DNA from: Prorocentrum cordatum
Lineage: Eukaryota
DNA: 64,000 nt
Reading direction: 5' to 3'
NCBI GenBank assembly: GCA_963575745.1
Contig: CAUYUJ010000219.1
Location: forward strand, 1 to 64,000
Of this stretch, positions 1 through 64,000 are shown in pieces (within the stretch, counting starts at the first letter, position 1; each line of letters starts with the position of its first letter). Made by a program: the position numbers and the translations under genes. Under the pieces are notes generated by a model. The model was not told where the DNA came from. It saw nothing but the letters and a program-made list of their open reading frames with translations, and did not search any database.

Positions 1-175
1 GGAGGAGGAGCTGGTAAGACGAGGGGGGCGGGGTGGGCGCGCCAGTGGCGCTGCCTGCGCGGACCGCACCGGTGCCTGCTGTGCTGCTGCCCGCGCGCTG
101 CTGGCTGCGATCGGGAGGGGCACCCGCGGGCCGCTCTCGTGCCGTAGCCCGTGGGGAAACCAAAAACTACCGATC

Positions 176-296
176 CCTCCTCCTCCTCCTCCTCCTCCTT
201 CCTCCTCCTCCTCCCCCTCCTCCTCCTCCCCTCCTCCTCCTCCTCCTCCTCCTCCTCCTCCTCCTCCTCCTCCTCCTCCTCATCATCCTCCTCCTC
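176..296. repeat. (CCT)n microsatellite
   Basis: Direct reading: near-pure cct repeats. Confidence 0.95.
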
Positions 297-2631
297 AAAA
301 CGCACCGATACCGCTGCTCCCTGGACCTCTCCCGGGGTGCGTTCTGACCAGAGCTTCGGGGCGAAGCAAGCGGTGGCGACGAGGGCCTCCCAGGAGACCC
401 GGAGGAGGAAAGCGAGGCAAAAGTGGCGGTATCGGTACCTCTTCCTACTCTGAGCCCGTGGCCAGGGCGCCCAGATCCAGCGATCCGCGGAGGAGCCCGC
501 CGCCGGGGCAGCAGGAAGAGGAGAGGGCCGTGCACGCGCACGCCTCGGGGGCGCCCAAGCGGGGGGTTCACAGGTCGTGGCCATAGGCACGTGTCGGGGG
601 CTGCTCAAGGTGCCCTTGGCCCAAGGTGCCCCCAGATTTTCGTTCCATTTCGAACCCCTGGGAACCTTTGGGCCTCGTGATGTGTGCTCTGGAGGCCGTT
701 GGGGCATCCTTGGAAATCCTGGGGGCACTTTGGGCCAGGGGTACTTCTAGCAACACCCGAACGCGCCCGGCCCCGGGGGGCAGCCGAGGGACACATTCCC
801 TGAGCCCTGGGCGTCACGATTTGTTCGCAATGGGCGCTTTCGCCCAGTTTCGGGCTCCAGGACCCTCACAGATCGATCCGACTCGAAAAATGGCGTGGAA
901 AGATGGGTTCTAGGACTCTGGGCGCGATTTTTCGCGAGGTCGCGATTTCTTCGCAACGTCGGATCGCAGGGTTGAGACACTACAAAAGTGCCATGAAATC
1001 CAGGGAGCTACCATGGCCCCAGCCATAATATCCACCTTCCCCCCCAGCTTGGGGCCCCCAACCTGTGCGGTGACGGACCGCGTGGTGACCTCGGAATCTC
1101 CAACGACCTCACTGCACGATCCATCACCACACGGTTGTGTGGACAGTGGAGGCCCCCGTCGCCCGAGACACCCTCGGAGAGCGACCCGAGTCACAGAACC
1201 GCGCGGTGACCCCGGATCCCCACGGACTCACTGCACGGTGCGATGACCACACGAACGACGAAAATTAGGAGAAAACAAACCTACCTCGCTTTTGACCACC
1301 CTCGCTTCCAAGTGATACCAAACGATGCCAAATTGCAGCCTGTACTGGTCAGGCCGCTTGACGAGGAGGCGCGTGGTATGGCTTGGTTTTGCCTGGAAGC
1401 GAAAGCGGGGTAGGTAATTCACGCTCTGAGAAAAGGAGCAGCTCCGACGCGAGATGTCGCAGCGACCTCACGCGGTGGCTCACGCGGGCCGCCCGCGAGG
1501 CACGCTGCCGCTCCGGGGAAAACGAGGGCGCGCACGCGCGAGCTCGCGCGGGGAGCTGACGCGCGCGTGCCGGCACAGTCGACCCCGCGATGCAATCGGC
1601 GACGCCGGCGACGCGTCGCCGCGGTGAGAGCTGAGAGAAGCTGGACGCACACCGAGCCGCCTCGCCGATGCGTCGACGGCGCGGTGCGATCCGCCGACCC
1701 CGCCTGCTCGGAGCCCAGCCAGAGGGCTCAAGGCCTCGCCGCCAGCCCCGCCTCCTCTCGGGCGCCCCCGCGCGCCGCTCCTGGCCAGGCCCCCCCCCTC
1801 CGCCACCTGCGCGCCCGGGAGCGGTGTCCTGCGCCCCCGCCTGGCCAGGAGAGCCCCGAATCGAGTCGATCGAAGTCGGACCGGCGATCGAAGTGGATCG
1901 GATCGGCGGGAATCGGCAGCCGGGTCGGGGAAAGTCGAATCGGCGGAAATCGGCAGAACAGGAAGGCCCCCACTGGAGGCCGAGGAGGAGGAGGAGGAGG
2001 ACGAGGAGGAAGAGGAGGACCAGGGGGGAAGTCAGGGGGGGCGGGCCTTCTCAGAGGGCTCGGGAGGCCGCCAGCCGTCTGCTGCTCCGAGGACATGGGC
2101 GGCTTCTCAGAAGGCCAGAAGGCTTCTGAGAAGCCTCGCTGCTTTCCGAGGAGTCCTGCCCCCTCTCCCCCTCCTCCTCCTCCTCCTCATCTTCCTCCAC
2201 CACCATCTCCTCCTCCTCCTCCTCCTCCTCCTCCTCCTCCTCCTTCTGCGGAGTCCTGCCCCCTCTCACTTTCCCCCCTGGGCGCGCCGCCGACCTACCC
2301 CTGCAGGTCCGACGTCTGCAGCGCCAGCCGGGATACAGGATTCGAAGGGCGTCTGCAACCCAGGGAACCCCCAGCGGGGGTGTCCGATACCCAAGCGTCG
2401 GTTGGACCCGCAGGGGTCGGGTTCGCAGCTGGTCGCAGAAGGTCACACACCCACACACACCGCTGAAGGGAGAGGAGAGAGGGAGAGAGGTCCCGACGCA
2501 ATCTTCCAGCCGTGCCGCCTGCACTCGCCAGCGCACGGGGCGCGCCGCATGTACCAGCCTGACCTGGGGGGCTCCCTCGGGGGGGGCCAAGAGAAGCCCA
2601 GATAGGCGCAACCGACCACTCGTCCCACCTG

Positions 2632-3415
2632 TGATGGGCTTGTTTTCCACCGCCACCACCATAAGTGGGAGCGGAAGGGGGTCCTCCTCCTCCTCCTCCT
2701 CCTCCTCCTCATCCTCCTCCTCCTCTCTCCTCCTCCTCCTCCTCCCCTCTCCTCCCCTCCTCTCCTCCTCCTCCTCCTCCTCCTCCTCCTCCTCCTCCTC
2801 CTCCTCCTCCTCCCGCTCCTCCTCCTCCTCCTCCTCCTCCTCCTCTCACTCCTCCTCCTCCTCCTCCTCCTCCCTCCTCCTCCTCCTCCTCCTACTCCTC
2901 CTCCTCCTCCTCCCTCCTCTCTCCTCCTCCTCCTCCTCCGTCCTACTCCTCCTCCTCTCTCCTCTCCTCCTCCTCCTTCCTCCTCCTCCTCCTTCCTCCT
3001 CCTCCTCCTCCTCCTCCTCCTCCTCCTCCTCCTCCTCCTCCTCCTCCTCCTCCGCCTCCTAGGCCTCCTCCTCCTCCTCCTCCTCCTCCTCTCCTCCTCC
3101 TCCTCCTCCTCCTCTCCCCTCCTCCCTCCTCCTCCTCCTCCTCCTCCTCCTCCTCCTCTCCCCTCCTCCTCCTCCTCCTCCTCCTCCTCCTCCTCCTCCT
3201 CCTCCGTCCTCCTCCTCCTCCTCCTCCTCCTCCTCCTCCTCCTCCTACTCCTCCTCCTCCTCCTCCTCCTCCTACTCCTCCCTCTCCTCCTCCTCCTCCT
3301 CCTCCTCCGTCTCTTCCTCCCCCTCCTCCTCCTGCTCCTCCTCCTCCTCATCCTCCTCCTCCATCTCCTTCCCCCCGCCAACTTATGGTGGTGGTGGTGG
3401 AAAACAGGCCCATCA
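2632..3415. mobile_element. MITE-like element whose interior is a ~700-bp (CCT)n tract
   Basis: 35-bp inverted repeats: tgatgggcttgttttccaccgccaccaccataagt (2632-2666) and acttatggtggtggtggtggaaaacaggcccatca (3381-3415), 2 mismatches. A diverged left-end copy precedes another CCT tract at ~15378-15414. Confidence 0.7.
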
Positions 3416-3577
3416 ATCTCTGCACGTGGGGAGCAGAAGCAACCGCTGGGCTGCGAGCGCTCAGTAACGGCGCGGCTACTGGCACAGGGGCCGGGCACGG
3501 CACGGGACGGCCCACCTCTGGGCCGTCGGGGGGCTTTCCGAGCAGGCTGCCCCGGGCACCGCAGGGCGCCGCCAAAT

Positions 3578-6500
3578 CAACCAGCGGCCTCCACCTGAGC
3601 GACGATCAAAAACGGGCCTTGCGCACGATAACATAGCGACCTTACGACGCGGCTTACGCGGGCCGCCAGCGCGGCACGCCGCAGTGGCAACGAGGGCGCG
3701 TACGCGCGACCTTGCGTGGGCAGCTTACGCGCCAATGTCGGCGCAGACGACTCTGGTGTTCTTCCTTCTGCCCACCTGCACGTCAGAGCCTTCAATGCTC
3801 TTCGCACCCTGGGCTTCGTGCGCAGGGGGCAGATTCAGGCAAATCCCTGCGTGGTGCCGTCGGGCGGTCAAGGGAGAGCACTGGCACACAGCAGAGCACA
3901 TTGAAAGCGATTACACTCTCACGCGCACTTCAGAATTGGGAATGATCTCCTCACCCTCGTGCTTCAGAGAACTTTGAAGACACCGATGGGCAATCATCAC
4001 GAGCGCAGAGTACTGGCGAGGTTCCGAGCACTTCCGCAGAAGACGGAGCCCGATGTGTCTGCGAAGTGATCCCAGTGCTCAAGGGCGAATACTATAGAGC
4101 TTCATCGCGATGTGAAATCCATGACCACCACAAGCCTTCAGCAGTGGTATGCTCTCTGCACCCTTATGCATCGGAGAACTTTGAGGACCTTACCGATGAG
4201 CCATCCCAAGTGCACAAAAGATAGTGAGAATCGCGCGGGCTTGAGAATCGACAGTGATCCGCTTAATCTTCTGGACCCCAGGGAGGGGTCGACCTCAAGG
4301 GATTCAATCACGCAGACACTGGCCATCAGGACCCGACCAAGCACTGCGTAGTCAACTACTCCATCAAAGACTCTGGATCTCTGCTTGATGCTGCGAGTCC
4401 GCTTGCCCAGATTCGCCTCAGCCTTCGCTCGGCGGCGAGCGAGGGGGGGAAGCCAATAGGAGGAGGCCTTCTCATATGGCGGCGGGCCTTCCGAGCCTTC
4501 TGAGAAGGCCCGCTCCTTCTCGATGCCCCCCTGGGCTGGGCGCGATCAAAGTCGCCTGGCGGAATATGCCACCAGCAGCTGCACACCTGTTGCGCACGAG
4601 CACCGGCGACACGGTGTAGACTACATGGTTGGTTGGATGGGGTCTGGCGGCGGTTGATCAATCATTCTTATGCAGCCATTTTTCAGACAGGTGAGGGCGT
4701 AAGCAGGCTCCCAAGTCCCTAACTGAACGCGCCAGAAAAGGTGACGTCCAATAATCTTGTGCTTTGATCCTTGGAGTGAGAGCAGATCTAGAGCAACCAG
4801 CGGCCTCCACCTGAGCGACGATCAAAAACGGGCCTTGCGCACGATAACATAGCGACCTTACGACGCGGCTTACGCGGGCCGCCAGCGCGGCACGCCGCAG
4901 TGGCAACGAGGGCGCGTACGCGCGACCTTGCGTGGGCAGCTTACGCGCCAATGTCGGCGCAGACGACTCTGGTGTTCTTCCTTCTGCCCACCTGCACGTC
5001 AGAGCCTTCAATGCTCTTCGCACCCTGGGCTTCGTGCGCAGGGGCCAGATTCAGGCAAATCCCTGCGTGGTGCCGTCGGGCGGTCAAGGGAGAGCACTGG
5101 CACACAGCAGAGCACATTGAAAGCGATTACACTCTCACGCGCACTTCAGAATTGGGAATGGTCTCCTCACCCTCGTGCTTCAGAGAACTTTGAAGACACC
5201 GATGGGCAATCATCACGAGCGCAGAGTACTGGCGAGGTTCCGAGCACTTCCGCAGAAGACGGAGCCCGATGTGTCTGCGAAGTGATCCCAGTGCTCAAGG
5301 GCGAATACTATAGAGCTTCATCGCGATGTGAAATCCATGACCACCACAAGCCTTCAGAAGTGGTATGCTCTCTGCACCCTTATGCATCGGAGAACTTTGA
5401 GGACCTTACCGATGAGCCATCCCAAGTGCACAAAAGATAGTGAGAATCGCGCGGGCTTGAGAATCGACAGTGATCCGCTTAATCTTCTGGGCCCCAGGGA
5501 GGGGTCGACCTCAAGGGATTCAATCACGCAGACACTGGCCATCAGGACCCGACCAAGCACTGCGTAGTCAACTACTCCAGCAAAGACTCTGGATCTCTGC
5601 TTGATGCTGCTAGTCCGCTTGCCCAGATTCACCTCAGCCTTCGTTCGGCGGCGAGCGAGGGGGGGGAGCCAATAGGAGGAGGCCTTCTCATATGGCGGCG
5701 GGCCTTCCGAGCCTTCTGAGAAGGCCCGCTCCTTCTCGATGCCCCCCTGGGCTGGGCGCGGTCAAAGTCGCCTGGCGGAATATGCCACCAGCAGCTGCAC
5801 ACCTGTTGCGCACGAGCACCGGCGACACGGTGTAGACTACATGGTTGGTTGGATGGGGTCTGGCGGCGGTTGATCATTCTTATGCAGCCATTTTTCAGAC
5901 AGGTGAGGGCGTAAGCCGGCTCCCAAGTCCCAAACTGCACGCGCCAGAAAAGGTGACGTCCAATAATCTTGTGCTTTGATCCTTGGGGTGAGAGCAGATC
6001 TAGAGCAACCAGCGGCCTCCACCTGAGCGACGATCAAAAACGGGCCTTGCGCACGATAACATAGCGACCTTACGCCGCGGCTTACGCGGGCCGCCAGCGC
6101 GGCACGCCGCAGTGGCAACGAGGGCGCGTACGCGCGACCTTGCGTGGGCAGCTTACGCGCCAATGTCGGCGCAGACGACTCTGGTGTTCTTCCTTCTGCC
6201 CACCTGCACGTCAGAGCCTTCAATGCTCTTCGCACCCTGGGCTTCGTGCGCAGGGGCCAGATTCAGGCAAATCCCTGCGTGGTGCCGTCGGGCGGTCAAG
6301 GGAGAGCACTGGCACACAGCAGAGCACATTGAAAGCGATTACACTCTCACGCGCACTTCAGAATTGGGAATGGTCTCCTCACCCTCGTGCTTCAGAGAAC
6401 TTTGAAGACACCGATGGGCAATCATCACGAGCGCAGAGTACTGGCGAGGTTCCGAGCACTTCCGCAGAAGACGGAGCCCGATGTGTCTGCGAAGTGATCC

Positions 6501-8209
6501 CAGTGCTCAAGGGCGAATACTATAGAGCTTCATCGCGATGTGAAATCCATGACCACCACAAGCCTTCAGAAGTGGTATGCTCTCTGCACCCTTATGCATC
6601 GGAGAACTTTGAGGACCTTACCGATGAGCCATCCCAAGTGCACAAAAGATAGTGAGAATCGCGCGGGCTTGAGAATCGACAGTGATCCGCTTAATCTTCT
6701 GGGCCCCAGGGAGGGGTCGACCTCAAGGGATTCAATCACGCAGACACTGGCCATCAGGACCCGACCAAGCACTGCGTAGTCAACTACTCCAGCAAAGACT
6801 CTGGATCTCTGCTTGATGCTGCGAGTCCGCTTGCCCAGATTCGCCTCAGCCTTCGTTCGGCGGCGAGCGAGGGGGGGGAGCCAATAGGAGGAGGCCTTCT
6901 CATATGGCGGCGGGCCTTCCGAGCCTTCTGAGAAGTCCCGCTCCTTCTCGATGCCCCCCTGGGCTGGGCGCGGTCAAAGTCGCCTGGCGGAATATGCCAC
7001 CAGCAGCTGCACACCTGTTGCGCACGAGCACCGGCGACACGGTGTAGACTACATGGTTGGTTGGATGGGGTCTGGCGGCGGTTGATCATTCTTATGCAGC
7101 CATTTTTCAGACAGGTGAGGGCGTAAGCCGGCTCCCAAGTCCCAAACTGCACGCGCCAGAAAAGGTGACGTCCAATAATCTTGTGCTTTGATCCTTGGGG
7201 TGAGAGCAGATCTAGAGCAACCAGCGGCCTCCACCTGAGCGACGATCAAAAACGGGCCTTGCGCACGATAACATAGGGACCTACGCCGCGGCTTACGCGG
7301 GCCGCCAGCGCGGCACGCCGCAGTGGCAACGAGGGCGCGTACGCGCGACCTTGCGTGGGCAGCTTACGCGCCAATGTCGGCGCAGACGACTCTGGTGTTC
7401 TTCCTTCTGCCCACCTGCACGTCAGAGCCTTCAATGCTCTTCGCACCCTGGGCTTCGTGCGCAGGGGCCAGATTCAGGCAAATCCCTGCGTGGTGCCGTC
7501 GGGCGGTCAAGGGAGAGCACTGGCACACAGCAGAGCACATTGAAAGCGATTACACTCTCACGCGCACTTCAGAATTGGGAATGGTCTCCTCACCCTCGTG
7601 CTTCAGAGAACTTTGAAGACACCGATGGGCAATCATCACGAGCGCAGAGTACTGGCGAGGTTCCGAGCACTTCCGCAGAAGACGGAGCCCGATGTGTCTG
7701 CGAAGTGATCCCAGTGCTCAAGGGCGAGTACTATAGAGCTTCATCGCGATGTGAAATCCATGACCACCACAAGCCTTCAGAAGTGGTATGCTCTCTGCAC
7801 CCTTATGCATCGGAGAACTTTGAAGACCTTACCGATGAGCCATCCCAAGTGCACAAAAGATAGTGAGAATCGCGCGGGCTTGAGAATCGACAGTGATCCG
7901 CTTAATCTTCTGGGCCCCAGGGAGGGGGCGACCTCAAGGGCTTCAATCACGCAAACACTGGCCGTCAGGACCCGACCAAGCACTGCGTAGTCAACTACTC
8001 CGGCAAAGACTCTGGATCTCTGCTTCATGCTGCGAGTCCGCTTGCCCAGATTCGCCTCAGCCTTCCTTCGGCGGCGAGCGAGGGGGGGAAGCCAATAGGA
8101 GGAGGCCTTCTTATATGGCGGCAGGCTTTCCGAGCCTTCTGAGAAGGCCCGCTCCTTCTCGATGCCCCCCTGGGCTGGGCGCAGTGAAAGTCGCCTGGCG
8201 GAATGTGCC
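3578..8209. repeat. ~1.21-kb tandem repeat, 3.8 near-identical copies
   Basis: caaccagcggcctccacctgagc recurs at 3578, 4794, 6006 and 7218 (periods 1216, 1212, 1212). The same small ORFs recur in each unit. The last copy ends near 8209. Confidence 0.97.
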
Positions 8210-8789
8210 CGAGACGCCACTCGCCTGCTCCGTCCAAATCGGATCCCTGCTGCGAAGGTGGATCAGGGGCGGCCAAACACGGGGAACGGACCGCCACTGC
8301 CGCGCAGGGAAGTACGCAACGATGCTCCAGACTCGCAACCTTGGGAGACCCCAGGCACTCCGACTGCTTGCTTCACGCTGAGACCGGTCCCTTCCAGAGA
8401 AGGAGCACGCCCAACATTCACCAAGAGCACGGCCTCATCGGGACAGACCTGTGCGCATCACGATTCTCCAGACGCGCGCGGCCGCCCGGAGACGAGGTCG
8501 ACCGAACACGTCAGGGCCACGACACGACGTGTGGGAGGACGAGATGCAAAAGCCATACGCCCTAGGGCGCGTCGGCGGCGAGCGCAGCTTTCAGGCGGTC
8601 GCGAAAGCGTCACACGGCTCTCAGCTGCTGAACCCCCTTCATCTACACCGACACGAACGGCGTGTGACCACATGTGCACCCTGCCCCTTCAGGTCAGAGT
8701 GAAATCCTTAGGAACCCTTGCAAATCGTAAGAATTTGTAGGGGTTCCTAAGGGTTTCACTGGGGACCCCGACGGGCAAAGCGTTCGGTT

Positions 8790-8897
8790 TGCGCAAGGAG
8801 TCCTAAGGATTCGCAAGGGATTCCTAAGGATTCGTAGGGATTCGCAGGGATTCCTAAGGATTCCTAGGGACTCCTAGGGAGTCGTAGGGATTTCTAA
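8790..8897. repeat. 10-bp minisatellite (ggattcctaa-like)
   Basis: ggagtcctaa/ggattcgcaa/ggattcctaa/ggattcgtag units in tandem. Confidence 0.85.
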
Positions 8898-9112
8898 ACA
8901 AAAACGGCTGGGGCTCAGGACCTGAACGATGCAGCCAGGTGAGCCCCAGCAGGGGCGTCCGATATACCCAAGCGTCGGTAGGGTTCACGAGTGGTCGCAG
9001 AGTGCGGGGGGATGAGAGGGGAGGCTACACTCAACCAATAGATTTTGTTGTTGTTCCCATCGTACATGAGGACCACATCCCGGAAATTCGCCGGCCCAAC
9101 GGGCCAGAGGCG

Positions 9113-10758
9113 TGCTAAGATCTCCGGTAACTGGTTAACAATTTTCTAGTTCGCGCGCGCGGGGCGGCCCCTGGGGGTCCCCGGACGAAAAGTACCCCGA
9201 CCAGGTCCCAGCCGGTCCCCGGCCGGGTCCCGGCCGGGTCCCGGCCGGGTCCCCCCGAGCGCTCCATGAGCGCACCAACAGGGCTCCGAGACGTCCCCGA
9301 GAGCCCCAAGAAAGGCCAAGAGGCCCCCAAGAGGCCCCCAAGATGGTACACGAGGGGTCCGACATGCCACAAGATCGCTCCAAGACGCCCAAGATAGCCC
9401 CCAGACGCCCCAAGAGGCCTCCAAGAGCACTCCCAATAGGGCCCCCGGAGGCAAAAATCATTGTTTTTCCATAGGTTTTTGAGAGATTTTGGAGCTTCCA
9501 CCTTTTCGGCTTCCCGACGCCCCAAGACGGCCCAAGAGGCCCCCAAGATCGCCCCAAGAGGGCCCAAGAGGCACCCAAGAGGGCCCCAAGATGGCCCAAG
9601 AGGGCTCGAAGACGGCCCAAGAAGCCTCCAAAACGGTCCAAGAGGGCCCCAAGAACGCCCCCAAAGGGGCCCCAGAGAGGGAACACGAAACAACATTTCG
9701 AGCCCTCGGCCCTAAGAAGCCCCTACGAGGCCCCTAAGAGGCCCCAAGAGGCCCCCACGGGGCCCTCAGGAGGCCCCCAAGAGTCCCCCAAATGCCCCCC
9801 CGAGCGCCCCAGGAGTCCCCCAAGCGGCCCCAGGAACCCCCAAAGCGCCGCATTGACACCGGGCCCTCGGGCAAACGGCAGACATGAGACTGTATGGGCC
9901 GGCGGAATGAGCGAAGCGATTAAATAATTTCGAGCACCCGGAAAGATGCTAAGATCTCCGGTACCTGGTTAACAGCATTTCTAGTTCGCGCGCGCGGGGC
10001 GGCCCCTGGGGGTCCCCGGACGAAAAGTACCCCGGCAAGGTCCCGGCAAGTCCCTGGCAAGGTCCCGGCAAGTCCCCGGCAAGGTCGGGCCAGAGATGCC
10101 GGAGTTCTGTTACAGGGCCCCAGGACGGGCCAAGAGGTCCCCAAGAAGCCTCCAAGACGGTCCAAGAGGGCCCCGAGACGGCCAAAGATCGCCCGAAGAC
10201 GCCCAACAGGGCCCCAAGACAGCCCAAGAGGCCTCCAAGACGCCCCAAGGGCCTTCCAAGAGGCCTCCGAAGAGGGCCCCAAGAGGCCAAAATCGTTGAT
10301 TTTCATTGTTTTTTCTATGTTTTTTGCGTTCTGGCTTTTTCGGCTTCCGGACGCTCCAAGACGGCCCAAGAGGCCCCCAAGACCGCTCCAAGACGGCCCA
10401 CGAGGCTCCCAAGACGGCCCCGGAACGGCCCAGGAGGGCCCCCAAGACGGCCCAAGTGCCGCCCAAGACGGACCAAGAGGCCCCAAGACGGGCCCAAGAG
10501 GGGCTCAAGAGGGGAACCGAGAACTGAAAAATCGAGCCCTCCGCCCCAGAAGGCGCCCAGGAGGCCCCAAAAAGGCCCCAAGAGGCCCCCAAGAGGCCCC
10601 CAAGACGCCCCAAGAGGCGCCCAAGAGGCCCAAAAGAGGCCTCAAGAGGCCCCAAAACGGCCCCCAAGAGGCCCCAAAACTCGGCTAGCCCACAACGGTG
10701 CGACAATATGGGCCAGCGGAATGAGCGAAGCGATTAATAATTTCGAGCACGCGGAAAG
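9113..10758. repeat. Two tandem ~830-bp copies of a repeat element with internal 10-11-bp ggccccaaga units
   Basis: Shared head tgctaagatctccggta...gacgaaaagtacccc at 9113 and 9947; shared tail gcggaatgagcgaagcgatta(a)ataatttcgagcac at ~9902 and ~10716. Related ccaaga units occur near 57770. Confidence 0.85.
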
Positions 10759-11273
10759 GTGTCGACAGAGTGTCGAAGCAGTGTCGAAACAGTGTCGGAC
10801 GAGTGTCTCCCAGGGCCCGACACGTGAAGACCCTCGAGTCTCGGTACGTTGTTGGTGCTCGAAATTCTTTCTGATGGTCAACGCTCAAGTAGGTTGGAAC
10901 ATCATAGCCCGCAGAATACCTACGCACGATAAGGATACAGGGACCTTGGAAGGCCATGTCGACACTCTGCGGGCGGGGCGCGGATGCCAGCGAGAGCGGC
11001 CACGGATGCGCCGAAGGGGAAACATGCAAGGGTAACACTACAGTCCCAGCGAGTCTGCTGGTGCGCCATCATGCACCATCGGGAGAGGCGGGAGAGGCCG
11101 CAGACCTTCCCGCGGGCCTCCTCAGCACCCCCGAAGGCGCTCTCTGGCGCTGCCCGCCCGCATCGCGCAGCCACCTCCCGCCACTCGCCTGGGACCTGGC
11201 GAACACGGAAATGCAGTCGACCCGTAGAATACGGACGCACGATAAGGATGCAAGGACCACGGAAGGCCACGTC

Positions 11274-11441
11274 TAGGAGGGCACCAACTATACACCAACA
11301 CCGATCCTGGCCAGGATCACCCTGGGCCCAGGATTGGTGTATACGCCCTCCTGCCTTGCGCAAGAAGGCATATACACCGATCCTGGGCCCAGGGTGATCC
11401 TGGGCCAGGATCGGTGTTGGTGTATAGTTGGTGCCCTCCGA
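11274..11441. mobile_element. 168-bp foldback MITE with 5-bp TSD (acgtc)
   Basis: Arms ggagggcaccaactatacaccaacaccgatcctgg... and ...ccaggatcggtgttggtgtatagttggtgccctcc. acgtc lies at 11269-11273 and 11442-11446. An empty-site paralog lies at ~10910-11036. Confidence 0.9.
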
Positions 11442-12477
11442 ACGTCGGCACTCTGCAAGCGGAGCGCGGCCAGCGAAGGCGGCCGAGGATGGGCCGAAGG
11501 GGAAAGACGCAAGGGTAGCCTTGGAAACTCGTTCATCCTTACTGGACGGGTTGACTGTGATGGTGATGGGCACATAGCGACTCGCCACGCTGGTCGACCA
11601 GCCGGGGGGCGTAACCTGTCCGCAGCCGTACTCGTCCAGGAGCACCAGGAGGCACCCCGACCCTCATCAGCGTGCATGAACCAGACCAACCGTCCCGACC
11701 TCAGCCGTTGTTCCCCTCCCAGGCGAGGAGGACGGTCGAGGAGGAGCGCCGACGAGCCAGAGGAGCGGACGGTAGAGGGAGCCAGGCGGCCGCAAGCCAG
11801 GCCACGAGGCACGGCTCCTTTTTGATACACGCCGCGCACTGGCAGGCAGAAGCCGCGCAGCTCCGCCAGGCACGCGAAGGCACGCTGAAGGCACCGATGC
11901 ACCACAACCACAATGCCTGGCCAGGGCCCGGGAGGACGATGGCCAGGCATGGTGGTGGTGGTGGTGTACAGTGGGGGCCGATGGCAAATGGACACCCGAC
12001 AGGACACAAGCCCCCTCCGAGGGCAACCCGTGCTCCAGACATGAAGAGGCCATCAAACGCAGCAGACAAGGCACAGGGGCACATTTGCTTTCACAAAACC
12101 GACCTGCTCATCTGCTCCGACTGTAGGTGCCTTCTGCGGAGACGCACGGCCGCCATTCGCCAGCGCCTGGGGATTCGGATAACGTGCAGGCGGACGCAGG
12201 CTCGGTTCGGCTATGCGCATGGGCGACCCTACGGCGTCGTCGTCGTCGTCGTCGGCGGCGGCGACGTCGCAATCGTCATCGTAATCGTCGTCTGCGTCTG
12301 CGTCGTCATCGTCGTCGCCGATGACATGCTCCTCCGCTGCTGGCAAGGGTGACGTTTGACGCGCGGCCTGCCGACTGTTACGTGCGATGCGACAGCAGCG
12401 GCCTGGGCGTGCCTGGTTACGTTTCCTTTGGAAGCCGCGCCACAAGACAAGAGGCCTCTCCAGCGAAGGGCCTTTAG

Positions 12478-12676
12478 AGGCCTCCTAAATGGGGTTGGAG
12501 AAGATGCGTTCGGAGGATCGCGCGGTGATGTTTCGGCGACGCATCGACGATGCACTGGCGGCGTCGGCTATGCACCGGCGACGTCGGCTATGCACCGGCG
12601 CCGTCGTCATGAAAAAACCGGGGCCCCGCATCGAGGCGCATCGCGCGTTGCGGCGGGATCCTCCGACCACATCTGT
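12478..12676. mobile_element. AGGCCT-ended MITE family copy (right end truncated)
   Basis: aggcctcctaaatggggttggag...ggaggatcgcg left end, internal catcggcgatg-like repeats, gatcctccgacc right remnant. Matches copies at 21821 and 48806. Confidence 0.7.
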
Positions 12677-12842
12677 GAGAGGCTGATCCCTTGGGGACAC
12701 AGTGAGGCACGAAGCGGGCGACGAAATCGTCTGGGCGCCCCGGGTAGTTTCGCGTGCTTGGTCACCTGCCGCACGGTGGGATGGGCACCCCTGGCAGCCC
12801 GCCCAGCGGTGCGGCTGTTGGCCCACGCTCCCTTCTCGTCTG

Positions 12843-13017
12843 ACCACCTACCAGACCACCCCAACCCAACCCGAAGACCCGAATTTGACCCGAATTTCGG
12901 GTTGGGGGGGGTACGGGTTCCATATGTGTTTTTACCATGTTCCCCGACCCCCCCCCCGCTGGAAATGGAGGGCAAACTGAAGCCTTCGGGTTGGGTTGGG
13001 GTGGTTTGGTGGGTGGT
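12843..13017. mobile_element. MITE-like inverted-repeat element
   Basis: accacctaccagaccaccccaacccaacccgaag versus cttcgggttgggttggggtggtttggtgggtggt (34-bp arms, 2 mismatches). Confidence 0.75.
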
Positions 13018-13169
13018 GATCGTCATTGCCACATGTACACGAACCGTCGGCATTGCGACCAGCGCTCTGCTCCATCATCACCAGCGTCGCCGCCGCGGCA
13101 AGCACACACCGGCCCGCCAGCGGCGGCCGTGACAAGCATGGGCGGCTGGGAGGAATGCGCAGGGGCAAG

Positions 13170-13570
13170 AAAATTGCCCCCGCGAAGTTGCCCGCGCGAG
13201 ATTGCCCGTACGAGATTGCCCGCGCGAGATGGCCCCTGAACTGCCGCCCAGAAGGGCAGCACGGAGCGGCCCAAAAATTGATTCCCCAGGCTCGTTTGCG
13301 AGCGCCCGGCCGCGACTGCAAGCGACCCCCCAAAAAAAACCAAAGCCGCCCGAGACCTTCGCACAACAGTTTCGTGCTGACAATTTCGTGCGGCAGCTCG
13401 TTGCGCACTCCGTGCTGCAACTCGCGAAGCAATTCGAGCCAAATTTCGTGTTCGTGCGGAATGAAATTCGTGTTCGCGCGAGCATGCCTTCGTGTTCGTG
13501 CGGAAACAATTTCTTGCTCGTGCGAGAAAGCTGTCGCGTTCGTGCGACCGCAATTTCGTGCTCGTGCAGG
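13170..13570. repeat. Short tandem repeats (ttgcccgcgcgaga ~14 bp; tttcgtgttcgtgcg ~19-20 bp)
   Basis: Direct reading of the repeated units. Confidence 0.7.
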
Positions 13571-14041
13571 AGTGAACTCGCGCTCAGGCAGCATTCGATT
13601 TGCATTTGCACGGCAACTACGCTGTTCACTGCCAGGGACTACAGCCGGCACGCCACGCGACGCGCAGACATGACAAAGCACGACAGCCAACTACCACGGG
13701 ATCAATGCAAAACAACGCGCGGCCACGGACCCATCCGCGCGCGGCAGCGCCACCTACGCAGTCACAGCAACCCTCTTCCCATCTGGACGAAAAGTCGCAA
13801 ACGTCCCCGTTTCGTTACCAAGGGTTGGACACCTACAGTCGGGGCGCTGACTTAAGCCTAAGGAACCCTGAATAAGGACCGAAGCCCCCTAACTCCAGAA
13901 ATGAGAGAACGTGATCCACCGCCACTTTACTGTGGAAGATTGCCGCCCGAACCCGCCCCCCCCCCTCCGAAAATTCCCCCCCCTGCTGGACCCCCCCCCT
14001 CTCCCCGCCCCGGCAAACCCCCCCCCTCCCCCCTCCCCCTC

Positions 14042-14985
14042 GAAAACCGGGGGGGTCACTACCGGTTCGACCCCCCCCCCCCTCGAAAACCGGAGGGGGG
14101 GGTCACTACCGGTTCGAACCCCTCCCCACCCCCCCCCTCTCACCGCCAGCAAACGACTCCCGGTCCCTACCACCGTCCTCACCACATCCCCCACTGTTGT
14201 TCCCAGCACCACTGTCCTCACCACCACTGTCCCCACTGGTTCCACCACCGCCCCTACTGTCCCCACCAGTGCCACCACCACTGTCGCACTGTCCCCACTG
14301 TCCCCACCACTGTTCCCACCACGGCTCCACTCTCCCAACTTTCTCCACGGCCCAATCACTGCCCGACTGTCCCCACTGTCCCCACTGTCCCACTGACTCC
14401 CCCGCTGTCCCACTGAGCTGTCCCACTGTTCCCACCACTGTCCCCACTGTCCCCACCACTGTCCCCACTGTACCTCTGTCCCATTGTCCCACCGCCGTCC
14501 TCGCCACCGCCTTCACCACTGTCCCCACCACCACTGTACCCTCCACTGTCCTACTGTTTCCACCACATTCCCACTGTCCCCACACCACTGTCCCCACCAC
14601 CACCGTCCCCACCACTGTCCCACTGTCCCCACTGTTCCCACCATTGTCCTCACCATTGTCCCCACCACTACCGTCCCCACCACTGTCCCACTGTCCCCAC
14701 CACTGTCCCGCTGTCCCCTCACCACTGTCCCCACCACCACTGTCCCCACCACTGTCCGCACCCCCCCTCGGTTTTCGAGTGGGGGGGGGAGGGGGGGTTC
14801 GAACCCGTGGTGACCCTCCCCCCGTTTTCGAGTTCGAGTTCGAGTTCGAACCGGTAGTGACCCCCCCCCTTTTCATGATGAACTGGAAGGGGGGGGGGGA
14901 GGGGTTCGAACCGGCAGTGACCCCCCCCGGTTTTCAGGAGGGGGGGGGAGGGGTTCGAACCGGTAGTGACCCCCCCCCGGTTTTC
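14042..14985. mobile_element. Foldback element with reiterated subterminal motif and internal (ccactgtcc/cca)n minisatellite
   Basis: [34 protein letters not shown] motif x2 on the left; inverted tcgaaccggtagtgaccccc x4 on the right. The interior is 9-12-bp tandem repeats. Confidence 0.75.
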
Positions 14986-15317
14986 CGCCAGCAGCGGTAG
15001 AACACGCTCCTTCCCAGAAGTCAAACTTCGACTTCCCATCGAAAACCCAAGGAAAACCCGAGGCAACCTGTGAAACAACGAAGGAACGCGGAGCCCCTCC
15101 CCAACGGAAAGAGTTCCTTCTCCAGCGCCACTGCACGACACCTGCTCGGACCCCTTCTGAGAGGCCGAGGCTCGGACGTGCAGCCGACTGCTCTGCAGGC
15201 TGCCCCCTCCGCTGGCCCCGCGGGCGGCCGAGGACCCGACCACGAGGGCCTCCGCCCGCGGCCCAAGGCTGGCCCACACGGCCGCCCGCGGGGCCTGCCT
15301 GCACATCGGCCGCGGGC

Positions 15318-15348
<31 letters not shown>

Positions 15349-16420
15349 CGCGGCCCGCAGAACTCCTCCGACACCGCCTGTGACGGGTCCACTTCCCACC
15401 ACCACTGCCACAAGGAGGACGGGGCAGAAGGGAGGATGGGGAGGTCCTCCTCCTCCTCCTCCTCCTCCTCCTCCTCCTCCTGCTCCTCCTCCTCCTCCTC
15501 CTCCTCCTCCTGCTCCTCCTCCTTCTCCTCCTCCTCCTCCTCCTCCTCCTCCTCCTCCTCCTCCTCCTTCCTCTTGGTGGTCCTCCGACATCACCTGGGA
15601 GATGTTTTGATTTGCGGCGCCTTGGGTCCAAGCTGCGGTCGAGCTGTGACAGGGCTGCTGTTGACCGAATAAGGCACCAGAGGCGACAGCAGCTGCGGGA
15701 GGACCAGCACCTCCGACACGCAGAAGGCATGTATGCACAACCCCCAAACCTGGCGAGGACGATCTGGGCCCTGGGATTCAAGGGCAGAATATCCACCCTC
15801 ATCATGAGCACCCCGAAGAGAGAAGCTTTCAGTACACGCGCCCAAGCAAGGAGTCGAACAGGACAGGACTGCTCGAGAAACGCCCAGCGCTGCTTCGCAA
15901 ACGCCAGTTCATACCGGTCGGGGTGGTGCTTCCTCCCTTGAAAGGTGGTGTGTACGCCCCTTTCTGGCCGAGGCCATGCAAAGACATCCGACGTCGTGAG
16001 TTCCTGAAGACGCGGTCCCCAGAGTTCTGGGTCCGTTCCCCAGGGCCAGCTCTTCAGCCCCGAGTCGTTCTTGACGTCCTGGGCCCCAGCGATGGGCCCC
16101 AGCGAGGGTCCCCAGACGCAGAAAATAGCGACCAACCTCCGTCTCGAGCCCCTCGAGACGCCAGAGGTCTGGGGGGGATCTGCACACCCTGTTGGGACCC
16201 AGCGCTGCTTCGCAAATGCCAGTTTACAAGGGTCGCGGTGGCTCTTCCTAGCCGACGCGAGGGGAATCTATACACCATCCTGTTTTTGTCTGCCGTCATC
16301 CCTGAAGGCAGTTGTCTCGGAAGTGCCCTCGAGCGCCGCTGAACAATGGTTTAAACCGCCGTGTCTATTGGCGGGATGCAACTGGGGGGATAAGTCCAGA
16401 GGGGGAGAGAGGCGCAACCG

Positions 16421-16592
16421 AGGTACAAATTGTACCTACGCCCCACGGAGAAGGTACAATTTGTACCAACGCCACGCAGACAAGGTACAAATTGTATTTT
16501 TGACAACGTCCGCGACATGTGCGAGGATGTTAACGGGGGGGAGAAGGTACAATTTGTACTTGCAACCCGCAGAGAAGGTACAAATTGTACCC
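16421..16592. repeat. Phased 17-bp palindromes AGGTACA(A)WTTGTACCT on a 31-bp period
   Basis: Copies start at 16421, 16452, 16483, 16545 and 16576 (spacings 31, 31, 62, 31). Confidence 0.85.
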
Positions 16593-17337
16593 CAACAAAA
16601 CGGTACCGGATACTCATCCCCCCATGTCCTGATCCCCCCATCGCCATCCGGCCGAGTCTAGAAGCAACCGTCACGCAAGTGTCGGCGGAATCCGCCGCAC
16701 AACCGAGGGACGAGGAATAGGAAGAGAGAGAGGGACGAGGAATAGGAAGGGAGTTATACACCATCCTGGGGCCCAGGATGGCCCTGGCCAATCACGGCGG
16801 ATGCGGCGCCGCCCGGGTCGCTCCAGCGGAGGGCCACCCCAACGCACAGCCGATCGGTGCCCGAGGGCGCCCAGCACCCCCGGCGCGCGGCTAGCTCAGG
16901 CCGCGCGGCCCACGGTCCTGGGCGGGGGAGCGGCACCCAAGGGGGGAAGGCAGCAGGGCGGCGTTTCCTCCTCCTCCTCCTTCTCCTCCTCCTCCTCCTC
17001 CTCCTCCTCCTCCTCCTCCTCCACAATTACACACTATGAAAATACTCTCCCACTTCCCCTGATGGCGTCCGGAAGATATTCGGCACCCCCCCGCGTACTG
17101 TTTTTTTACACACAGGATTCCCCGGAGTTGGGTTTTCGCTTGTGTTTTTTTCTAAAATGCTGCTCTCGCTGAGGCGCCGGCCTCATTTCTGCTCCCGAAT
17201 CGTTCCGAATCGTGCTCCCGCTGCAGCGTGGGCCTCATTTTCGGATCGGTGTTTGGCCTCCGTCGTTCAGGATGGCGTTCTCGCCCCAGCGCGGGCCTCT
17301 TTCTCGCGCGCCCATCCGCCCGCCACCACCGCGCCGC

Positions 17338-18031
17338 ACCACCACCACCACCACCACCACCACCACCACCACCACCACCACCACCACCACCACCACCACA
17401 CCAGCACCAGCACCAGCACCACCACCAACCACCACCACCAGCACCAGCACCAGCACCAGCACCAGCACCAGCACCAGCACCAACCAGCACCAGCACCAGC
17501 ACCAGCACCAGCACCAGCACCAGCACCAGCACCAGCACCAGCACCAACACCACAACCACGCACACACGCACGCACGCACGCGCACCACCACCCACTACGC
17601 ACGCGCGCGCGCGGAGCCACAGGTCCGCTACGACACGCGTCCGCGGATAGAGAGAACCAGCGCCATGGTAAGGGATGGGAGGGAGGGGTAGGACGTCAGA
17701 TATGACGCGAGAGCACCTAGCTTGTCCTCCTCCCCCTCCCCCTCCTTCTCCTCCTCCTCCTCCTCTTCCTCCTCCTCCTCCTCCTCCTTCTGCTCCTCCT
17801 GCTCCTCCTCCTGCTGCTCCGCCTCCGCCTCCTCCTGCTCCTCCTCCTCCTCCTTCCTCCTATTCCTTCCTCCCTTCCTCCTCATCCTAATCCTCCTCCT
17901 CCTCCTCCTCTCCTCCTCCCCTCCTTCTCCTCCGCCGGCCCGTCTCCCACCTCCGCCCTCCGCCCTCCGGCCCTCCTCTCTCCTCCTCCTCCTCCTCCTT
18001 CCTCCTCTCTCCTCCCCTCCTCCTCCTCCTC
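17338..18031. repeat. (CAC)n/(CAGCAC)n and (CCT)n microsatellites
   Basis: Direct reading. Confidence 0.9.
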
Positions 18032-18050
18032 CGCCCGTCTGCCCGAACGC

Positions 18051-18792
<742 letters not shown>

Positions 18793-18896
18793 GGCGGCCT
18801 CGCGGCCGCACCGGCCGCCGAGCCCAGAGAGGCTGGCCAAGGCGGCGCGGCTGCAGGGGCAAGATCGGGGCCCCGTCCCTCACCCCCCCCTCCGCG

Positions 18897-19073
18897 CGAG
18901 GCGGGGATTTATCCATATCCACCGCCTGGGAACCGACGTCCTGGTGCCCCAGAGGGCTGTGGATATGGATATATTTCGGCCCCCGGGGGCCCGAATATGT
19001 CCATATCCACCGCCTGCCGAGGCTCCGAAAAACTGACCCTCCAGGCGGTGGTCATGGATAAATTCCCGCCTCG
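18897..19073. mobile_element. MITE with ~33-bp TIRs
   Basis: cgaggcggggatttatccatatccaccgcctgg versus ccaggcggtggtcatggataaattcccgcctcg; internal copies of ccatatccacc. Confidence 0.75.
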
Positions 19074-19189
19074 GACTCCCTCTGTGGCGGACGAACAACT
19101 TGCACGCATCGCTCGGCATTGAGCGAACGCGCAGGCCAAGCGCGCCGCGCGCAGGCACACGACGGTGGCGCAGTGGACAAGGCCACTGC

Positions 19190-19209
19190 TGCTTCTTCTT
19201 CTTCTTCTT

Positions 19210-19295
<86 letters not shown>

Positions 19296-19296
19296 G

Positions 19297-19380
<84 letters not shown>

Positions 19381-19405
19381 TACTACTACTTTACTACTAC
19401 TACTT

Positions 19406-19441
<36 letters not shown>

Positions 19442-19550
19442 ACGACTTCGNNNNNNNNNNNNNNNNNNNNNNNNNNNNNNNNNNNNNNNNNNNNNNNNNN
19501 NNNNNNNNNNNNNNNNNNNNNNNNNNNNNNNNNNNNNNNNNNNNNNNNNN

Positions 19551-19601
<51 letters not shown>

Positions 19602-19688
19602 CCAGTATCAGCATCAGCATCAGCATCAGCATCAGCATCATCATCAGCAGCGCAGCAGCATCATCATCATCATCATCTTCATCATCCT

Positions 19689-19742
<54 letters not shown>

Positions 19743-19822
19743 CATCAGCATCATCATCATCAGCATCATCATCATCATCATCACCACCATCATCATCATC
19801 ATCATCATCATCATCAGCATCG

Positions 19823-19853
<31 letters not shown>

Positions 19854-20198
19854 CATCATCCTCATCATCATCATCAGCATCAGCATCATCACCATCGTCG
19901 TCATCGTCATCGTCATCGTCATCATCAGCAGCAGCATCATCATCATCAGCATCATCATCATCAGCAGCATCATCATCAGCAGCAGCAGTATCCTCATCAT
20001 CAGCAGCATCATCAGCAGCATCAGCATCATCATCAGCATCACCAGTATCATCATCAGCAGCAGCCGCATCATCATTACCAGCATCATCATCATCATCGTC
20101 AGCATCATCATCATCATCATCATCATCAGCAGCATCATCATACTCAGCATCATCATCATCAGCAGCATCATCATCATCAGCATCATCATCGTCATCAG

Positions 20199-20237
<39 letters not shown>

Positions 20238-20254
20238 AATCGTCATCATCATCG

Positions 20255-20296
<42 letters not shown>

Positions 20297-20325
20297 CCAC
20301 TATCATAATCAGCAGCGTCATCAGT

Positions 20326-20381
<56 letters not shown>

Positions 20382-20543
20382 AAAAAGCATCATCAGCATC
20401 ATCAGCAGCAGCATCAGCATCATCATCAACAGCAGCATCATCATCGTCATCATGTTCAGCAGCAGCAGCATCAGCATCACCATCAGCATCATGATCATCA
20501 TCCTCATCATCCTCATCATCATCATCATCATCAGCATCAGCAG

Positions 20544-20577
<34 letters not shown>

Positions 20578-21355
20578 GTCATCGTCATCAGCATCATCAG
20601 CGTCATCATCATCATGATAATAATCATCATCACCATCATCATCAGCAGCGTCATCGTCAGGAGCAGTAGCATCATCATCACCACCATCAGCATCGTCAGC
20701 ATCATCAGCATCATCAATATCATCATAATCATCATCATCATCAGCAGCAGCATCATCAGGATCATCAGCATCATCATAGACATCAGCATCATCATCATCA
20801 TCGTCATCAGCATCGTCATGAACATCAGCATCATCACCATCATCAGCATCGTCATAATGATTGTCAGCATCGTGAGTTTCATCATCATCAACAACATCGT
20901 CAGCAGCAGTAGCATCATCATGAGCAGCATCATCATCAGCAGCATCAGCATCATCACCATCATCATCATGGGCATCATCAGCAGCATCATCCTCGCCATC
21001 CTCATCCTTTGCCCCATCCTTCTCCTCCTCCCCCTCCTCCTCCTCCTCCTTCGCCTCCTCCCCTCCTCCGTCTCCTCCTCCTCCTCTCTCATCCTCCTCC
21101 CTCCTCCTCCTCCTCCTCCCTCCTCCTCCTCCTCCTCCTCCTCCTCCTCTCCTCCTCCATCCTCCTCCTCCTCCTCCTCCTCCTCCTCCTCCTCCTCCTC
21201 CTCCCTCCTCCTCTCCTCCTCCTCCTCCTCCTCCTCCTCCTCCTCCTCCTCTTCCTCCTCCTCCTCCTCCATCTCCTCCTCGTTCCTCCTCCTCCCCCTC
21301 CCTCCTCCTCCATCTCCTCCACCTTCTCCTCCTCCTCCTCCTCCTCCTCCTACTC
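19190..21355. repeat. (CTA)n, (CAT/CAG)n and (CCT)n microsatellite field containing a 100-N gap (19451-19550)
   Basis: Direct reading. Confidence 0.95.
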
Positions 21356-21645
21356 CGCTGGGCCACCGCCATGACATCTACCACCCCTAGTCATCATCAC
21401 CCTCTTGGCCGCCCCCGAGATCTGGTCCTGAGGGGAACATGGCCCTGGACCCTGAGCGAATCGGCGGAAATCGGCAGACTCGTAGGCCTCCGTTGAGAAA
21501 CCGGAATCCAAATTGAAACCCGGCGGTATAGAAATCGAAGCCATCGAGTTCGAATCGAACGTCGGATCGTCGATGGCCCCTCTTGGCCGATCGTGAGGCC
21601 CCCCAAGATACCCGAAGGGGGCTCCCCGCTGGCCAGGCCGCCCCA

Positions 21646-22187
21646 GGCAAGAGGCTCGGCACCGCGCTAGCCATCGGCGAGGGGCTCCCAGGGCTCGGCC
21701 AAGGGCCCCTGGAGGCCGAAAGCTGCCAAAGGCCCGGCGCCATGAGCTTTGTGCACGACGCGAGGCCCCCTGGATTTCCCCCACCTGGTTGCCCGAATAG
21801 AGGCCTCCTGAATGGGGTCCGAATAGATGGGGTAGGAGGATCGCGCCGCATCGCCAATGCATCGGCGACTCATCGCCGACGTCGGCGACGCATCGGCGAC
21901 GTCGGCGTGGAGAAAATCAGGCTACGCATCGAGCCGCATCGTCGATACATCGGCGATGCGGCCCAACGTCGATGCATCGGCGATGCGGCTCGATCCTCCG
22001 ACTCCATCCACTCGGACCCCATTCAGGAGGCCTTTATTCGGGCAACCAGGGGGGGCGATCCCGGGGGCCTCGCGTCGTGCGCAGAACTCAGGGCGCCGGG
22101 TCTTTGGCAGCTTTCGGTCTCCAGGGGCCCTTGGCCGAGCCCTGGAAGCCCCTCGCCGATGGCCAGCGCGGTGCCGAGCCTCTTGCC
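21646..22187. mobile_element. ~540-bp imperfect palindrome: outer foldback arms around an AGGCCT-ended MITE (21821-22033)
   Basis: ggcaagaggctcggcaccgcgctagccatcggcgaggggct... mirrors ...agcccctcgccgatggccagcgcggtgccgagcctcttgcc. Inner TIR is aggcctcctgaatggggtccga / tcggaccccattcaggaggcct. Confidence 0.85.
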
Positions 22188-22393
22188 GAGGCCTAGACCG
22201 CAGGGGGCTCCCCGCTGGCCAGGCCGCCCCTGGCAAGAGCCTCGGCCGGCCGCGAGGGTGCAGCAGGGCAAGGGGCTCCTCGGCCTCGCACCGTCGGCGC
22301 GGTCAGCGGCGCCGGCAGGCGGGGCACTGAGGGTTGTGCTTGGCGACCCAACGCCAGGTGAGGTTGATGCGCGCGCCCTCGTGGGCGGGCATT

Positions 22394-22892
22394 TCCTCCT
22401 CCTCCTCCTCCTCCTCCTCCTCTCCTCCTCCTCCGCCTCCTCCCTCCTCCTCCTCCTCCTCCTCCTCCTCCTCCTCCTCCTCCTCCTCCTCCTCCTCCCT
22501 CCTCCTCCTCCTCCTCCTCCTCCTCCTCCTCCTCCCTCCTCCTCCTCCTCCTCCTCCTCCTCTCCTCCTCCTCCTCCTCCTCCTCCTCCTCCTCCTCTCC
22601 TCCTCCTCCTCCTCCTCCCTCCTCCTCCTCCTCCTCCTCCTCCTCCTCCTCCTCCTCCTCCTCCTCCTCCTCCTCCTCCTCCTCTCCTCCTCCTCCTCCT
22701 CCTCCTCCTCCTCCATCCTCCTCCTCCTCCTCCTCCTCCTCCTCCTCCTCCTCCTCCTCCTCCTCCTCCTCCTCCTCCTCCTCCTCCTCCTCCTCCTCCT
22801 CCTCCTCCTCCTCCTCCTCCTCCTCCTCCTCCTCCTCCTCCTCCTCCTCCTCCTCCTCCTCCTCCTCCTCCTCCTCCTCCTCCTCCTCCTCC
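22394..22892. repeat. (CCT)n tract flanking the LINE-A 5' end
   Basis: Direct reading. Confidence 0.95.
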
Positions 22893-22965
22893 TAGCCGTT
22901 CTGGGGCGAGCCAGGTGCTCGCTCTTGCGGGTGCAATCTTCAGAGCGGCGTGCCCCCGCGGGCCG

Positions 22966-24101
22966 ATGGCGAATGGAGTTGCAGGTGGCACGCGCGGTGC
23001 CAGCCAGGGTGGCGACCCCTGGACGTGCCGCTCGTGTGCTGATGGCTACGCCAACATGGCATGGCGCACGGAGCGCAGGCTCTGCAAGGCGGCGAGGCCG
23101 CCACGCGGCGCTGGCACGATCGGCGAGGCCATCAAGAAGGCCAAGGCGAAGGCCAAGGCCAAGGGGAAGGAGAAGGTCGTGGCGAAGCGCGTGCGCTTCG
23201 CCTCGGACGTGCCTGGGCCTGCCGCCGCCGCGGCCACGCCGGCGCCGTGGGCGCAGGGCGCGGCCAAGCGGGAGGCGGAGGAGCGGCCCAGCGGCAGCGG
23301 CGGCAAGGACGAGGAGGTTCGCCAGGCCCTCCTCCGCCACTTTGGCCCCAGGGAAGGCTGGTCGGCGGCCCTGGTCCAGGACTTCGGGGCCCTGGTGCCT
23401 GTGGTGGACGCGCCGCCGCCAGCGAAGCCCTTGGCAGGGAGGCGAAGATCAAGGGCCAGGTCAGCCGTGCCGAGGCAGCGCTGGTGGCCGTCCAGGAGGA
23501 GCAGGCGGCCGTCGCGGTCCGCGTGGCGGAGCAGGCGGACGTCCTCCAGAAGCGGCGCGACCAGCTGGAGGAGGTGGCCGAGGCTGCGCGCGCGAGGAAG
23601 CGGGCTGACCTGGAGCAGCACAAGGGGCCGTCGCCCATGGAGGTGGGCGAGCCTGTGGAGGCCGAGGACGGCCTGGGCAAGGTGCTGTTCAAGGGCCTCG
23701 AGGGCCTCGAGGCGGAGCGGGAGCGGGTCCTCTTGCTCGGGGAGGAGGGCGGCGCCCTGCTCGCGATGGCCGCGGAGGCCCGCAGCCTCGTGGAGAAGCT
23801 CGCCGCCGCCGACGCCCGCGCTCGTGAGGCAGCGGCGGCCGAGCGGGCCCGCGCTGCTGCAGCCGCGGCCGAGCGGGCCGCCGCGGCGCAGGAGGCCGCC
23901 CCCGCGGCTGATGGCAGTGATGACGGCGCTGATGGTTCTCCTGGGGACCGCAAGCGCGTCGGCGACCTCGACCTCGGCCCCGAGCTCGTCGGGCTCGACG
24001 CCGTGTTCGACGAGGTGGGCATGGAGGACGAGCAGCAGCGCGCAGCCTGGCGCGCAGCGCTGGCCAAGCGCCAGCGGGTGGCAGGCCCCGCCTCTGGGTA
24101 G
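22966..24101 (+). CDS. LINE-A ORF1 (RanBP2-like zinc finger + coiled coil), apparent 1-nt frameshift near 23435-23441
   Basis: ATG at 22966; WTCRSCADGYANMAWRTERRLCKAARP resembles a W-x-C-x2-C..N..C finger. Protein-like coiled-coil sequence (EAKIKGQVSRAEAALVAVQEEQ...) continues in the 23061-24101 frame to TAG. Confidence 0.7.
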
Positions 24102-24120
24102 CCGCCCGCGGGCGGCTAAC

Positions 24121-27100
24121 GTGGTGGAGCTGGTATCGGCCAACACCACCGCGTGGGGCTCGGCGCAGGCGCTGGTCGAGTGGCTGCACGACGACGTGGG
24201 GCGGCTGCCTGCGGTGCTCTGCCTCCAAGAGCATCGCCTCAAGGGCAAGCAGGCGATGGCCCGCGCGGCGGGCTGGACGCAGGCGCGCGGCTTCAGCTGG
24301 CATGGCCAGGCAGCGCTGCCGACGGGCTCAGGGCCGTTGGAGAGCTCGGGCGGAGTGGCCGTGGCCACGCTGCGGCCGTCGGCGGCCGCCGCCGCGCCAG
24401 GGCTCCCTGCCCATCGGTTCCAGGTGTGTGAGGTGAACCTGAGGTTCAGGGAGCCGTGCCGCGTCATCTCGGCCTACTGCATCACGAAGATAGGCAGGGC
24501 GAAGGAGAACATCGGGCTCCTGGCAGCGCTGCACGAGTTCGTGGGGCAGCTGGAGTCGCCGTGGGTCGTGATGGGCGACTGGAACATGGAGCCCGTGGAC
24601 GTCCGCGAGTGGGCGCGCAGCGCAGGCGGTGCGCTCGTGTGCCCAGAGGGGCCGACCTGCGGCTCGAAGGTCTTCGACTTCGCGGTGGTCAGCAGGGTCC
24701 TCACGGGCTTTGTGGACGTGGCCGAGGTGCTGCTGAGGGCGCCGACGAAGGACCACGTGCCGTTCAAGGTGGTGCTCCGCGGCGTAGCGCCAGATGCGAA
24801 GGTGCAGCGGCCGCTCTTCCCTGCCGCCTTCCCGCTGCCGCTGCCGCCGCCAGCGCGGCCAGCGCCGCTCGAGCGTGCCTTCTCGGCCTGGAGGCCTGAA
24901 GGAAGGCAGTCGATCGAGGAGGGCTGCCAGGAGTGGTTCGAGGCGGTCGAGGCCTACCTGATCGACCTCTACGAGATCGCGCCGCCCAGCCGCTGGGAGG
25001 GGCGCGCGGGCGGGCTTCGCACGCAGAGGGTCGTGATGGAGGTAGCCTGGAAGCAGGACTGCAAGAGGAGCGTCGGCGCTGCCTGCAGGCGCTGGATGTC
25101 GTTCGCGGCGGCATGCGCCCGCTGGCGCGCGCTGCAGGAGGCGGCGACTGGAGGGCGCTGTTGGGCGCCGCTGCGCAAGCAGCAGGAGGTTCTGATGGCG
25201 TTCGAGCTCGAGTGGCCAGAGGAGGGCCCGCTGGCAGGGCTGTCGGTGGCCCGCGTGATGAGCCTGCTCAGCTCCTCCTCGTGCCAGCTGACGGTGCAGT
25301 TCGTCCAGGAAGAGGCGAGACGGCGCTGGAGGCTGGACAAGCAGCGGGAGGCCGCGGAGTGGCGCGCCTGGGCCCAGGCCGCGGCCACCGAGAAGGGCGG
25401 CTCGGCGGCCTACCGCTTCATCAAGCAGGTCGCGGTGGTGCCCACGGAGGTGCTCGCGGGCGTGGACGGCAGCGACGACCTGCGCATGCCCGTCGCGGGC
25501 GAGGCTGCAGTGGCGGCGCTGCTGGAGGCGTGGCAGCCGCTCTGGGTCAAGCCGTCGCGGGCAGGCGAGGCAGCGCCTGAGAACTGGGACATCCAGGAGT
25601 CGGTGTTGCCGCCGCTGGAGCTTGAGGACCTCGAGCGCGTCCTGGGCACCTACCGCGAGGGGTGTGGCCTTGGGTGGGATAGGCTCCACCCGAAGCGGCT
25701 GCTGCGCCTCCCGCGGACCTATAGGCAGCGCTTCCCGGAGCTCCTCATGGCCTGGGAGCGGAAGCCTTCGCGGGAAGCGCTGTGGCAGCTGATCGTGGTG
25801 TTCATCCCCAAGGCCACTGGCGGCCAGCGGCCGATCGGCCTCACGGCCATCTGGCTGAGGGTCTGGAGCAGGCTGCGGCAGCCGCTGGTGGCCCGCTGGG
25901 AGGCCTCGCTGGAGAACCCTGCCTTCTGGGGCACGTCGGAGAGCCCGTGCGAGCGCGCGGGGGTGGTGCACAACCTCCTGGCGGCCTTCGCGCGCAGCAG
26001 AGGCCTCTCGGCGGTCACGGGCGTCACCGACCTGGCGAAGTTCTACGAGCACGTCAGCCACGAGGAGCTGCGCGTGCAGGCGGCCGCCGCGGAGTTCCCG
26101 CTCGCGCTGCTGCAGTGCTACTGCGTGTCGTACCGCACGCAGCGCCGCGTGTCCTGGCGCGGCTCGGTCTCCAAGCCGTTCGAGGCGAACGGCACCATCG
26201 TGGCGGGCTGCAGCGGCGCGGTCGAGCTGGCCAAGCTGCTGGTGCACACCCTCTTCGTGAAGATCGAGCGAGAGAACCCTGTGGTGCGCCTGCAGAATGT
26301 CGTCGACGACGCGCTGCTGCAGGCGGTCGGCGGCAGGGCGCAGGTGGCGCAGCAGCTCCCCAGGGCCATGGCGGCCCTCACGGAGGGCCTGGTCGCCAAG
26401 GGGCTGGTCATCTCGCAGGCGAAGACGGGCTACCTGGCGAACAGCGAGGACCTCGGCGACGAGCTGGACGGCCGCTGGGCGCACGGGCCGCTGGCCCGCT
26501 GGACTGGCGCCCGGTGCCTCGGCGGCGGCGCCGCTGATGGGCGCTGGAGGCGCGTGCGCGAGCAGGACGCTCGGCTTGGCCGCGCGGCGGAGGTCAGCGC
26601 GAGGGCGCGCCTGTTGCGCAGCGCAGGTGCGCAGGTGGGCCACATCCAGAGAGGCAGCCCCAGGGCCACTGCCATCTGGGGCTCCGCGGTGACGGGCCTC
26701 GCCTGTGGGAAGCTGCATGGCCTGCGGATCGCCGCCATGCGTGCGGAAGGCAGGTTGCCCATGGGCGCCAGCGTCGGCCTGCGGCTGCGGGCGATGCGCG
26801 GCGCGGCCTACCGCGACCCCTTCGTGGTGCATGCGGTGGAGGTGGCGCGCTCCTGGGGCATGACGCTGGAGACGGGCCTGCCCAGCGCCGCGGTGGTGCA
26901 GGAGTGCTGGCTTGGGGCGCAAGGCCTGCTCGACCTTTGCCGCCCCTGGGGGCAGTGCCGCGACCCTGCGCAGGCGTGCGTGCTGGCGCTGAGGCGGGTC
27001 GGCATCGAGATGGTGGCCTTCAATACCGTCATTGGCTGGCAGGCGCGTGTCCTCTCGCTGGAGTTCTACTCGCCTGGCATGCCGGCGCAGGCGGCGCGGG

Positions 27101-28971
27101 AGTCGGCGATGCTGGCCTCGGACGTGCTCGCGCTGAAGCGGCTGCGGGGGCCAGGAGCCTGGGCGTGGCCAGTGCACTGGAAGGGGCTCGAGCGCCTCCT
27201 CCACGCGCGCCGCCGCCCCGAGGGGCAGGCCGACGCCGAGGCCGCCGAGGGCGCAGGCTGCCAGGAGCCCGCGCCGCCGCAGCCGCACTGGCAGGCCCGC
27301 CACAGGCGAGCGCTCGCAGCGGTCCTCGGCGGCCCCCACTGGCCGCAGGAGCGCCTCTGGAAGGAGGGCAAGGCGCGCGACGGCCTGCGCCGCCTCTGCG
27401 GAGGCCGCGGCACGCTGTGGCACAGGGCCTTCGAGTGCGAGGCCTGGCAGATGCTGCGGCGGGATGCGCGCTCGCGGGACCTGCTGGAGGGGGCGCGGCT
27501 GGTGGCGCAGCGCGGGGACGCTGCGGCGGAGCTCTTCGCGCGGGCGCTGTGCCCCGACCCCGCCCTGGCCTTCCCCGCGACGGCCGACGCCGCGCTCGCG
27601 GCCCCGCGCTGGTTCGGAGTGCCGCCTGGCTCGAAGTTCGAGGGCAGGGTCTTCGTGGACGGCAGCGCCAGGTTTCCTGCGCTGCGCGGGGCCCGCCGCG
27701 CTGGCTGGGCGGTCGTGCAGATCGGCCTCAGCGGGGAGGTCATTGGCGGGATGCACGGCATCGTCCCGCGGGCGCACGGGCCCAAGCAGGAGGCCAGGGA
27801 CGGCGAGGACTACGCGTTCCACATGCTGGCCCAGTTCTGGTTGCCGTCGGCCGATGGCTCGGGCCTCGAGGTCTTCTGCGACTGCGCGGGCACGGTCGGC
27901 TTGGCGCTCTCGCAGGGCAAGGCCCTCGCGCCACTGCAGGCGCGCCGCCACCTCTGGCAGGAATGGTGGGCTGGGCCAGGCCCGACGGCCACGGTGCGGA
28001 AGGTCAAGGCGCACAAGGAGCTCTCGGCAGCTGCCACCTGGGAGGAGGAGCTCCTGATCAGGGGCAACAGGGCAGCTGACCTGTGGGCCAAGCGAGGCGC
28101 GGCGCTGTGGCAAATCTACGAGGAGAAGGTATGGTTCCTCCAGGCGTGTGCCTGGCGCGTGGAGGAGCTCGGGCGCTGGGTCGGCGAGCTGGCCGCCACC
28201 ATGGTGGACCGAGAGCAGCTGGACTCAGACGGGGTCGTGGGCACGGCCGACCTCGTCTACGACATCCCGCAGGAGGCGCTTGACGCGGCGGAGCAGGCCG
28301 ACGCGGAGGTGGCGGCGCTGGCGCTCGAGGCCGACCTCGAGCTCGGCCAGACGCCTGGCGCTGCTGCTGGGGCTGCTGCTGGAGAGGAGCATGACCAGGC
28401 GCCCGCCGCTGCCGCGGCTGCCGAGCTGGCGGAGGCGGCTGTGGCCGCTCCCGAGCTGAAGGCCGCGATTGCAGGGGCTGGAGTGGCGCGGGAGGTTCGT
28501 GGGCACTGCATCGTCGTCTCGCGCCTCGAGAATGGAGATGGTGCCGTGGCCTGGTGCATGAAGTGTGGTTGCCGATTCTGGAAGCGGTCCCCTCCTGCTG
28601 GGACAGGCCTGCTGGGCAGCTGCAAGGGACGGCCAGCCCCATGAGAAAGGGCGGCGGAGGCGCGGCGGCTCCTGATGCGCCTCCAGGAGCCCAAGAGCAA
28701 GGCCAGGCTCTCGGCCCCGCAGCCGCCCACGCTGGAGGAGCAGGCGCGGCTCGCGGCGGTGCTCCGCGACGGCGCAGGCGGCGAGGCAGGCGCAGGCGCT
28801 CCCGCTGGTGCAGGGAGGCCGCCGCGCTGGGGGCTGCGGCCCGTCGTGGCGGACGCCTGGCAGGCGGCGGAGCTCCACGGCTTCGCCTCGCCCACCGCTG
28901 CGGCCCGCTGGGCGAGGGCTCGCGTGGCGGCGGGCAAGGAGTCGCCCTTCGGCGACGGTGGCGCGGACTGA
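24121..28971 (+). CDS. LINE-A ORF2: AP endonuclease - reverse transcriptase - RNase H - C-terminal Cys/His domain (one in-frame TGA at 28642-28644)
   Basis: APE: VSANTT, CLQEH, SSGGVAV, VMGDWN, FDFAVVS, DHVP. RT: FIPKATGGQRPIGL, DLAKFYEHV, IVAGCSGA, NVVDD. RNH: VFVDGS, RDGEDYA, VFCDC, KVKAH, GNRAADLWAKRGA. C-terminus: WCMKCG. The same frame stays open past the TGA to 28971. Confidence 0.92.
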
Positions 28972-29052
28972 CAGCCGCGCTGACGGCACCTGGTTTAGCC
29001 TGCCGGCAGGGCGCCAGGGGGCCGAACAAAAAAATGGCCCAAAATGGCCTCG

Positions 29053-29186
29053 TCCTCCTCCTCCTCCTCCTCCTCCTCCTCCTCCTCCTCCTCCTCCTCC
29101 TCCTCCCCCTCCTCCTCCGCCTCCTCCTCCTCCTCCTCCTCCTCCTCCTCCTCTCCTCCTCCGCACTCCTCCTCCCTCCCCGCCGC

Positions 29187-29217
<31 letters not shown>

Positions 29218-29280
29218 GCCGCATCAGCATCAGCATCATCAGCATCAGCATCAGCATCAGCATCAGCATCAGCATCATCA

Positions 29281-29335
<55 letters not shown>

Positions 29336-29409
29336 CATCATCATCATCATCATCATCATCATCGTCATCATCGTCATCATCATCACCGCCGCCGCCGCCA
29401 CCATGGTCG

Positions 29410-29474
<65 letters not shown>

Positions 29475-29519
29475 GTAACCATCGTCATCATCATTAGCAG
29501 CATCATCAGCATCAGCAGC

Positions 29520-29577
<58 letters not shown>

Positions 29578-29757
29578 GGCAGCATCATCATCACCACCGC
29601 CGCCGCCACCACCATGGTCATCATCATCATCAACAACATCATCATCATCAGTATCGTCATGATCAACATCAGCATCATCATCATTATTATCATCAGCATC
29701 ATCATCATCAATATCATCATCAGCAGCGTCATCATGTTCAACAACCTAATCGTCATA

Positions 29758-29791
<34 letters not shown>

Positions 29792-30214
29792 ACAACATCA
29801 TCATCATCAATCATCCTCGTCATCGCCATCGTCATCGTAATCAAAAACGTCGTCGTCATCGTCAGCATCATCATCATCGTCATCGTCAGCATCATCAGCA
29901 TCATCATCATCCCCGACGTCGTCGTCGTGGTCACCATCATCATCCTCATCATCACCATCATCCTCATCCTCATTCTCACCATCTTCATCATCCTCATCTT
30001 CACCATCATTCTCATCATCATGGCCAGTATCGTCATCATTCTCATGCTCATCATCATCCTCCCCATCCTCATCATCATCAGCATCATCAGTCCAAGCATC
30101 CGCATCGTCATCATCATCAGCATCATCAGCATCATCATCAGCAACTTCATCATCATCGGCAGCAGCAGCAACATCATCATCATCAGTTTCCTCATCCTCA
30201 TCATCCAGCTCATG

Positions 30215-30254
<40 letters not shown>

Positions 30255-30550
30255 GCATCATCATCATAATCATCATCATCATAAGATTCATCATCATCGG
30301 CAGCAGCATCATCATGGTCACCATCATCATCGTCCTCATCATCATCATCGTCATCCTCAGCATCATCGTCATCATCATCATCATCATCATCACCGTCGTC
30401 GTCGTCTTTAGTATCCTCCTCCTAATCCTCCTCATCCTCCTCATCATCCTTATCATCATCATCATCATCACCAGCCTCATGATCCACATCATCATCAGGA
30501 CCAACATCATCATCAGCAACACCACCGTCATTCTCACCATCATCATCATC

Positions 30551-30584
<34 letters not shown>

Positions 30585-30773
30585 TCGTCATCATAATCAT
30601 CATCCTCGTCCTCATCCTCGTCGTCATCATCATTATCATCACCATCATCATCTATCACCATCATCATCAACATCATCATCTCCACCACCCATCATCATCA
30701 TCATCATCATCATCAACATCATCATCATCATCAGCATCATCACAATCATCAGCAGCAAGTTCATCATCATCAA

Positions 30774-30804
<31 letters not shown>

Positions 30805-31056
30805 GTCATCATCATCATCATCATCATCAGGAGCGGCTGCAGCATCAGCATCCTCAGTATCATCCTCCTCCTCCTCATCCCCTTCACCATCATCCTCATC
30901 ATCATCAGAATCATCAGAATCATCAGCAGCATCATCATCGTCATCCTCAGCATCATCATTATCATCAGCATCACCATCATCATCCTCGTCCTTACCCTCA
31001 TCCTCATCCTCGTCGTCATCAGCATCATCCTTCTCATCATCATACTCACCATCACC

Positions 31057-31090
<34 letters not shown>

Positions 31091-31493
31091 CCATCATCAT
31101 CCGGAGCAGTATCACCACCACAAACACCACCACCACCACCCTTCTTCCTCCCCGCCCGCGCAGGCCGAGCGCTGACCGCCCTCCCAGGGCGAGCGGCACC
31201 TGCACGTGCCCTTCGCGGGGCACGCGGTGCTGGAAGTGCTTCTGCAGCATCCCCTGCGGCGGCCGGGCCCGCGGCTCCCCGCGCACCCCGCGCCCGCACG
31301 GGGCGGGCCCTGGCCGTCCCCACGGGAGCGACGACGATGATGACGACGATGATGACGATGATGACGATGAGGATGACGATGACGACGATGACGATGATGA
31401 TGATAATGTTGATGATGATAATGATGATGATGATGATGATGATGACGACGACGATGATGACGATGACGACGATGACGATGACGATGATGACGG

Positions 31494-31527
<34 letters not shown>

Positions 31528-31771
31528 AAGGTTGATGATGATGATGACGATTACGATGATGATGATGATGATGATAATGATGATGATGATCATGATGACG
31601 ATTATGATGATGATGATGATGATGATGATGCTCAAGAGGATGACGATTATGATGATGATGCTGATGATGATGATGACGATGATGGCGATGATGATGACGA
31701 CGACGGTGATAATGATGATGACAATGATGACAATGATGATGATGACGACGACGGTGATAATGATGATGACA

Positions 31772-31820
<49 letters not shown>

Positions 31821-31830
31821 CCATCATCAT
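29053..31830. repeat. (CCT)n, (CAT)n field, ~190-bp unique GC-rich core, then inverted (GAT)n field
   Basis: Direct reading; strand orientation of the ATC repeat flips across ~31140-31330. Confidence 0.93.
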
Positions 31831-32004
31831 TCCCCAATCAGAGCTTACCTCTGTAGGGGTCCCAGCGGATTCATATGGTTAGATGAGGTGGGGCGCCGAT
31901 TTCGGCGGCACACCCGGAAACCCGGGGGCCCGGGGGCCCGGGTGAGGTTCGCCGCCGATTTCCGCGGTGCCCGGGTGCCCAGGTGCCTGGGTGCCCGGGT
32001 GCTT

Positions 32005-32560
32005 CATAGCCCTATAGCTCTGTAGCCCTTCAGCCCTATAGCCCTATGGCTCTTTAGCCCTATAGCCCTGTAATCCTATAGCCATATAGCCCTGTAGTCA
32101 AATAGCCCTGTAGCCCTATGGCCCTATAGCCCTATGGTTCTATAGCCCTATGGTTCTATGGCCCTGTAGCCTGATAGCCCTATGGTTCTATAGCCCTTCA
32201 GCCCTATAGCCCTATGGCAAGGTAGCCCTATTGCCCTATAGCCCTATAGCCCTGTAGTCAAACAGCCCTACAGCCCTGTAGCCCTATAGCCCCATAGCCT
32301 TATAGCCCTATAGCCCTATAGCCCTGTAGCCCTATAGCCCTATAGCCCAATCGCCCTATAGCCCTATAGCTCTATAGCCCCATAGCCTTATAGCCTTATA
32401 ACCCTATGGCCCTATAGCCCGATAGTCCTATAGCCCTGTAGCGCTATAGCTCTATATGCCTATAGCCCTATAACCCTATAACCCTATAGCCCTATAGCCC
32501 GATAGCCCTATAGCCCTATAGTCCTATAACGCTATAGCTCCATAGCCCCATAGCCCTATA
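32005..32560. repeat. 8-bp minisatellite (atagccct)n
   Basis: Dozens of tandem tatagccc-like units. Confidence 0.95.
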
Positions 32561-33335
32561 TCCCTAAAAAATGATGATTTGGTGTTGATCTGGTATCATG
32601 CTGATGATATGATGTTGATGATGAGGGGGAGAGGAGGAGGAGGAGGAGGAGGAGGAGGAGGAGGAGGAGGAGAGGAGGAGGAGCACGGTGATGATGGTGG
32701 TGATGATGATCATGATGATGATGATGCTGATGGTGATAATGAGGCTGATGATGATGGTGGTGATGATAATGATAATGAACATCATAATCATAATGAGGAT
32801 GATTATGGTGGTGATCATGGTGATGATAGTGATGATATAGATGATGTTGATGACGATGATGATCATCATCATGATGGCGATGATGATGTTGAAAAACGAC
32901 GAGAAATCCACAATGCCCCAGCCTCGAGAAAGGCGAGACTGGGACCAGAGCAGTGCGCAGTGCAAGGGACAAGGATGGGGTGCAGTGGCGGCCCGAACGA
33001 AACGGCGGGGGCGACCATGGACGAGGCGGCAGGCAGAACGAGGAACCTGGGCAGAACAGACGCAAGAATGAGACAGTGGCAGCACGAACCGCCACATACT
33101 TTTTGGCGTCGCGGCCCCGCGCGCAGCGACAGGGCGTAGAAAGGTCAGAGAGGCGGGCGCGCACGCACGCTTGAAGGCCCAGCCCTCAAGCCGCTCGGAA
33201 CAATCAGCGCCAGCAGCTGGTCATAAACCATCCTTACAGTCAGCGCCAGCAGTTCGCAACCAGCTCGGAACAACCAGCCGCTCGCAACAATCAGCGCCAG
33301 CAGCTGTGCTCAGCTGCGCTGCGTCTTTGCTCTTA

Positions 33336-33488
33336 CAGTCGGCCTTGATTGGAAAGGACACGCGAGAGGACAGAAGACCCTTCCGGGGGCCACGTTGCCA
33401 CAGAAATGCAGGAAGCATGGGTCACAAGACACAGGACACGAGGTGACCCTTGATCTGGCAGGGTCGACCTACTAATCCGGGCCGCCTG
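33336..33488. mobile_element. Tc1/mariner-type MITE (CAGTCG...CTG, TA flanks)
   Basis: ta|cagtcggccttgattgg ... ctaatccgggccgcctg|ta. Homologous copies at 36263 and 60321 share ttccgagggccacattgcca and ggtcgac(c)tact. Confidence 0.8.
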
Positions 33489-33904
33489 TATGGACACTGC
33501 GCAGGCCTGACGAAGGCTTGAGAGGTCCCTTCCAATGTTGTGCCGTCTGCTTTGGCGGCGGAGCGCGTCGATGCTACACGGAGACGGCACCCGTCGCTGG
33601 GCCGAGCGCCACGAGCCGTGCGTGCGCTTCCCCCCGATGAAGACGGCGCAAGACCTCCAGGACCCGCTTCCCTCGGAACGCCTCCCCAGACATTGGACTG
33701 TCTGATTTTTCCCCAATCAGTGCTTGCACTGAAAAATTTTCTCTCGCCCACACGTGTTTCCAAAAGGGGGCTTCAGAGACAAGAAAGCGAAAGAGGAAAA
33801 GGCCTGGAACGCGCCCAGAGCAGGCGGAGCTGGGCCATCGGGCCTCAGTCCAAGCTCGCTATTGCGACATCTAGTGCACGTCAGCCTACACGACGAGCAG
33901 CGCA

Positions 33905-34630
33905 TAGATACATACATACATACATACATACAGACAGACAGACAGACAGGCATACATGCATACCATCACACAACATAGCATAACATACTATAATATAACA
34001 TAACATAACATAACATAACATAACATAACATAGCATGGTATGCCATGACATAGCATAACATGGCATAGAATAGCATAACATAACATACCATAACATCACA
34101 TATCATAACATACCATAACATAGCATATCATGGCATAACATAACATAACATGTCATACCATAACATAACAAAACAGAACATGGCATACCATAGCATACCA
34201 TACCAAACCATGCCGTGCCATACCATACCATACCATACCACACCATTATATACATACATACATACATACATACATACATACATACATACATACATACATA
34301 CTTACTTACATACATGCATGCATGCATGCATGCATGCATACATTAATGCATATATATATACATACATACATACATGCATGCATGCATGCATACATACATA
34401 CATACATGCATGCATGCATAACATGGCATACCATAACATAGCATAGCATGGCATACCATAGCATAGCATAACATAACATGCCATATCATAGCATAACATG
34501 ACATAACATAGCATAATTTAACATAACATAACATAAACATTAGCATCTACATACATGCCTGCATACATACAATAATACAACAATACATTACATGAACTTA
34601 TAACATATATATATATATATATATATATAT
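33905..34630. repeat. (CATA)n/(CATAA)n/(CATG)n/(TA)n microsatellites
   Basis: Direct reading. Confidence 0.95.
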
Positions 34631-34838
34631 TACGGGTGTGCGTCTTCCCCCAAATTCCCAATATTTCCCATATCCTCTTGGGGAATCGACGATTCTCTGT
34701 CTGTGTGTGTTTCTTCCCCGCCCCGCTCCGCCTCCGCCCCCCGAGCAACGCGGGCCCGTGCGCGCGCGCGCTGGGCGGCCTCCATGGTGGCCACGTCCCC
34801 GTCCCCGAGCCTTCGGGCCGGCGGCGCCGGGCCCCCGC

Positions 34839-35020
34839 TCAAGTCGGGCCTGTCCCCCTACAGGGGGATTGTCGACGGAAAAAAAAAAAAAAAAAAAAAA
34901 AATAATATATATATATTATATATTATATATATATAATGGTCGAAAAATAATCAAAAAATAGTCTGGTGACTATTTTTGAATATTTGTTGACCTTCTTGTA
35001 GGGGGACAGGCCCGACTTAA
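34839..35020. mobile_element. MITE with TIR (T)TAAGTCGGGCCTGTCCCCCTACA
   Basis: aagtcgggcctgtccccctaca ... tgtagggggacaggcccgacttaa; AT-rich interior. Confidence 0.85.
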
Positions 35021-35954
35021 GCCCCCGCAGCCCCCCGCCGCCCACGCAGAGATCCAACGCACGTCCATGACTTAAGCAGTGGGGGGCGATCAAACCCAGA
35101 CCTCCAGCGTCTCAAGAAAAAACCCGAGACGGAGAAATTTTGGCGCTCTTCTCGGCCTCTGCGGGCCCTCGCCGGGCCCCAGGAGCGTCAAATCAAAAAA
35201 CGCCTCGGGACGAAGAGTCAGCCGCGGGGAAGGACACGGAACTCCAGGGACCCCGTCTTGAGAAACTCAAAGCGTCGGATGTCCCGGCTCGCTCGGCGGA
35301 CCACCCGCAGGTCGGCTCACACGGGGTGCGCTGCCCCTGCGGCAGGCGTGCGCTTGCGCTCCTCCGGCCCGTGCGCTGGATGGTCAAGGAGCCGGCCACT
35401 TCACTCCTCCTCCTCCTCCTCCTCCTCCTCCTCCTCCTCCTCCTCCTCCTCCTCTGCCTCCTCCTGCTTCTCCTCTTCTTTTTCTGATTATTAGTATTAT
35501 CCTTATTCCTGCGTCTTTACTATTACTCATTTTATCATAAGCCTATTATTCGAATTCATAATGATATTTGTCTTATTCTCAGTATCATTATTTGTCTTAC
35601 TCTTGGTCTTAATCGCATTGTTAGTATTACTATTTTTCTTATTCCTCCTCCTCCTCCTCCTCCTCCTCCTCCTCCTCCTCCTCCCTCCTCCTCCTCCGTC
35701 CTCCTCCTCCTCCATCCTCCTCCTCTCCTCCTCCTCCTCCTCCTCTCCTCCTCCTCCTCCTCCTCCTCCTCCTCCCCTCCTCCTCCTCCTCCTCCTCCTC
35801 CTCCTCCTCCTCCTCCTCCTCCTCCTGTGCGCGGGACTGGGCGGGGGTGAGAAAGGTGCGCTGCTCGGGCCCCGAAGGCCCCCTCTTGGGGGGGCCCCCG
35901 AGGTCCCCTTGCGGAGGGCCCTGACGAGCCTCTTTCGGGGCCCTGGAGTTCGGT

Positions 35955-36129
35955 TTAGGTCGGGCCTGTCCCCCTACAGGGGGGTTTTCGACGAACAAAA
36001 AAAACACCCCCAAAAGGTCAAAAAGTAAACATCGTCCCCAGACTATGTTTTGATTATTTTTGGACCATTTTTAGGGTATCTTGCACTTTTCGTCGACAAT
36101 CCCCCTGTAGGGGGACAGGCCCGACTTAA
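35955..36129. mobile_element. Second copy of the GTCGGGCCTGTCCCCCTACAGG MITE
   Basis: ttaggtcgggcctgtccccctacaggggg ... ccccctgtagggggacaggcccgacttaa. Confidence 0.85.
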
Positions 36130-36131
36130 AG

Positions 36132-36421
36132 TTAGGTCGGGCATATCCCCCTACAGGCGGATTTCGGACGAAAAAACAAAAATAACTGAAACAAAACATC
36201 AAACATAGCAAAACAGAATTATTACATGTTCATATATATATATACATATATATATATATATTCAGTCGGACTTCATTGGACAGGGCACGCGAGAGCAAGA
36301 CCGTTCCGAGGGCCACATTGCCATAGGAATATAGGAATGCAAGAGGCACGGGTCGCGAGACGCAGGATACCAACGCACCCTTGATTTCGCAGGGTCGACC
36401 TACTAATCTGGGCCGACTGCA

Positions 36422-36513
<92 letters not shown>

Positions 36514-36609
36514 CATATGTATATATATATATATGTGTGTGTGGTCCCCCCACACTACTTCCTGACTATCTTCAGATTCTCCTCCTGTAGAGGGACGTGC
36601 CCGCCTTAA
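36132..36609. mobile_element. Third copy of the same MITE, with a nested Tc1-type MITE (36263-36419) in (TA)n
   Basis: ttaggtcgggcatatccccctacagg ... cctgtagagggacgtgcccgccttaa; inner cagtcgg...ccgactg. Confidence 0.75.
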
Positions 36610-37265
36610 CCCCAAAGGGCCCCTTGCCTGCGGCCCTCGCTGCCCCTCCATCCTCCGCCCTCCCCCGAGGTGCGCGACGCCCAGCGCCTCTGGCCTCGGG
36701 CGAGGCCCCCGCAACGGCGGGACGGGCCCGGCAAAGACCGGCCCGGGAAGAGGAGCCAGTGAAACGACGCGAAGATCGGGACAAAATCGGATCGGGATAA
36801 CTGGAAATCTCTGAGAATCGGCGGGTTTGGAAGATGTATTGGGCGCCGCGGCCGCTCCAGAGCGTTCCGGAACGCTCTGAGAGCGCTCCGGAACGCTCTG
36901 GAGCGATTTATCCCGATCCTAGCCCTGTTTTAGCCAGGTCCCCGGCAGTGGGTCGTACAAGGAATGAGGTGCAGGAACTGACCCAAGACGTGGACGGTGT
37001 TTGCTGTTATGCGCGGCCCACCACTCTGCTATGATGGGATGTGGCCTCGGTGCTAAGCGCTCTCCGCGCTGCAAGATGTTGGAGCCGAAGTAGCAATAAA
37101 ATGGATTGAAAATCAAATATGCCGAACCTGTCGTAACAATTCGGTGGCTTCTGGGGGCACCGCAGTGGAAACAGCAAGACTTCGGGAGGACGTGAGCCAA
37201 AGGGGGCAGCCGTGCGCAGCGTACTGACGCAGACCGCATGGAGATTGTTTTTTTATTCTGGCCGA

Positions 37266-37579
37266 TAACGCTCGTTACCCGGGGGGGGGGGGGGTCGTGC
37301 CCCTCGGGTAACGGTAACGCTTGGGCTGGGCGGGGTATGGCGAGGCAGGGGCGCTCTGCGATCGCCATAGTATGCGCGCGAGCAGCACTCTCTGCCTGAG
37401 AGCACCACAGTGGCTTGCGATTCGAGTACAAGCGCAAAGCCCGCCGCGTGGTCCCGGCACCACGCCCGCGCCCGCGCGCGCGACGACGATGATCGACGAG
37501 CGACGAGCGACGAGGTCGACGCCGACGACGACGACGTTTGCCGCCTGTTTCGGCCTCCGGAGGCCGTTTTCGGGCGCCG

Positions 37580-37628
<49 letters not shown>

Positions 37629-37858
37629 TTCGAGTACAAGCGCAAAGCCCGCAAGCACCAGCATCGCGCATGCGACAACGACGCATGCGAGCGCCGCAAT
37701 GGCCTGCGAGCGCCCACAGTGCGCCTGCGACCACCACACCACAGTGCGCATGCCTTCGGGCACCAGCATGTTGGAAGGGAAGACCGAGACCCCCCCCGCG
37801 TACGAGCGTTACCGTTACGGGGGGGGGGGGGGGGGAGAGGCCCGGGTAACGAGCGTTA
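37266..37858. mobile_element. MITE/foldback element with taacgctcgttacccggg TIRs
   Basis: taacgctcgttacccggg...gtaacggtaacgct versus agcgttaccgttac...cccgggtaacgagcgtta. Internal direct repeat gattcgagtacaagcgcaaagcccgc occurs twice. Confidence 0.8.
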
Positions 37859-37949
37859 CCCCCCAGAGGATAAAAAAACAATCTCATGTATCTGCATAAT
37901 AAGGCGAGTTTGGCATGCCAAACTATAGAATGAATACAAGGCCGCCTTC

Positions 37950-38427
37950 TTCTCCTCCTCCTCCTCCTCCTCCTCCTCCTCCTCCTCCTCCTCCTCCTCC
38001 TCCTCCTCCTCTTCCTCCTCTGCCGTACTCGTCTTCGTCAACCCTCATCTTCATAGCATCGTATCATCACCCTGGCCATCGTCGCCGCCATCACAACCGT
38101 CATAATCCGCAACAACATTCACTACCACGTCGTCATCGTTGTCGTCGCACCCATCATCGCTGTCACTACCGTTATCGTTAGCACCGCCATCGTCATCTCC
38201 AACAACAGCATCGTCATCATCATTATCATCATCATCACCATCATCACCATTATCATCATTATCATCATCATCATCATCAACAACAACAATAGCAGCATCA
38301 ACATCACCATCAACATCATCGTCACCACCACCACCATCATCGTCATCATCAGCATCAGGATCATCAGCATCATCATTTGCAGCAGCAGTATCATCATCAG
38401 CTACAGCGGGCTCATCATCATCATCAA

Positions 38428-38459
<32 letters not shown>

Positions 38460-38920
38460 GCATCATCATCATCGTCATCATAGTCATCATCATCATCAGC
38501 ATCATCATCAACATCATCCTTATCATCATCCGCAGCATCGTCATCGCCATCACCATCATTAACATCATCAGACCACCACCACCACCATCACCATCACCGT
38601 CATCATCACAATAATCAGCACCAACACCATCATCACCAGCATCATCGTGGTCATCATCATCATCCTTACCAGCATCACCATCATCATGATCAGCATCAGC
38701 ATCATCATCACCGTCATCAGCATTACCATCACCGTCAGCATCATCATGAGCAGCATCAGCATCGTCATCAGCAGCACAATCCTCTGCATCATAATCATCA
38801 TCATCATCATCATCATCAGCAGCATCATCGTCATCCTCATCATCATCAACAACCCTCCCTACCTCCACCTCCCCCTCCCCCATTCGCCTCCTCCTCCTCC
38901 TCCTCTTCCTCCATCCCTCC
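37950..38920. repeat. (CCT)n and degenerate (CAT)n microsatellites
   Basis: Direct reading. Confidence 0.9.
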
Positions 38921-39879
38921 CCCTTCGAAAGAACCTGTCGCAACCACAAACATGTCGGTAGCGGCGTTTCGCCTGAGACTTCCTCGTCACGTATGATCCT
39001 GAAGTTTGAAATATGCAACACGTTCAAGGATGGAGAGCGGGTGGTTTCAACTAGAGGTCGCCTTAGCGCCGCGCACATTTGTTTAAAAGTTCGTAACATT
39101 ATCACGGATGGAGGGCGGCTCCTTGTGAAAATGTGGCCACGGATTGCCTTAGCGCCGCGCGCTGTCGCCTTAAGATGCACAGCAGCGTTAGGGATGGAAG
39201 ATGGATCTCGCCTCAGCGCCGCACACATTCGCCCCACAGAGCGCACCAGTTTCAAATATCCGTGTGGTCGATGTCACATGAACGGTGTTATGGCACAATT
39301 TAGGATGGTCAGGACGCAACAGTAGCGTGGATTCGCTGTGTCGATGTCCCAGTACTGGTGTTATGGCACGATTTTCGGACTGTCATGACGCAGCGATCAC
39401 GTTGATCCACGGCGCTGAAGTCCCAGGAACGGTGTTTTTGCACGGTTGGGGATTCTCGGACGGTTGGGCCACTTCCCACAATGAAAACAGATTCTTCTAG
39501 GGACCTGTGAAGAGGGTTCTTGGAGGGAGGGATAATTGCATCACTGTTGATGCGTCTTCAGTTCAACTGGTCCTCCAACTCCTCCTCCTGCTCCTGCTCT
39601 TTTTCCTCCTCCTCCTCCTCCTCCTCCTCCTCCTCCTCCTCCTGCTTCACCAGTTTCACCAAATGCCAAGGATCCGCAGTGCCAGAGGCGGCGCAGAACC
39701 TGGGCAAAAGAGAGAGAGAGAGAAAGAGAGATAGAGAAAGAGAGAGGGAACAAGTCAAGCGCGATGCAGCTCCCCCGCCCAGGCCTCCGCCGAAAGGACC
39801 CGAAGTCTTCCGCCGGTGGAAGCCCAAGCGGGGAAACTAACGCCCCTGTCAAGCTTCAGCGAGAGCACAGGCCTGGCCT

Positions 39880-40680
39880 GACGCGGGACAAGCCTTTGTC
39901 AAGCCAGCTGGCGTGGGGACGCAGGCCTGCACTTCCCCCCGCTCTGTCCAGGGGGGGACGCTGCGTCCGAAATGCCGACGGTTCGTCGGATCCACGCCCT
40001 GCCGAAGCATCTGCAGAGACTTGGCAGTCGCCCCATCCTGAGGCCGATTCCTGCAGGGCTCAGCCAGCAAATTCATCCGATGCCTGGCGTAACTGCCGCA
40101 CCTGGAACGCCAAATAATCGGGAACCTGGCGCCAATATCCCCTCCCCACAAACGAGGGGTCCGATGAGCCTGGCGACCAATCCTGGGCATTCCAGAGCAG
40201 CGAAAGCTAGCGAGATGGGTCCAACGGCGACCGCGCTCCAGACATCTCGCACAAAGGCACCCTTCCCCCCCGCCGCCCCAAAACGTGACCGTCGGGGTAA
40301 GGGCAAAGGAGCAGTTGGGTTCCAGGGGGCCTGGGCCGCTTGGTCCCAACTCTGGAGACATCTCGGAACGTCGGCCTGCCAGCAACCTCAAGCATCGCCC
40401 CTGTGAGCCTACACAGAGTGTGCAACTTATCACGCTGCTCGATGTACTTTTCCCTCAGCGAGACTGGCACAGGAATCTCACCAGCAGCGCGTTTGGCAGC
40501 CTTGTCAGCAAGACGATTGCCTTGTCAAGCCCAGAACGAGATCCCCAGCGACTGAACTCGCGGCCAAGACCTACGAGCGGGAACGCAGAACACCCCAACA
40601 GTGTCTCCCCGCTCCCGTCGCCGAAAGTTAATCTGTTCCCAGAACTCAGCATACGGCAAGTGGGAAACATCAAGATGGCG
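39880..40680 (-). pseudogene. Decayed 3' fragment of an RNase H-bearing LINE ORF2
   Basis: Minus strand gives DVSHLPYAEFW, GNRLADKAAKRAA (RNase H C-terminal helix, ~40482-40520) and CxxC motifs (ISCTLC, CLCARC), in broken frames. The left boundary is approximate. Confidence 0.6.
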
Positions 40681-41075
40681 CCCGAGGAGTAGGAGGAGGA
40701 GGAGGAGGAGGCGGAGGCGGAGGCGGAGGCGGAGGCGGAGCTGGAGGAGGCGGAGGCGGCGGAGGCGGAGGAGGCGGAAGAGGAGGAGGAGGAGGAAGAG
40801 GAGGAGGAGAAGGCGGAGGAGGAGGAGGAGGAGGACGGGGAGGAGGAGGAGGAAGAGCAGCGGAGAGCAGCGGCAGGACGTCGCGTCGGCCAGGCCAACT
40901 AGACGCAGCACAGGCGGCCAGGGGGCCGCAGCCTCAGGGGAGGCCAGTGATGCCGATCACGTCGACGGACGCGAAGGGCGGCGCGCTGGGGCCAGACCGC
41001 CGCGCAGCGCCTTGCGGCGAGCCGCTGGGGCCAGAACGCCACGCAGCGGCTGCCCGTGCCAGGAGAGGCCGACCT

Positions 41076-44000
41076 TCAACCACTTCTCCGTCGCCTCCTG
41101 CGTCCCGCATTCCACGGCACCGAAGGCGCTCTGAGCGGGCCAATGGGCGGTGGCTGCCCTTCCCGCCGCAGCTCGGCTAGCCACGACCGCAGGCACACGT
41201 AGTCGTAGCGCCGCATGCAGTCCGACACGATCCTCTGCGACCGCGTCAGCGTGTGGCGCCACCTGTAGTAGGCCCGCCTCGCGGGCATGCCAGTCCCCCA
41301 GGCCCGCTCGCAGATCTCCACGGCCATCTCCTCGGCCGTCCTCCCACGCGCCCGCAGCCTGGTGGCGAAGCGCGGCTGGGACAGGATCTGCGTGACGTAG
41401 CCGACGCAGTGGTCGAGCCACTCGCTGTAGCACTCCATCGTCTCGCCGACCTCGGGAGCCTGGGTCCAGTACCGCACCCATCCAGCGACCTGCAGCTCAA
41501 GCCTGGGCGCGACGCTGCGCCTCGGCTGCGCTGGCTCAGGCCGAGCCACCGCAACTCTGCCAGCACTCAGGGCGGGGCCGCACACACGGTCGGCACTTGC
41601 AGGTCCCCTGCCACCCCTGGTGCTGGCCATGCACATGCCGGCGCGGTCCGCGTCGCTTCCTGGGCTCAGGGCGGGGCCGCACTCACGCACGCACATTGCA
41701 GGTCCCCTGCCACCCCTGGCCCAGGCCGTAATCCGTCGCCGCTCGGGGTGGGTGCTGGTGCTCTGGGCGGGGCCGCACTCAGGACCGCAGACTGCAGGTC
41801 CCCTGCCACCCCTGGCACCAGCCGTAGCTGCACGTGGACACGCCTCCCCAGAAGCCAGCTGCGGCTGCCGCTGGTCCTCCTCAGGCGACGCCGCTCCCAG
41901 AGACCCGCTGCCAGTGCCCAGGGCGGGGCCGCACACAGGACTGCACTTTGCAGGTCCCCTGCCACCCCTGGCGCTGGCCATACCCTTGCCGTCGCGGTCC
42001 TCGTCGCATCCTGGGCTCAGGGCGGGGCCGCACTCACGCACGCACATTGCAGGTCCCCTGCCACCCCTGGCCCAGGCCGTAGATCGTCGCCGCACGCAGT
42101 GGGCCTGGCTGCCGTCGCCGCCAGCGCCCATGGTGGGGCCGCACTCAGGGTCGCGGCTTGCAGGCCTCCTGCCACCCTTGTCACTGGCCATGCCTGGCAG
42201 CGCCCGCTGCGAGTTGTCAGACCTGCCAGCACTCAGGGCGGGGCCGCATTCTCGACCGCACTTTGCAGGTCCCCTGCCACCCCTGGTGCTGGCCATATCG
42301 GTAGCCGAGACCGGCTGCGGCGGGCTGCTCGTGTCCTGAGGGCTGGTCACGGCGCCCTTCTGGTGGTCCGTGGTCAGCGTCACCTCGTGTGCCAGGTCAC
42401 ACCTCAAGGGCGCAGGCAGCCGCGACGGCCCCGCCGCCAGACAGGCATCGACCACCCCCACGTCTGGGGCAGCTGGCGGCGGCTGGAACGTCACCAGTCC
42501 AGTGGTGCCCCCGTCGTGGCATTGGTGCGCTCCATAGGCCGAGGGCAAGCTGCCGTCGGCCATGTCTCCCTCATCACGCTGCACGCCGCTGGCGGCTGCT
42601 GGACCACGTTCGGCTAGCAGATGCTGCTGCCTTCGCTGCATCCGTTCCAGGAGCTCCTGCCGTCGCACCCGCCAAGCAGGCTTCTTGGTCTGGACTGCGT
42701 CAGAACCTCCAGCCCCTGCAGGCACCTCGCGCGTCTCGTGGTCCTGGCCAGGCCTGGTCGCCTCGCCCTGCTCCTTCTGCGCGTGCTTGCCGCTTGGCCG
42801 CTCTGCAGCGCCGTCGCCCCCAGAGGCCATGTCGCCCGCGGCCGCGCTGGCCGCTGCTGTGGCCCATGTCCTGGGGCCGTCTGGAACCTCGCCTGCACCT
42901 CCCCAAGTGAGCACCTTTCCTGTCTTGGGGTGCAGCCCTTGGCTGAGCTTCCTGAGCCGCGCCCTGAGGTTGGACAGGTAGGTGCGCTGGTTCTTGCCCT
43001 CGGCGCTGGGCGGGCCAGCGCAGGGCGCAGCCAGGGCCAGTGAGGAGCCTGTCGCCGCCCACGCCACACATACCTCGCAGTAGATGGTGGGCCCTGCACG
43101 CCTCAGCCTGTGCCCCTGCATCTCGATGGTAACGTCCCCTGAGCCCCAGGGGGCAGGCTCGGCTGGCCTGGGCCCCGCATCTTCGTGGCACGCCGCGCGC
43201 TCGATCGCCTGCATAGCGAACTCGCCCGCCTCCGAGACCACAATGGGCTGCGCGCCGACGTGCGCGATGATGGCCTCGGCCCGCAGCGCGGTGTACTGGC
43301 TGGCCACGCAAGCTGAACGCGCGAACTGCGTCCATGTGGGCCCCGTCTGCCCGCTGGTCTGCCTGCAGCAAGCGCGGCACAGCACCACCGCCGTCCCGTT
43401 CAGGCGAACCAGGGAGTGGCTGATCACAGTCGCCGCCTGCTCCTTGGGCACCTTTGGCGGGCGGGCTGTCTGCTCGGGCGCATCCCAGCGGCCTGCGTGC
43501 ATCGTCCTCTGCATCGCCCAGCCGACGTACTTTGCCAGGCTCTTGTAGTGTTGCAGCTCGATGTTGTAGAACTCCTCGTACACCTTCGACACAGTGTGCT
43601 GCATGGCTCCTTGCCGAGCGAACCAGTCGGCCCACATGTTGCCAGAGTACAGCAGCGGGTGGAGGCCTCGGTCCAAGTACGCATCCATGTCCTGATGCGC
43701 GGGGGTCCATCTCACTTCAGGCCGCGCTGGCTGGGCACGAATCCGTCTCCACACTGTGGCATGTGCCGCTCGCGCCTCCTCTAGCTCCTGCCCCCAGTGG
43801 CTGCATTCCTTCTCCATCGACAGAAGGTCGGTGAAGACGAACTCGAGCTGCGGCCCCGCGAGCCGCAATGCCTGCAGCAGCGCGTGCCTCTCCGCGCGCC
43901 CGACCGTCTGGAGCGGCCCTGGCAGCGCCCCGAACGCCGCCCGAACAGGCAGTCCCTGGAGGGAAAGCTGCACGAAGGCCCATCCGCAGCGCCTCAGCTC

Positions 44001-45951
44001 GGGCATGCTGGACGCGAAGCCTGAGCCATCGGTGAAGACGACGTTGCTGCAGGAAGCCGTGTCCGCCCCTTGGCTAGGCCAGCAGCCCCAGGACTTCACC
44101 TCGGCCTGCTCCGCGGCGGGCGGCACGAAAGGCGGCATGCAGGGCAAGCACATTTGGAAGTCGGCGCTCTCGAAGCTGCCGCCCTCCTGCAGGCCTTTGT
44201 CGCACATGAAGGTGCGGATGGCCTGCATCGGCTCGGGCGGCAGCTGCTCGTCCTGCTCCTCCTCTGTGAGCGGCTGCACGAGTACTTCGCAGCCGAAAAA
44301 TCTGTGCCCAGGCGAGTCGGACGGATGTCCGCAGGCCCTGCAATTCGGCGCCGCCGCCAGCCCAAGGTCGTGCTGGGCCTGTTGCGTCCAGGCCACCGTC
44401 GCCCAGTGGTGACGCAGGCTGGTGGCCGACGGGCCCTCCGCCAACGCCGCGCGCCCGTCGCCCACGCAGAGCCGCATGGCCCGCACCCAAGGCTTGACCT
44501 CGCCGTGCTGGCGGTAGTGCGCCGCGATCTGCCTCGCCTGCCAGCGTTGCACGCCGTCGGTCAGATGCATCCTGACGTCCTTCGGGCACGCGGTGAGGAG
44601 GTTGATCGCCGTGTCCTGGTCGGTGACCAGGGTCGTGCTGGAGTACATGTGCCATCCGATGCGCCAGAGCGTCAGCGTGACGGAGGCGATGGGACCGCGA
44701 GCCCCTGCCCACGACGGGCGCCCCACGAGCCGCTCCGTGACCTTGGCCCAGGCCCTGTGGAGCCTAGCCAGGGAGGTGCGTTGTTCCCAGATCCAGCTGG
44801 CGTATCGGCAAACGATGTCGCAGGTGGCGCCGTAGATGGGGTCGTACTCGCGCGCCTTCTGCGTGGCTAAATACACCGTGACGCTCGATGCACCTGGCCG
44901 AGCCCCTGCAAGCCTGCCAGCCTCGGCCCTCAGCACCTGCAGCGCATCGTCGGTGAGCCCTGACACCCCAGCCCCGTGCGCCGCGCTCGGCATGAGGCCC
45001 GTCTTCCACAGGCAGGTAGCGCGCCTGCCCACTGCCCCTTTGAAAGCTGCCAACTTGCCGCGCCGCTCCTTGAGCTGCCGCACCCGCTTTGCCGTCTGGA
45101 GCCTAGCGATTCTGCGCCCGCCCAGATCGTGCCCCAGGTTGCGGGCCCAGCGCATCTTGGTCAGCTTGCGGGCCGCCGCGTGTCGGGCACACTCGCGAGC
45201 AGCCGCGTCCGATGAGACCAAGTAGCCCGACTTGGTGGGCTGCACGACAATGCCTCGCTCCTGGGCGCCCTCGCGGAACCTGGTGGTGGCCGCCCACAGC
45301 ACGCCCAGTTGCGAGAGCCGCCTCCCGCGCCACTGCAAGGTGACGTCGTCGATGAGGGCCCTCGGGGTGACGCCTGCATCTCGCACCTGCTCGAGCAACC
45401 TGAACATGAGCAAGGTGACCATGGCACAGGCGTGAGTGCATCCTGCGAGCACGCCCTGATGTGACACGACCGCGTAGGACACCGAGCCGAAAGCTTGCAG
45501 CCGCCTCGGCTGCCTGTATAGCTCAATCACCATCCAGACCAACCGCAGCGGCATGCCCAGCAGCCGCGCCTCGATGAGTAGCCACTCGGGCTTAATCGTC
45601 TCAAAGAACTTCCAGGCGTCCAGCATGACGATTACGACGTGCTCGTCCAGGCAGTCCGATACCTCCGTCTCAAGGTTGAGGTCGAAGGCAGAGTCGGAGG
45701 AAGATCTGCCGCCGCCCATGCCCCAAATACTGGCATTGGGGTGCGCCGTCAGCCACGCCTTGGACGTCGAGGCACGAGCCCTCGACCACCATCGGATTAG
45801 CGAGTGCATCAGCGTGATCAGCCTGCAGCCGCCAGAGGCCTGGGGGATGCGGCACATAGCGTGCCACAGCCTTTCGCTGGGCCAAGCCCCCAGCGCCTCG
45901 CACTTCATGAAGAGCTGGCCGCAGGTGTAAACGCCGTCGTCCGTGAGAAAG
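41076..45951 (-). CDS. LINE-B ORF2 (partial): RT - zinc finger - RNase H - Cys/His repeats - RGG/CxxxC repeat tail
   Basis: RT: IPQASGGCRLITL, DAWKFFETI, GVLAGCTHA, ALIDD. CRACGHPSDSPGHRFFGC. RNH: VFTDGSG, QTVGRAERHA, VFTDL, WTPAH, GNMWADWFARQGA. LCRACC, YCEVC, then seven RGGRGPA-x-C-x3-CGPAL-type repeats. Confidence 0.92.
41559..42293. repeat. Array of seven ~69-bp hairpin units separated by variable spacers
   Basis: Units at 41559-41627, 41659-41725, 41754-41822, 41910-41978, 42010-42076, 42120-42188 and 42225-42293. Core cagggcggggccgca-N15-tgcaggtcccctgccacccctg. Confidence 0.92.
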
Positions 45952-46051
45952 NNNNNNNNNNNNNNNNNNNNNNNNNNNNNNNNNNNNNNNNNNNNNNNNN
46001 NNNNNNNNNNNNNNNNNNNNNNNNNNNNNNNNNNNNNNNNNNNNNNNNNNN
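45952..46051. other. Assembly gap (100 N)
   Basis: Run of n. Confidence 1.
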
Positions 46052-46224
46052 CTCCTCCTCCTCCTCCTCCTCCTCCTCCTCCTCCTCCTCCTCCTCCTCC
46101 TCCTCCTCCTCCTCCTCCAGGCCGCGATCGGCCATGACTGGGCGGCCGGGGGTCGATGCTTCCGCCCCTGGGCCGGCCCCTGCTGGCGTCGCCCAGGAGC
46201 CCGGCTCTGCGGGAGCTCACCCTT

Positions 46225-46471
46225 CCCTGACTCCAGATCCGCCCTACTTTGGCTTTTTTCCAACTTAAAATTGCGTCGGCAATCCACCTATAAGAGGTTG
46301 AAGAAGTAGGGCGGAAATTGCTGCACCCAACATAGAATAGGGCGGAAATCCACAGAAACAGCTACAGAAAAGTAGGGCGGAAATTGGCATCAGCGGGGCT
46401 TGAAAAGTAAGGCGGAAATTCCAAGCCCTACTTACGAATTTCCCCAAAGTAGGGCGGATCCGGAGTCAGGG
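46225..46471. mobile_element. MITE with 28-bp TIRs and internal tagggcggaaat repeats
   Basis: ccctgactccagatccgccctactttgg versus ccaaagtagggcggatccggagtcaggg. Confidence 0.85.
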
Positions 46472-48805
46472 TATCCCTATCCCCATCCCCTTCCCGATCT
46501 CTGCCCTCCCACCAGCCCGGCTGGGGATGCCCCTCGAAACCCGAGGGGAGCAGGGCCTGCATCTCTTCATCTGGGGGGGGGGATCGGCAAGTGGGGCCCA
46601 GGAGAGGGCGAGGAGCAGTCAGCATCGCATCGACGAATCGGACGCTGTCGGCACGCGCATACCCAATCGGGCCGCAGAGGCGCGGAGCTGGAATCGGATC
46701 GGCTCGGCGGCGCCCACGATGCGCAACAGCCCCGCGCAGACGTCGCTTCGCACCAGACCGCCTGAATACCGGCATCGGATCGGGGCTCGGGCCGGCCAAC
46801 ATCGACACAACATCAGATCGATCGGATCACCGTTAAAATTGTGATCGAGATACGATCCGACCGAACCGATCCGATCGATACGGCACGACCCCAAACAGTA
46901 AGGGCTTATTTCTTGCAGTCCCAAATAATTCTGAACCGTGCAGAATAATGCAATGGTTTGGCATTGCTTGGTCTTCATGAGGACCCCTGGGGAAGACCGA
47001 GGAACCCGAGCAATACACCAACACCGAGAACGTCGTCGTCGTCCTCGTCGTCCTCGTCGCTGTCGTCGTACTCGTCGCAGTCGTCGTCGTCCTCGTCGTC
47101 CTCGTCGTCCTCCTCCTCGTCGTCGTCGCAATCGTCGTCCTCGTCGCCCTCGTCCTCGTCGTCCTCCTCGCCCTCGCCCTCGTCGTCGCCCTCGTCGTCC
47201 TCGTCGTCCTCGCCGTCCTCCTCGTCGCCGCCGTCGCCGCCGCCGCCGTCGCGAGGCCCACCTCCGCCGCGCTGTCGCCGCGACGCCGGGCGTCTGCGCA
47301 CACGGCCGCCGGGGCCCTGGCCGGCGCAGCCACCGGCCCGGCCCGGGGGGGCACGCGCGGGGGGGCGCGCCTGGCGGAACCTCGTGGGCAGGAGCTGCGC
47401 GGCCGCCTCGGGGCGCATCCAGGAGGAGGAGGAGGAGGAGGAGGAGGAGGAGGAGGAGGAGGAGGAGAGGAGGAGGAGGAGGAGAGAGGAGGAGGAGGAG
47501 GAGAGGAGGAAGAGGAGGAGGAGGAGGAGGAGGAGGAAGGGGAGGAGGAGGAGGAGGAACTCCACGGAGTTCGGGGGAGGGGGGGGGAACGATGCCTCTT
47601 AAACCCTTTGAAGGCCGAAAGCTCGCCAGGCTCATCCAGTCTGGCGCGGCCGCCTCGGGGCCGGTGCATCCGAGCATGCAGACCCCGGCGAGCAGTGAGA
47701 AAATCACGACCGGGAGGCTCCTTTCCCCATATTTTCGGCCTCTGGGGGCCCTTATACCGGGCCTCGGGACCGTCCAGAAAAGACTCGAGTCGTTTTCCAG
47801 AAACGACTCGGGCCTCGGGACCGGTCCTTCATCCCGATCGGGATGAAGAGCCGGTCCCAGGGGATAGGTTCAGACCTCAGGGGTCGACGTAATGAGAAAG
47901 TGATGACGTCGGGAGTCTGGGGATGCGGGACAGGAGTCCAGGGGTCTAAAGACTGGCGGAACTCCAATCGCGGATTGGCCGTGGACACCGCCGCTGCCCT
48001 CATCGGACAACGAGTGCACCTTCCTTCCCCAACGCCCCCATCGTGCCAAACCACGCGGCCGGAGCGGGAGATGATGCGACCGCGTCGCTCGTTAGCGGTT
48101 GCACGGGCGCGAGGTCGAACGGTAACTCTGTTATTGCTGGCACCTCATAATATAAGCTCAAACATCCACAGAGAAACGTATCGAAACGCACCGTCGAGCT
48201 CCACCAAGATAGTATTGCACCTCTGCCGCGTCATTCCCGGCGATTCCACGCATGCGCGGGGTGGTCGGTGTCCTGGTGACTGGGCAGCAAGGGAGGCTTC
48301 GAGACCCCCACTTCCGACGAGGCCACCGCGGGCAGAGCCGAGAGACGGGGCCCAGGGCCGTCCCCCGGGGCACGTACAATACTGTGAACCCAAAAACGCT
48401 CTAAAAACAAAAACCGTGTTGTTTGAAGATAAGCTCGATGTGATAAAACAAGACAGTCCCAGTCAGATATGTTCGAAGAACATGTCGTGCAAACCACCGA
48501 AGGTTCTTAGAACGCTTCTTGGTGGGACCATAAGCGAGCCACGACGCTTCGCCACTGCTTGGCTCGTGCCGCGCCGAGGGCTTGCGGGCACCGCGAAGCA
48601 CAACTGGACGCCCGCATTACGCCGACCTCCGTGGCTCGAGGGCGCGGTCCGCGTGCACCAGCCGCCCGTTGGGGCCTCCTGCAGTGCACCGCCAGATCTG
48701 AGTGGCGCCAGTGCTGCGGTGGGGCTGTGGGGGGCGCGCGCGCAGAGGGCGACTGCCCCTCGTGAGTCACTCGGACGCGCGCCCCCAAGGCAACGATATC
48801 TCTGG

Positions 48806-49043
48806 AGGCCTCCTGGAGGGGGTCGGAGCAGGTGTGGTCGGAAGATCACACCGCATTGCCGATGCATCGGCGATACAACGGCGATGTAACGGGATGTAAC
48901 GGCGATGCACCGGCAACGTCGGTGATGCACCGGCAACGTTGGCGTTGAGAAACTCGGGCTTCACATCGAGCCGCGACGCCGACGCATCGGCGATGCGGCG
49001 CGATCCTCCGATCCCATCTACTCCGACCCCATCTGGGAGGCCT
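48806..49043. mobile_element. AGGCCT-ended MITE family copy
   Basis: aggcctcctggagggggtcggag ... ctccgaccccatctgggaggcct, with internal cggcgatgca repeats. Confidence 0.8.
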
Positions 49044-49047
49044 AGGA

Positions 49048-49200
49048 TTAAGTCGGGCGTGTCCCCCTACAGGCGGATTTTGGACGACACATTAAAAATA
49101 CTCAAAAAAAATACTCCAAACATGCTCAAACATACTCCAAAAATAGTCCCCGGACTATTTTTGAAGATTCCCCCTGTAGAGAGGGACAGGCCCGACTGAA
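49048..49200. mobile_element. Fourth copy of the GTCGGGCCTGTCCCCCTACAGG MITE
   Basis: ttaagtcgggcgtgtccccctacagg ... cctgtagagagggacaggcccgactgaa. Confidence 0.8.
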
Positions 49201-49609
49201 GTGCACGAGGTCCGCCCTCTCTCCCGAGGCCACGACCCCTGCGATGCGATGCGATGCGACCACCGTTGCGGACAGCGTCCGGGCCTAGGGCAGACCAGGT
49301 GGGTGAGGCCATGGCCTCTAGGATCTGAGGTGTCTGGATTCATGCACTGCGAGACATGTAAAGAGTTGGGAGGGGAAGGGGAGGAGGAGGAAAAGAAAGT
49401 CCTTGGTGGCCGCGACCCCTGGTCATCTACAGAGAGGTCCGCGCGCCCGGAGCGACGATGCCTCGGTCGGTGCGCCGGGGCCCGCGGCCCCAGGGACAGG
49501 ACCCCGTGGGGCGTGCGCGGGGTCCGCGCCCACGGGGGCACCATGCTCGGGAGACTGCGCAGCACCGGCGCCCCCGGGGCCCCGAGGGGAAATTGGCGGC
49601 GCGCAAAAG

Positions 49610-49750
49610 GGGGGGTAGGGGGAGGGGGGAAGGCTTCTTAGAAGCACCCTGCTTCTTAGAAGGCCTCGGCCTTACGTCTAGAGAGAAGGCCTGCGCCTTC
49701 TAAGAAGCAGGGGTGCTTCTAAGAAGCCTTCACCCCTCCCCCTGCCCCCC
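49610..49750. repeat. ~140-bp palindrome / foldback
   Basis: gaaggcttcttagaagcaccctgcttcttagaaggc versus gccttctaagaagcaggggtgcttctaagaagccttc, extended by G-rich and C-rich arms. Confidence 0.85.
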
Positions 49751-51149
49751 TCTGCGCGTTGCCGAGGAAAGAAAGAAATAGGGGATCGTGCGAACAGAAC
49801 AGGAAGGTGCTGGCATGTGTGGGTTAGCGTGCCGAAAGGAGCAGCGTCGCTGCTGAAGCGCGCGGCAACCTCGCGCCGAGCCGGCACAGCAGGAACAGCA
49901 ACACCGAATTCGATTCAGACCATTCCAGCCAGGAGGTGCGGACCAACAGAAGGGTGTGCAAATCTGACGTGGAAGGGGCGGATTGGCCCAACTGAATTAG
50001 CGAGGCCATATATGGCGTCCCCGTGGGGGGGCGCGAGAAACCAAGAAGACAATTAGGTTGAAAACGCGCCCTCCTGGGGGGGCGGGAGGCAGGCAACGCG
50101 CACCGGCTGGGGCCAGTGGCGCGTACTACTGGTATGCTCCTCGAGAGCTTGCACACTCCGCCCACAGATGTCGCTCTTCAGACTCGAAAGCGTCCCGAAT
50201 CCTGTCCTAGCCAGTCTACGATGCTACGAGATACGACGATGTTTGACACCAGTGCTTCAAGAAGGATGGTCGACGGCCTGCCAAGCGGCCTCGGCGATCG
50301 AACAAACGACCGAGGGGGGGAGCAACCCGCTGATGGCATCGCGCCTATCCTCGTGGAGAAGGCGATGCAGGTGGAACGTCAGCGTCACTCCTTGAACGAA
50401 GACCAGCAATGATCCCACGAGGGCGGAGGTCTCGGGAGACGCCGGGGGAGAAGCGGATCCGACGTCGTGATTTGTTCACGGCGTGTGCCCCCACAGGTCT
50501 CCACCCCTTCCCCCATGCCGCCTTTTCGCCCCCCGTCTTTCTGTGTCGGCCTCAGGGCCCAGTAAGGGGGCTCCAGAAGCCGAGCATGGTTCCAAACCTT
50601 CTGTTGTAATTTGTTCACGCCGCGAGCGGAACTGCGGAGGGCCAGCACGTGGTATGAAACGGATTATCTCCCCAAAGCCGCCGCAACCGACCCCGCACCC
50701 CCGACACCGTGATTTTTCATCACGTCGACCCCTCGAGGTCTGAACCTACTCCCCAGGACCGGTTCTTCATCCTGAGTCGTTTCCCTAAGCATCCAAATAT
50801 CAATTTAAGGAGCGAAATACGGGATTCTCAGAATCTCATTGTGCTGGCGGATGTCCGAAAATCTTGAATCTCAAGTATTGAAATCGCACGGAACCGGTGG
50901 AAATCACAAAAAACAAAACCAGCCCAAATATCAAATCTCAAAAAAAAACAAAACACCAAATATCAAATTTTAGAAAACGGCTGACTGGCCTTACTGGTCT
51001 CACGGCGCTCGTGCGGAAGCTCGTGGGCGAGCCTGGGTGGGAGGTGCACGAGTCCACGACAGTTTCAGGGCTCATATCCAAGCGCATTCGGCCAGCTATC
51101 CACCGCACATCGGTCGCGAGGCCTTTGGTTAGCATCGGTCCGCAGGGGG

Positions 51150-51420
51150 GCCTCTCAGTGGGCTTCTTGGGGACCCAATGGTGGCGGGCTTCTGGGCGGC
51201 GGGTTTCTTGGCCATCTTGGAGACCTCTCAGCGGGCTTAACCAGTGGGCTTCTCAGTGAACCCTACCAGAGGGCTTCCAGCGGGCGTCTCAAAGGGAACC
51301 TCAAGAGACCCACCAACGGGCTTCTCAATGAACACCTTGGGGGTCTCTCAGTGGGCATACCAATTGGCATCTCAGTGGGTGCCCCAGTGGGCGTCTCAGT
51401 GGGCTTCGCATTGGGCATCC
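51150..51420. repeat. 12-bp minisatellite (gcgtctcagtgg-like)
   Basis: Direct reading. Confidence 0.7.
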
Positions 51421-52676
51421 TCGCTGCGTCGCAGGTGGCGGATACTACAAGCACCCCAATGGCGCAATTCGTTTCTGTGTCCCAGGGCCCAGCACGTATA
51501 CCAGAATGGGTGCAAGGTCCCCTGGAACTTTGGACCTCGGAGTGGTTCGATCGATTCCCGTGCGTGCGACCCTTCCGAAGCTGATGATCGGCTATGAGAA
51601 TAAGACTCGCATTCAGATCGACGGCAACTCCAAGACACCGACGGTGATGGCGGCCCAATGCAACAGCAAGGTGATGACGGCAGGCGTCGGCGACGGCGCG
51701 ACGGGCAGCAACGGGGCCACGTGCAAGGACGACTCGATGCACGTCGACGGCGGCACAGTCAGCACGAAGAACGATGGGCAGACGATCAACAATGACAAGA
51801 CGAAGCACGCGCTGGGCACAAGCTTCATGATAGGCGACACGAAGGGCACAGACGGAAAGCAGCACACCGACGACAAGCAGAACATCGACGACACCGACGG
51901 CGGCAAGCAGGACATCGACGACACCGTCGGCGGGAAGCAGGACACATCGACGACACCGTCGGCGGCAACCCCTCGATGACGTCGGGACTCGACGGCGTGG
52001 CGGAGATTATCATTGGCATGATTGACATCATGGAAGAGCTGCTGTCGAACCACGGCGGCGCCCCCGCCCCGAAATTCCAGGGACTCGCGGGCCAAGAGAC
52101 TGATGATTCATCGGTGGCAGGTCCGCTCTCTAAGAAGCCGAGGCCGCCCCCTAGGCCGCCCCCGAAGTTCCAGGGACGCGGCCCAGATCCTTTTTTTTAT
52201 CGAAGTCAGCTCAACCGCCTTCTAAGAAACCAAGGCCGCCCCCTGGGCAGCCCCCGAAGTTCCAGTGACGCGGCCCAGAGGCTGTTCTTTTAATATCGAA
52301 GTCAGCTCAGCCGCCTTGTAAGGGGCCGAAGCCGCCCTCTGTGCCGCCTCCCCCAAGCCTTTTAGATCGCGTGCGCGTTCCCGTCCACGTGCTCTCACCC
52401 GACGTGTTTCACGCAATTGCATCCTCGGCCCCACCCTCGCCAAAGAGTCGCGTGGAGCCAAAATCTGTGATCCCAGGTCAGACGCCCAAACTAAAGGCGT
52501 GCGGTCATCTTTGCGGTTTGTAGAATTCGTTTTGGGACTTCTGCGCCTGATCGGGCTTCAAGATCAAAGAAAGGGGACGTGTGTGCATGTGTATACATGC
52601 ACATACATACCTATGTATATGTATGTATGTGTGACGTTGGAGCAAGGCGCAGCCAGCTCATAATTTGATCACAATC

Positions 52677-55600
52677 TTAATGTAGTTCTCGATGTTCCGG
52701 GCGCCGTAGTTGCAGCCTGGAGCCAAGCAGCGCAAACTTCTCGAAGAAGAGTCGGAGTGTCTTGCTGCGCGGGGGGGCAAGGTGACGAACAGCATGATAA
52801 GCCAAGAACGCCGCGACCAGCCGGCGCGCATTTGTGTGGGAAGGCGCCAGGAGAAGCAACCTGATAGGAAGACTAGGTAATGCCCAGGCCGTGCGCTGGA
52901 ATGCATCAGAGGGGTTCGGCGTCCCGGCGGCCAATGCCATCGACCAGAGGGGAGTGCACAGTACGTAGTGTCCAAGATCGCCCAGACATCCCGTACATCC
53001 GAAAGCGAAAGGCACGACCGCGTCCAGGTGGAGGCGCGAACTGGTTGTCCATGCATTGGCCCATGTCTTAAGAATAGCTGTTGACCACGCCGGTGACAGC
53101 GACTGCATGGGAAGACGAACGCCAGGAACATCCACGAGGCCACGCGGCACGCTCGGCCACACCGTGTGCGAGCGGCGTGAAATGAGCGCCGGAATAGAAT
53201 CTGAGTAGATGGTGAGCTTGGGTTACGATAGGTGGTAAAATACGCCCTAAGATGCGATGCCTGGGTAATCCTACCGAGGCGTCGTGTAGAACCAAGGCGA
53301 TGGGGGTGGAGCCCCAGTGGCTAGGAGAGACTACCCCGGCTGCAAAGTCGACCACAGAGAGGTGCTCCGCGGCAACAAAGCGCAGCATGTCCAGATTGTC
53401 TTGCCAGGAAGCGACTGCGGTCAAAGATGCCCGCACCAACCTTGAAATAAGATCAACGAGCATGCTGTCGATGTTCACCGAGCCCCAAATATGGAGGCAG
53501 AGCGTATCCTCGCGAGAGAAGGAAGTGGGTGGAATGTGAAGAACACGATGAAGGGCATACAATTCTTGACGAAGCAGGTGCTTGGGAAGAAGGGAAAGTT
53601 GTCCGATTGATCCTAGAGTAGGGAACGCATGGACGTCGCAAAGAATTGCAGCCGGAGAAGGGGAGCACCACCAGCAGCAATCGCGGAGACACGCGAGTGA
53701 TATTTCTCAGCAGGCGCGCGCCACGTGAGGTTACCAACGATAGTCCCAAGATGTGCGCCGTGAAATTTTGCGACTGGGGCGACTGACGCGTCGATCCAAT
53801 CGGGGAGGCACCCGGTAATCCAAGAACGAATCGTCGCTTCGAGGTCGTCGGACCAAGGGCGAACAGGAACCAAATAACACTTCCGAAATTTGAGAGTGAA
53901 CCCTGCCAGAGGCCTTGCAAACTTGAAGATGCTCGCCATTGTAGGAAGGTGTTCCAACGATTTCACTGCACTGCCAACGTCGTCCGCACAGGCGCGTACA
54001 ATCCCCTTGTTATGCTGGATGATGGCGAGCTCGAACCAATTCAAGAAAGGGTCGAAGGCCAGGGCGAAGCAGAAGCATGTCAGAGGGCACCCCTTGATAA
54101 CTCCCCGCATAATGAGAAATAAGGTTGTTACTTTCGCTCCAGCGCGGCCGACTGCAACGACTTACGCGCGAGTGGCACGAATAACATGCACCAGGCCAAG
54201 CGGCGCTCGAGAGGCAGAAGCAACGAGAAACAACCACTAGTGAATCATCGAAGGGAACGCGTTCCCGAAGTCAGTGGAGAAAAGGAACGGGCAGTTGAGG
54301 GCTGGCTGCATAGCGTACGCTCTGCCGTGAGAATCAAGATCGACGATGTAGTCCAAAAAATTTCGGCCGGCCGCGAATCCATTCTGTAGACGAGAGGCTT
54401 TCTCTGCGACTGCATGCTTGATGTACGAGTGGGTCGACCCGCGTATGATCTTAACGTCGGAGCTCTTGATCCCAATCGGTCTGGTCGCCATGGGCTCCCG
54501 CACGATTGCACGGTCGTCGTCTTCCTCGGTGCCCTTCGGGATGAAGATGGCGAGGGTGTCATTGAAGCCGGCTGGAAGGTGCAAGCCGGAAGATATCCAG
54601 GCTCCCACTTGATGGAGAAGGGTCTATGCTTGAGGTCCAGCACGAAGCCAAACACAATAAGGGATGCCATCGATATCTGGCGCCGTATGCCGAACGCGAC
54701 GGAGAAATCTGTAAATGTATACAGAGGAAGGTGGGCCGCTGTAGTCGTGCATGGTGAAGTCCGAGGAAAACCGCGCGGCAACCGAGCGGGCGAGATCCTC
54801 ATCGATGGGAGGCACTGTGGAGAATACCGGCTCCCAAGCGTGTGCGAGCGTCCGCGTCTGCTCGTACTCCTCCTCGATGTTCCTGTCGCCGCTGCGGATA
54901 GCTGTGATGTGGCACTGTTCTCCGAAAGGTGTCCAGATCTTCCGGAGTCGGTCGAAGGCGGTGCGTCGGCGACGACTCGCGCTCCATGGAGAAGAGGATG
55001 TCCGAGATTCATGAAATCGTCGCTCCAAGGCTGCGGACCTGATGGCGTTGTACAAGGATGAGAACGCCGACGGATCAAGTAAGCGAACACGGCCGTTCTC
55101 AAGGGCGAGATGTTGCCGAGCAAGCACTGCTCCTCCCAACAGGGTGAACGCGAGCTTGGTGTCATTGTGCCAGACAGCCCGCGCGACAGACGAGCACACG
55201 GAGGCGCGAGCATCGGGAACAGCAGCAGGAATAGCGAGAAGTAGATGTCTGGTCATTCGCGTCGCAACCCGAATAAGGCGTTTGAACTCCGCAAGCCGCA
55301 GTGGCACCGAAAGAGACGCGAGGTCAGTGGCATCCAAGAGCAATGTAATACGCTCAGAAAACAATCGATGATCAACAAAAAATCGAAGAATAGGACGAAG
55401 ATGCTGTGGAAGTTGGGGACGGTAGGAAAAGAGGAAGGCAATAGTGGCGTGGTCGCTGATCTCCTGTTGATGGCAATAGAAGGGGTCTCGCAAGAGCTTC
55501 GCGTGCAGCCCGAGCTGAAGGACGAGCCATGGGGGCGAGGCAACGTAGAGACGATCCAGCCGGCCAGTAGATGAAGGAGTAGAGTTTACATGCGTGTCGA

Positions 55601-56272
55601 GGGATTCGTGGACCTCCGTGAGCTGATCCAGCATGCGCTGCCACGCAGCCTGGTGAGGGCCAGCTGCCGGGACCCTGTGGTGCGAGAGCGTGGATGAGCC
55701 AGGATCGGAGAAGGGTCGTCGGAAATCGCCAGGGGCGAGAAAGTTGGAATCGCCAGCAACTGCCATGAAGTTGTTGTGCGGGTCAGCGTGTACTGCAGCA
55801 GCATCGCGTGCCATCATCGTCGAGACGCGCTGTACGTCCGCAGATGTCAAGGCATAGTTATGTATATTCCAATGCACCCACGTGTAGTCGCCGATGGAAG
55901 CAATTACTCGTAGAATGCGCCTGGGGACTGGAGAAAAATATGCAAATTCAGCGACGGAGCCAGGAAGAGGAGCCGGGGCGAGCGGTACGACAGATCCTTC
56001 GTCTTCCTTGATGCTGGCAGCGCCGTCGGGGGTAAATGAGTGGAACATCTTGTAGTGGCCGAGAAGCGGAGACAATAAGCGAGACACCTTTTCAGGAGTG
56101 CCGTGCACTTCTTGGAGAGCAGCAACATGTTGAACACGATCGGGAGAAAGAAGAAGACTTTGGAGTAGACGGGCTTTCAAAAGACCACGTTGGGGAGATG
56201 ACGGTGAAGAGCACGAGCGTTCCAAGAGACGAAGCCAACCGAAGCGGATGATGATCTCCAGGGGAGCAGCAT
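52677..56272 (-). pseudogene. LINE-C ORF2 (APE-RT-zinc knuckle), several frameshifts and stops
   Basis: VSWNARAL, ALQEVH, VAGDSN, RLDRLYV, SDHATI (APE). PDIDGIPY, FIPKG..TRPI, QNGF, TDFGNAFPSM, RGVIKGCPL, ACADDV (RT). GCTGCLGDLGHYVLC. The motifs are spread over different frames. Confidence 0.9.
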
Positions 56273-56276
56273 TCTG

Positions 56277-57233
56277 CTACCCAGACCACGTGACCTGATA
56301 TACGGGTCGTCGGGCGCGGCGCTCAAACTCAGCTTGAATAGCCTCTTTGTCAACTTGTGCCACAGCCACCTGTTCGAGGTTCCACTGCACGTGGGACGGG
56401 TTGTCGCCATTGCGTGGTTCCAATTGCGCCATCGGGACGCCGTCGAATTTGATGACGCCGTCAACCTTCTTCCAATTGAAATGCTTGTTCGGGTACAGGT
56501 GCTCAAGAGATCGGATGAGTCGCTTGCCATCGCGTTCCCGTTTCTGCTGACAAGGGTTCTTGTCTTAATCGATGTGGAAGGTCGAAAGAGCGGCACCAGA
56601 TACAGTCTGATATATCGGGAAAGGCCTCCATTCGCCGTCACTGGATTTAAGCATCTCGCGGGCTTTCCGAGCTCGATTTCTGGAACCCCCAGCGTTGCCC
56701 TTGAACTGCACTGTGAAGCGCCTGGAAGTGTCAGGGCCGAGGAGAACAGCCCTGTCATCAGACCCACAATCAGCATCATTGAGCCAAGAACGGATGGCAT
56801 TATTGATTTCGATCCTGGTCGTGAGCTCCGGCACGTTGAGGCGCAGGATCGCGCTGTTTACTTTCCGGTTGAACTCCGAAAGGTCGAGGGTGTCCTTGAT
56901 GGGCACGGTGGCCCCCGCCACCGCGACAGCACGCTGCAAGTCTGCAACGATCTTCCTCTGCTCCTCCTGCGCGCGCGCGATCTCAGCCTGAGCCCGGCGA
57001 ACAGCAGAAAGCTCTTTCTCCACGACCTGGAAGCGACGCTCGGCCTTCTCCTCCGTCGCCTTGACCAGCTTGATAGTGGCAGCCATGGACTTCTCGGCGA
57101 AGCCTTTGATGGTCTTGTCCACGTGCTCCAGGATTTCTGTCCGGAAGGCCTCGAAGGGGTCGTCTTCGTCATCGATTGCCGCCTCGGCATCGCCGGAAGC
57201 AAGAGCGCGACCACGCTTGACAGCGGAAGCCAT
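56277..57233 (-). pseudogene. LINE-C ORF1 (coiled-coil protein) with a premature TAA at 56567-56565
   Basis: ATG at 57233 (MASAVKRGRA...), heptad-rich segment; the same frame continues after the TAA (DKNPCQQKRERDGKRLIRSLEHLYP...VTWSG*) to TAG at 56279-56277, just before the ORF2 ATG. Confidence 0.8.
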
Positions 57234-57320
57234 CGCAGCAAGGCGTAAGTTGAATATGCAATTGTAATTGTATCTTAGCTGATGGCGGAAATTTCCTCGT
57301 GAGGGAAAATGGAATAGCTC

Positions 57321-57387
57321 TGGCTTGACCACTTGAGCTCTTGAGCCAAAATGGCTTGAGCCAAAATGGCTTGAGCCAAAGTGGCTA
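57321..57387 (-). other. Tandem relict dinoflagellate spliced leaders (DinoSL)
   Basis: Minus strand: TAG-CCACTTTGGCTCAAG-CCATTTTGGCTCAAG-CCATTTTGGCTCAAG-AGCTCAAG-TGGTCAAG, versus DinoSL DCCGTAGCCATTTTGGCTCAAG. Confidence 0.95.
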
Positions 57388-58165
57388 TGTATGTGTATAT
57401 ATATATAGATCCTTCTACATATATGTGTACGGACATATCTGGAACAAAACGACAACTATGGCATATCTCCAACTACCAATATCAAAATATCATTTCTTCC
57501 AGCCCACATTGCGCTAGATGTCTCACATTCTCGCATGTCCGGTTGATTTTACCCAGCCCTCCGAATTTCCGGTTGAAATCTGGAATTCAATATCAGCTGT
57601 AAATATCATATTTGCTTAAATTGATCGTTCTACGCTCTGGGTCTTTGACGGTCCCAAGGCCCGATAAGGGTTACAGGGGCCGAAAATGGCGAAACATGTT
57701 TTTCATGACCCGACGGGGTCTGGGACGTGAGCCAGGCCCGCCCACAGAGGTCAGAAAGGGAGTCCGAGAGGGCCCCAGGAGACCCCCCAAGACGGCCGAA
57801 CGCGGTGCACCGAACCCGCCCCCTCGGTGCATCAGTGGGGACTGGCGCACACCGAGCGGAGGAGGGTCGATGGAAGTGGGCGTGGACAGGAGGTGGAGGA
57901 GAAGGAGGCGGAGGAGGAGGAGGAGGAGGAGGAGGAGGAGGGAGGAGGAGCAGAAGGGAGAGGAGGAGGAGGAAGAGGAAAGAGGAGGAGGAGGAGGAGG
58001 TGGAGGAGGAGGAGCAGGAGGAGGAGCAGGAGCAGCAGGAGGAGGAGCAGGAGGAGGAGGAGGAGGAGGAGGAGGAGGAGGAGGAGGAGGAGGAGGGAGG
58101 TCTGGAGTCTGGAGAAAGGTTGGCAGGTCGACGCCCGCCTGCATGCAGGAGGGCAGGAGGAGCGC

Positions 58166-60156
58166 TCAGAGCGACGTGACCCGGCTCCGGCAGCCCTGGA
58201 GGCCCGCCTGCACGTGGTTCTGCGCGCACGGCCCAGGCCGCCTGGCGGCGGCGGGCAGCGACGGCGGCCTGCGCGCCGCGGGCTCGAAGAAGGGCGCCTC
58301 GGGCTCTCCGCTGCTGTGGGAGGACGGCTGCGGGCTGCTCTCGCGGGGCAGCACCTCCGGCTGCGCCGCCTGGGCCATCGACGGCGGGAGCGCCAGGGAC
58401 GCCCGGGCGCCCTCCACCGCCGCCGCAACGGCCTCGGGCGCCACCTGCGCCCTCGCGGGCCGCCGGCCTATCCCGCCCTCGGCGGACGGGCCTGCGGCGG
58501 CCTGGCGCATGCTGGTCGCGCGAACGCCTGGCTTGCAGTCCAGGTCCCAGGTGCCGTTCTCGTTCGCCTTGAGCACTCTTGCCGGAATCCACCTCTGGTG
58601 CGTGGCCCCGAAATACTCGACCACGTCGCCCACGGCATAGGCGGCGTGCGTGGCCGCTTCACCCGGGCCTGCGGCCGCTGGGCAGCCTGGCGGCGCCGCC
58701 GCCGGCGTGATCAGCTCCCGGCCGATGCCCAGAAGCCCGTCCCACATCGTCTGGGCGGAAACCCGCACCTGCGCGGCGTGCATCTGGACGCGCAGCGCGC
58801 GCTCGCCTCCGATCCCCGTGCTGCACTGGTCCTCCATGGAGGCCTCCCCGCCGCCTCTGAACAGCGGTGGGTCTGCCACGGAGGACTCTCCGCCGCAGGC
58901 GCTGCCGGCGCCGCCGCCAGGGCCCTTGGGCGCTGCGCGGCCGTCGCCCAGCGGACCCGCCGCGCCGGCTGGCTGCAGCGCCGCCTGCCTGCCCAGCGCG
59001 GCCGCGCCCAGGCGGAGCCTCTCCAGAGCCCCCGAGGCCGACCTGGAGAGTGCCTGCGGGAACGTGGAGGCGAAGTCCATCGCAGCGGCCCACGCCTCGC
59101 CGGCGGCCAGGTACTCGGCCAGGGCGGCGGCGTTGTGCCGCGCGTCGCCGCAGGCCGGGCAGCGCGGGCGGGCGGCAAGCTCCCTCTTGGCGCAGCCGAA
59201 GCACACGCTGGCGCTGCACAGCGGGCACACGTGGTTGATTGCGCTGGAAGGCGCCCGGCAGAAGTGGCACTCGGAGCTGCGCCACGCGTCTGGAGGACTG
59301 GGGTCGACGGCGCTTTCCGAGGCCCCGGTGTCCACCTCGCCCAGCCTCCCGATGACAGGGTTCTCCACGGCGGCCAGCAGGGCTGCACTCGAGGCCTGCA
59401 GGGCCGCCTCCGGGGACCAGGCGGCTGCGATTCGCGACACCTGCTGGGTGATGGTTACGTCGTGGGCTTCGTGCCTGCAGTGGGGGCACTCCGGCCTCGG
59501 CAGCCTTCCCAGGCACTCGAAGCACACAGTGTGATGGCACTGCGGGCACACGAAGGCGAAGGCGCCGGAGGCCTGGAAGCAGACCACGCAGCTGGTGAGG
59601 CGGTCGTCGGAGGGGTCCAGCACGGGCACACTCTCCCAGCCCTCGGTGGCGATCTGCACCGAGCCCACAGCGTCCACCACGCCCGCAGCCAGCCTCTGGA
59701 ACTCGACCTCGATGCTGCCGAGGCCCTCCTCGAAGTCTTTCCACAGCAGCAGTGGCTCCGTGGCATCGCTGTGCGCGGCAGTGAACTCGACGGGGTTGAA
59801 CTGCCGGGGCCGGGAGCTCTCCGCGACGGGCGCCGGGGCCGCCGACGGCTCGCGGAACAGCTCGTGCCGCAGCGCGCGGCCGGCGGAGAGGCGGTGGTGG
59901 CGCTTCGGCATGAGGAGCTGCCGAACGAGGTCGCGCGCCACCGCCGTGGGGGCCTTGCGGCCGATTCCTGCGACTTCCCTGACCTTCTGGAAGAGACCGG
60001 AGAACATGTCCGCGTCCCACAGGGGCAGGTCGCCGCGAAGCAGCTGCTGGTGAAGCAGCCGCCCGTGCTTGTCCACGAACGCGTACTCGTTGGCCAGGAG
60101 GAAGACGAGCACTGCACCAGCGGCCCACAGGTCGACCTTCTCGTCGTACCCGGCGC
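58166..60156 (-). CDS. Host Ser/Thr protein kinase gene, large exon: kinase subdomains IX-XI, two RING-like fingers, SH3/Tudor-like domain
   Basis: GYDEKVDLWAAG...ARDLVRQLL...RLSAGRALRH; CVVC..CPQCHHTVCFEC..CPHC; CHFC..CPLCSASVCFGC..CPAC; YAVGDVVEYFGATHQRWIPARV. It may be spliced at 58207 rather than stopping at 58166. Confidence 0.85.
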
Positions 60157-60159
60157 TTT

Positions 60160-60486
60160 TCGGGCGGGTGGTAATGGGGGTGACTTACGTGGGCGGCGAA
60201 AACACAAGGGCGCTGAAGGGGCCCTCTAGGGCTACCTTGGGAGCCAGCAGGGCTTCAAAGGGGCCCTACAGGGCCCCTTTTGGGCCCTTTTCTTCACCCC
60301 CCATTTAGGTCCCCCCACTATAGTCGGGGTTGATTGGAGAGAACACGCAAGAGGACACGAAACCCTTCCGAGGGCCACATTGCCATAGGAATGTCGAAGG
60401 CACGGGTCGCGAAAGACAGGACACAAGGGTACCATTGAATTGGCAAGGTCGACTACTGATCAGCCTCGACTGCACCACCCGCCCGA
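60160..60486. mobile_element. Intron-forming MITE (5-bp TSD) with a nested Tc1-type MITE (60321-60472)
   Basis: TIR tcgggcgggtggt / accacccgcccga; gcttt at 60155-60159 and 60487-60491. It separates in-frame kinase exons. Confidence 0.85.
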
Positions 60487-60558
60487 GCTTTTGGCGGGCA
60501 GCAGGTGCATCTCTGGCGCCATGAAGGCCGGCGTGCCCACCTTGTCCTTGAGCAGGGC
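60487..60558 (-). CDS. Kinase exon, subdomain VIII
   Basis: ag|ALLKDKVGTPAFMAPEMHLLPAKS; the exact donor is uncertain. Confidence 0.85.
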
Positions 60559-60679
60559 CTCGGCCTCTGGCCGATCCTCGCGCGGTCATGCCACCCGATC
60601 GCGTGCTCCGACCGCGGGCCTGACAACGATGGCTACCACGCTGATCGCAGATCGATCACGCGTTCCAGCTCGGACGATC

Positions 60680-60815
60680 GAGGAGGAGGAGGAGGAAGAG
60701 GAGGAGGAGGAGGAGGAGGACGGGGAGGAGGAGGAGGAGGAGGAGGAGGAGGAGGAGGAGGAGGGAGCAGGTGGGGGAGGAGGAGAAGGGGAGGAGGGGA
60801 GGAGGAGGAGCAGGA

Positions 60816-60856
<41 letters not shown>

Positions 60857-61233
60857 AGCAGCAGCAGCAGCCAGCAGCAGCAGCAGCAGGTGGGGGAGGA
60901 GGAGGAGGGTGGAGGAGGAGGAGGAGGAGGAGGACGAGGAGGAGGAGGAGGAGGAGAGGAGGAGGAGGAGGAGGAGGAGGGGGAGGAGGAGAAGGAGAAA
61001 GAGGAGGAGGAGAAGGTGGGGGGAGGAGGAGGAGGAGGAGGAGGAGGAGGAGAGGAGGAGGAGGAGGAGGAGAGGAGGAGGGAGGAGGAGGAGGAGGAGG
61101 AGGAGGAGGAGGGAGGAGGAGGAGGAGGAGGAGGAGGAGGAGGAGGAGGAGGAGGAGGAGGAGAGGAGGGGGAGGAGGAGAGGAGGAGGAGGAGAGGAGG
61201 ACGAGGAGGAGGAGGAGGAGGAGGAGGAGGAGG
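60680..61233. repeat. (GAG)n intronic microsatellite
   Basis: Direct reading. Confidence 0.95.
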
Positions 61234-61298
61234 TGATAACGCCGAACCGACCACGTGATTGGCGATATCGCGTGATCAACAGACACCGAGGGTAGGGC

Positions 61299-61418
61299 GT
61301 TGTGCTGCATGCGCACGGCGAGGCCGAAATCCCCGAGCTTCACGCGCGCCTGCTCGCTCGCGGCGCCGCCCCCCACGAGCATGGCGTTCTCCGGCTTCAC
61401 GTCGCGGTGGCAGATGGC
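61299..61418 (-). CDS. Kinase exon, subdomains VIb-VII
   Basis: ag|AICHRDVKPENAMLVGGGAASEQARVKLGDFGLAVRMQHN|gc; 120 nt, phase 0-0. Upstream exons (I-VIa) were not found in the window. Confidence 0.9.
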
Positions 61419-61871
61419 CTTCAAGCGCAGGAGCCCCACAAATCCTCTCCTCCCTCCTCTTTCCTCCCTCCTCCTCCTCCCTCCTCCTCCTCCCTCCCCC
61501 CCTTCTCTCCCCCTCCCCTCCCTCTTCCTCCTCCTCCTCCTCCTCCTCCTCCTCCTCCTCCTCCTCCTCCGACTGCTCTTGTCTCACGTGGAGAGGAGCA
61601 GGTCACCCTTGAATGGACGACCTCTCACCTTGACCTCGAGGCTGAGGGCCTCTCAGATCATCAGGTCTTGCTCAGGGCTGGAAATCATCTGGCTGTCATT
61701 GCGGCCTCAGAGGCCGCTGAGCGCTCCTGGGGGCTTTCGGCCCGTTTCGATCCCGGGACCGACTTTTCGGATGCGCAGACCGCCCTAATTCGGCGCGCCA
61801 GGAGGAGGAGGAGGAGGAGGAGGAGGAGGAGGAGGAGGAGGGGGAGGAGGAGGAAGAGGAGGGGGAGGGGG

Positions 61872-62013
<142 letters not shown>

Positions 62014-62079
62014 GATGGTGATGATGATGGTGATGATGATGATGATGAGGAGGAGGAGGAAGAGGAGATCAAGTTCTGG

Positions 62080-63835
62080 AGGGGGCCGATATGTTGGGCC
62101 CCGTTGTATGAGTTGTTGTGCTAGAAGAACGTTCCAGGTTGGCATGAGCATCAGAAGAATTGTTTGAGAGCAATGATTTCGAATGACTTCTGGAGTCAAG
62201 AGCGCATCAACTCGCACGCCAAGGAAGCTTCATGGGAATGCCAGCTGTGTCTTGGGGCGCCAGGTACTACTTTCCACCGGCGGTTTGAGTGCCCTGCCCA
62301 TGAAGTTTGGCGACGCGAATATCTTGACGACTGGGTTCGCTTAGCCTCATCACGGATTGCTTGTTTATCGTTGGACTACCAGGAGCTGTTCTGCCGTGGT
62401 CTCTTTCCTGATCCTGGTCGTTTTGTGTCGGCCTGATCGGATTGGGGAGGATCCCTGCACCCAGCGGATCAACTGGCCAAGGGAGGGCATCTTTCTCCAG
62501 GCGGACCAGCATGTGTACACTGACAGCGAAGGTTACGAGATGCTGTGGCCATCCTTGCGTGTTGCAGGGTGGTCGGTTGCAGCGTCAGACTGCAATGGTG
62601 AAGTGGTTTCAGCTCTTTATGGAGTGGTGCCTCTTACCGAGGCGCCAGATCAGATTGCAAGAGATGGTGAAGATTCTACTGTATTGATGCTGTCGAGGAA
62701 TTCTGCTGCGGCCCACGGGGCTACAGTGCATGTGCATTGTTCTGGTATTCTGGGTTGTTCTCGGTGGCTTGGAGGCTCGTACCTGTCTTGGGCTTCGGAG
62801 CAGAGGGTCCACTGGTGGGGCGAGATCGGTGACCGTATGCAGGGAGTCAAGTTTGAGAAAGTGAAATCTCACATGCCCTATTATGCGGTTCGCAAGGAAA
62901 GATTTGCCATCGTGACTGGAGAGGAAGCCAGGAGGCGGATCGGCTTGCGAAAGAAGGAGCTCAACAGTTCCGAGCGGATGACGGTGATCTTATGTTGTTG
63001 GAAGGCCTGCACGAGATTGCGAAGCGGGTCGCCAGGTTCGGGAGTTTGCAGCAGGCCGTCTTGTCCGATGTGGAGTACAGAGACCACGTGGGCTTCGAAT
63101 GGATGAGTAAAATTGAACGCGTTCCTCATGATAGGCTTCCTATTCCTGCGTGTTGCGACTGTGAAGCCCCTGTGGAGTCGAACCCCGAAGTCTTGGAGCC
63201 TGATGAGGTCGTCTCGGAGTCTTGAGTGTGGGATGGGCACTCTATTCGGAAGGCGGCGGTTTTTGACGACAGGGTCCAGGTTGACTCGATGATGTGTTGC
63301 GTTAGCTGCGGCAGCAATGTGTCTTGGGAACATCGGGTTCATTCGAAGTCGAGGTGTAAACTCAAAGTGATCTGCAGACCCAAAACGGTTACGGATGGTC
63401 GGAATATGTCCAGGATCGTGAGGGGTCTGCACCCTTTAGCCTCGTCGAGTCTCAAGGTTCAGGAGGCCGGTGGCCTGAAACAGTTCGAGAAAGACTTGTG
63501 GCGGCCCTTCCTTGAGGACTCGGCCGAGTCCCGTAGGTTGAGGCCCAGGCTGCAGCTCGCCCGTCAAATTCGAGGTTTCAAACGAGGAGCGAGGCCCCTG
63601 GGATTGACCTCGTTCGAGGTCTGGCCCTTGTTGGCCTGCCCGAGGAGGAAGCGAGGGCCTTGGGGCGACAGGCCCGCGAGCGGGCCCGCCCTCGTTCGGT
63701 GGAGGAGGATGAGCTCCTCCCTGATGGGCCATGACGGCCCGCGCCCGTTTTGGCGCCGCCCGACGCCCCCCTCGCGTCATGGGTTTTTGTCCTCTCTGCG
63801 CATGCGAATGAGGTAGCACCCTTTCTGCGGTAGAA
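62080..63835 (+). pseudogene. LINE-D: decayed 5'-truncated RNase H-bearing LINE fragment
   Basis: CQLCLGAPGTTFHRRFEC, VYTDSEG, RVAGWSV, QIARDGED, EKVKSH, CCVSCG, RIVRGLHP; colinear with the LINE-A/B 3' halves; stops and frameshifts; flanked by (GAT)n/(GAG)n. Confidence 0.85.
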
Positions 63836-64000
63836 CTAGCGAGGAGGAGGAGGAGGAGGAGGAGGAGGAGGAGGAGGAGGACACGACGCGGAGGAGGCCT
63901 CGTCCCTGGCCGATCCCAGGAGGGCTCGGCTCGGGCCCTCGGCTGCCCCCCCCTCGGAGAGAGCGGGGCGAGGGGTCGGCGCTCGCTCGGGCGCGCTGCG

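What the first reader, a model, noticed from the sequence alone, without database searches (positions are those of the whole stretch)
41559..42293. Seven co-varying hairpins with variable spacers encoded in-frame inside LINE-B ORF2
Seen: each ~69-bp unit has a nearly invariant core (cagggcggggccgca-N15-tgcaggtcccctgccacccctg) that can itself fold back. It is closed by a 7-8-bp outer stem whose sequence changes between units while pairing is kept: gccagcac/gtgctggc (x2), cctgggc/gcccagg (x2), gctggtgc/gcaccagc, gccagtgc/gcgctggc, gccagcgc/tcactggc. Unit periods are 99, 96, 156, 99, 111 and 105 nt, all multiples of 3, giving RGGRGPA-x-C-x3-CGPAL-type peptide repeats. Inference: compensatory change points to selection on an RNA or ssDNA structure on top of protein coding. 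Candidates are a multimerised RT-recognition or packaging signal, a small-RNA precursor array, an unknown ribozyme, or a mini-element that inserts in frame. LINE-A and LINE-D lack it.
Basis: partly seen in the sequence, partly recalled or inferred. Interest (0 to 1): 0.85.

Follow-up and report, generated by a model that had tools for sequence, protein, structure and literature searches.

The report
In-frame hairpin repeat array in dinoflagellate LINE
A jumping gene of a red-tide dinoflagellate carries, inside its protein-coding region, seven copies of a 69-base stem-loop whose core never changes, even at silent codon positions, and whose outer stem changes in matched pairs. This suggests a nucleic-acid signal written on top of the protein code, but its function is untested.

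Summary
Seven 69-nt imperfect palindromes lie at 41559-42293. Their spacings are 99, 96, 156, 99, 111 and 105 nt. They sit in frame in the minus-strand ORF of a LINE; relatives carry RT and endonuclease domains and are named Prorocentrum cordatum by their source.

Three tests show a constraint at the nucleotide level beyond coding:
- Core third-codon positions vary in 1 of 13 columns, against 9 of 10 in the loop and outer stem.
- Synonymous recoding of each unit gives 10-12 Watson-Crick pairs out of 20, against 16-20 observed.
- Four outer-stem pairs change on both sides, and each links a first codon position to a third.

The evidence is thin in other ways:
- The seven units are not independent. 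Units 1-3 and 4-6 are a higher-order duplicate, and units 2 and 5 are about 98% alike.
- All 11 other family copies that span the array carry the same seven units.
- The 40-53%-identical relatives lack the motif.
- The whole array does not fold better than shuffled sequence.
- No RNA data were available.

My best reading (0.45) is a multimerised cis-acting stem-loop of the LINE RNA or its first-strand cDNA, also translated as an RGG/Cys-rich linker. The main rival is a functionless palindromic repeat kept paired by template switching. The scan has noted hairpin arrays in other retroelements, one in this genome, but none on look-alike DNA.

The parts
41076..46361 (-). Stop-to-stop ORF of the LINE ('LINE-B' ORF2). 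It is interrupted by a 100-N assembly gap at 45952-46051. The part read as protein P0001 is 41079-45929.
   Evidence: 97% identical to P0002 (1964 aa, precomputed Pfam PF00078 + PF03372; source name Prorocentrum cordatum). Pfam scan of P0001 itself: 0 families.
44583..45899 (-). RT-like part of the ORF (P0001 residues 11-449).
   Evidence: tblastn: 27% identity to the other LINE ORF of the window at 25738-27075. RT family assignment comes only from P0002's precomputed Pfam.
41545..42297 (.). The array: 7 tandem units in an 87-nt register. Spacers between hairpins are 30, 27, 87, 30, 42 and 36 nt, all multiples of 3. GC is 0.72.
41559..41627 (.). Hairpin unit 1 (stem type A). 20 of 20 model pairs are Watson-Crick. 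The loop carries a +1/-1 indel pair relative to units 4 and 7.
41658..41726 (.). Hairpin unit 2 (stem type B, 7-bp outer stem). Its 87-nt register is 98% identical to that of unit 5.
41754..41822 (.). Hairpin unit 3 (stem type C). One inner pair is broken in this copy at 41764. Contigs of all four runs laid have the pairing letter.
41910..41978 (.). Hairpin unit 4 (type A variant). It has a T.G wobble on the + strand. One run's contig has T-A instead (41973 G>A).
42009..42077 (.). Hairpin unit 5 (type B).
42120..42188 (.). Hairpin unit 6, the most diverged unit (16 of 20 pairs here). Other copies have 42125 C>T and 42131 T>A. These restore one outer pair and turn one inner G-C pair into A-T.
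42225..42293 (.). Hairpin unit 7 (type A, same stem as unit 1). Best single-unit fold, z = -3.49 on the + strand.
41172..41507 (-). Conserved C-terminal helical domain, translated right after the array. It is the only part of the tail with relatives outside the family.
   Evidence: phmmer over 1.84 billion representatives: 5 hits, all through this domain. Alignment A1. AlphaFold2 model: 5 helices, mean pLDDT 77.8. No Pfam family. No PDB fold match at E <= 0.001.

Best explanation
The array is a tandem, in-frame repeat of about 33 codons per unit. Its block structure is 1-2-3 / 4-5-6 / 7. It lies in the linker between the cysteine-rich tail and the conserved C-terminal helical domain of ORF2 of a young LINE family.

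Each unit is under two constraints.
(1) It must stay open and in frame, because it is translated as an RGG/Cys-rich, probably unstructured, linker.
(2) Its central 69 nt must keep a fixed 38-nt core sequence and a closed outer stem of 7-8 bp of any sequence.

I read constraint (2) as a cis-acting stem-loop. It would be recognised as single-stranded nucleic acid, either the sense LINE RNA or the first-strand cDNA left after the element's RNase H has acted. Seven copies would give avidity, in the manner of multimerised packaging or recruitment signals. The different outer stems of neighbouring units would keep each core folding locally instead of pairing with a neighbour's core.

Shown: the repeat, the frame, the silent-site constraint and the matched stem changes. 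Inferred: that selection (not a copying mechanism) keeps the stems paired, that the structure forms, who binds it and what it does.
For: (1) Frame. All six spacings and all six spacers are multiples of 3 despite indels of 15 and 51 nt between homologous spacers. Unit 1's loop carries a +1/-1 indel pair that restores frame and loop length.

(2) Core silent sites. Variable columns at third codon positions are 1 of 13 in the core, 4 of 5 in the loop and 5 of 5 in the outer stem. Fisher P = 0.0077 (core against loop) and 0.00011 (core against loop plus outer stem). Without unit 6, mean pairwise difference is 0.018 in the core, 0.39 in the loop, 0.33 in the outer stem and 0.49 in the flanks. The ORF has GC3 of 0.81, yet the core keeps the rare codons GGT (11% of Gly), GGA (14%), CCT (23%) and GCA (13%).

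(3) Recoding null. 20,000 synonymous recodings of each unit's peptide give a mean of 10.2-12.3 Watson-Crick pairs out of 20, against 16-20 observed. P <= 0.0006 for each of the 7 units.

(4) Stem changes. 95.7% of 140 cells pair, against 36-56% when slid. Four pairs change on both sides, in 9 cells. 0 of 500 shuffles reach the covariation score. All four pairs link a first codon position of one arm to a third position of the other, so silent sites track amino-acid changes across the stem (my reading). By my count on the per-pair table there are at least 7 separate both-sided changes, some between the homologous blocks.

(5) Other copies. The window copy's three stem mismatches (41764, 42125, 42131) are private. 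Contigs of other copies, and the proteins of 11 other copies, have the pairing letters. One of these makes an inner G-C pair into A-T.

(6) Imperfections kept. The bulge and the asymmetric internal loops are the same in all units. A process that merely perfects palindromes should have erased them.

(7) Copy number is fixed. 11 of 11 database gene models that span the array have 7 units at identical spacing.
Against: - Only the 13-bp outer helix shows any variation. The inner helices never vary, so nothing supports or refutes them, and single-unit folds disagree about them.
- Single-unit z-scores are modest: -1.4 to -3.5 on the + strand, 0.0 for unit 6, and -1.1 to -3.2 on the - strand.
- The whole 771-nt array is not more stable than shuffles: z = -1.36 as RNA (3 of 20 shuffles as good) and -0.81 as DNA (5 of 20). 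Its minimum-energy fold pairs cores of distant units.
- All the evidence comes from seven related units of one element. The shuffle control ignores relatedness, as the tool itself warns.
- The other family copies are near-identical and add little.
- 0 of 9 relatives at 40-53% identity carry the RGGRGP or CGP[AT] motifs. Some have a different 3-unit repeat at the same place. The signal is therefore not old or general.
- Gene models P0003 and P0004 hold only a degenerate unit 2, unit 1 and the C-terminal domain. If they are 5'-truncated copies, reverse transcription can start without the full array.
- Template switching is a published route to matched stem changes without selection on each change (PMC8794818, abstract read).
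- Within stem type A, the two-letter difference can arise from CpG decay in both arms, with even odds of staying paired (my inference).
- The strand is unresolved. There are 2 G.T wobbles on the + strand and none on the - strand. That is too few to decide, and they point away from the sense RNA.
Confidence: 0.45

Rival explanations
1. A functionless palindromic tandem repeat. A quasi-palindromic ~99-nt unit was amplified by slippage or unequal exchange in a tolerant linker. The arms are kept complementary by intra-strand template switching (hairpin-templated copying). The cores look invariant because of recent duplication or conversion. The only selection is for an open frame.
For: - The array has higher-order duplication, and units 2 and 5 are 98% alike. 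Recent duplication or conversion therefore does act here.
- Template switching can make multi-base matched changes in one event (PMC8794818, abstract).
- Stem type C differs from type A at three of four neighbouring positions, as one event could produce.
- The array is confined to one young family.
- The whole-array fold is not better than shuffles.
Against: - Units 1 and 7 share stems and core, yet their loops differ at about half of the positions. Units 1 and 4 are about 76% alike overall with an identical core. Conversion limited to blocks of 16 and 22 nt that skips a 15-nt loop between them is hard to picture.
- The bulge and the asymmetric internal loops were never 'perfected' in any unit.
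- Apart from helix-end positions, almost no unit is caught with mismatched arms in the family consensus.
Confidence: 0.25
2. The selected object is the peptide repeat: an RGG-type RNA-binding or Cys-containing metal-binding module of ORF2. The DNA dyad symmetry is a historical by-product, as in palindromic coding repeats.
For: - The frame is strictly kept.
- The peptide motif RGGRGPA...CGPAL is conserved in 6 of 7 units.
- Tandem coding repeats with dyad symmetry are described (PARCELs, PMC2996958, abstract read).
- Relatives have another Arg/Gly-rich repeat at the same place.
Against: - Silent sites of the core are invariant and use rare codons.
- Recoding the same peptides loses 8-9 of 20 pairs.
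- The first Cys is absent in 2 of 7 units. In unit 1 this is through an indel pair that keeps the DNA alike and changes the peptide.
- The outer-stem residues are free to vary.
Confidence: 0.12
3. Each 69-nt palindrome is a small mobile or intron-like element. It would be either an in-frame palindromic insert of the Rickettsia-palindromic-element kind, or a hairpin-ended 'introner' of the type reported in Amoebophrya and P. cordatum introns.
For: - P. cordatum introns are reported as enriched in elements with 8-20-nt inverted repeats at both ends and 3-5-nt direct repeats (PMC10666404, passages read; PMC7789003, passages read).
- 69 nt is a multiple of 3.
- 4-nt direct repeats straddle the boundaries of 5 of 7 units.
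Against: - The spacers are homologous between blocks, so whole units including spacers were duplicated rather than hairpins inserted.
- There is no copy outside the array in 64 kb, and 0 exact core matches in the metagenome or viral collections.
- Units 2 and 5 have no boundary direct repeat.
- Units 4 and 7 have no in-frame G[T/C/A]...AG boundaries at all, and no boundary pair is shared by all units.
- The boundary repeat in type A follows from the palindrome itself.
- The frame-restoring indel pair inside a loop argues that the hairpin is translated.
Confidence: 0.07
4. The hairpins are precursors of small RNAs or a self-cleaving RNA.
For: On the + strand RNAalifold gives up to 22 pairs per unit. 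Weak miRNA-model hits overlap the region.
Against: The Rfam hits are far below threshold: 20.8 bits against a gathering score of 70, and 22.3 against 93, both with E = 1.2. No ribozyme family matched. The stems are interrupted by a 7-nt internal loop.
Confidence: 0.04

Closest known systems
3'-tail stem-loop of stringent-type LINEs (eel UnaL2, zebrafish ZfL2), recognised by the element's own ORF2 protein. PMC1636434 and PMC4176376: search listing and abstract starts only.
   Same: A LINE-borne hairpin with a conserved unpaired or internal-loop feature and a stem whose pairing matters. It is presumed to be read in cis by the element's protein.
   Different: Those hairpins sit in the untranslated 3' tail as one copy. 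This one is translated and repeated seven times. It lies about 480-1,220 nt upstream of the stop codon, and no binding or retrotransposition test exists.
Multiple dispersed or multimerised packaging and recruitment hairpins of RNA viruses and retroelements. Recalled in general. The scan's note e1-7630127 reports a GNRA-hairpin array in a Copia-like element of this same genome.
   Same: Many copies of one small stem-loop inside coding RNA of a selfish element, with covarying stems.
   Different: Here the copies are a tandem array with a long fixed core and asymmetric internal loops, not dispersed tetraloop hairpins. The function is equally untested.
[quoted passage not shown]
   Same: Tandem or inserted coding sequence with dyad symmetry, kept in frame inside ORFs, and linked to mobile DNA.
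   Different: PARCELs are defined by a 25-residue amphipathic protein motif spread among many taxa. Rickettsia palindromic elements are dispersed in unrelated genes. This unit is found only in one LINE family, its peptide is Arg/Gly/Cys-rich, and its silent sites are constrained.
Template-switch-maintained hairpins (PMC8794818, abstract read).
   Same: Multi-base matched changes in a short stem.
   Different: That mechanism does not explain an invariant, imperfect core or rare-codon retention. It may still be how the matched changes arise.
Hairpin-ended introner elements of dinoflagellates (PMC7789003 and PMC10666404, passages read).
   Same: Inverted repeats of about 8-20 nt, varying in sequence, close a short element inside genes of the same organism group.
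   Different: There are no consistent splice boundaries or direct repeats. The unit appears to be translated. It has a conserved core, which those introners are not reported to have.

Membership tests
Stringent-type LINE 3'-tail recognition hairpin | Lies in the untranslated 3' tail at or near the element's 3' end | tested here: not met
   The units lie inside the ORF, 481-1,215 nt upstream of the stop codon at 41076-41078.
Stringent-type LINE 3'-tail recognition hairpin | Stem pairing conserved while the sequence varies; conserved loop or internal loop | tested here: met
   Four pairs change on both sides, 95.7% of cells pair, and the internal loops are invariant.
Stringent-type LINE 3'-tail recognition hairpin | Required for retrotransposition and bound by the cognate ORF2 protein | not testable with these tools
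   No assay was possible. Gene models holding only a degenerate unit 2, unit 1 and the C-terminal domain hint that the full array is not needed to start reverse transcription.
Coding minisatellite (variable-number tandem repeat in an ORF) | Head-to-tail units with a period that is a multiple of 3 | tested here: met
Coding minisatellite (variable-number tandem repeat in an ORF) | Copy number varies among copies or alleles | tested here: not met
   11 of 11 gene models spanning the array have 7 units at the same spacing. The contigs laid show no joints (table 5).
In-frame palindromic mini-element (Rickettsia-palindromic-element-like) | Dispersed copies in unrelated genes or sites | tested here: inconclusive
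   None elsewhere in the 64-kb window. 0 matches in the metagenome and viral collections. The organism's whole genome was not available.
Dinoflagellate hairpin-ended introner | Inverted repeats of 8-20 nt at both ends | tested here: met
   An outer stem of 7-8 bp plus 5 more pairs after a bulge.
Dinoflagellate hairpin-ended introner | Direct repeats of 3-5 nt at the boundaries and usable splice boundaries | tested here: not met
   4-nt boundary repeats occur in 5 of 7 units and none in units 2 and 5. Units 4 and 7 have no in-frame G[T/C/A]...AG pair.
Dinoflagellate hairpin-ended introner | Removed from the transcript | not testable with these tools
   No run on record as RNA was listed.
Any Rfam family (ribozymes, miRNA precursors and others) | Score at or above the family's gathering threshold | tested here: not met
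   The best hits are 22.3 bits against 93 and 20.8 against 70, both with E = 1.2.
LINE (non-LTR retrotransposon) as host of the array | RT and endonuclease domains in one ORF | tested here: met
   P0002, 97% identical, has precomputed PF00078 and PF03372. Pfam scan of the window's own truncated protein found nothing at E <= 0.1. Its RT-like part matches the other LINE of the window at 27% identity.

The most novel reading that the evidence does not exclude
The unit is a co-encoded RNA-peptide pair. Each stem-loop encodes the Arg/Gly/Cys-rich peptide that binds that same stem-loop, or the C-terminal domain translated just after it does. The nascent ORF2 protein would then clamp onto its own messenger seven times over. 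This would be a built-in device for cis-preference in a LINE that has no poly(A)-based one. Together with the GNRA-hairpin array noted in a Copia-like element of the same genome, it would point to a dinoflagellate habit of writing RNP-assembly signals into retroelement coding sequence.
Probability: 0.06. Interest if true: 0.9.

Novelty: new variant of a known kind. Interest (0 to 1): 0.5.

Why it matters
If the stem-loops are functional, this is a clear natural case of dense dual coding in a eukaryotic retrotransposon. One 69-nt module would be read both as protein and as a structured nucleic-acid signal, and multiplied in tandem. It would give a handle on how dinoflagellate LINEs recognise their own RNA. 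These LINEs make up much of very large genomes and have no genetic system.

If the stems are instead kept by template switching, the array is a compact natural example of that mechanism acting inside an ORF under frame selection.

Either way the finding is limited to one young family in one species.

Tried and rejected
- Whole-genome search: no genome is held for this window.
- Exact core search: 0 matches in metagenome contigs and 0 in viral contigs.
- Loci encoding relatives of the C-terminal domain. The first alignment was too loose. With a 3-sequence alignment, 406 pattern matches in metagenome contigs and 61 in viral contigs were found, but none was confirmed by tblastn. No DNA of relatives was obtained, so the sister family's repeat could not be tested for hairpins.
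- Word-indexed protein search with array plus C-terminal domain at 229-732 aa: nothing at E <= 0.01.
- Sequencing runs: no RNA holder listed.
- Logan contigs of 4 runs break at the repeated cores. They gave point variants but no joints and no copy-number information.
- Earlier findings by place near this window: none.
- Earlier findings by sequence, searched with the array and with the C-terminal domain: 0 look-alike windows.
- Fold of the C-terminal domain: helical, but no PDB match at E <= 0.001. It gave no clue to a nucleic-acid-binding role.
- The 19-bit model hit at 27398-27466 (-) in the other LINE lacks the inner helix. I treat it as chance.
- Two inverted repeats just beside the array (42352-42413 and 42431-42482) lack the core and are no more than expected in 72%-GC DNA by my rough estimate. 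I do not count them as extra units.
- Strand assignment from wobble pairs: 2 against 0, too few to use.
- Truncation of P0003 and P0004 at a hairpin base as a sign of reverse-transcriptase stalling: rejected. The alignment shows a degenerate unit 2 upstream of the apparent junction, and gene-model exon borders are not insertion borders.
Full report
**What is there.**
- Positions 41545-42297 hold seven head-to-tail units.
- The repeat finder puts them in one 87-nt register with start-to-start spacings of 99, 96, 156, 99, 111 and 105 nt. Tandem Repeats Finder sees the first 2.7 units as a 96-nt period.
- Each unit contains a 69-nt imperfect palindrome: 41559-41627, 41658-41726, 41754-41822, 41910-41978, 42009-42077, 42120-42188 and 42225-42293.
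- The spacers between hairpins are 30, 27, 87, 30, 42 and 36 nt.
- The 22-nt core box occurs 7 times at up to 3 mismatches (6 exact) and nowhere else in the 64-kb window; 0.01 are expected.
- The 15-nt box occurs 9 times at up to 2 mismatches, 7 of them here.
- A covariance model built from the seven units scores them at 85-100 bits. The next best hit scores 19 bits.

**Context.**
- The array lies in frame in a minus-strand stop-to-stop ORF, 41076-46361, broken by a 100-N gap at 45952-46051.
- Pfam finds nothing in the window's own 1617-residue protein.
- A 97%-identical database protein (P0002, 1964 aa, named Prorocentrum cordatum by its source) carries precomputed RT and endonuclease families.
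- The N-terminal part matches the window's other LINE ORF at 27% identity.
- That other LINE ends soon after its last match to this protein (ORF end 28644). This element has about 800 further residues: Cys-containing modules, a low-complexity linker, the array, and a C-terminal domain.
- The C-terminal domain is the only part of the tail with relatives beyond the family. There are 5 hits among 1.84 billion representatives, all through that domain.
- The domain models as five helices with mean pLDDT 77.8. It has no Pfam family and no PDB fold match at E <= 0.001.

**The units are not independent.**
- Units 1-2-3 with their spacers align to units 4-5-6 with theirs.
- Units 2 and 5 are 98% alike over 87 nt, whereas units 1 and 4 are about 76% alike. 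Recent duplication or conversion has therefore acted on at least one pair.
- There are three outer-stem types. Type A is in units 1, 4, 6 and 7, in two variants. Type B is in units 2 and 5. Type C is in unit 3.

**Is it translated?**
- All spacings are multiples of 3, although homologous spacers differ by 15 and 51 nt.
- Unit 1's loop differs from units 4 and 7 by a +1 and a -1 indel 9 nt apart. These restore the frame and change the peptide.
- That is what selection for an open frame produces.
- No in-frame G[T/C/A]...AG boundary pair is shared by the units, and units 4 and 7 have none. Reading the hairpins as short introns is therefore not supported.

**Is there a constraint beyond coding?** Three tests say yes.
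1. Third codon positions.
   - They vary in 1 of 13 core columns, 4 of 5 loop columns and 5 of 5 outer-stem columns.
   - Fisher P is 0.0077 for core against loop, and 0.00011 for core against loop plus outer stem.
   - Without unit 6, mean pairwise difference is 0.018 in the core, 0.39 in the loop, 0.33 in the outer stem and 0.49 in the flanks.
   - The ORF has GC3 of 0.81, yet the core keeps GGT, GGA, CCT and GCA in every unit but unit 6.
2. Synonymous recoding.
   - 20,000 recodings of each unit's peptide with the ORF's codon usage give 10.2-12.3 Watson-Crick pairs out of 20.
   - The real units have 16-20, with P <= 0.0006 for each.
3. Stem pairing.
   - On a 20-pair structure, 95.7% of 140 cells pair, against 36-56% when the 3' partner is slid by 1-3 columns.
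   - Four pairs change on both sides, in 9 cells. 0 of 500 shuffles reach the covariation score.
   - RNAalifold recovers the 8+5-bp helix on either strand.
   - The four covarying pairs all join a first codon position of one arm to a third position of the other. The second-to-second pairs hardly vary: 1 of 6 columns.
   - Silent sites therefore follow amino-acid changes across the stem.

**Other copies.**
- The 90% cluster of P0002 has 17 members, 15 of them listed.
- 11 of the 11 that span the array have seven units at identical spacing and are almost identical to each other.
- P0034 ends after the fifth unit, and three members do not reach the array.
- The window copy is the outlier.
- Contigs of four public runs carry the pairing letter at the window's three stem mismatches: 41764, 42125 and 42131.
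- At unit 6 this gives an inner pair that is A-T where the other units have G-C.
- One run has T-A where the window has T.G in unit 4. The same low-depth contig set has one stem-breaking change at 42176.
- The family's common form is thus better paired than this copy, as expected if this copy is decaying.

**What weakens the case.**
- Only the outer 13-bp helix varies. The inner helices are invariant and are predicted differently by different folds.
- Single-unit z-scores are modest, and 0.0 for unit 6.
- The whole array folds no better than shuffles (z = -1.36 as RNA, -0.81 as DNA). Its minimum-energy fold pairs cores of distant units.
- All the evidence comes from seven related units of one element.
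- Nine relatives at 40-53% identity (P0010-P0018) have 0 matches to the unit's peptide motifs.
- By eye, several of them, and P0007, carry a different three-unit Arg/Gly-rich repeat at the same place before the C-terminal domain. P0017 carries none.
- I could not obtain their DNA.
- No RNA run was listed.
- Rfam has nothing near threshold.

**Weighing the explanations.**
- A purely neutral history is excluded by the contrast between core and loop.
- A peptide-only constraint is excluded by the silent-site and recoding tests.
- What remains open is whether selection or hairpin-templated copying (template switching; PMC8794818, abstract) keeps the outer arms matched.
- Against copying alone: the bulge and the asymmetric internal loops persist unperfected in all seven units, and mismatched intermediates are nearly absent.
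- For copying: the clustered changes of stem type C, and the evidence of recent conversion.
- I therefore favour a cis-acting stem-loop under selection in the master lineage, at 0.45.
- It would be read as sense RNA or as first-strand cDNA by a protein of the element. The different outer stems would keep neighbouring cores folding locally.
- That last point, and any binding partner, are inference.

**Comparison with known systems.**
- The array works most like the recognition hairpins of stringent-type LINEs, and like multimerised packaging signals.
- It is not a member of the first class, because it is translated, multimerised and far from the 3' end.
- It shares dyad-symmetric coding repeats with PARCELs (PMC2996958, abstract).
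- It shares hairpin ends with dinoflagellate introners (PMC7789003 and PMC10666404, passages). It fails their other features.

**Earlier notes of this scan.**
- The scan has noted hairpin arrays in other retroelements, one of them in this genome.
- None is on look-alike DNA.
- I did not check those notes.

Noticed in passing
window 41172-41507 (-): The domain translated just after the array is a conserved five-helix domain with no Pfam family and no PDB fold match. Relatives at 36-53% identity occur in P. cordatum gene models and in unnamed ENA proteins. It may be an undescribed C-terminal domain of a dinoflagellate LINE clade.
   Followed up: partly
proteins P0007, P0011, P0016 (and one unit in P0010); no DNA held: The 44-49%-identical sister family has, at the same place before the C-terminal domain, three units of a different Arg/Gly-rich repeat (read by eye as TATRG-S/A-P ... 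GGRT). It may be a diverged homologue of the hairpin unit.
   Followed up: partly
proteins P0003, P0004 (two different contigs): Gene models join the body of another LINE-like protein to a degenerate unit 2, unit 1 and the C-terminal domain of this family. That body has an N-terminal Cys-rich region, a coiled coil and an endonuclease-like part. Each model lies on its own contig, and each is 93-96% identical to the window's tail. This could be a chimeric element or a nested 5'-truncated insertion.
   Followed up: partly
window 40684-40857: A 174-nt (GAGGAG)n / (GAGGAGGAG)n microsatellite lies about 220 nt beyond the ORF's stop codon on the LINE's 3' side. It may mark the element's tail.
   Followed up: no
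window 41079-41110 against the P0002 C-terminus: After '...GPLRAPS' the window's frame and P0002 diverge. P0002's continuation matches another frame of the window (ORF 40957-41496, minus strand). This copy therefore has a frameshift near the ORF's end, or the gene model splices there.
   Followed up: no
window 21532-28644 (+): A second, distantly related LINE ORF of 2370 codons, 27-28% identical in two blocks. It ends soon after the second block and lacks the long tail, the array and the C-terminal domain.
   Followed up: partly
window 38051-39000: All frames read as long low-complexity runs (Asp-rich, His-rich, Ile/Ser-rich). This is a simple-sequence tract between elements.
   Followed up: no
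window 42352-42413 and 42431-42482: Two further inverted repeats (14 nt at 86%, 10 nt at 100%, loops of 34 and 32 nt) lie directly beside the array. They lack the core and are probably chance in this GC-rich DNA.
   Followed up: partly
window 41547-41553 (table 7): Contigs of one run match the C-terminal-domain side and then continue with unrelated sequence just before unit 1. Diverged contigs (11-13 differences per ~100 nt) cover the domain region only. These are possibly relatives or truncated copies that lack the array.
   Followed up: no

Follow-up and report, generated by a model that had tools for sequence, protein, structure and literature searches.

SLACS, CRE and CZAR of trypanosomatids and NeSL-1 of C. 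elegans are inserted site-specifically into spliced-leader (SL) RNA genes and encode a restriction-like endonuclease. The element described here, found in 64 kb of dinoflagellate DNA (the whole stretch analysed, referred to as the window), resembles them as a non-LTR element of a trans-splicing host with its 5′ end tied to SL sequence. Unlike them, it bears the SL exon in the register that relics of trans-splicing should have; moreover, its APE-type endonuclease, its site in a TA/CA microsatellite and the lack of an SL-gene flank bear out the distinction from SLACS, CRE and NeSL made in the earlier sequence-only reading.

In the sections cited here, L1Tc and ingi of trypanosomes possess the internal promoter Pr77 and an HDV-like ribozyme; L1Tc transcripts from this promoter are unspliced, and the ribozyme cuts their 5′ end (PMC1874656, PMC3185411, PMC3383444). 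As far as these sections go, our element is comparable in being a LINE that has to set its own 5′ end in a polycistronic, SL trans-splicing host and that would be co-transcribed with host sequence. Unlike L1Tc/ingi, the dinoflagellate clade bears the host SL 5′-terminally; the 5′ UTR of the window copy matched no Rfam family, ribozymes included, at E ≤ 1, a result which speaks to known ribozymes only.

The closest precedent is provided by the relict-SL retrogenes of dinoflagellates, attributed to "mRNA recycling" (Slamovits & Keeling 2008), whose published signature, in the parts consulted, is a 15-nt truncation at the AG of the SL (PMC3229502, PMC7245778). The window element shares the layout described there, in which a complete SL precedes 15-nt units cut at the AG and decaying inward (PMC3229502, PMC7245778, PMC5585692, PMC12014239), and would follow the cycle proposed in those sections, from trans-splicing through reverse transcription and reintegration to re-splicing. 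The difference is that the recycled "gene" is here the retrotransposon itself, equipped with ORF1, endonuclease and reverse transcriptase (RT), and that its 5′ terminus, as marked by target-site duplications (TSDs), coincides exactly with the SL. LINEs figure in the consulted parts of this literature only as a presumed, unproven RT source. The portion of Song 2017 cited here reports a GO enrichment for "RNA-dependent DNA replication" among relict-bearing genes and does not describe SL-headed LINEs, and no description of such LINEs was found in the literature searched.

Structure of the window element

All features of the element lie on the minus strand, and the LINE spans 52622..57396 including both TSD copies. 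They are listed here in minus-strand order, starting with the neighbouring host gene.

57671..61421, minus strand: co-oriented host gene upstream of the element (context only), with protein-kinase exons and a long open frame
57386..57396, minus strand: 5′ copy of the TSD, 11 bp, ACACATACATA; the 11-mer occurs only at the element ends
57370..57385, minus strand: outermost SL unit, 5′-truncated, G + CCACTTTGGCTCAAG, 1 mismatch; the 15-mer itself at 57384-57370
57340..57369, minus strand: two perfect 15-nt DinoSL relic units, CCATTTTGGCTCAAG twice (57369-57355; 57354-57340)
57324..57339, minus strand: two shortened, decayed SL-like units, AGCTCAAG (57339-57332) and TGGTCAAG (57331-57324), 8-nt period
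57234..57323, minus strand: unique 5′ UTR, 90 nt, between the decayed units and the ORF1 ATG at 57233
56277..57233, minus strand: ORF1, 318 codons plus TAG terminator; premature TAA at 56565-56567
52677..56296, minus strand: degenerate ORF2; start at 56296 by homology, TAA terminator at 52677-52679
55449..56272, minus strand: APE-like (EEP) endonuclease domain; motifs SWNARAL, LQEVHG, GDSNF and SDH; homologue alignment A1 agrees
53847..54695, minus strand: RT domain; GVIKGCPLT..., RACADDVG
52956..53003, minus strand: C-terminal Cys/His motif FGCTGCLGDLGHYVLC, conserved in P0003, P0004, P0006 and P0007
52633..52676, minus strand: 3′ UTR, 44 nt, without poly(A) tail
52622..52632, minus strand: 3′ copy of the TSD ACACATACATA, 11 bp, the second of the two occurrences in the window

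The element is flanked by a CATA/TA microsatellite. Reading 5′ to 3′, the flank ends in TATATATAT and is followed by ACACATACATA (57396-57386), a G (57385) and the SL units. Since the 11-mer occurs exactly 2 times in the 64-kb window against 0.01 expected, the TSD is real despite its low-complexity flank. Without the DCCGTA head, the outermost unit is a 5′-truncated SL, its AG being rebuilt from the last A of the flank and the G of the SL so that the junction reads ...ATAG|CCA. Three matches to the DinoSL 15-mer with up to 2 mismatches were found in the 64 kb, all in the stack (0.08 expected; none of 100 shuffled sequences reached three), and no further SL copy was found elsewhere in the window. 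Tandem Repeats Finder reported a 15-nt period of 3.1 copies at 96% match, together with an 8-nt period of 2.9 copies. These positions and statistics confirm the sequence-only description of one near-perfect, two perfect and then two decayed units inside an 11-bp repeat, and the ORF1 ATG, placed there about 150 nt from the 5′ end, was measured at 151 nt from the first unit. As the outermost of the three good units is the most mutated and is headless, a gradient in which younger units are cleaner applies only to units 1-3 as compared with units 4-5. The SL stack recurs in at least 36 contigs of DNA run X1 and at least 10 of X3, which part from the window directly after 57340; it is thus the common relic signature of many loci.

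By tblastn, ORF1 aligned at 24-33% identity with the ORF that precedes ORF2 in L001, L002, L007, L009, L010, L016 and other relatives, and its alignments to L001 (residues 25-318) and L002 (27-317) continue across the premature stop. Its C-terminus, ...VTWSG, is kept in relatives; no recognisable protein family was found for it. The ORF2 start overlaps the end of ORF1 and reads AGG, at the position of an ATG in relatives, with the first ATG at 56272. Three frameshifts (near 56190, 53661 and 53150-53220) and 11 in-frame stops on read-through (7 TAG, 2 TAA and 2 TGA, the first being the terminator of ORF1) interrupt the frame. Against the intact homologue P0003, tblastn gave four pieces that span residues 2-1200 at 41-54% identity. 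Pfam Exo_endo_phos matched the window copy only at E=3.5, yet across profile positions 10-225 and as the sole match among those listed; the endonuclease homologues P0006 and P0007 scored above the Pfam curated cut-off. For the RT, phmmer against PDB matched the R2 RT at E=2e-5, the A1 profile matched R2 at 5.8e-16 and human L1 ORF2p at about 1e-11, and homologues 30-50% identical bear PF00078. A conserved LKTWANAWTT precedes the Cys/His motif.

The organisation is that of L1-type APE LINEs (human L1 ORF2p 8C8J, 8SXT and 8UW3) and shares the RT with R2 (9NL2): ORF1 and ORF2, an N-terminal EEP endonuclease, an RT, a C-terminal Cys/His motif, TSDs and 5′ truncation. It departs from L1-type LINEs in its strong divergence, the absence of a poly(A) tail, a short 5′ UTR and an ORF1 of no recognisable family. 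RT matches, ORF1 homology and the TSD uphold the assignment to LINEs. The term "full-length LINE" used earlier is right for the structure, which is complete, and wrong for the coding regions, given the premature TAA of ORF1 and the stops and frameshifts of ORF2; the window copy is dead but structurally complete.

Spliced-leader 5′ ends in related loci

No second copy of the element was found in the 64-kb window, and we therefore tested relatives instead, namely 69 metagenome loci from other dinoflagellates (262,444 nt in total) that were retrieved with ORF2 homologues. The comparison is thus at clade level, between related loci and not further copies of the window's own family. A perfect DinoSL 15-mer occurs 11 times in 9 of the 69 loci against 0.0005 expected. 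Upstream of the projected ORF2 start, 18 loci extend for at least 900 nt, and the ORF2 N-terminus is present in 10 of them. Six of the 10 (L002, L010, L014, L016, L059 and L066) carry a near-perfect SL, differing from the 21-mer at no more than 1 base, on the sense strand 1.1-1.4 kb upstream of ORF2, and L007 has a 5′-truncated SL, TGGCTCAAG. One locus was uninformative, and L001 and L029, with the 5′ region present, had no SL within 5 mismatches. At clade level, then, 7 of 10 loci begin with a full or 5′-truncated DinoSL, and the question whether other copies lack SL relics was answered in favour of the earlier reading; SL-first 5′ ends are shown in deeply diverged relatives. The remaining 8 of the 18 begin at ORF2 residue 96 or later with no SL found at the expected place, and two of them, L047 and L048, are visibly 5′-truncated relatives of L007.

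Stacks are also found among these loci. L010 and L016 have an SL plus one perfect 15-nt relic, with the DCCGTAG head on the outermost unit only; L059 and L066 have an intact outer SL and then shortened, decayed relics (CCAAACTCAAG and CCTTAAG in L059, CATGCTCAAG in L066); in two relatives the SL stands alone. A 17-bp duplication (16/17 identical) in L066 stops exactly at SL base 1, and clean duplications are limited to this locus and the window copy. In L002 and L014 the ends share short words, with 9-12 additional bases ahead of the SL, and no duplication was found at the ends of L010 and L016. Both ORF1 and ORF2 are open behind a perfect SL in L002, and likewise in L016 as far as the contig reaches.

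Proposed cycle and alternative explanations

We consider it probable, on the basis of these sequence comparisons, that the element is a degenerate, structurally complete non-LTR retrotransposon whose RNA template was a host-processed mRNA. A genomic copy would be transcribed, most likely within a longer sense transcript, since the open frame of the co-oriented kinase gene stops near 57671, about 275 nt short of the LINE 5′ end. The kinase exons of this gene lie at about 61421-61296 and 60160-59855, two minus-strand frames having matched Pkinase at E=1.7e-5 and 7.4e-5. This co-orientation was observed in a single case. The spliceosome would then trans-splice the 22-nt DinoSL to an AG upstream of ORF1, by which the 5′ end would be defined and capped. 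Element proteins would reverse-transcribe the trans-spliced RNA at a nicked TA/CA-rich target, so the new copy would be SL-first and TSD-flanked. In the next cycle the AG of the integrated SL (CCGTAG|CCA) could serve as acceptor and leave a 15-nt relic behind a fresh SL. The window copy would record at least three rounds (the three good units) and two older, shortened relics, followed by decay.

Perhaps the trans-splicing is incidental, the SL-headed copies being simply the full-length products of an element which uses its own promoter; this is possible, though we find it the less probable account. Nearly all dinoflagellate mRNAs carry DinoSL according to the sections cited (PMC5585692, PMC12014239), and the TTT(G) in relicts may itself be a promoter, as proposed by Song et al. 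in the part consulted (PMC6050394). However, the unique 5′ UTRs are short (87-285 nt from SL to ORF1 ATG in L002, L010, L014, L016, L059 and the window copy) and unalike between lineages, and with a promoter at element base 1 the SL would already be in the transcript, leaving no reason for a fresh SL or a relic to arise, whereas L010, L016 and the window have stacks. Short tandem arrays are prone to slippage, and the number of units may instead reflect replication slippage or unequal exchange of the 15-nt repeat after a single SL acquisition. We regard this as unlikely, although window units 2 and 3 are identical and indels do arise in the arrays, as the shortened units of the window copy, L059 and L066 demonstrate. 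The unit boundary falls exactly at the AG|CCA of the SL, and the head is confined to the outermost unit in L010 and L016; slippage is compatible with this pattern, but re-splicing predicts it and is the accepted relict-SL reading in the section cited (PMC3229502).

It is very unlikely that the SL was acquired once by an ancestor and copied since as an inherited part of the 5′ UTR. A 5′-terminal SL in several lineages would fit such descent, yet inner relics are decayed beneath an intact outer SL in L059 and L066, and most RT pairs among SL-bearing elements are only 31-52% identical (L059/L066 reach 67% over a short stretch) with differing 5′ UTRs, while the SLs of the relatives match at 20-21 of 21 bases. 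Trans-splicing therefore appears to recur along the lineages, the SL being renewed from the host and not inherited. Least probable of all is an insertion into or beside an SL RNA gene or relic array, in the manner of SLACS, CRE or NeSL, or an RT template switch onto free SL RNA, despite SL sequence lying directly at the junction. The duplication encloses the stack, the flanks are microsatellite, there is no other SL copy in the window, no GT directly follows any of the 9 SL sites in the relatives or the window stack, and the endonuclease is APE-type and not restriction-like; a template switch would add part of the SL RNA intron and would not yield units cut at the internal AG. The earlier view that the relics do not derive from an SL gene or array is thus supported.

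Returning to the trans-splicing cycle, the interpretation given from the sequence alone was partly supported as a whole. Trans-splicing of the element is inferred from DNA, and its dependence on trans-splicing, its transcription by read-through, use of the internal AG in the window lineage and independence from a promoter of its own are likewise putative. As a count of generations the stack is at best a lower bound, since the terminal CAAG also ends in AG, at which an SL could be replaced without leaving a relic, and slippage could alter the units. The SL-headed ends of this LINE and of its distant relatives indicate elements that copy themselves from host-trans-spliced mRNA. A second SL-headed unit, with a weak ORF1-like match (E=2e-4), lies about 110 nt past the ORF2 end of a LINE in L017.

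The leader stack and the reading frames of the window copy

The LINE in the window begins with a stack of DinoSL relics. The stack and the flanking direct repeat, both described in the sequence-only reading, were confirmed on the minus strand.

Features of the window copy, from 5′ to 3′
57396-57386, minus strand: last 5′ flank bases ACACATACATA, in a TA/CA-rich flank; a G is next at 57385
57384-57370, minus strand: outermost SL unit CCACTTTGGCTCAAG, one mismatch
57369-57340, minus strand: two perfect SL units CCATTTTGGCTCAAG
57339-57324, minus strand: shortened units AGCTCAAG and TGGTCAAG
between the SL units and the ORF1 ATG at 57233, minus strand: unique 5′ UTR of 90 nt
57233-56277, minus strand: ORF1, 318 codons, with a premature TAA at 56565-56567
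from 56296 (start by homology; first ATG at 56272), minus strand: ORF2, overlapping the end of ORF1

Allowing up to 2 mismatches, the 15-mer was matched 3 times in the 64 kb, each time in the stack (0.08 expected), and Tandem Repeats Finder detected there a 15-nt period with 3.1 copies and a 96% match. The 15-nt CCATTTTGGCTCAAG units are tandem, truncated at the AG and located immediately 5′ of the coding region, as in retrocopies with DinoSL relicts, and this register is the relict-SL signature published in passages of PMC3229502 and PMC7245778. Of the 22-nt leader, the outermost unit is missing the DCCGTA head, and we read this unit as a 5′-truncated SL whose G, with the last A of the duplication, would form ...ATAG/CCA. 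The TACATAG ahead of this unit was also considered as a mutated DCCGTAG head. However, there are exactly two occurrences of the 11-mer ACACATACATA in the window, one at each end of the element (57386-57396 and 52622-52632; 0.01 expected); thus, the mutated head was rejected in favor of an 11-bp duplication followed by a 5′-truncated SL. As the 11-mer is found only at these ends, the low-complexity flank does not explain it, and the pair is a target-site duplication enclosing the SL stack.

Nearly the whole element is one minus-strand frame broken by stops. ORF1 showed 24–33% identity to the ORF preceding ORF2 in ten related loci (tblastn), and its alignments with two of these metagenome loci, L001 and L002, cross the premature stop and reach a conserved C-terminus (...WSG). 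The alignment of ORF2 to P0003, an intact homologue of 1216 aa, is split into four parts spanning residues 2-1200, which places frameshifts near 56190, 53661 and 53150-53220. Read through from 56564, it has 11 in-frame stops (7 TAG, 2 TAA and 2 TGA), the first being the terminator of ORF1 itself. The element had been described as full-length, which holds for its structure, but the copy is dead, with 1 premature stop in ORF1 and 11 in-frame stops plus 3 frameshifts in the ORF2 read-through, rather than the intact ORFs of an autonomous copy. At the first ORF2 frameshift, one contig from the DNA sequencing run X1 carries an additional G behind 56191, and the frame may be intact there in another copy or allele.

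A non-LTR reverse transcriptase domain was recognized in the match of the window RT to the solved R2 RT (E=2e-5), in seven homologues at 30-50% identity from a large protein collection, all with PF00078 and two also with PF03372, and in RVT_1 scores above the cut-off in 4/4 homologues scanned with Pfam. The profile of the ORF2 alignment A1 gave E-values of 5.8e-16 with R2 and of about 1e-11 to 2e-11 with human L1 ORF2p. Exo_endo_phos, the only Pfam match on the ORF2 read-through, extended over the whole profile at E=3.5, and it exceeded its 24.5-bit cut-off in the homologues P0006 (26.6 bits) and P0007 (43.5 bits). The N-terminal apurinic-like (EEP) endonuclease is therefore assigned via the aligned homologues, with its motifs conserved in A1, as is a C-terminal motif, LKTWANAWTT...FGCxxC...HYxxC, in the alignment. 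In short, the window element represents a very divergent LINE of the APE type, complete in structure but dead.

Pfam detected no relevant family at E<=0.01 on eight raw window ORFs, and the only match listed, ALIX_LYPXL_bnd on ORF1 (E=0.0088), was dismissed, being far below its cut-off. The intact 222-aa part of ORF1 retrieved only unnamed clusters from the ESM Atlas, at 0.91 or below, while the extended ORF1 frame (291 aa, translated SL units included) had no match by word-index search at near lengths. A scan of viral contigs with A1 revealed no relative.

DinoSL at the 5′ ends of related elements

Since the window holds a single copy of the element (self-BLAST, as DNA and as protein, detected no second one in the 64 kb), we surveyed its relatives in metagenome contigs with an ORF2 alignment, comprising 69 loci (262,444 nt). 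The perfect 15-mer occurred 11 times, in 9 of the 69 loci (0.0005 expected), and was on the LINE sense strand in 8 of these 9. At least 900 nt were available upstream of the projected ORF2 start in 18 loci, 10 of which contain the ORF2 N-terminus. Other copies without SL relics had been named beforehand as evidence against the sequence-only reading, and the ten relatives mostly spoke for it. In six (L002, L010, L014, L016, L059 and L066), an SL differing from the 21-mer by at most 1 mismatch is located 1.1-1.4 kb upstream of ORF2, and L007 has a 5′-truncated TGGCTCAAG after ...GATACATA, but two (L001 and L029) showed none although their 5′ region is present; the contig of the last one, L009, begins inside the 5′ UTR and is uninformative on the SL. 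The other 8 of the 18 loci start no earlier than ORF2 residue 96, and no SL was seen at the position expected for it. L047 and L048 are evidently relatives of L007 with a 5′ truncation, the microsatellite flank adjoining their truncated UTR.

The SL-bearing loci differ in the depth of their stacks. There is a single SL in L002 and L014, a full SL with one perfect 15-nt relic in L010 and L016, and, in L059 and L066, an SL with shortened, decayed relics (CCAAACTCAAG and CCTTAAG in the former, CATGCTCAAG in the latter) resembling AGCTCAAG and TGGTCAAG of the window. Open ORF1 and ORF2 frames follow the perfect SL in L002, and both frames are also open in L016, to the contig end. The older relics are shortened besides being mutated, typically with loss of the T-run (window 57324-57339; L059 134-151; L066 2139-2148). 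They may have originated by deletion or from an alternative acceptor; truncated CTCAAG relics in transcriptomes are described, and a TG acceptor proposed, in part of PMC12014239.

Full DinoSL sites were also observed beside LINE sequences. In L017 (2258-3002), a second unit with a full DinoSL starts about 110 nt after the LINE ORF2 end, behind ATATATACATG, and its protein is weakly similar to the upstream ORF of L014 (34% over 87 aa, E=2e-4); the arrangement resembles a head-to-tail LINE insertion. Those in L025 (2798-3528) and L061 (minus strand) head other ORFs beside LINE fragments and are probably ordinary retrogenes inserted next to them.

Three DNA contig runs, all of one study, matched in the search of sequencing runs, and one of them contained 0.26 of the query words. 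In the DNA sequencing runs X1 and X3, the SL stack recurs at many other loci, being common to at least 36 and at least 10 contigs, respectively, with sequences diverging right after 57340; these runs possibly include the window's own source, and the contig counts are not independent support. Further contigs show about 81-93% identity to the body of the element, and thus diverged copies of the window family exist in the run they come from. Among the matches listed, no contig extends from the unique 5′ UTR into the SL of another copy.

Target sites and the source of the leader

A second clean target-site duplication was identified in L066. It is 17 bp long (ACAAAAAAAC[T/G]ACCACT, 16/17 identical) and ends exactly at SL base 1, and its second copy begins right after the ...GTGAAAA 3′ end of the element. 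Clean duplications were found in these 2 cases only (the window and L066) and were not definable for L002, L010, L014 and L016. Nearly all insertions of the clade lie in microsatellite-like sequence of the TA, CA or CATA type (5′ flanks of L002, L007, L010, L014, L017, L045, L047/L048 and L059; window 57386-57440 and 52560-52632), with (TA)n before the SL in L010, L014 and L059, which suggests that the endonuclease or the priming prefers such repeats. The relatives terminate in GGGAA(A)n, with just 2-7 A, and the TA-rich flank follows immediately. The window copy has a 3′ UTR of 44 nt and no poly(A), A-run or simple-repeat tail at its 3′ end; such a tail is not universal among LINEs.

Two origins of the 5′ leader had to be weighed, namely insertion next to an SL RNA gene and inheritance from element to element. 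The claim that the relics do not come from an SL RNA gene was upheld: a GT follows the SL at 0 of 9 SL sites in the relatives and is also absent after the window stack, the flanks of SL-headed elements are TA/CA microsatellites (CATA/TA in the window), and there is no other SL copy in the window. SLACS, CRE and NeSL are elements with a restriction-like endonuclease whose insertion sites are SL genes. In contrast, the window-type LINE is not inside an SL RNA gene and has no SL-gene flank, and its endonuclease is N-terminal and of the EEP/APE type rather than restriction-enzyme-like. As for inheritance, the RTs of the SL-bearing elements and the window copy are 31-52% identical in most pairs (L059 and L066 reach 67% over a short stretch), and their 5′ UTRs are unalike, with inner relics decayed, while the outer SL retains 20-21 of 21 bases. 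A near-perfect outer SL is not what passive inheritance over such RT divergence would leave, and the host must therefore resupply the SL repeatedly. Judging from these comparisons, the SL must be renewed by trans-splicing of the element RNA.

A proposed trans-splicing cycle and its genomic setting

We favor, with considerable confidence, a four-step cycle of trans-splicing and retrotransposition. A genomic LINE copy would be transcribed, and DinoSL would be trans-spliced onto an AG upstream of ORF1. The capped RNA would then be translated and enter target-primed reverse transcription into TA/CA-rich sites, so that the new copy begins with the SL. In the next round, the internal AG of the integrated SL would be re-used, leaving a 15-nt relic. 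Transcription may be by read-through, the sole hint being a co-oriented protein-kinase gene with a long frame ending about 275 nt upstream, and the element may lack an internal promoter; relict SLs may themselves act as promoters, according to part of Song et al. (PMC6050394). An Rfam scan of 52300-57800 revealed no ribozyme or other RNA family, at a sensitivity that divergent ribozymes could escape, and its sub-threshold miRNA-like matches on the (TATG)n flank were taken as chance. The stack might count three rounds. Since splicing at the AG in the terminal CAAG of the SL would exchange the SL and leave no relic, and since slippage could alter the unit number, three is a lower bound at best.

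A broader reading is put forward tentatively, as a possibility we hold at somewhat less than even. These elements could form a deeply diverged, dinoflagellate-wide LINE clade that leaves 5′-end formation to the host and has no promoter or ribozyme of its own, being transcribed by read-through and excised and capped with DinoSL. Each new copy would re-install the AG acceptor, making the relic stack a built-in lower-bound counter of rounds, and the clade, with its TA/CA microsatellite targets, would be the long-sought machinery by which SL-tagged retrogenes are recycled on a massive scale in dinoflagellate genomes.

SL-headed LINEs bring together LINE retrotransposition and relict-SL recycling, each of which was known before. 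We found no description of LINEs beginning with DinoSL in the full-text papers searched, although supplements and subscription papers may hold one. In passages of PMC5585692, PMC6050394 and PMC12014239, the reverse-transcription machinery of retrogenes is unknown or presumed, with LINEs or LTR elements as only presumed RT sources for SL-tagged retrogenes; one of these papers describes an enrichment of 'RNA-dependent DNA replication' among relict-bearing genes. Retrogenes bearing SL relics abound in dinoflagellate genomes, and SL-headed LINEs are a concrete candidate for the engine behind them. An SL at the LINE start, inside duplications and across RTs of about a third to half identity, is direct DNA evidence for trans-spliced LINE mRNAs that retrotranspose at full length. 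The LINE 'promoter problem' would thereby be solved differently from internal promoters or 5′ ribozymes, including those of L1Tc in trypanosomes, another trans-splicing host: L1Tc has an internal promoter, an HDV-like ribozyme and unspliced transcripts (PMC1874656, PMC3185411 and PMC3383444, in part), whereas the dinoflagellate LINEs have the host SL at their 5′ end. The relic stack, as a molecular record of successive rounds, could be calibrated against the RT phylogeny.

The kinase gene is on the minus strand, at 59855-61421 and then on to about 57671, with at least 2 exons covering Pkinase profile positions 117-152 and 170-263. The long frame after these exons has a Cys/His-rich stretch (CVVCF...CPQCHHTVCFECL...CPHCRHE) that, by eye, looks like a RING-type zinc finger. 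Long homopolymeric-codon tracts (P, S, L, E, G or I by frame) flank the gene at 57700-58200 and 61500-62600; they are low-complexity DNA giving long spurious ORFs on both strands. Elsewhere in the window, 9/12/15-nt tandem repeats in hundreds of registers at 60-85% identity form a very large array at 19550-31830. It has an inverted partner of about 500 nt (31330-31830), and a plus-strand frame of 2370 codons stays open from 21532 to 28641. Two runs of 100 N (19451-19550 and 45952-46051) mark scaffold gaps, and the overall G+C of the window is 61%.
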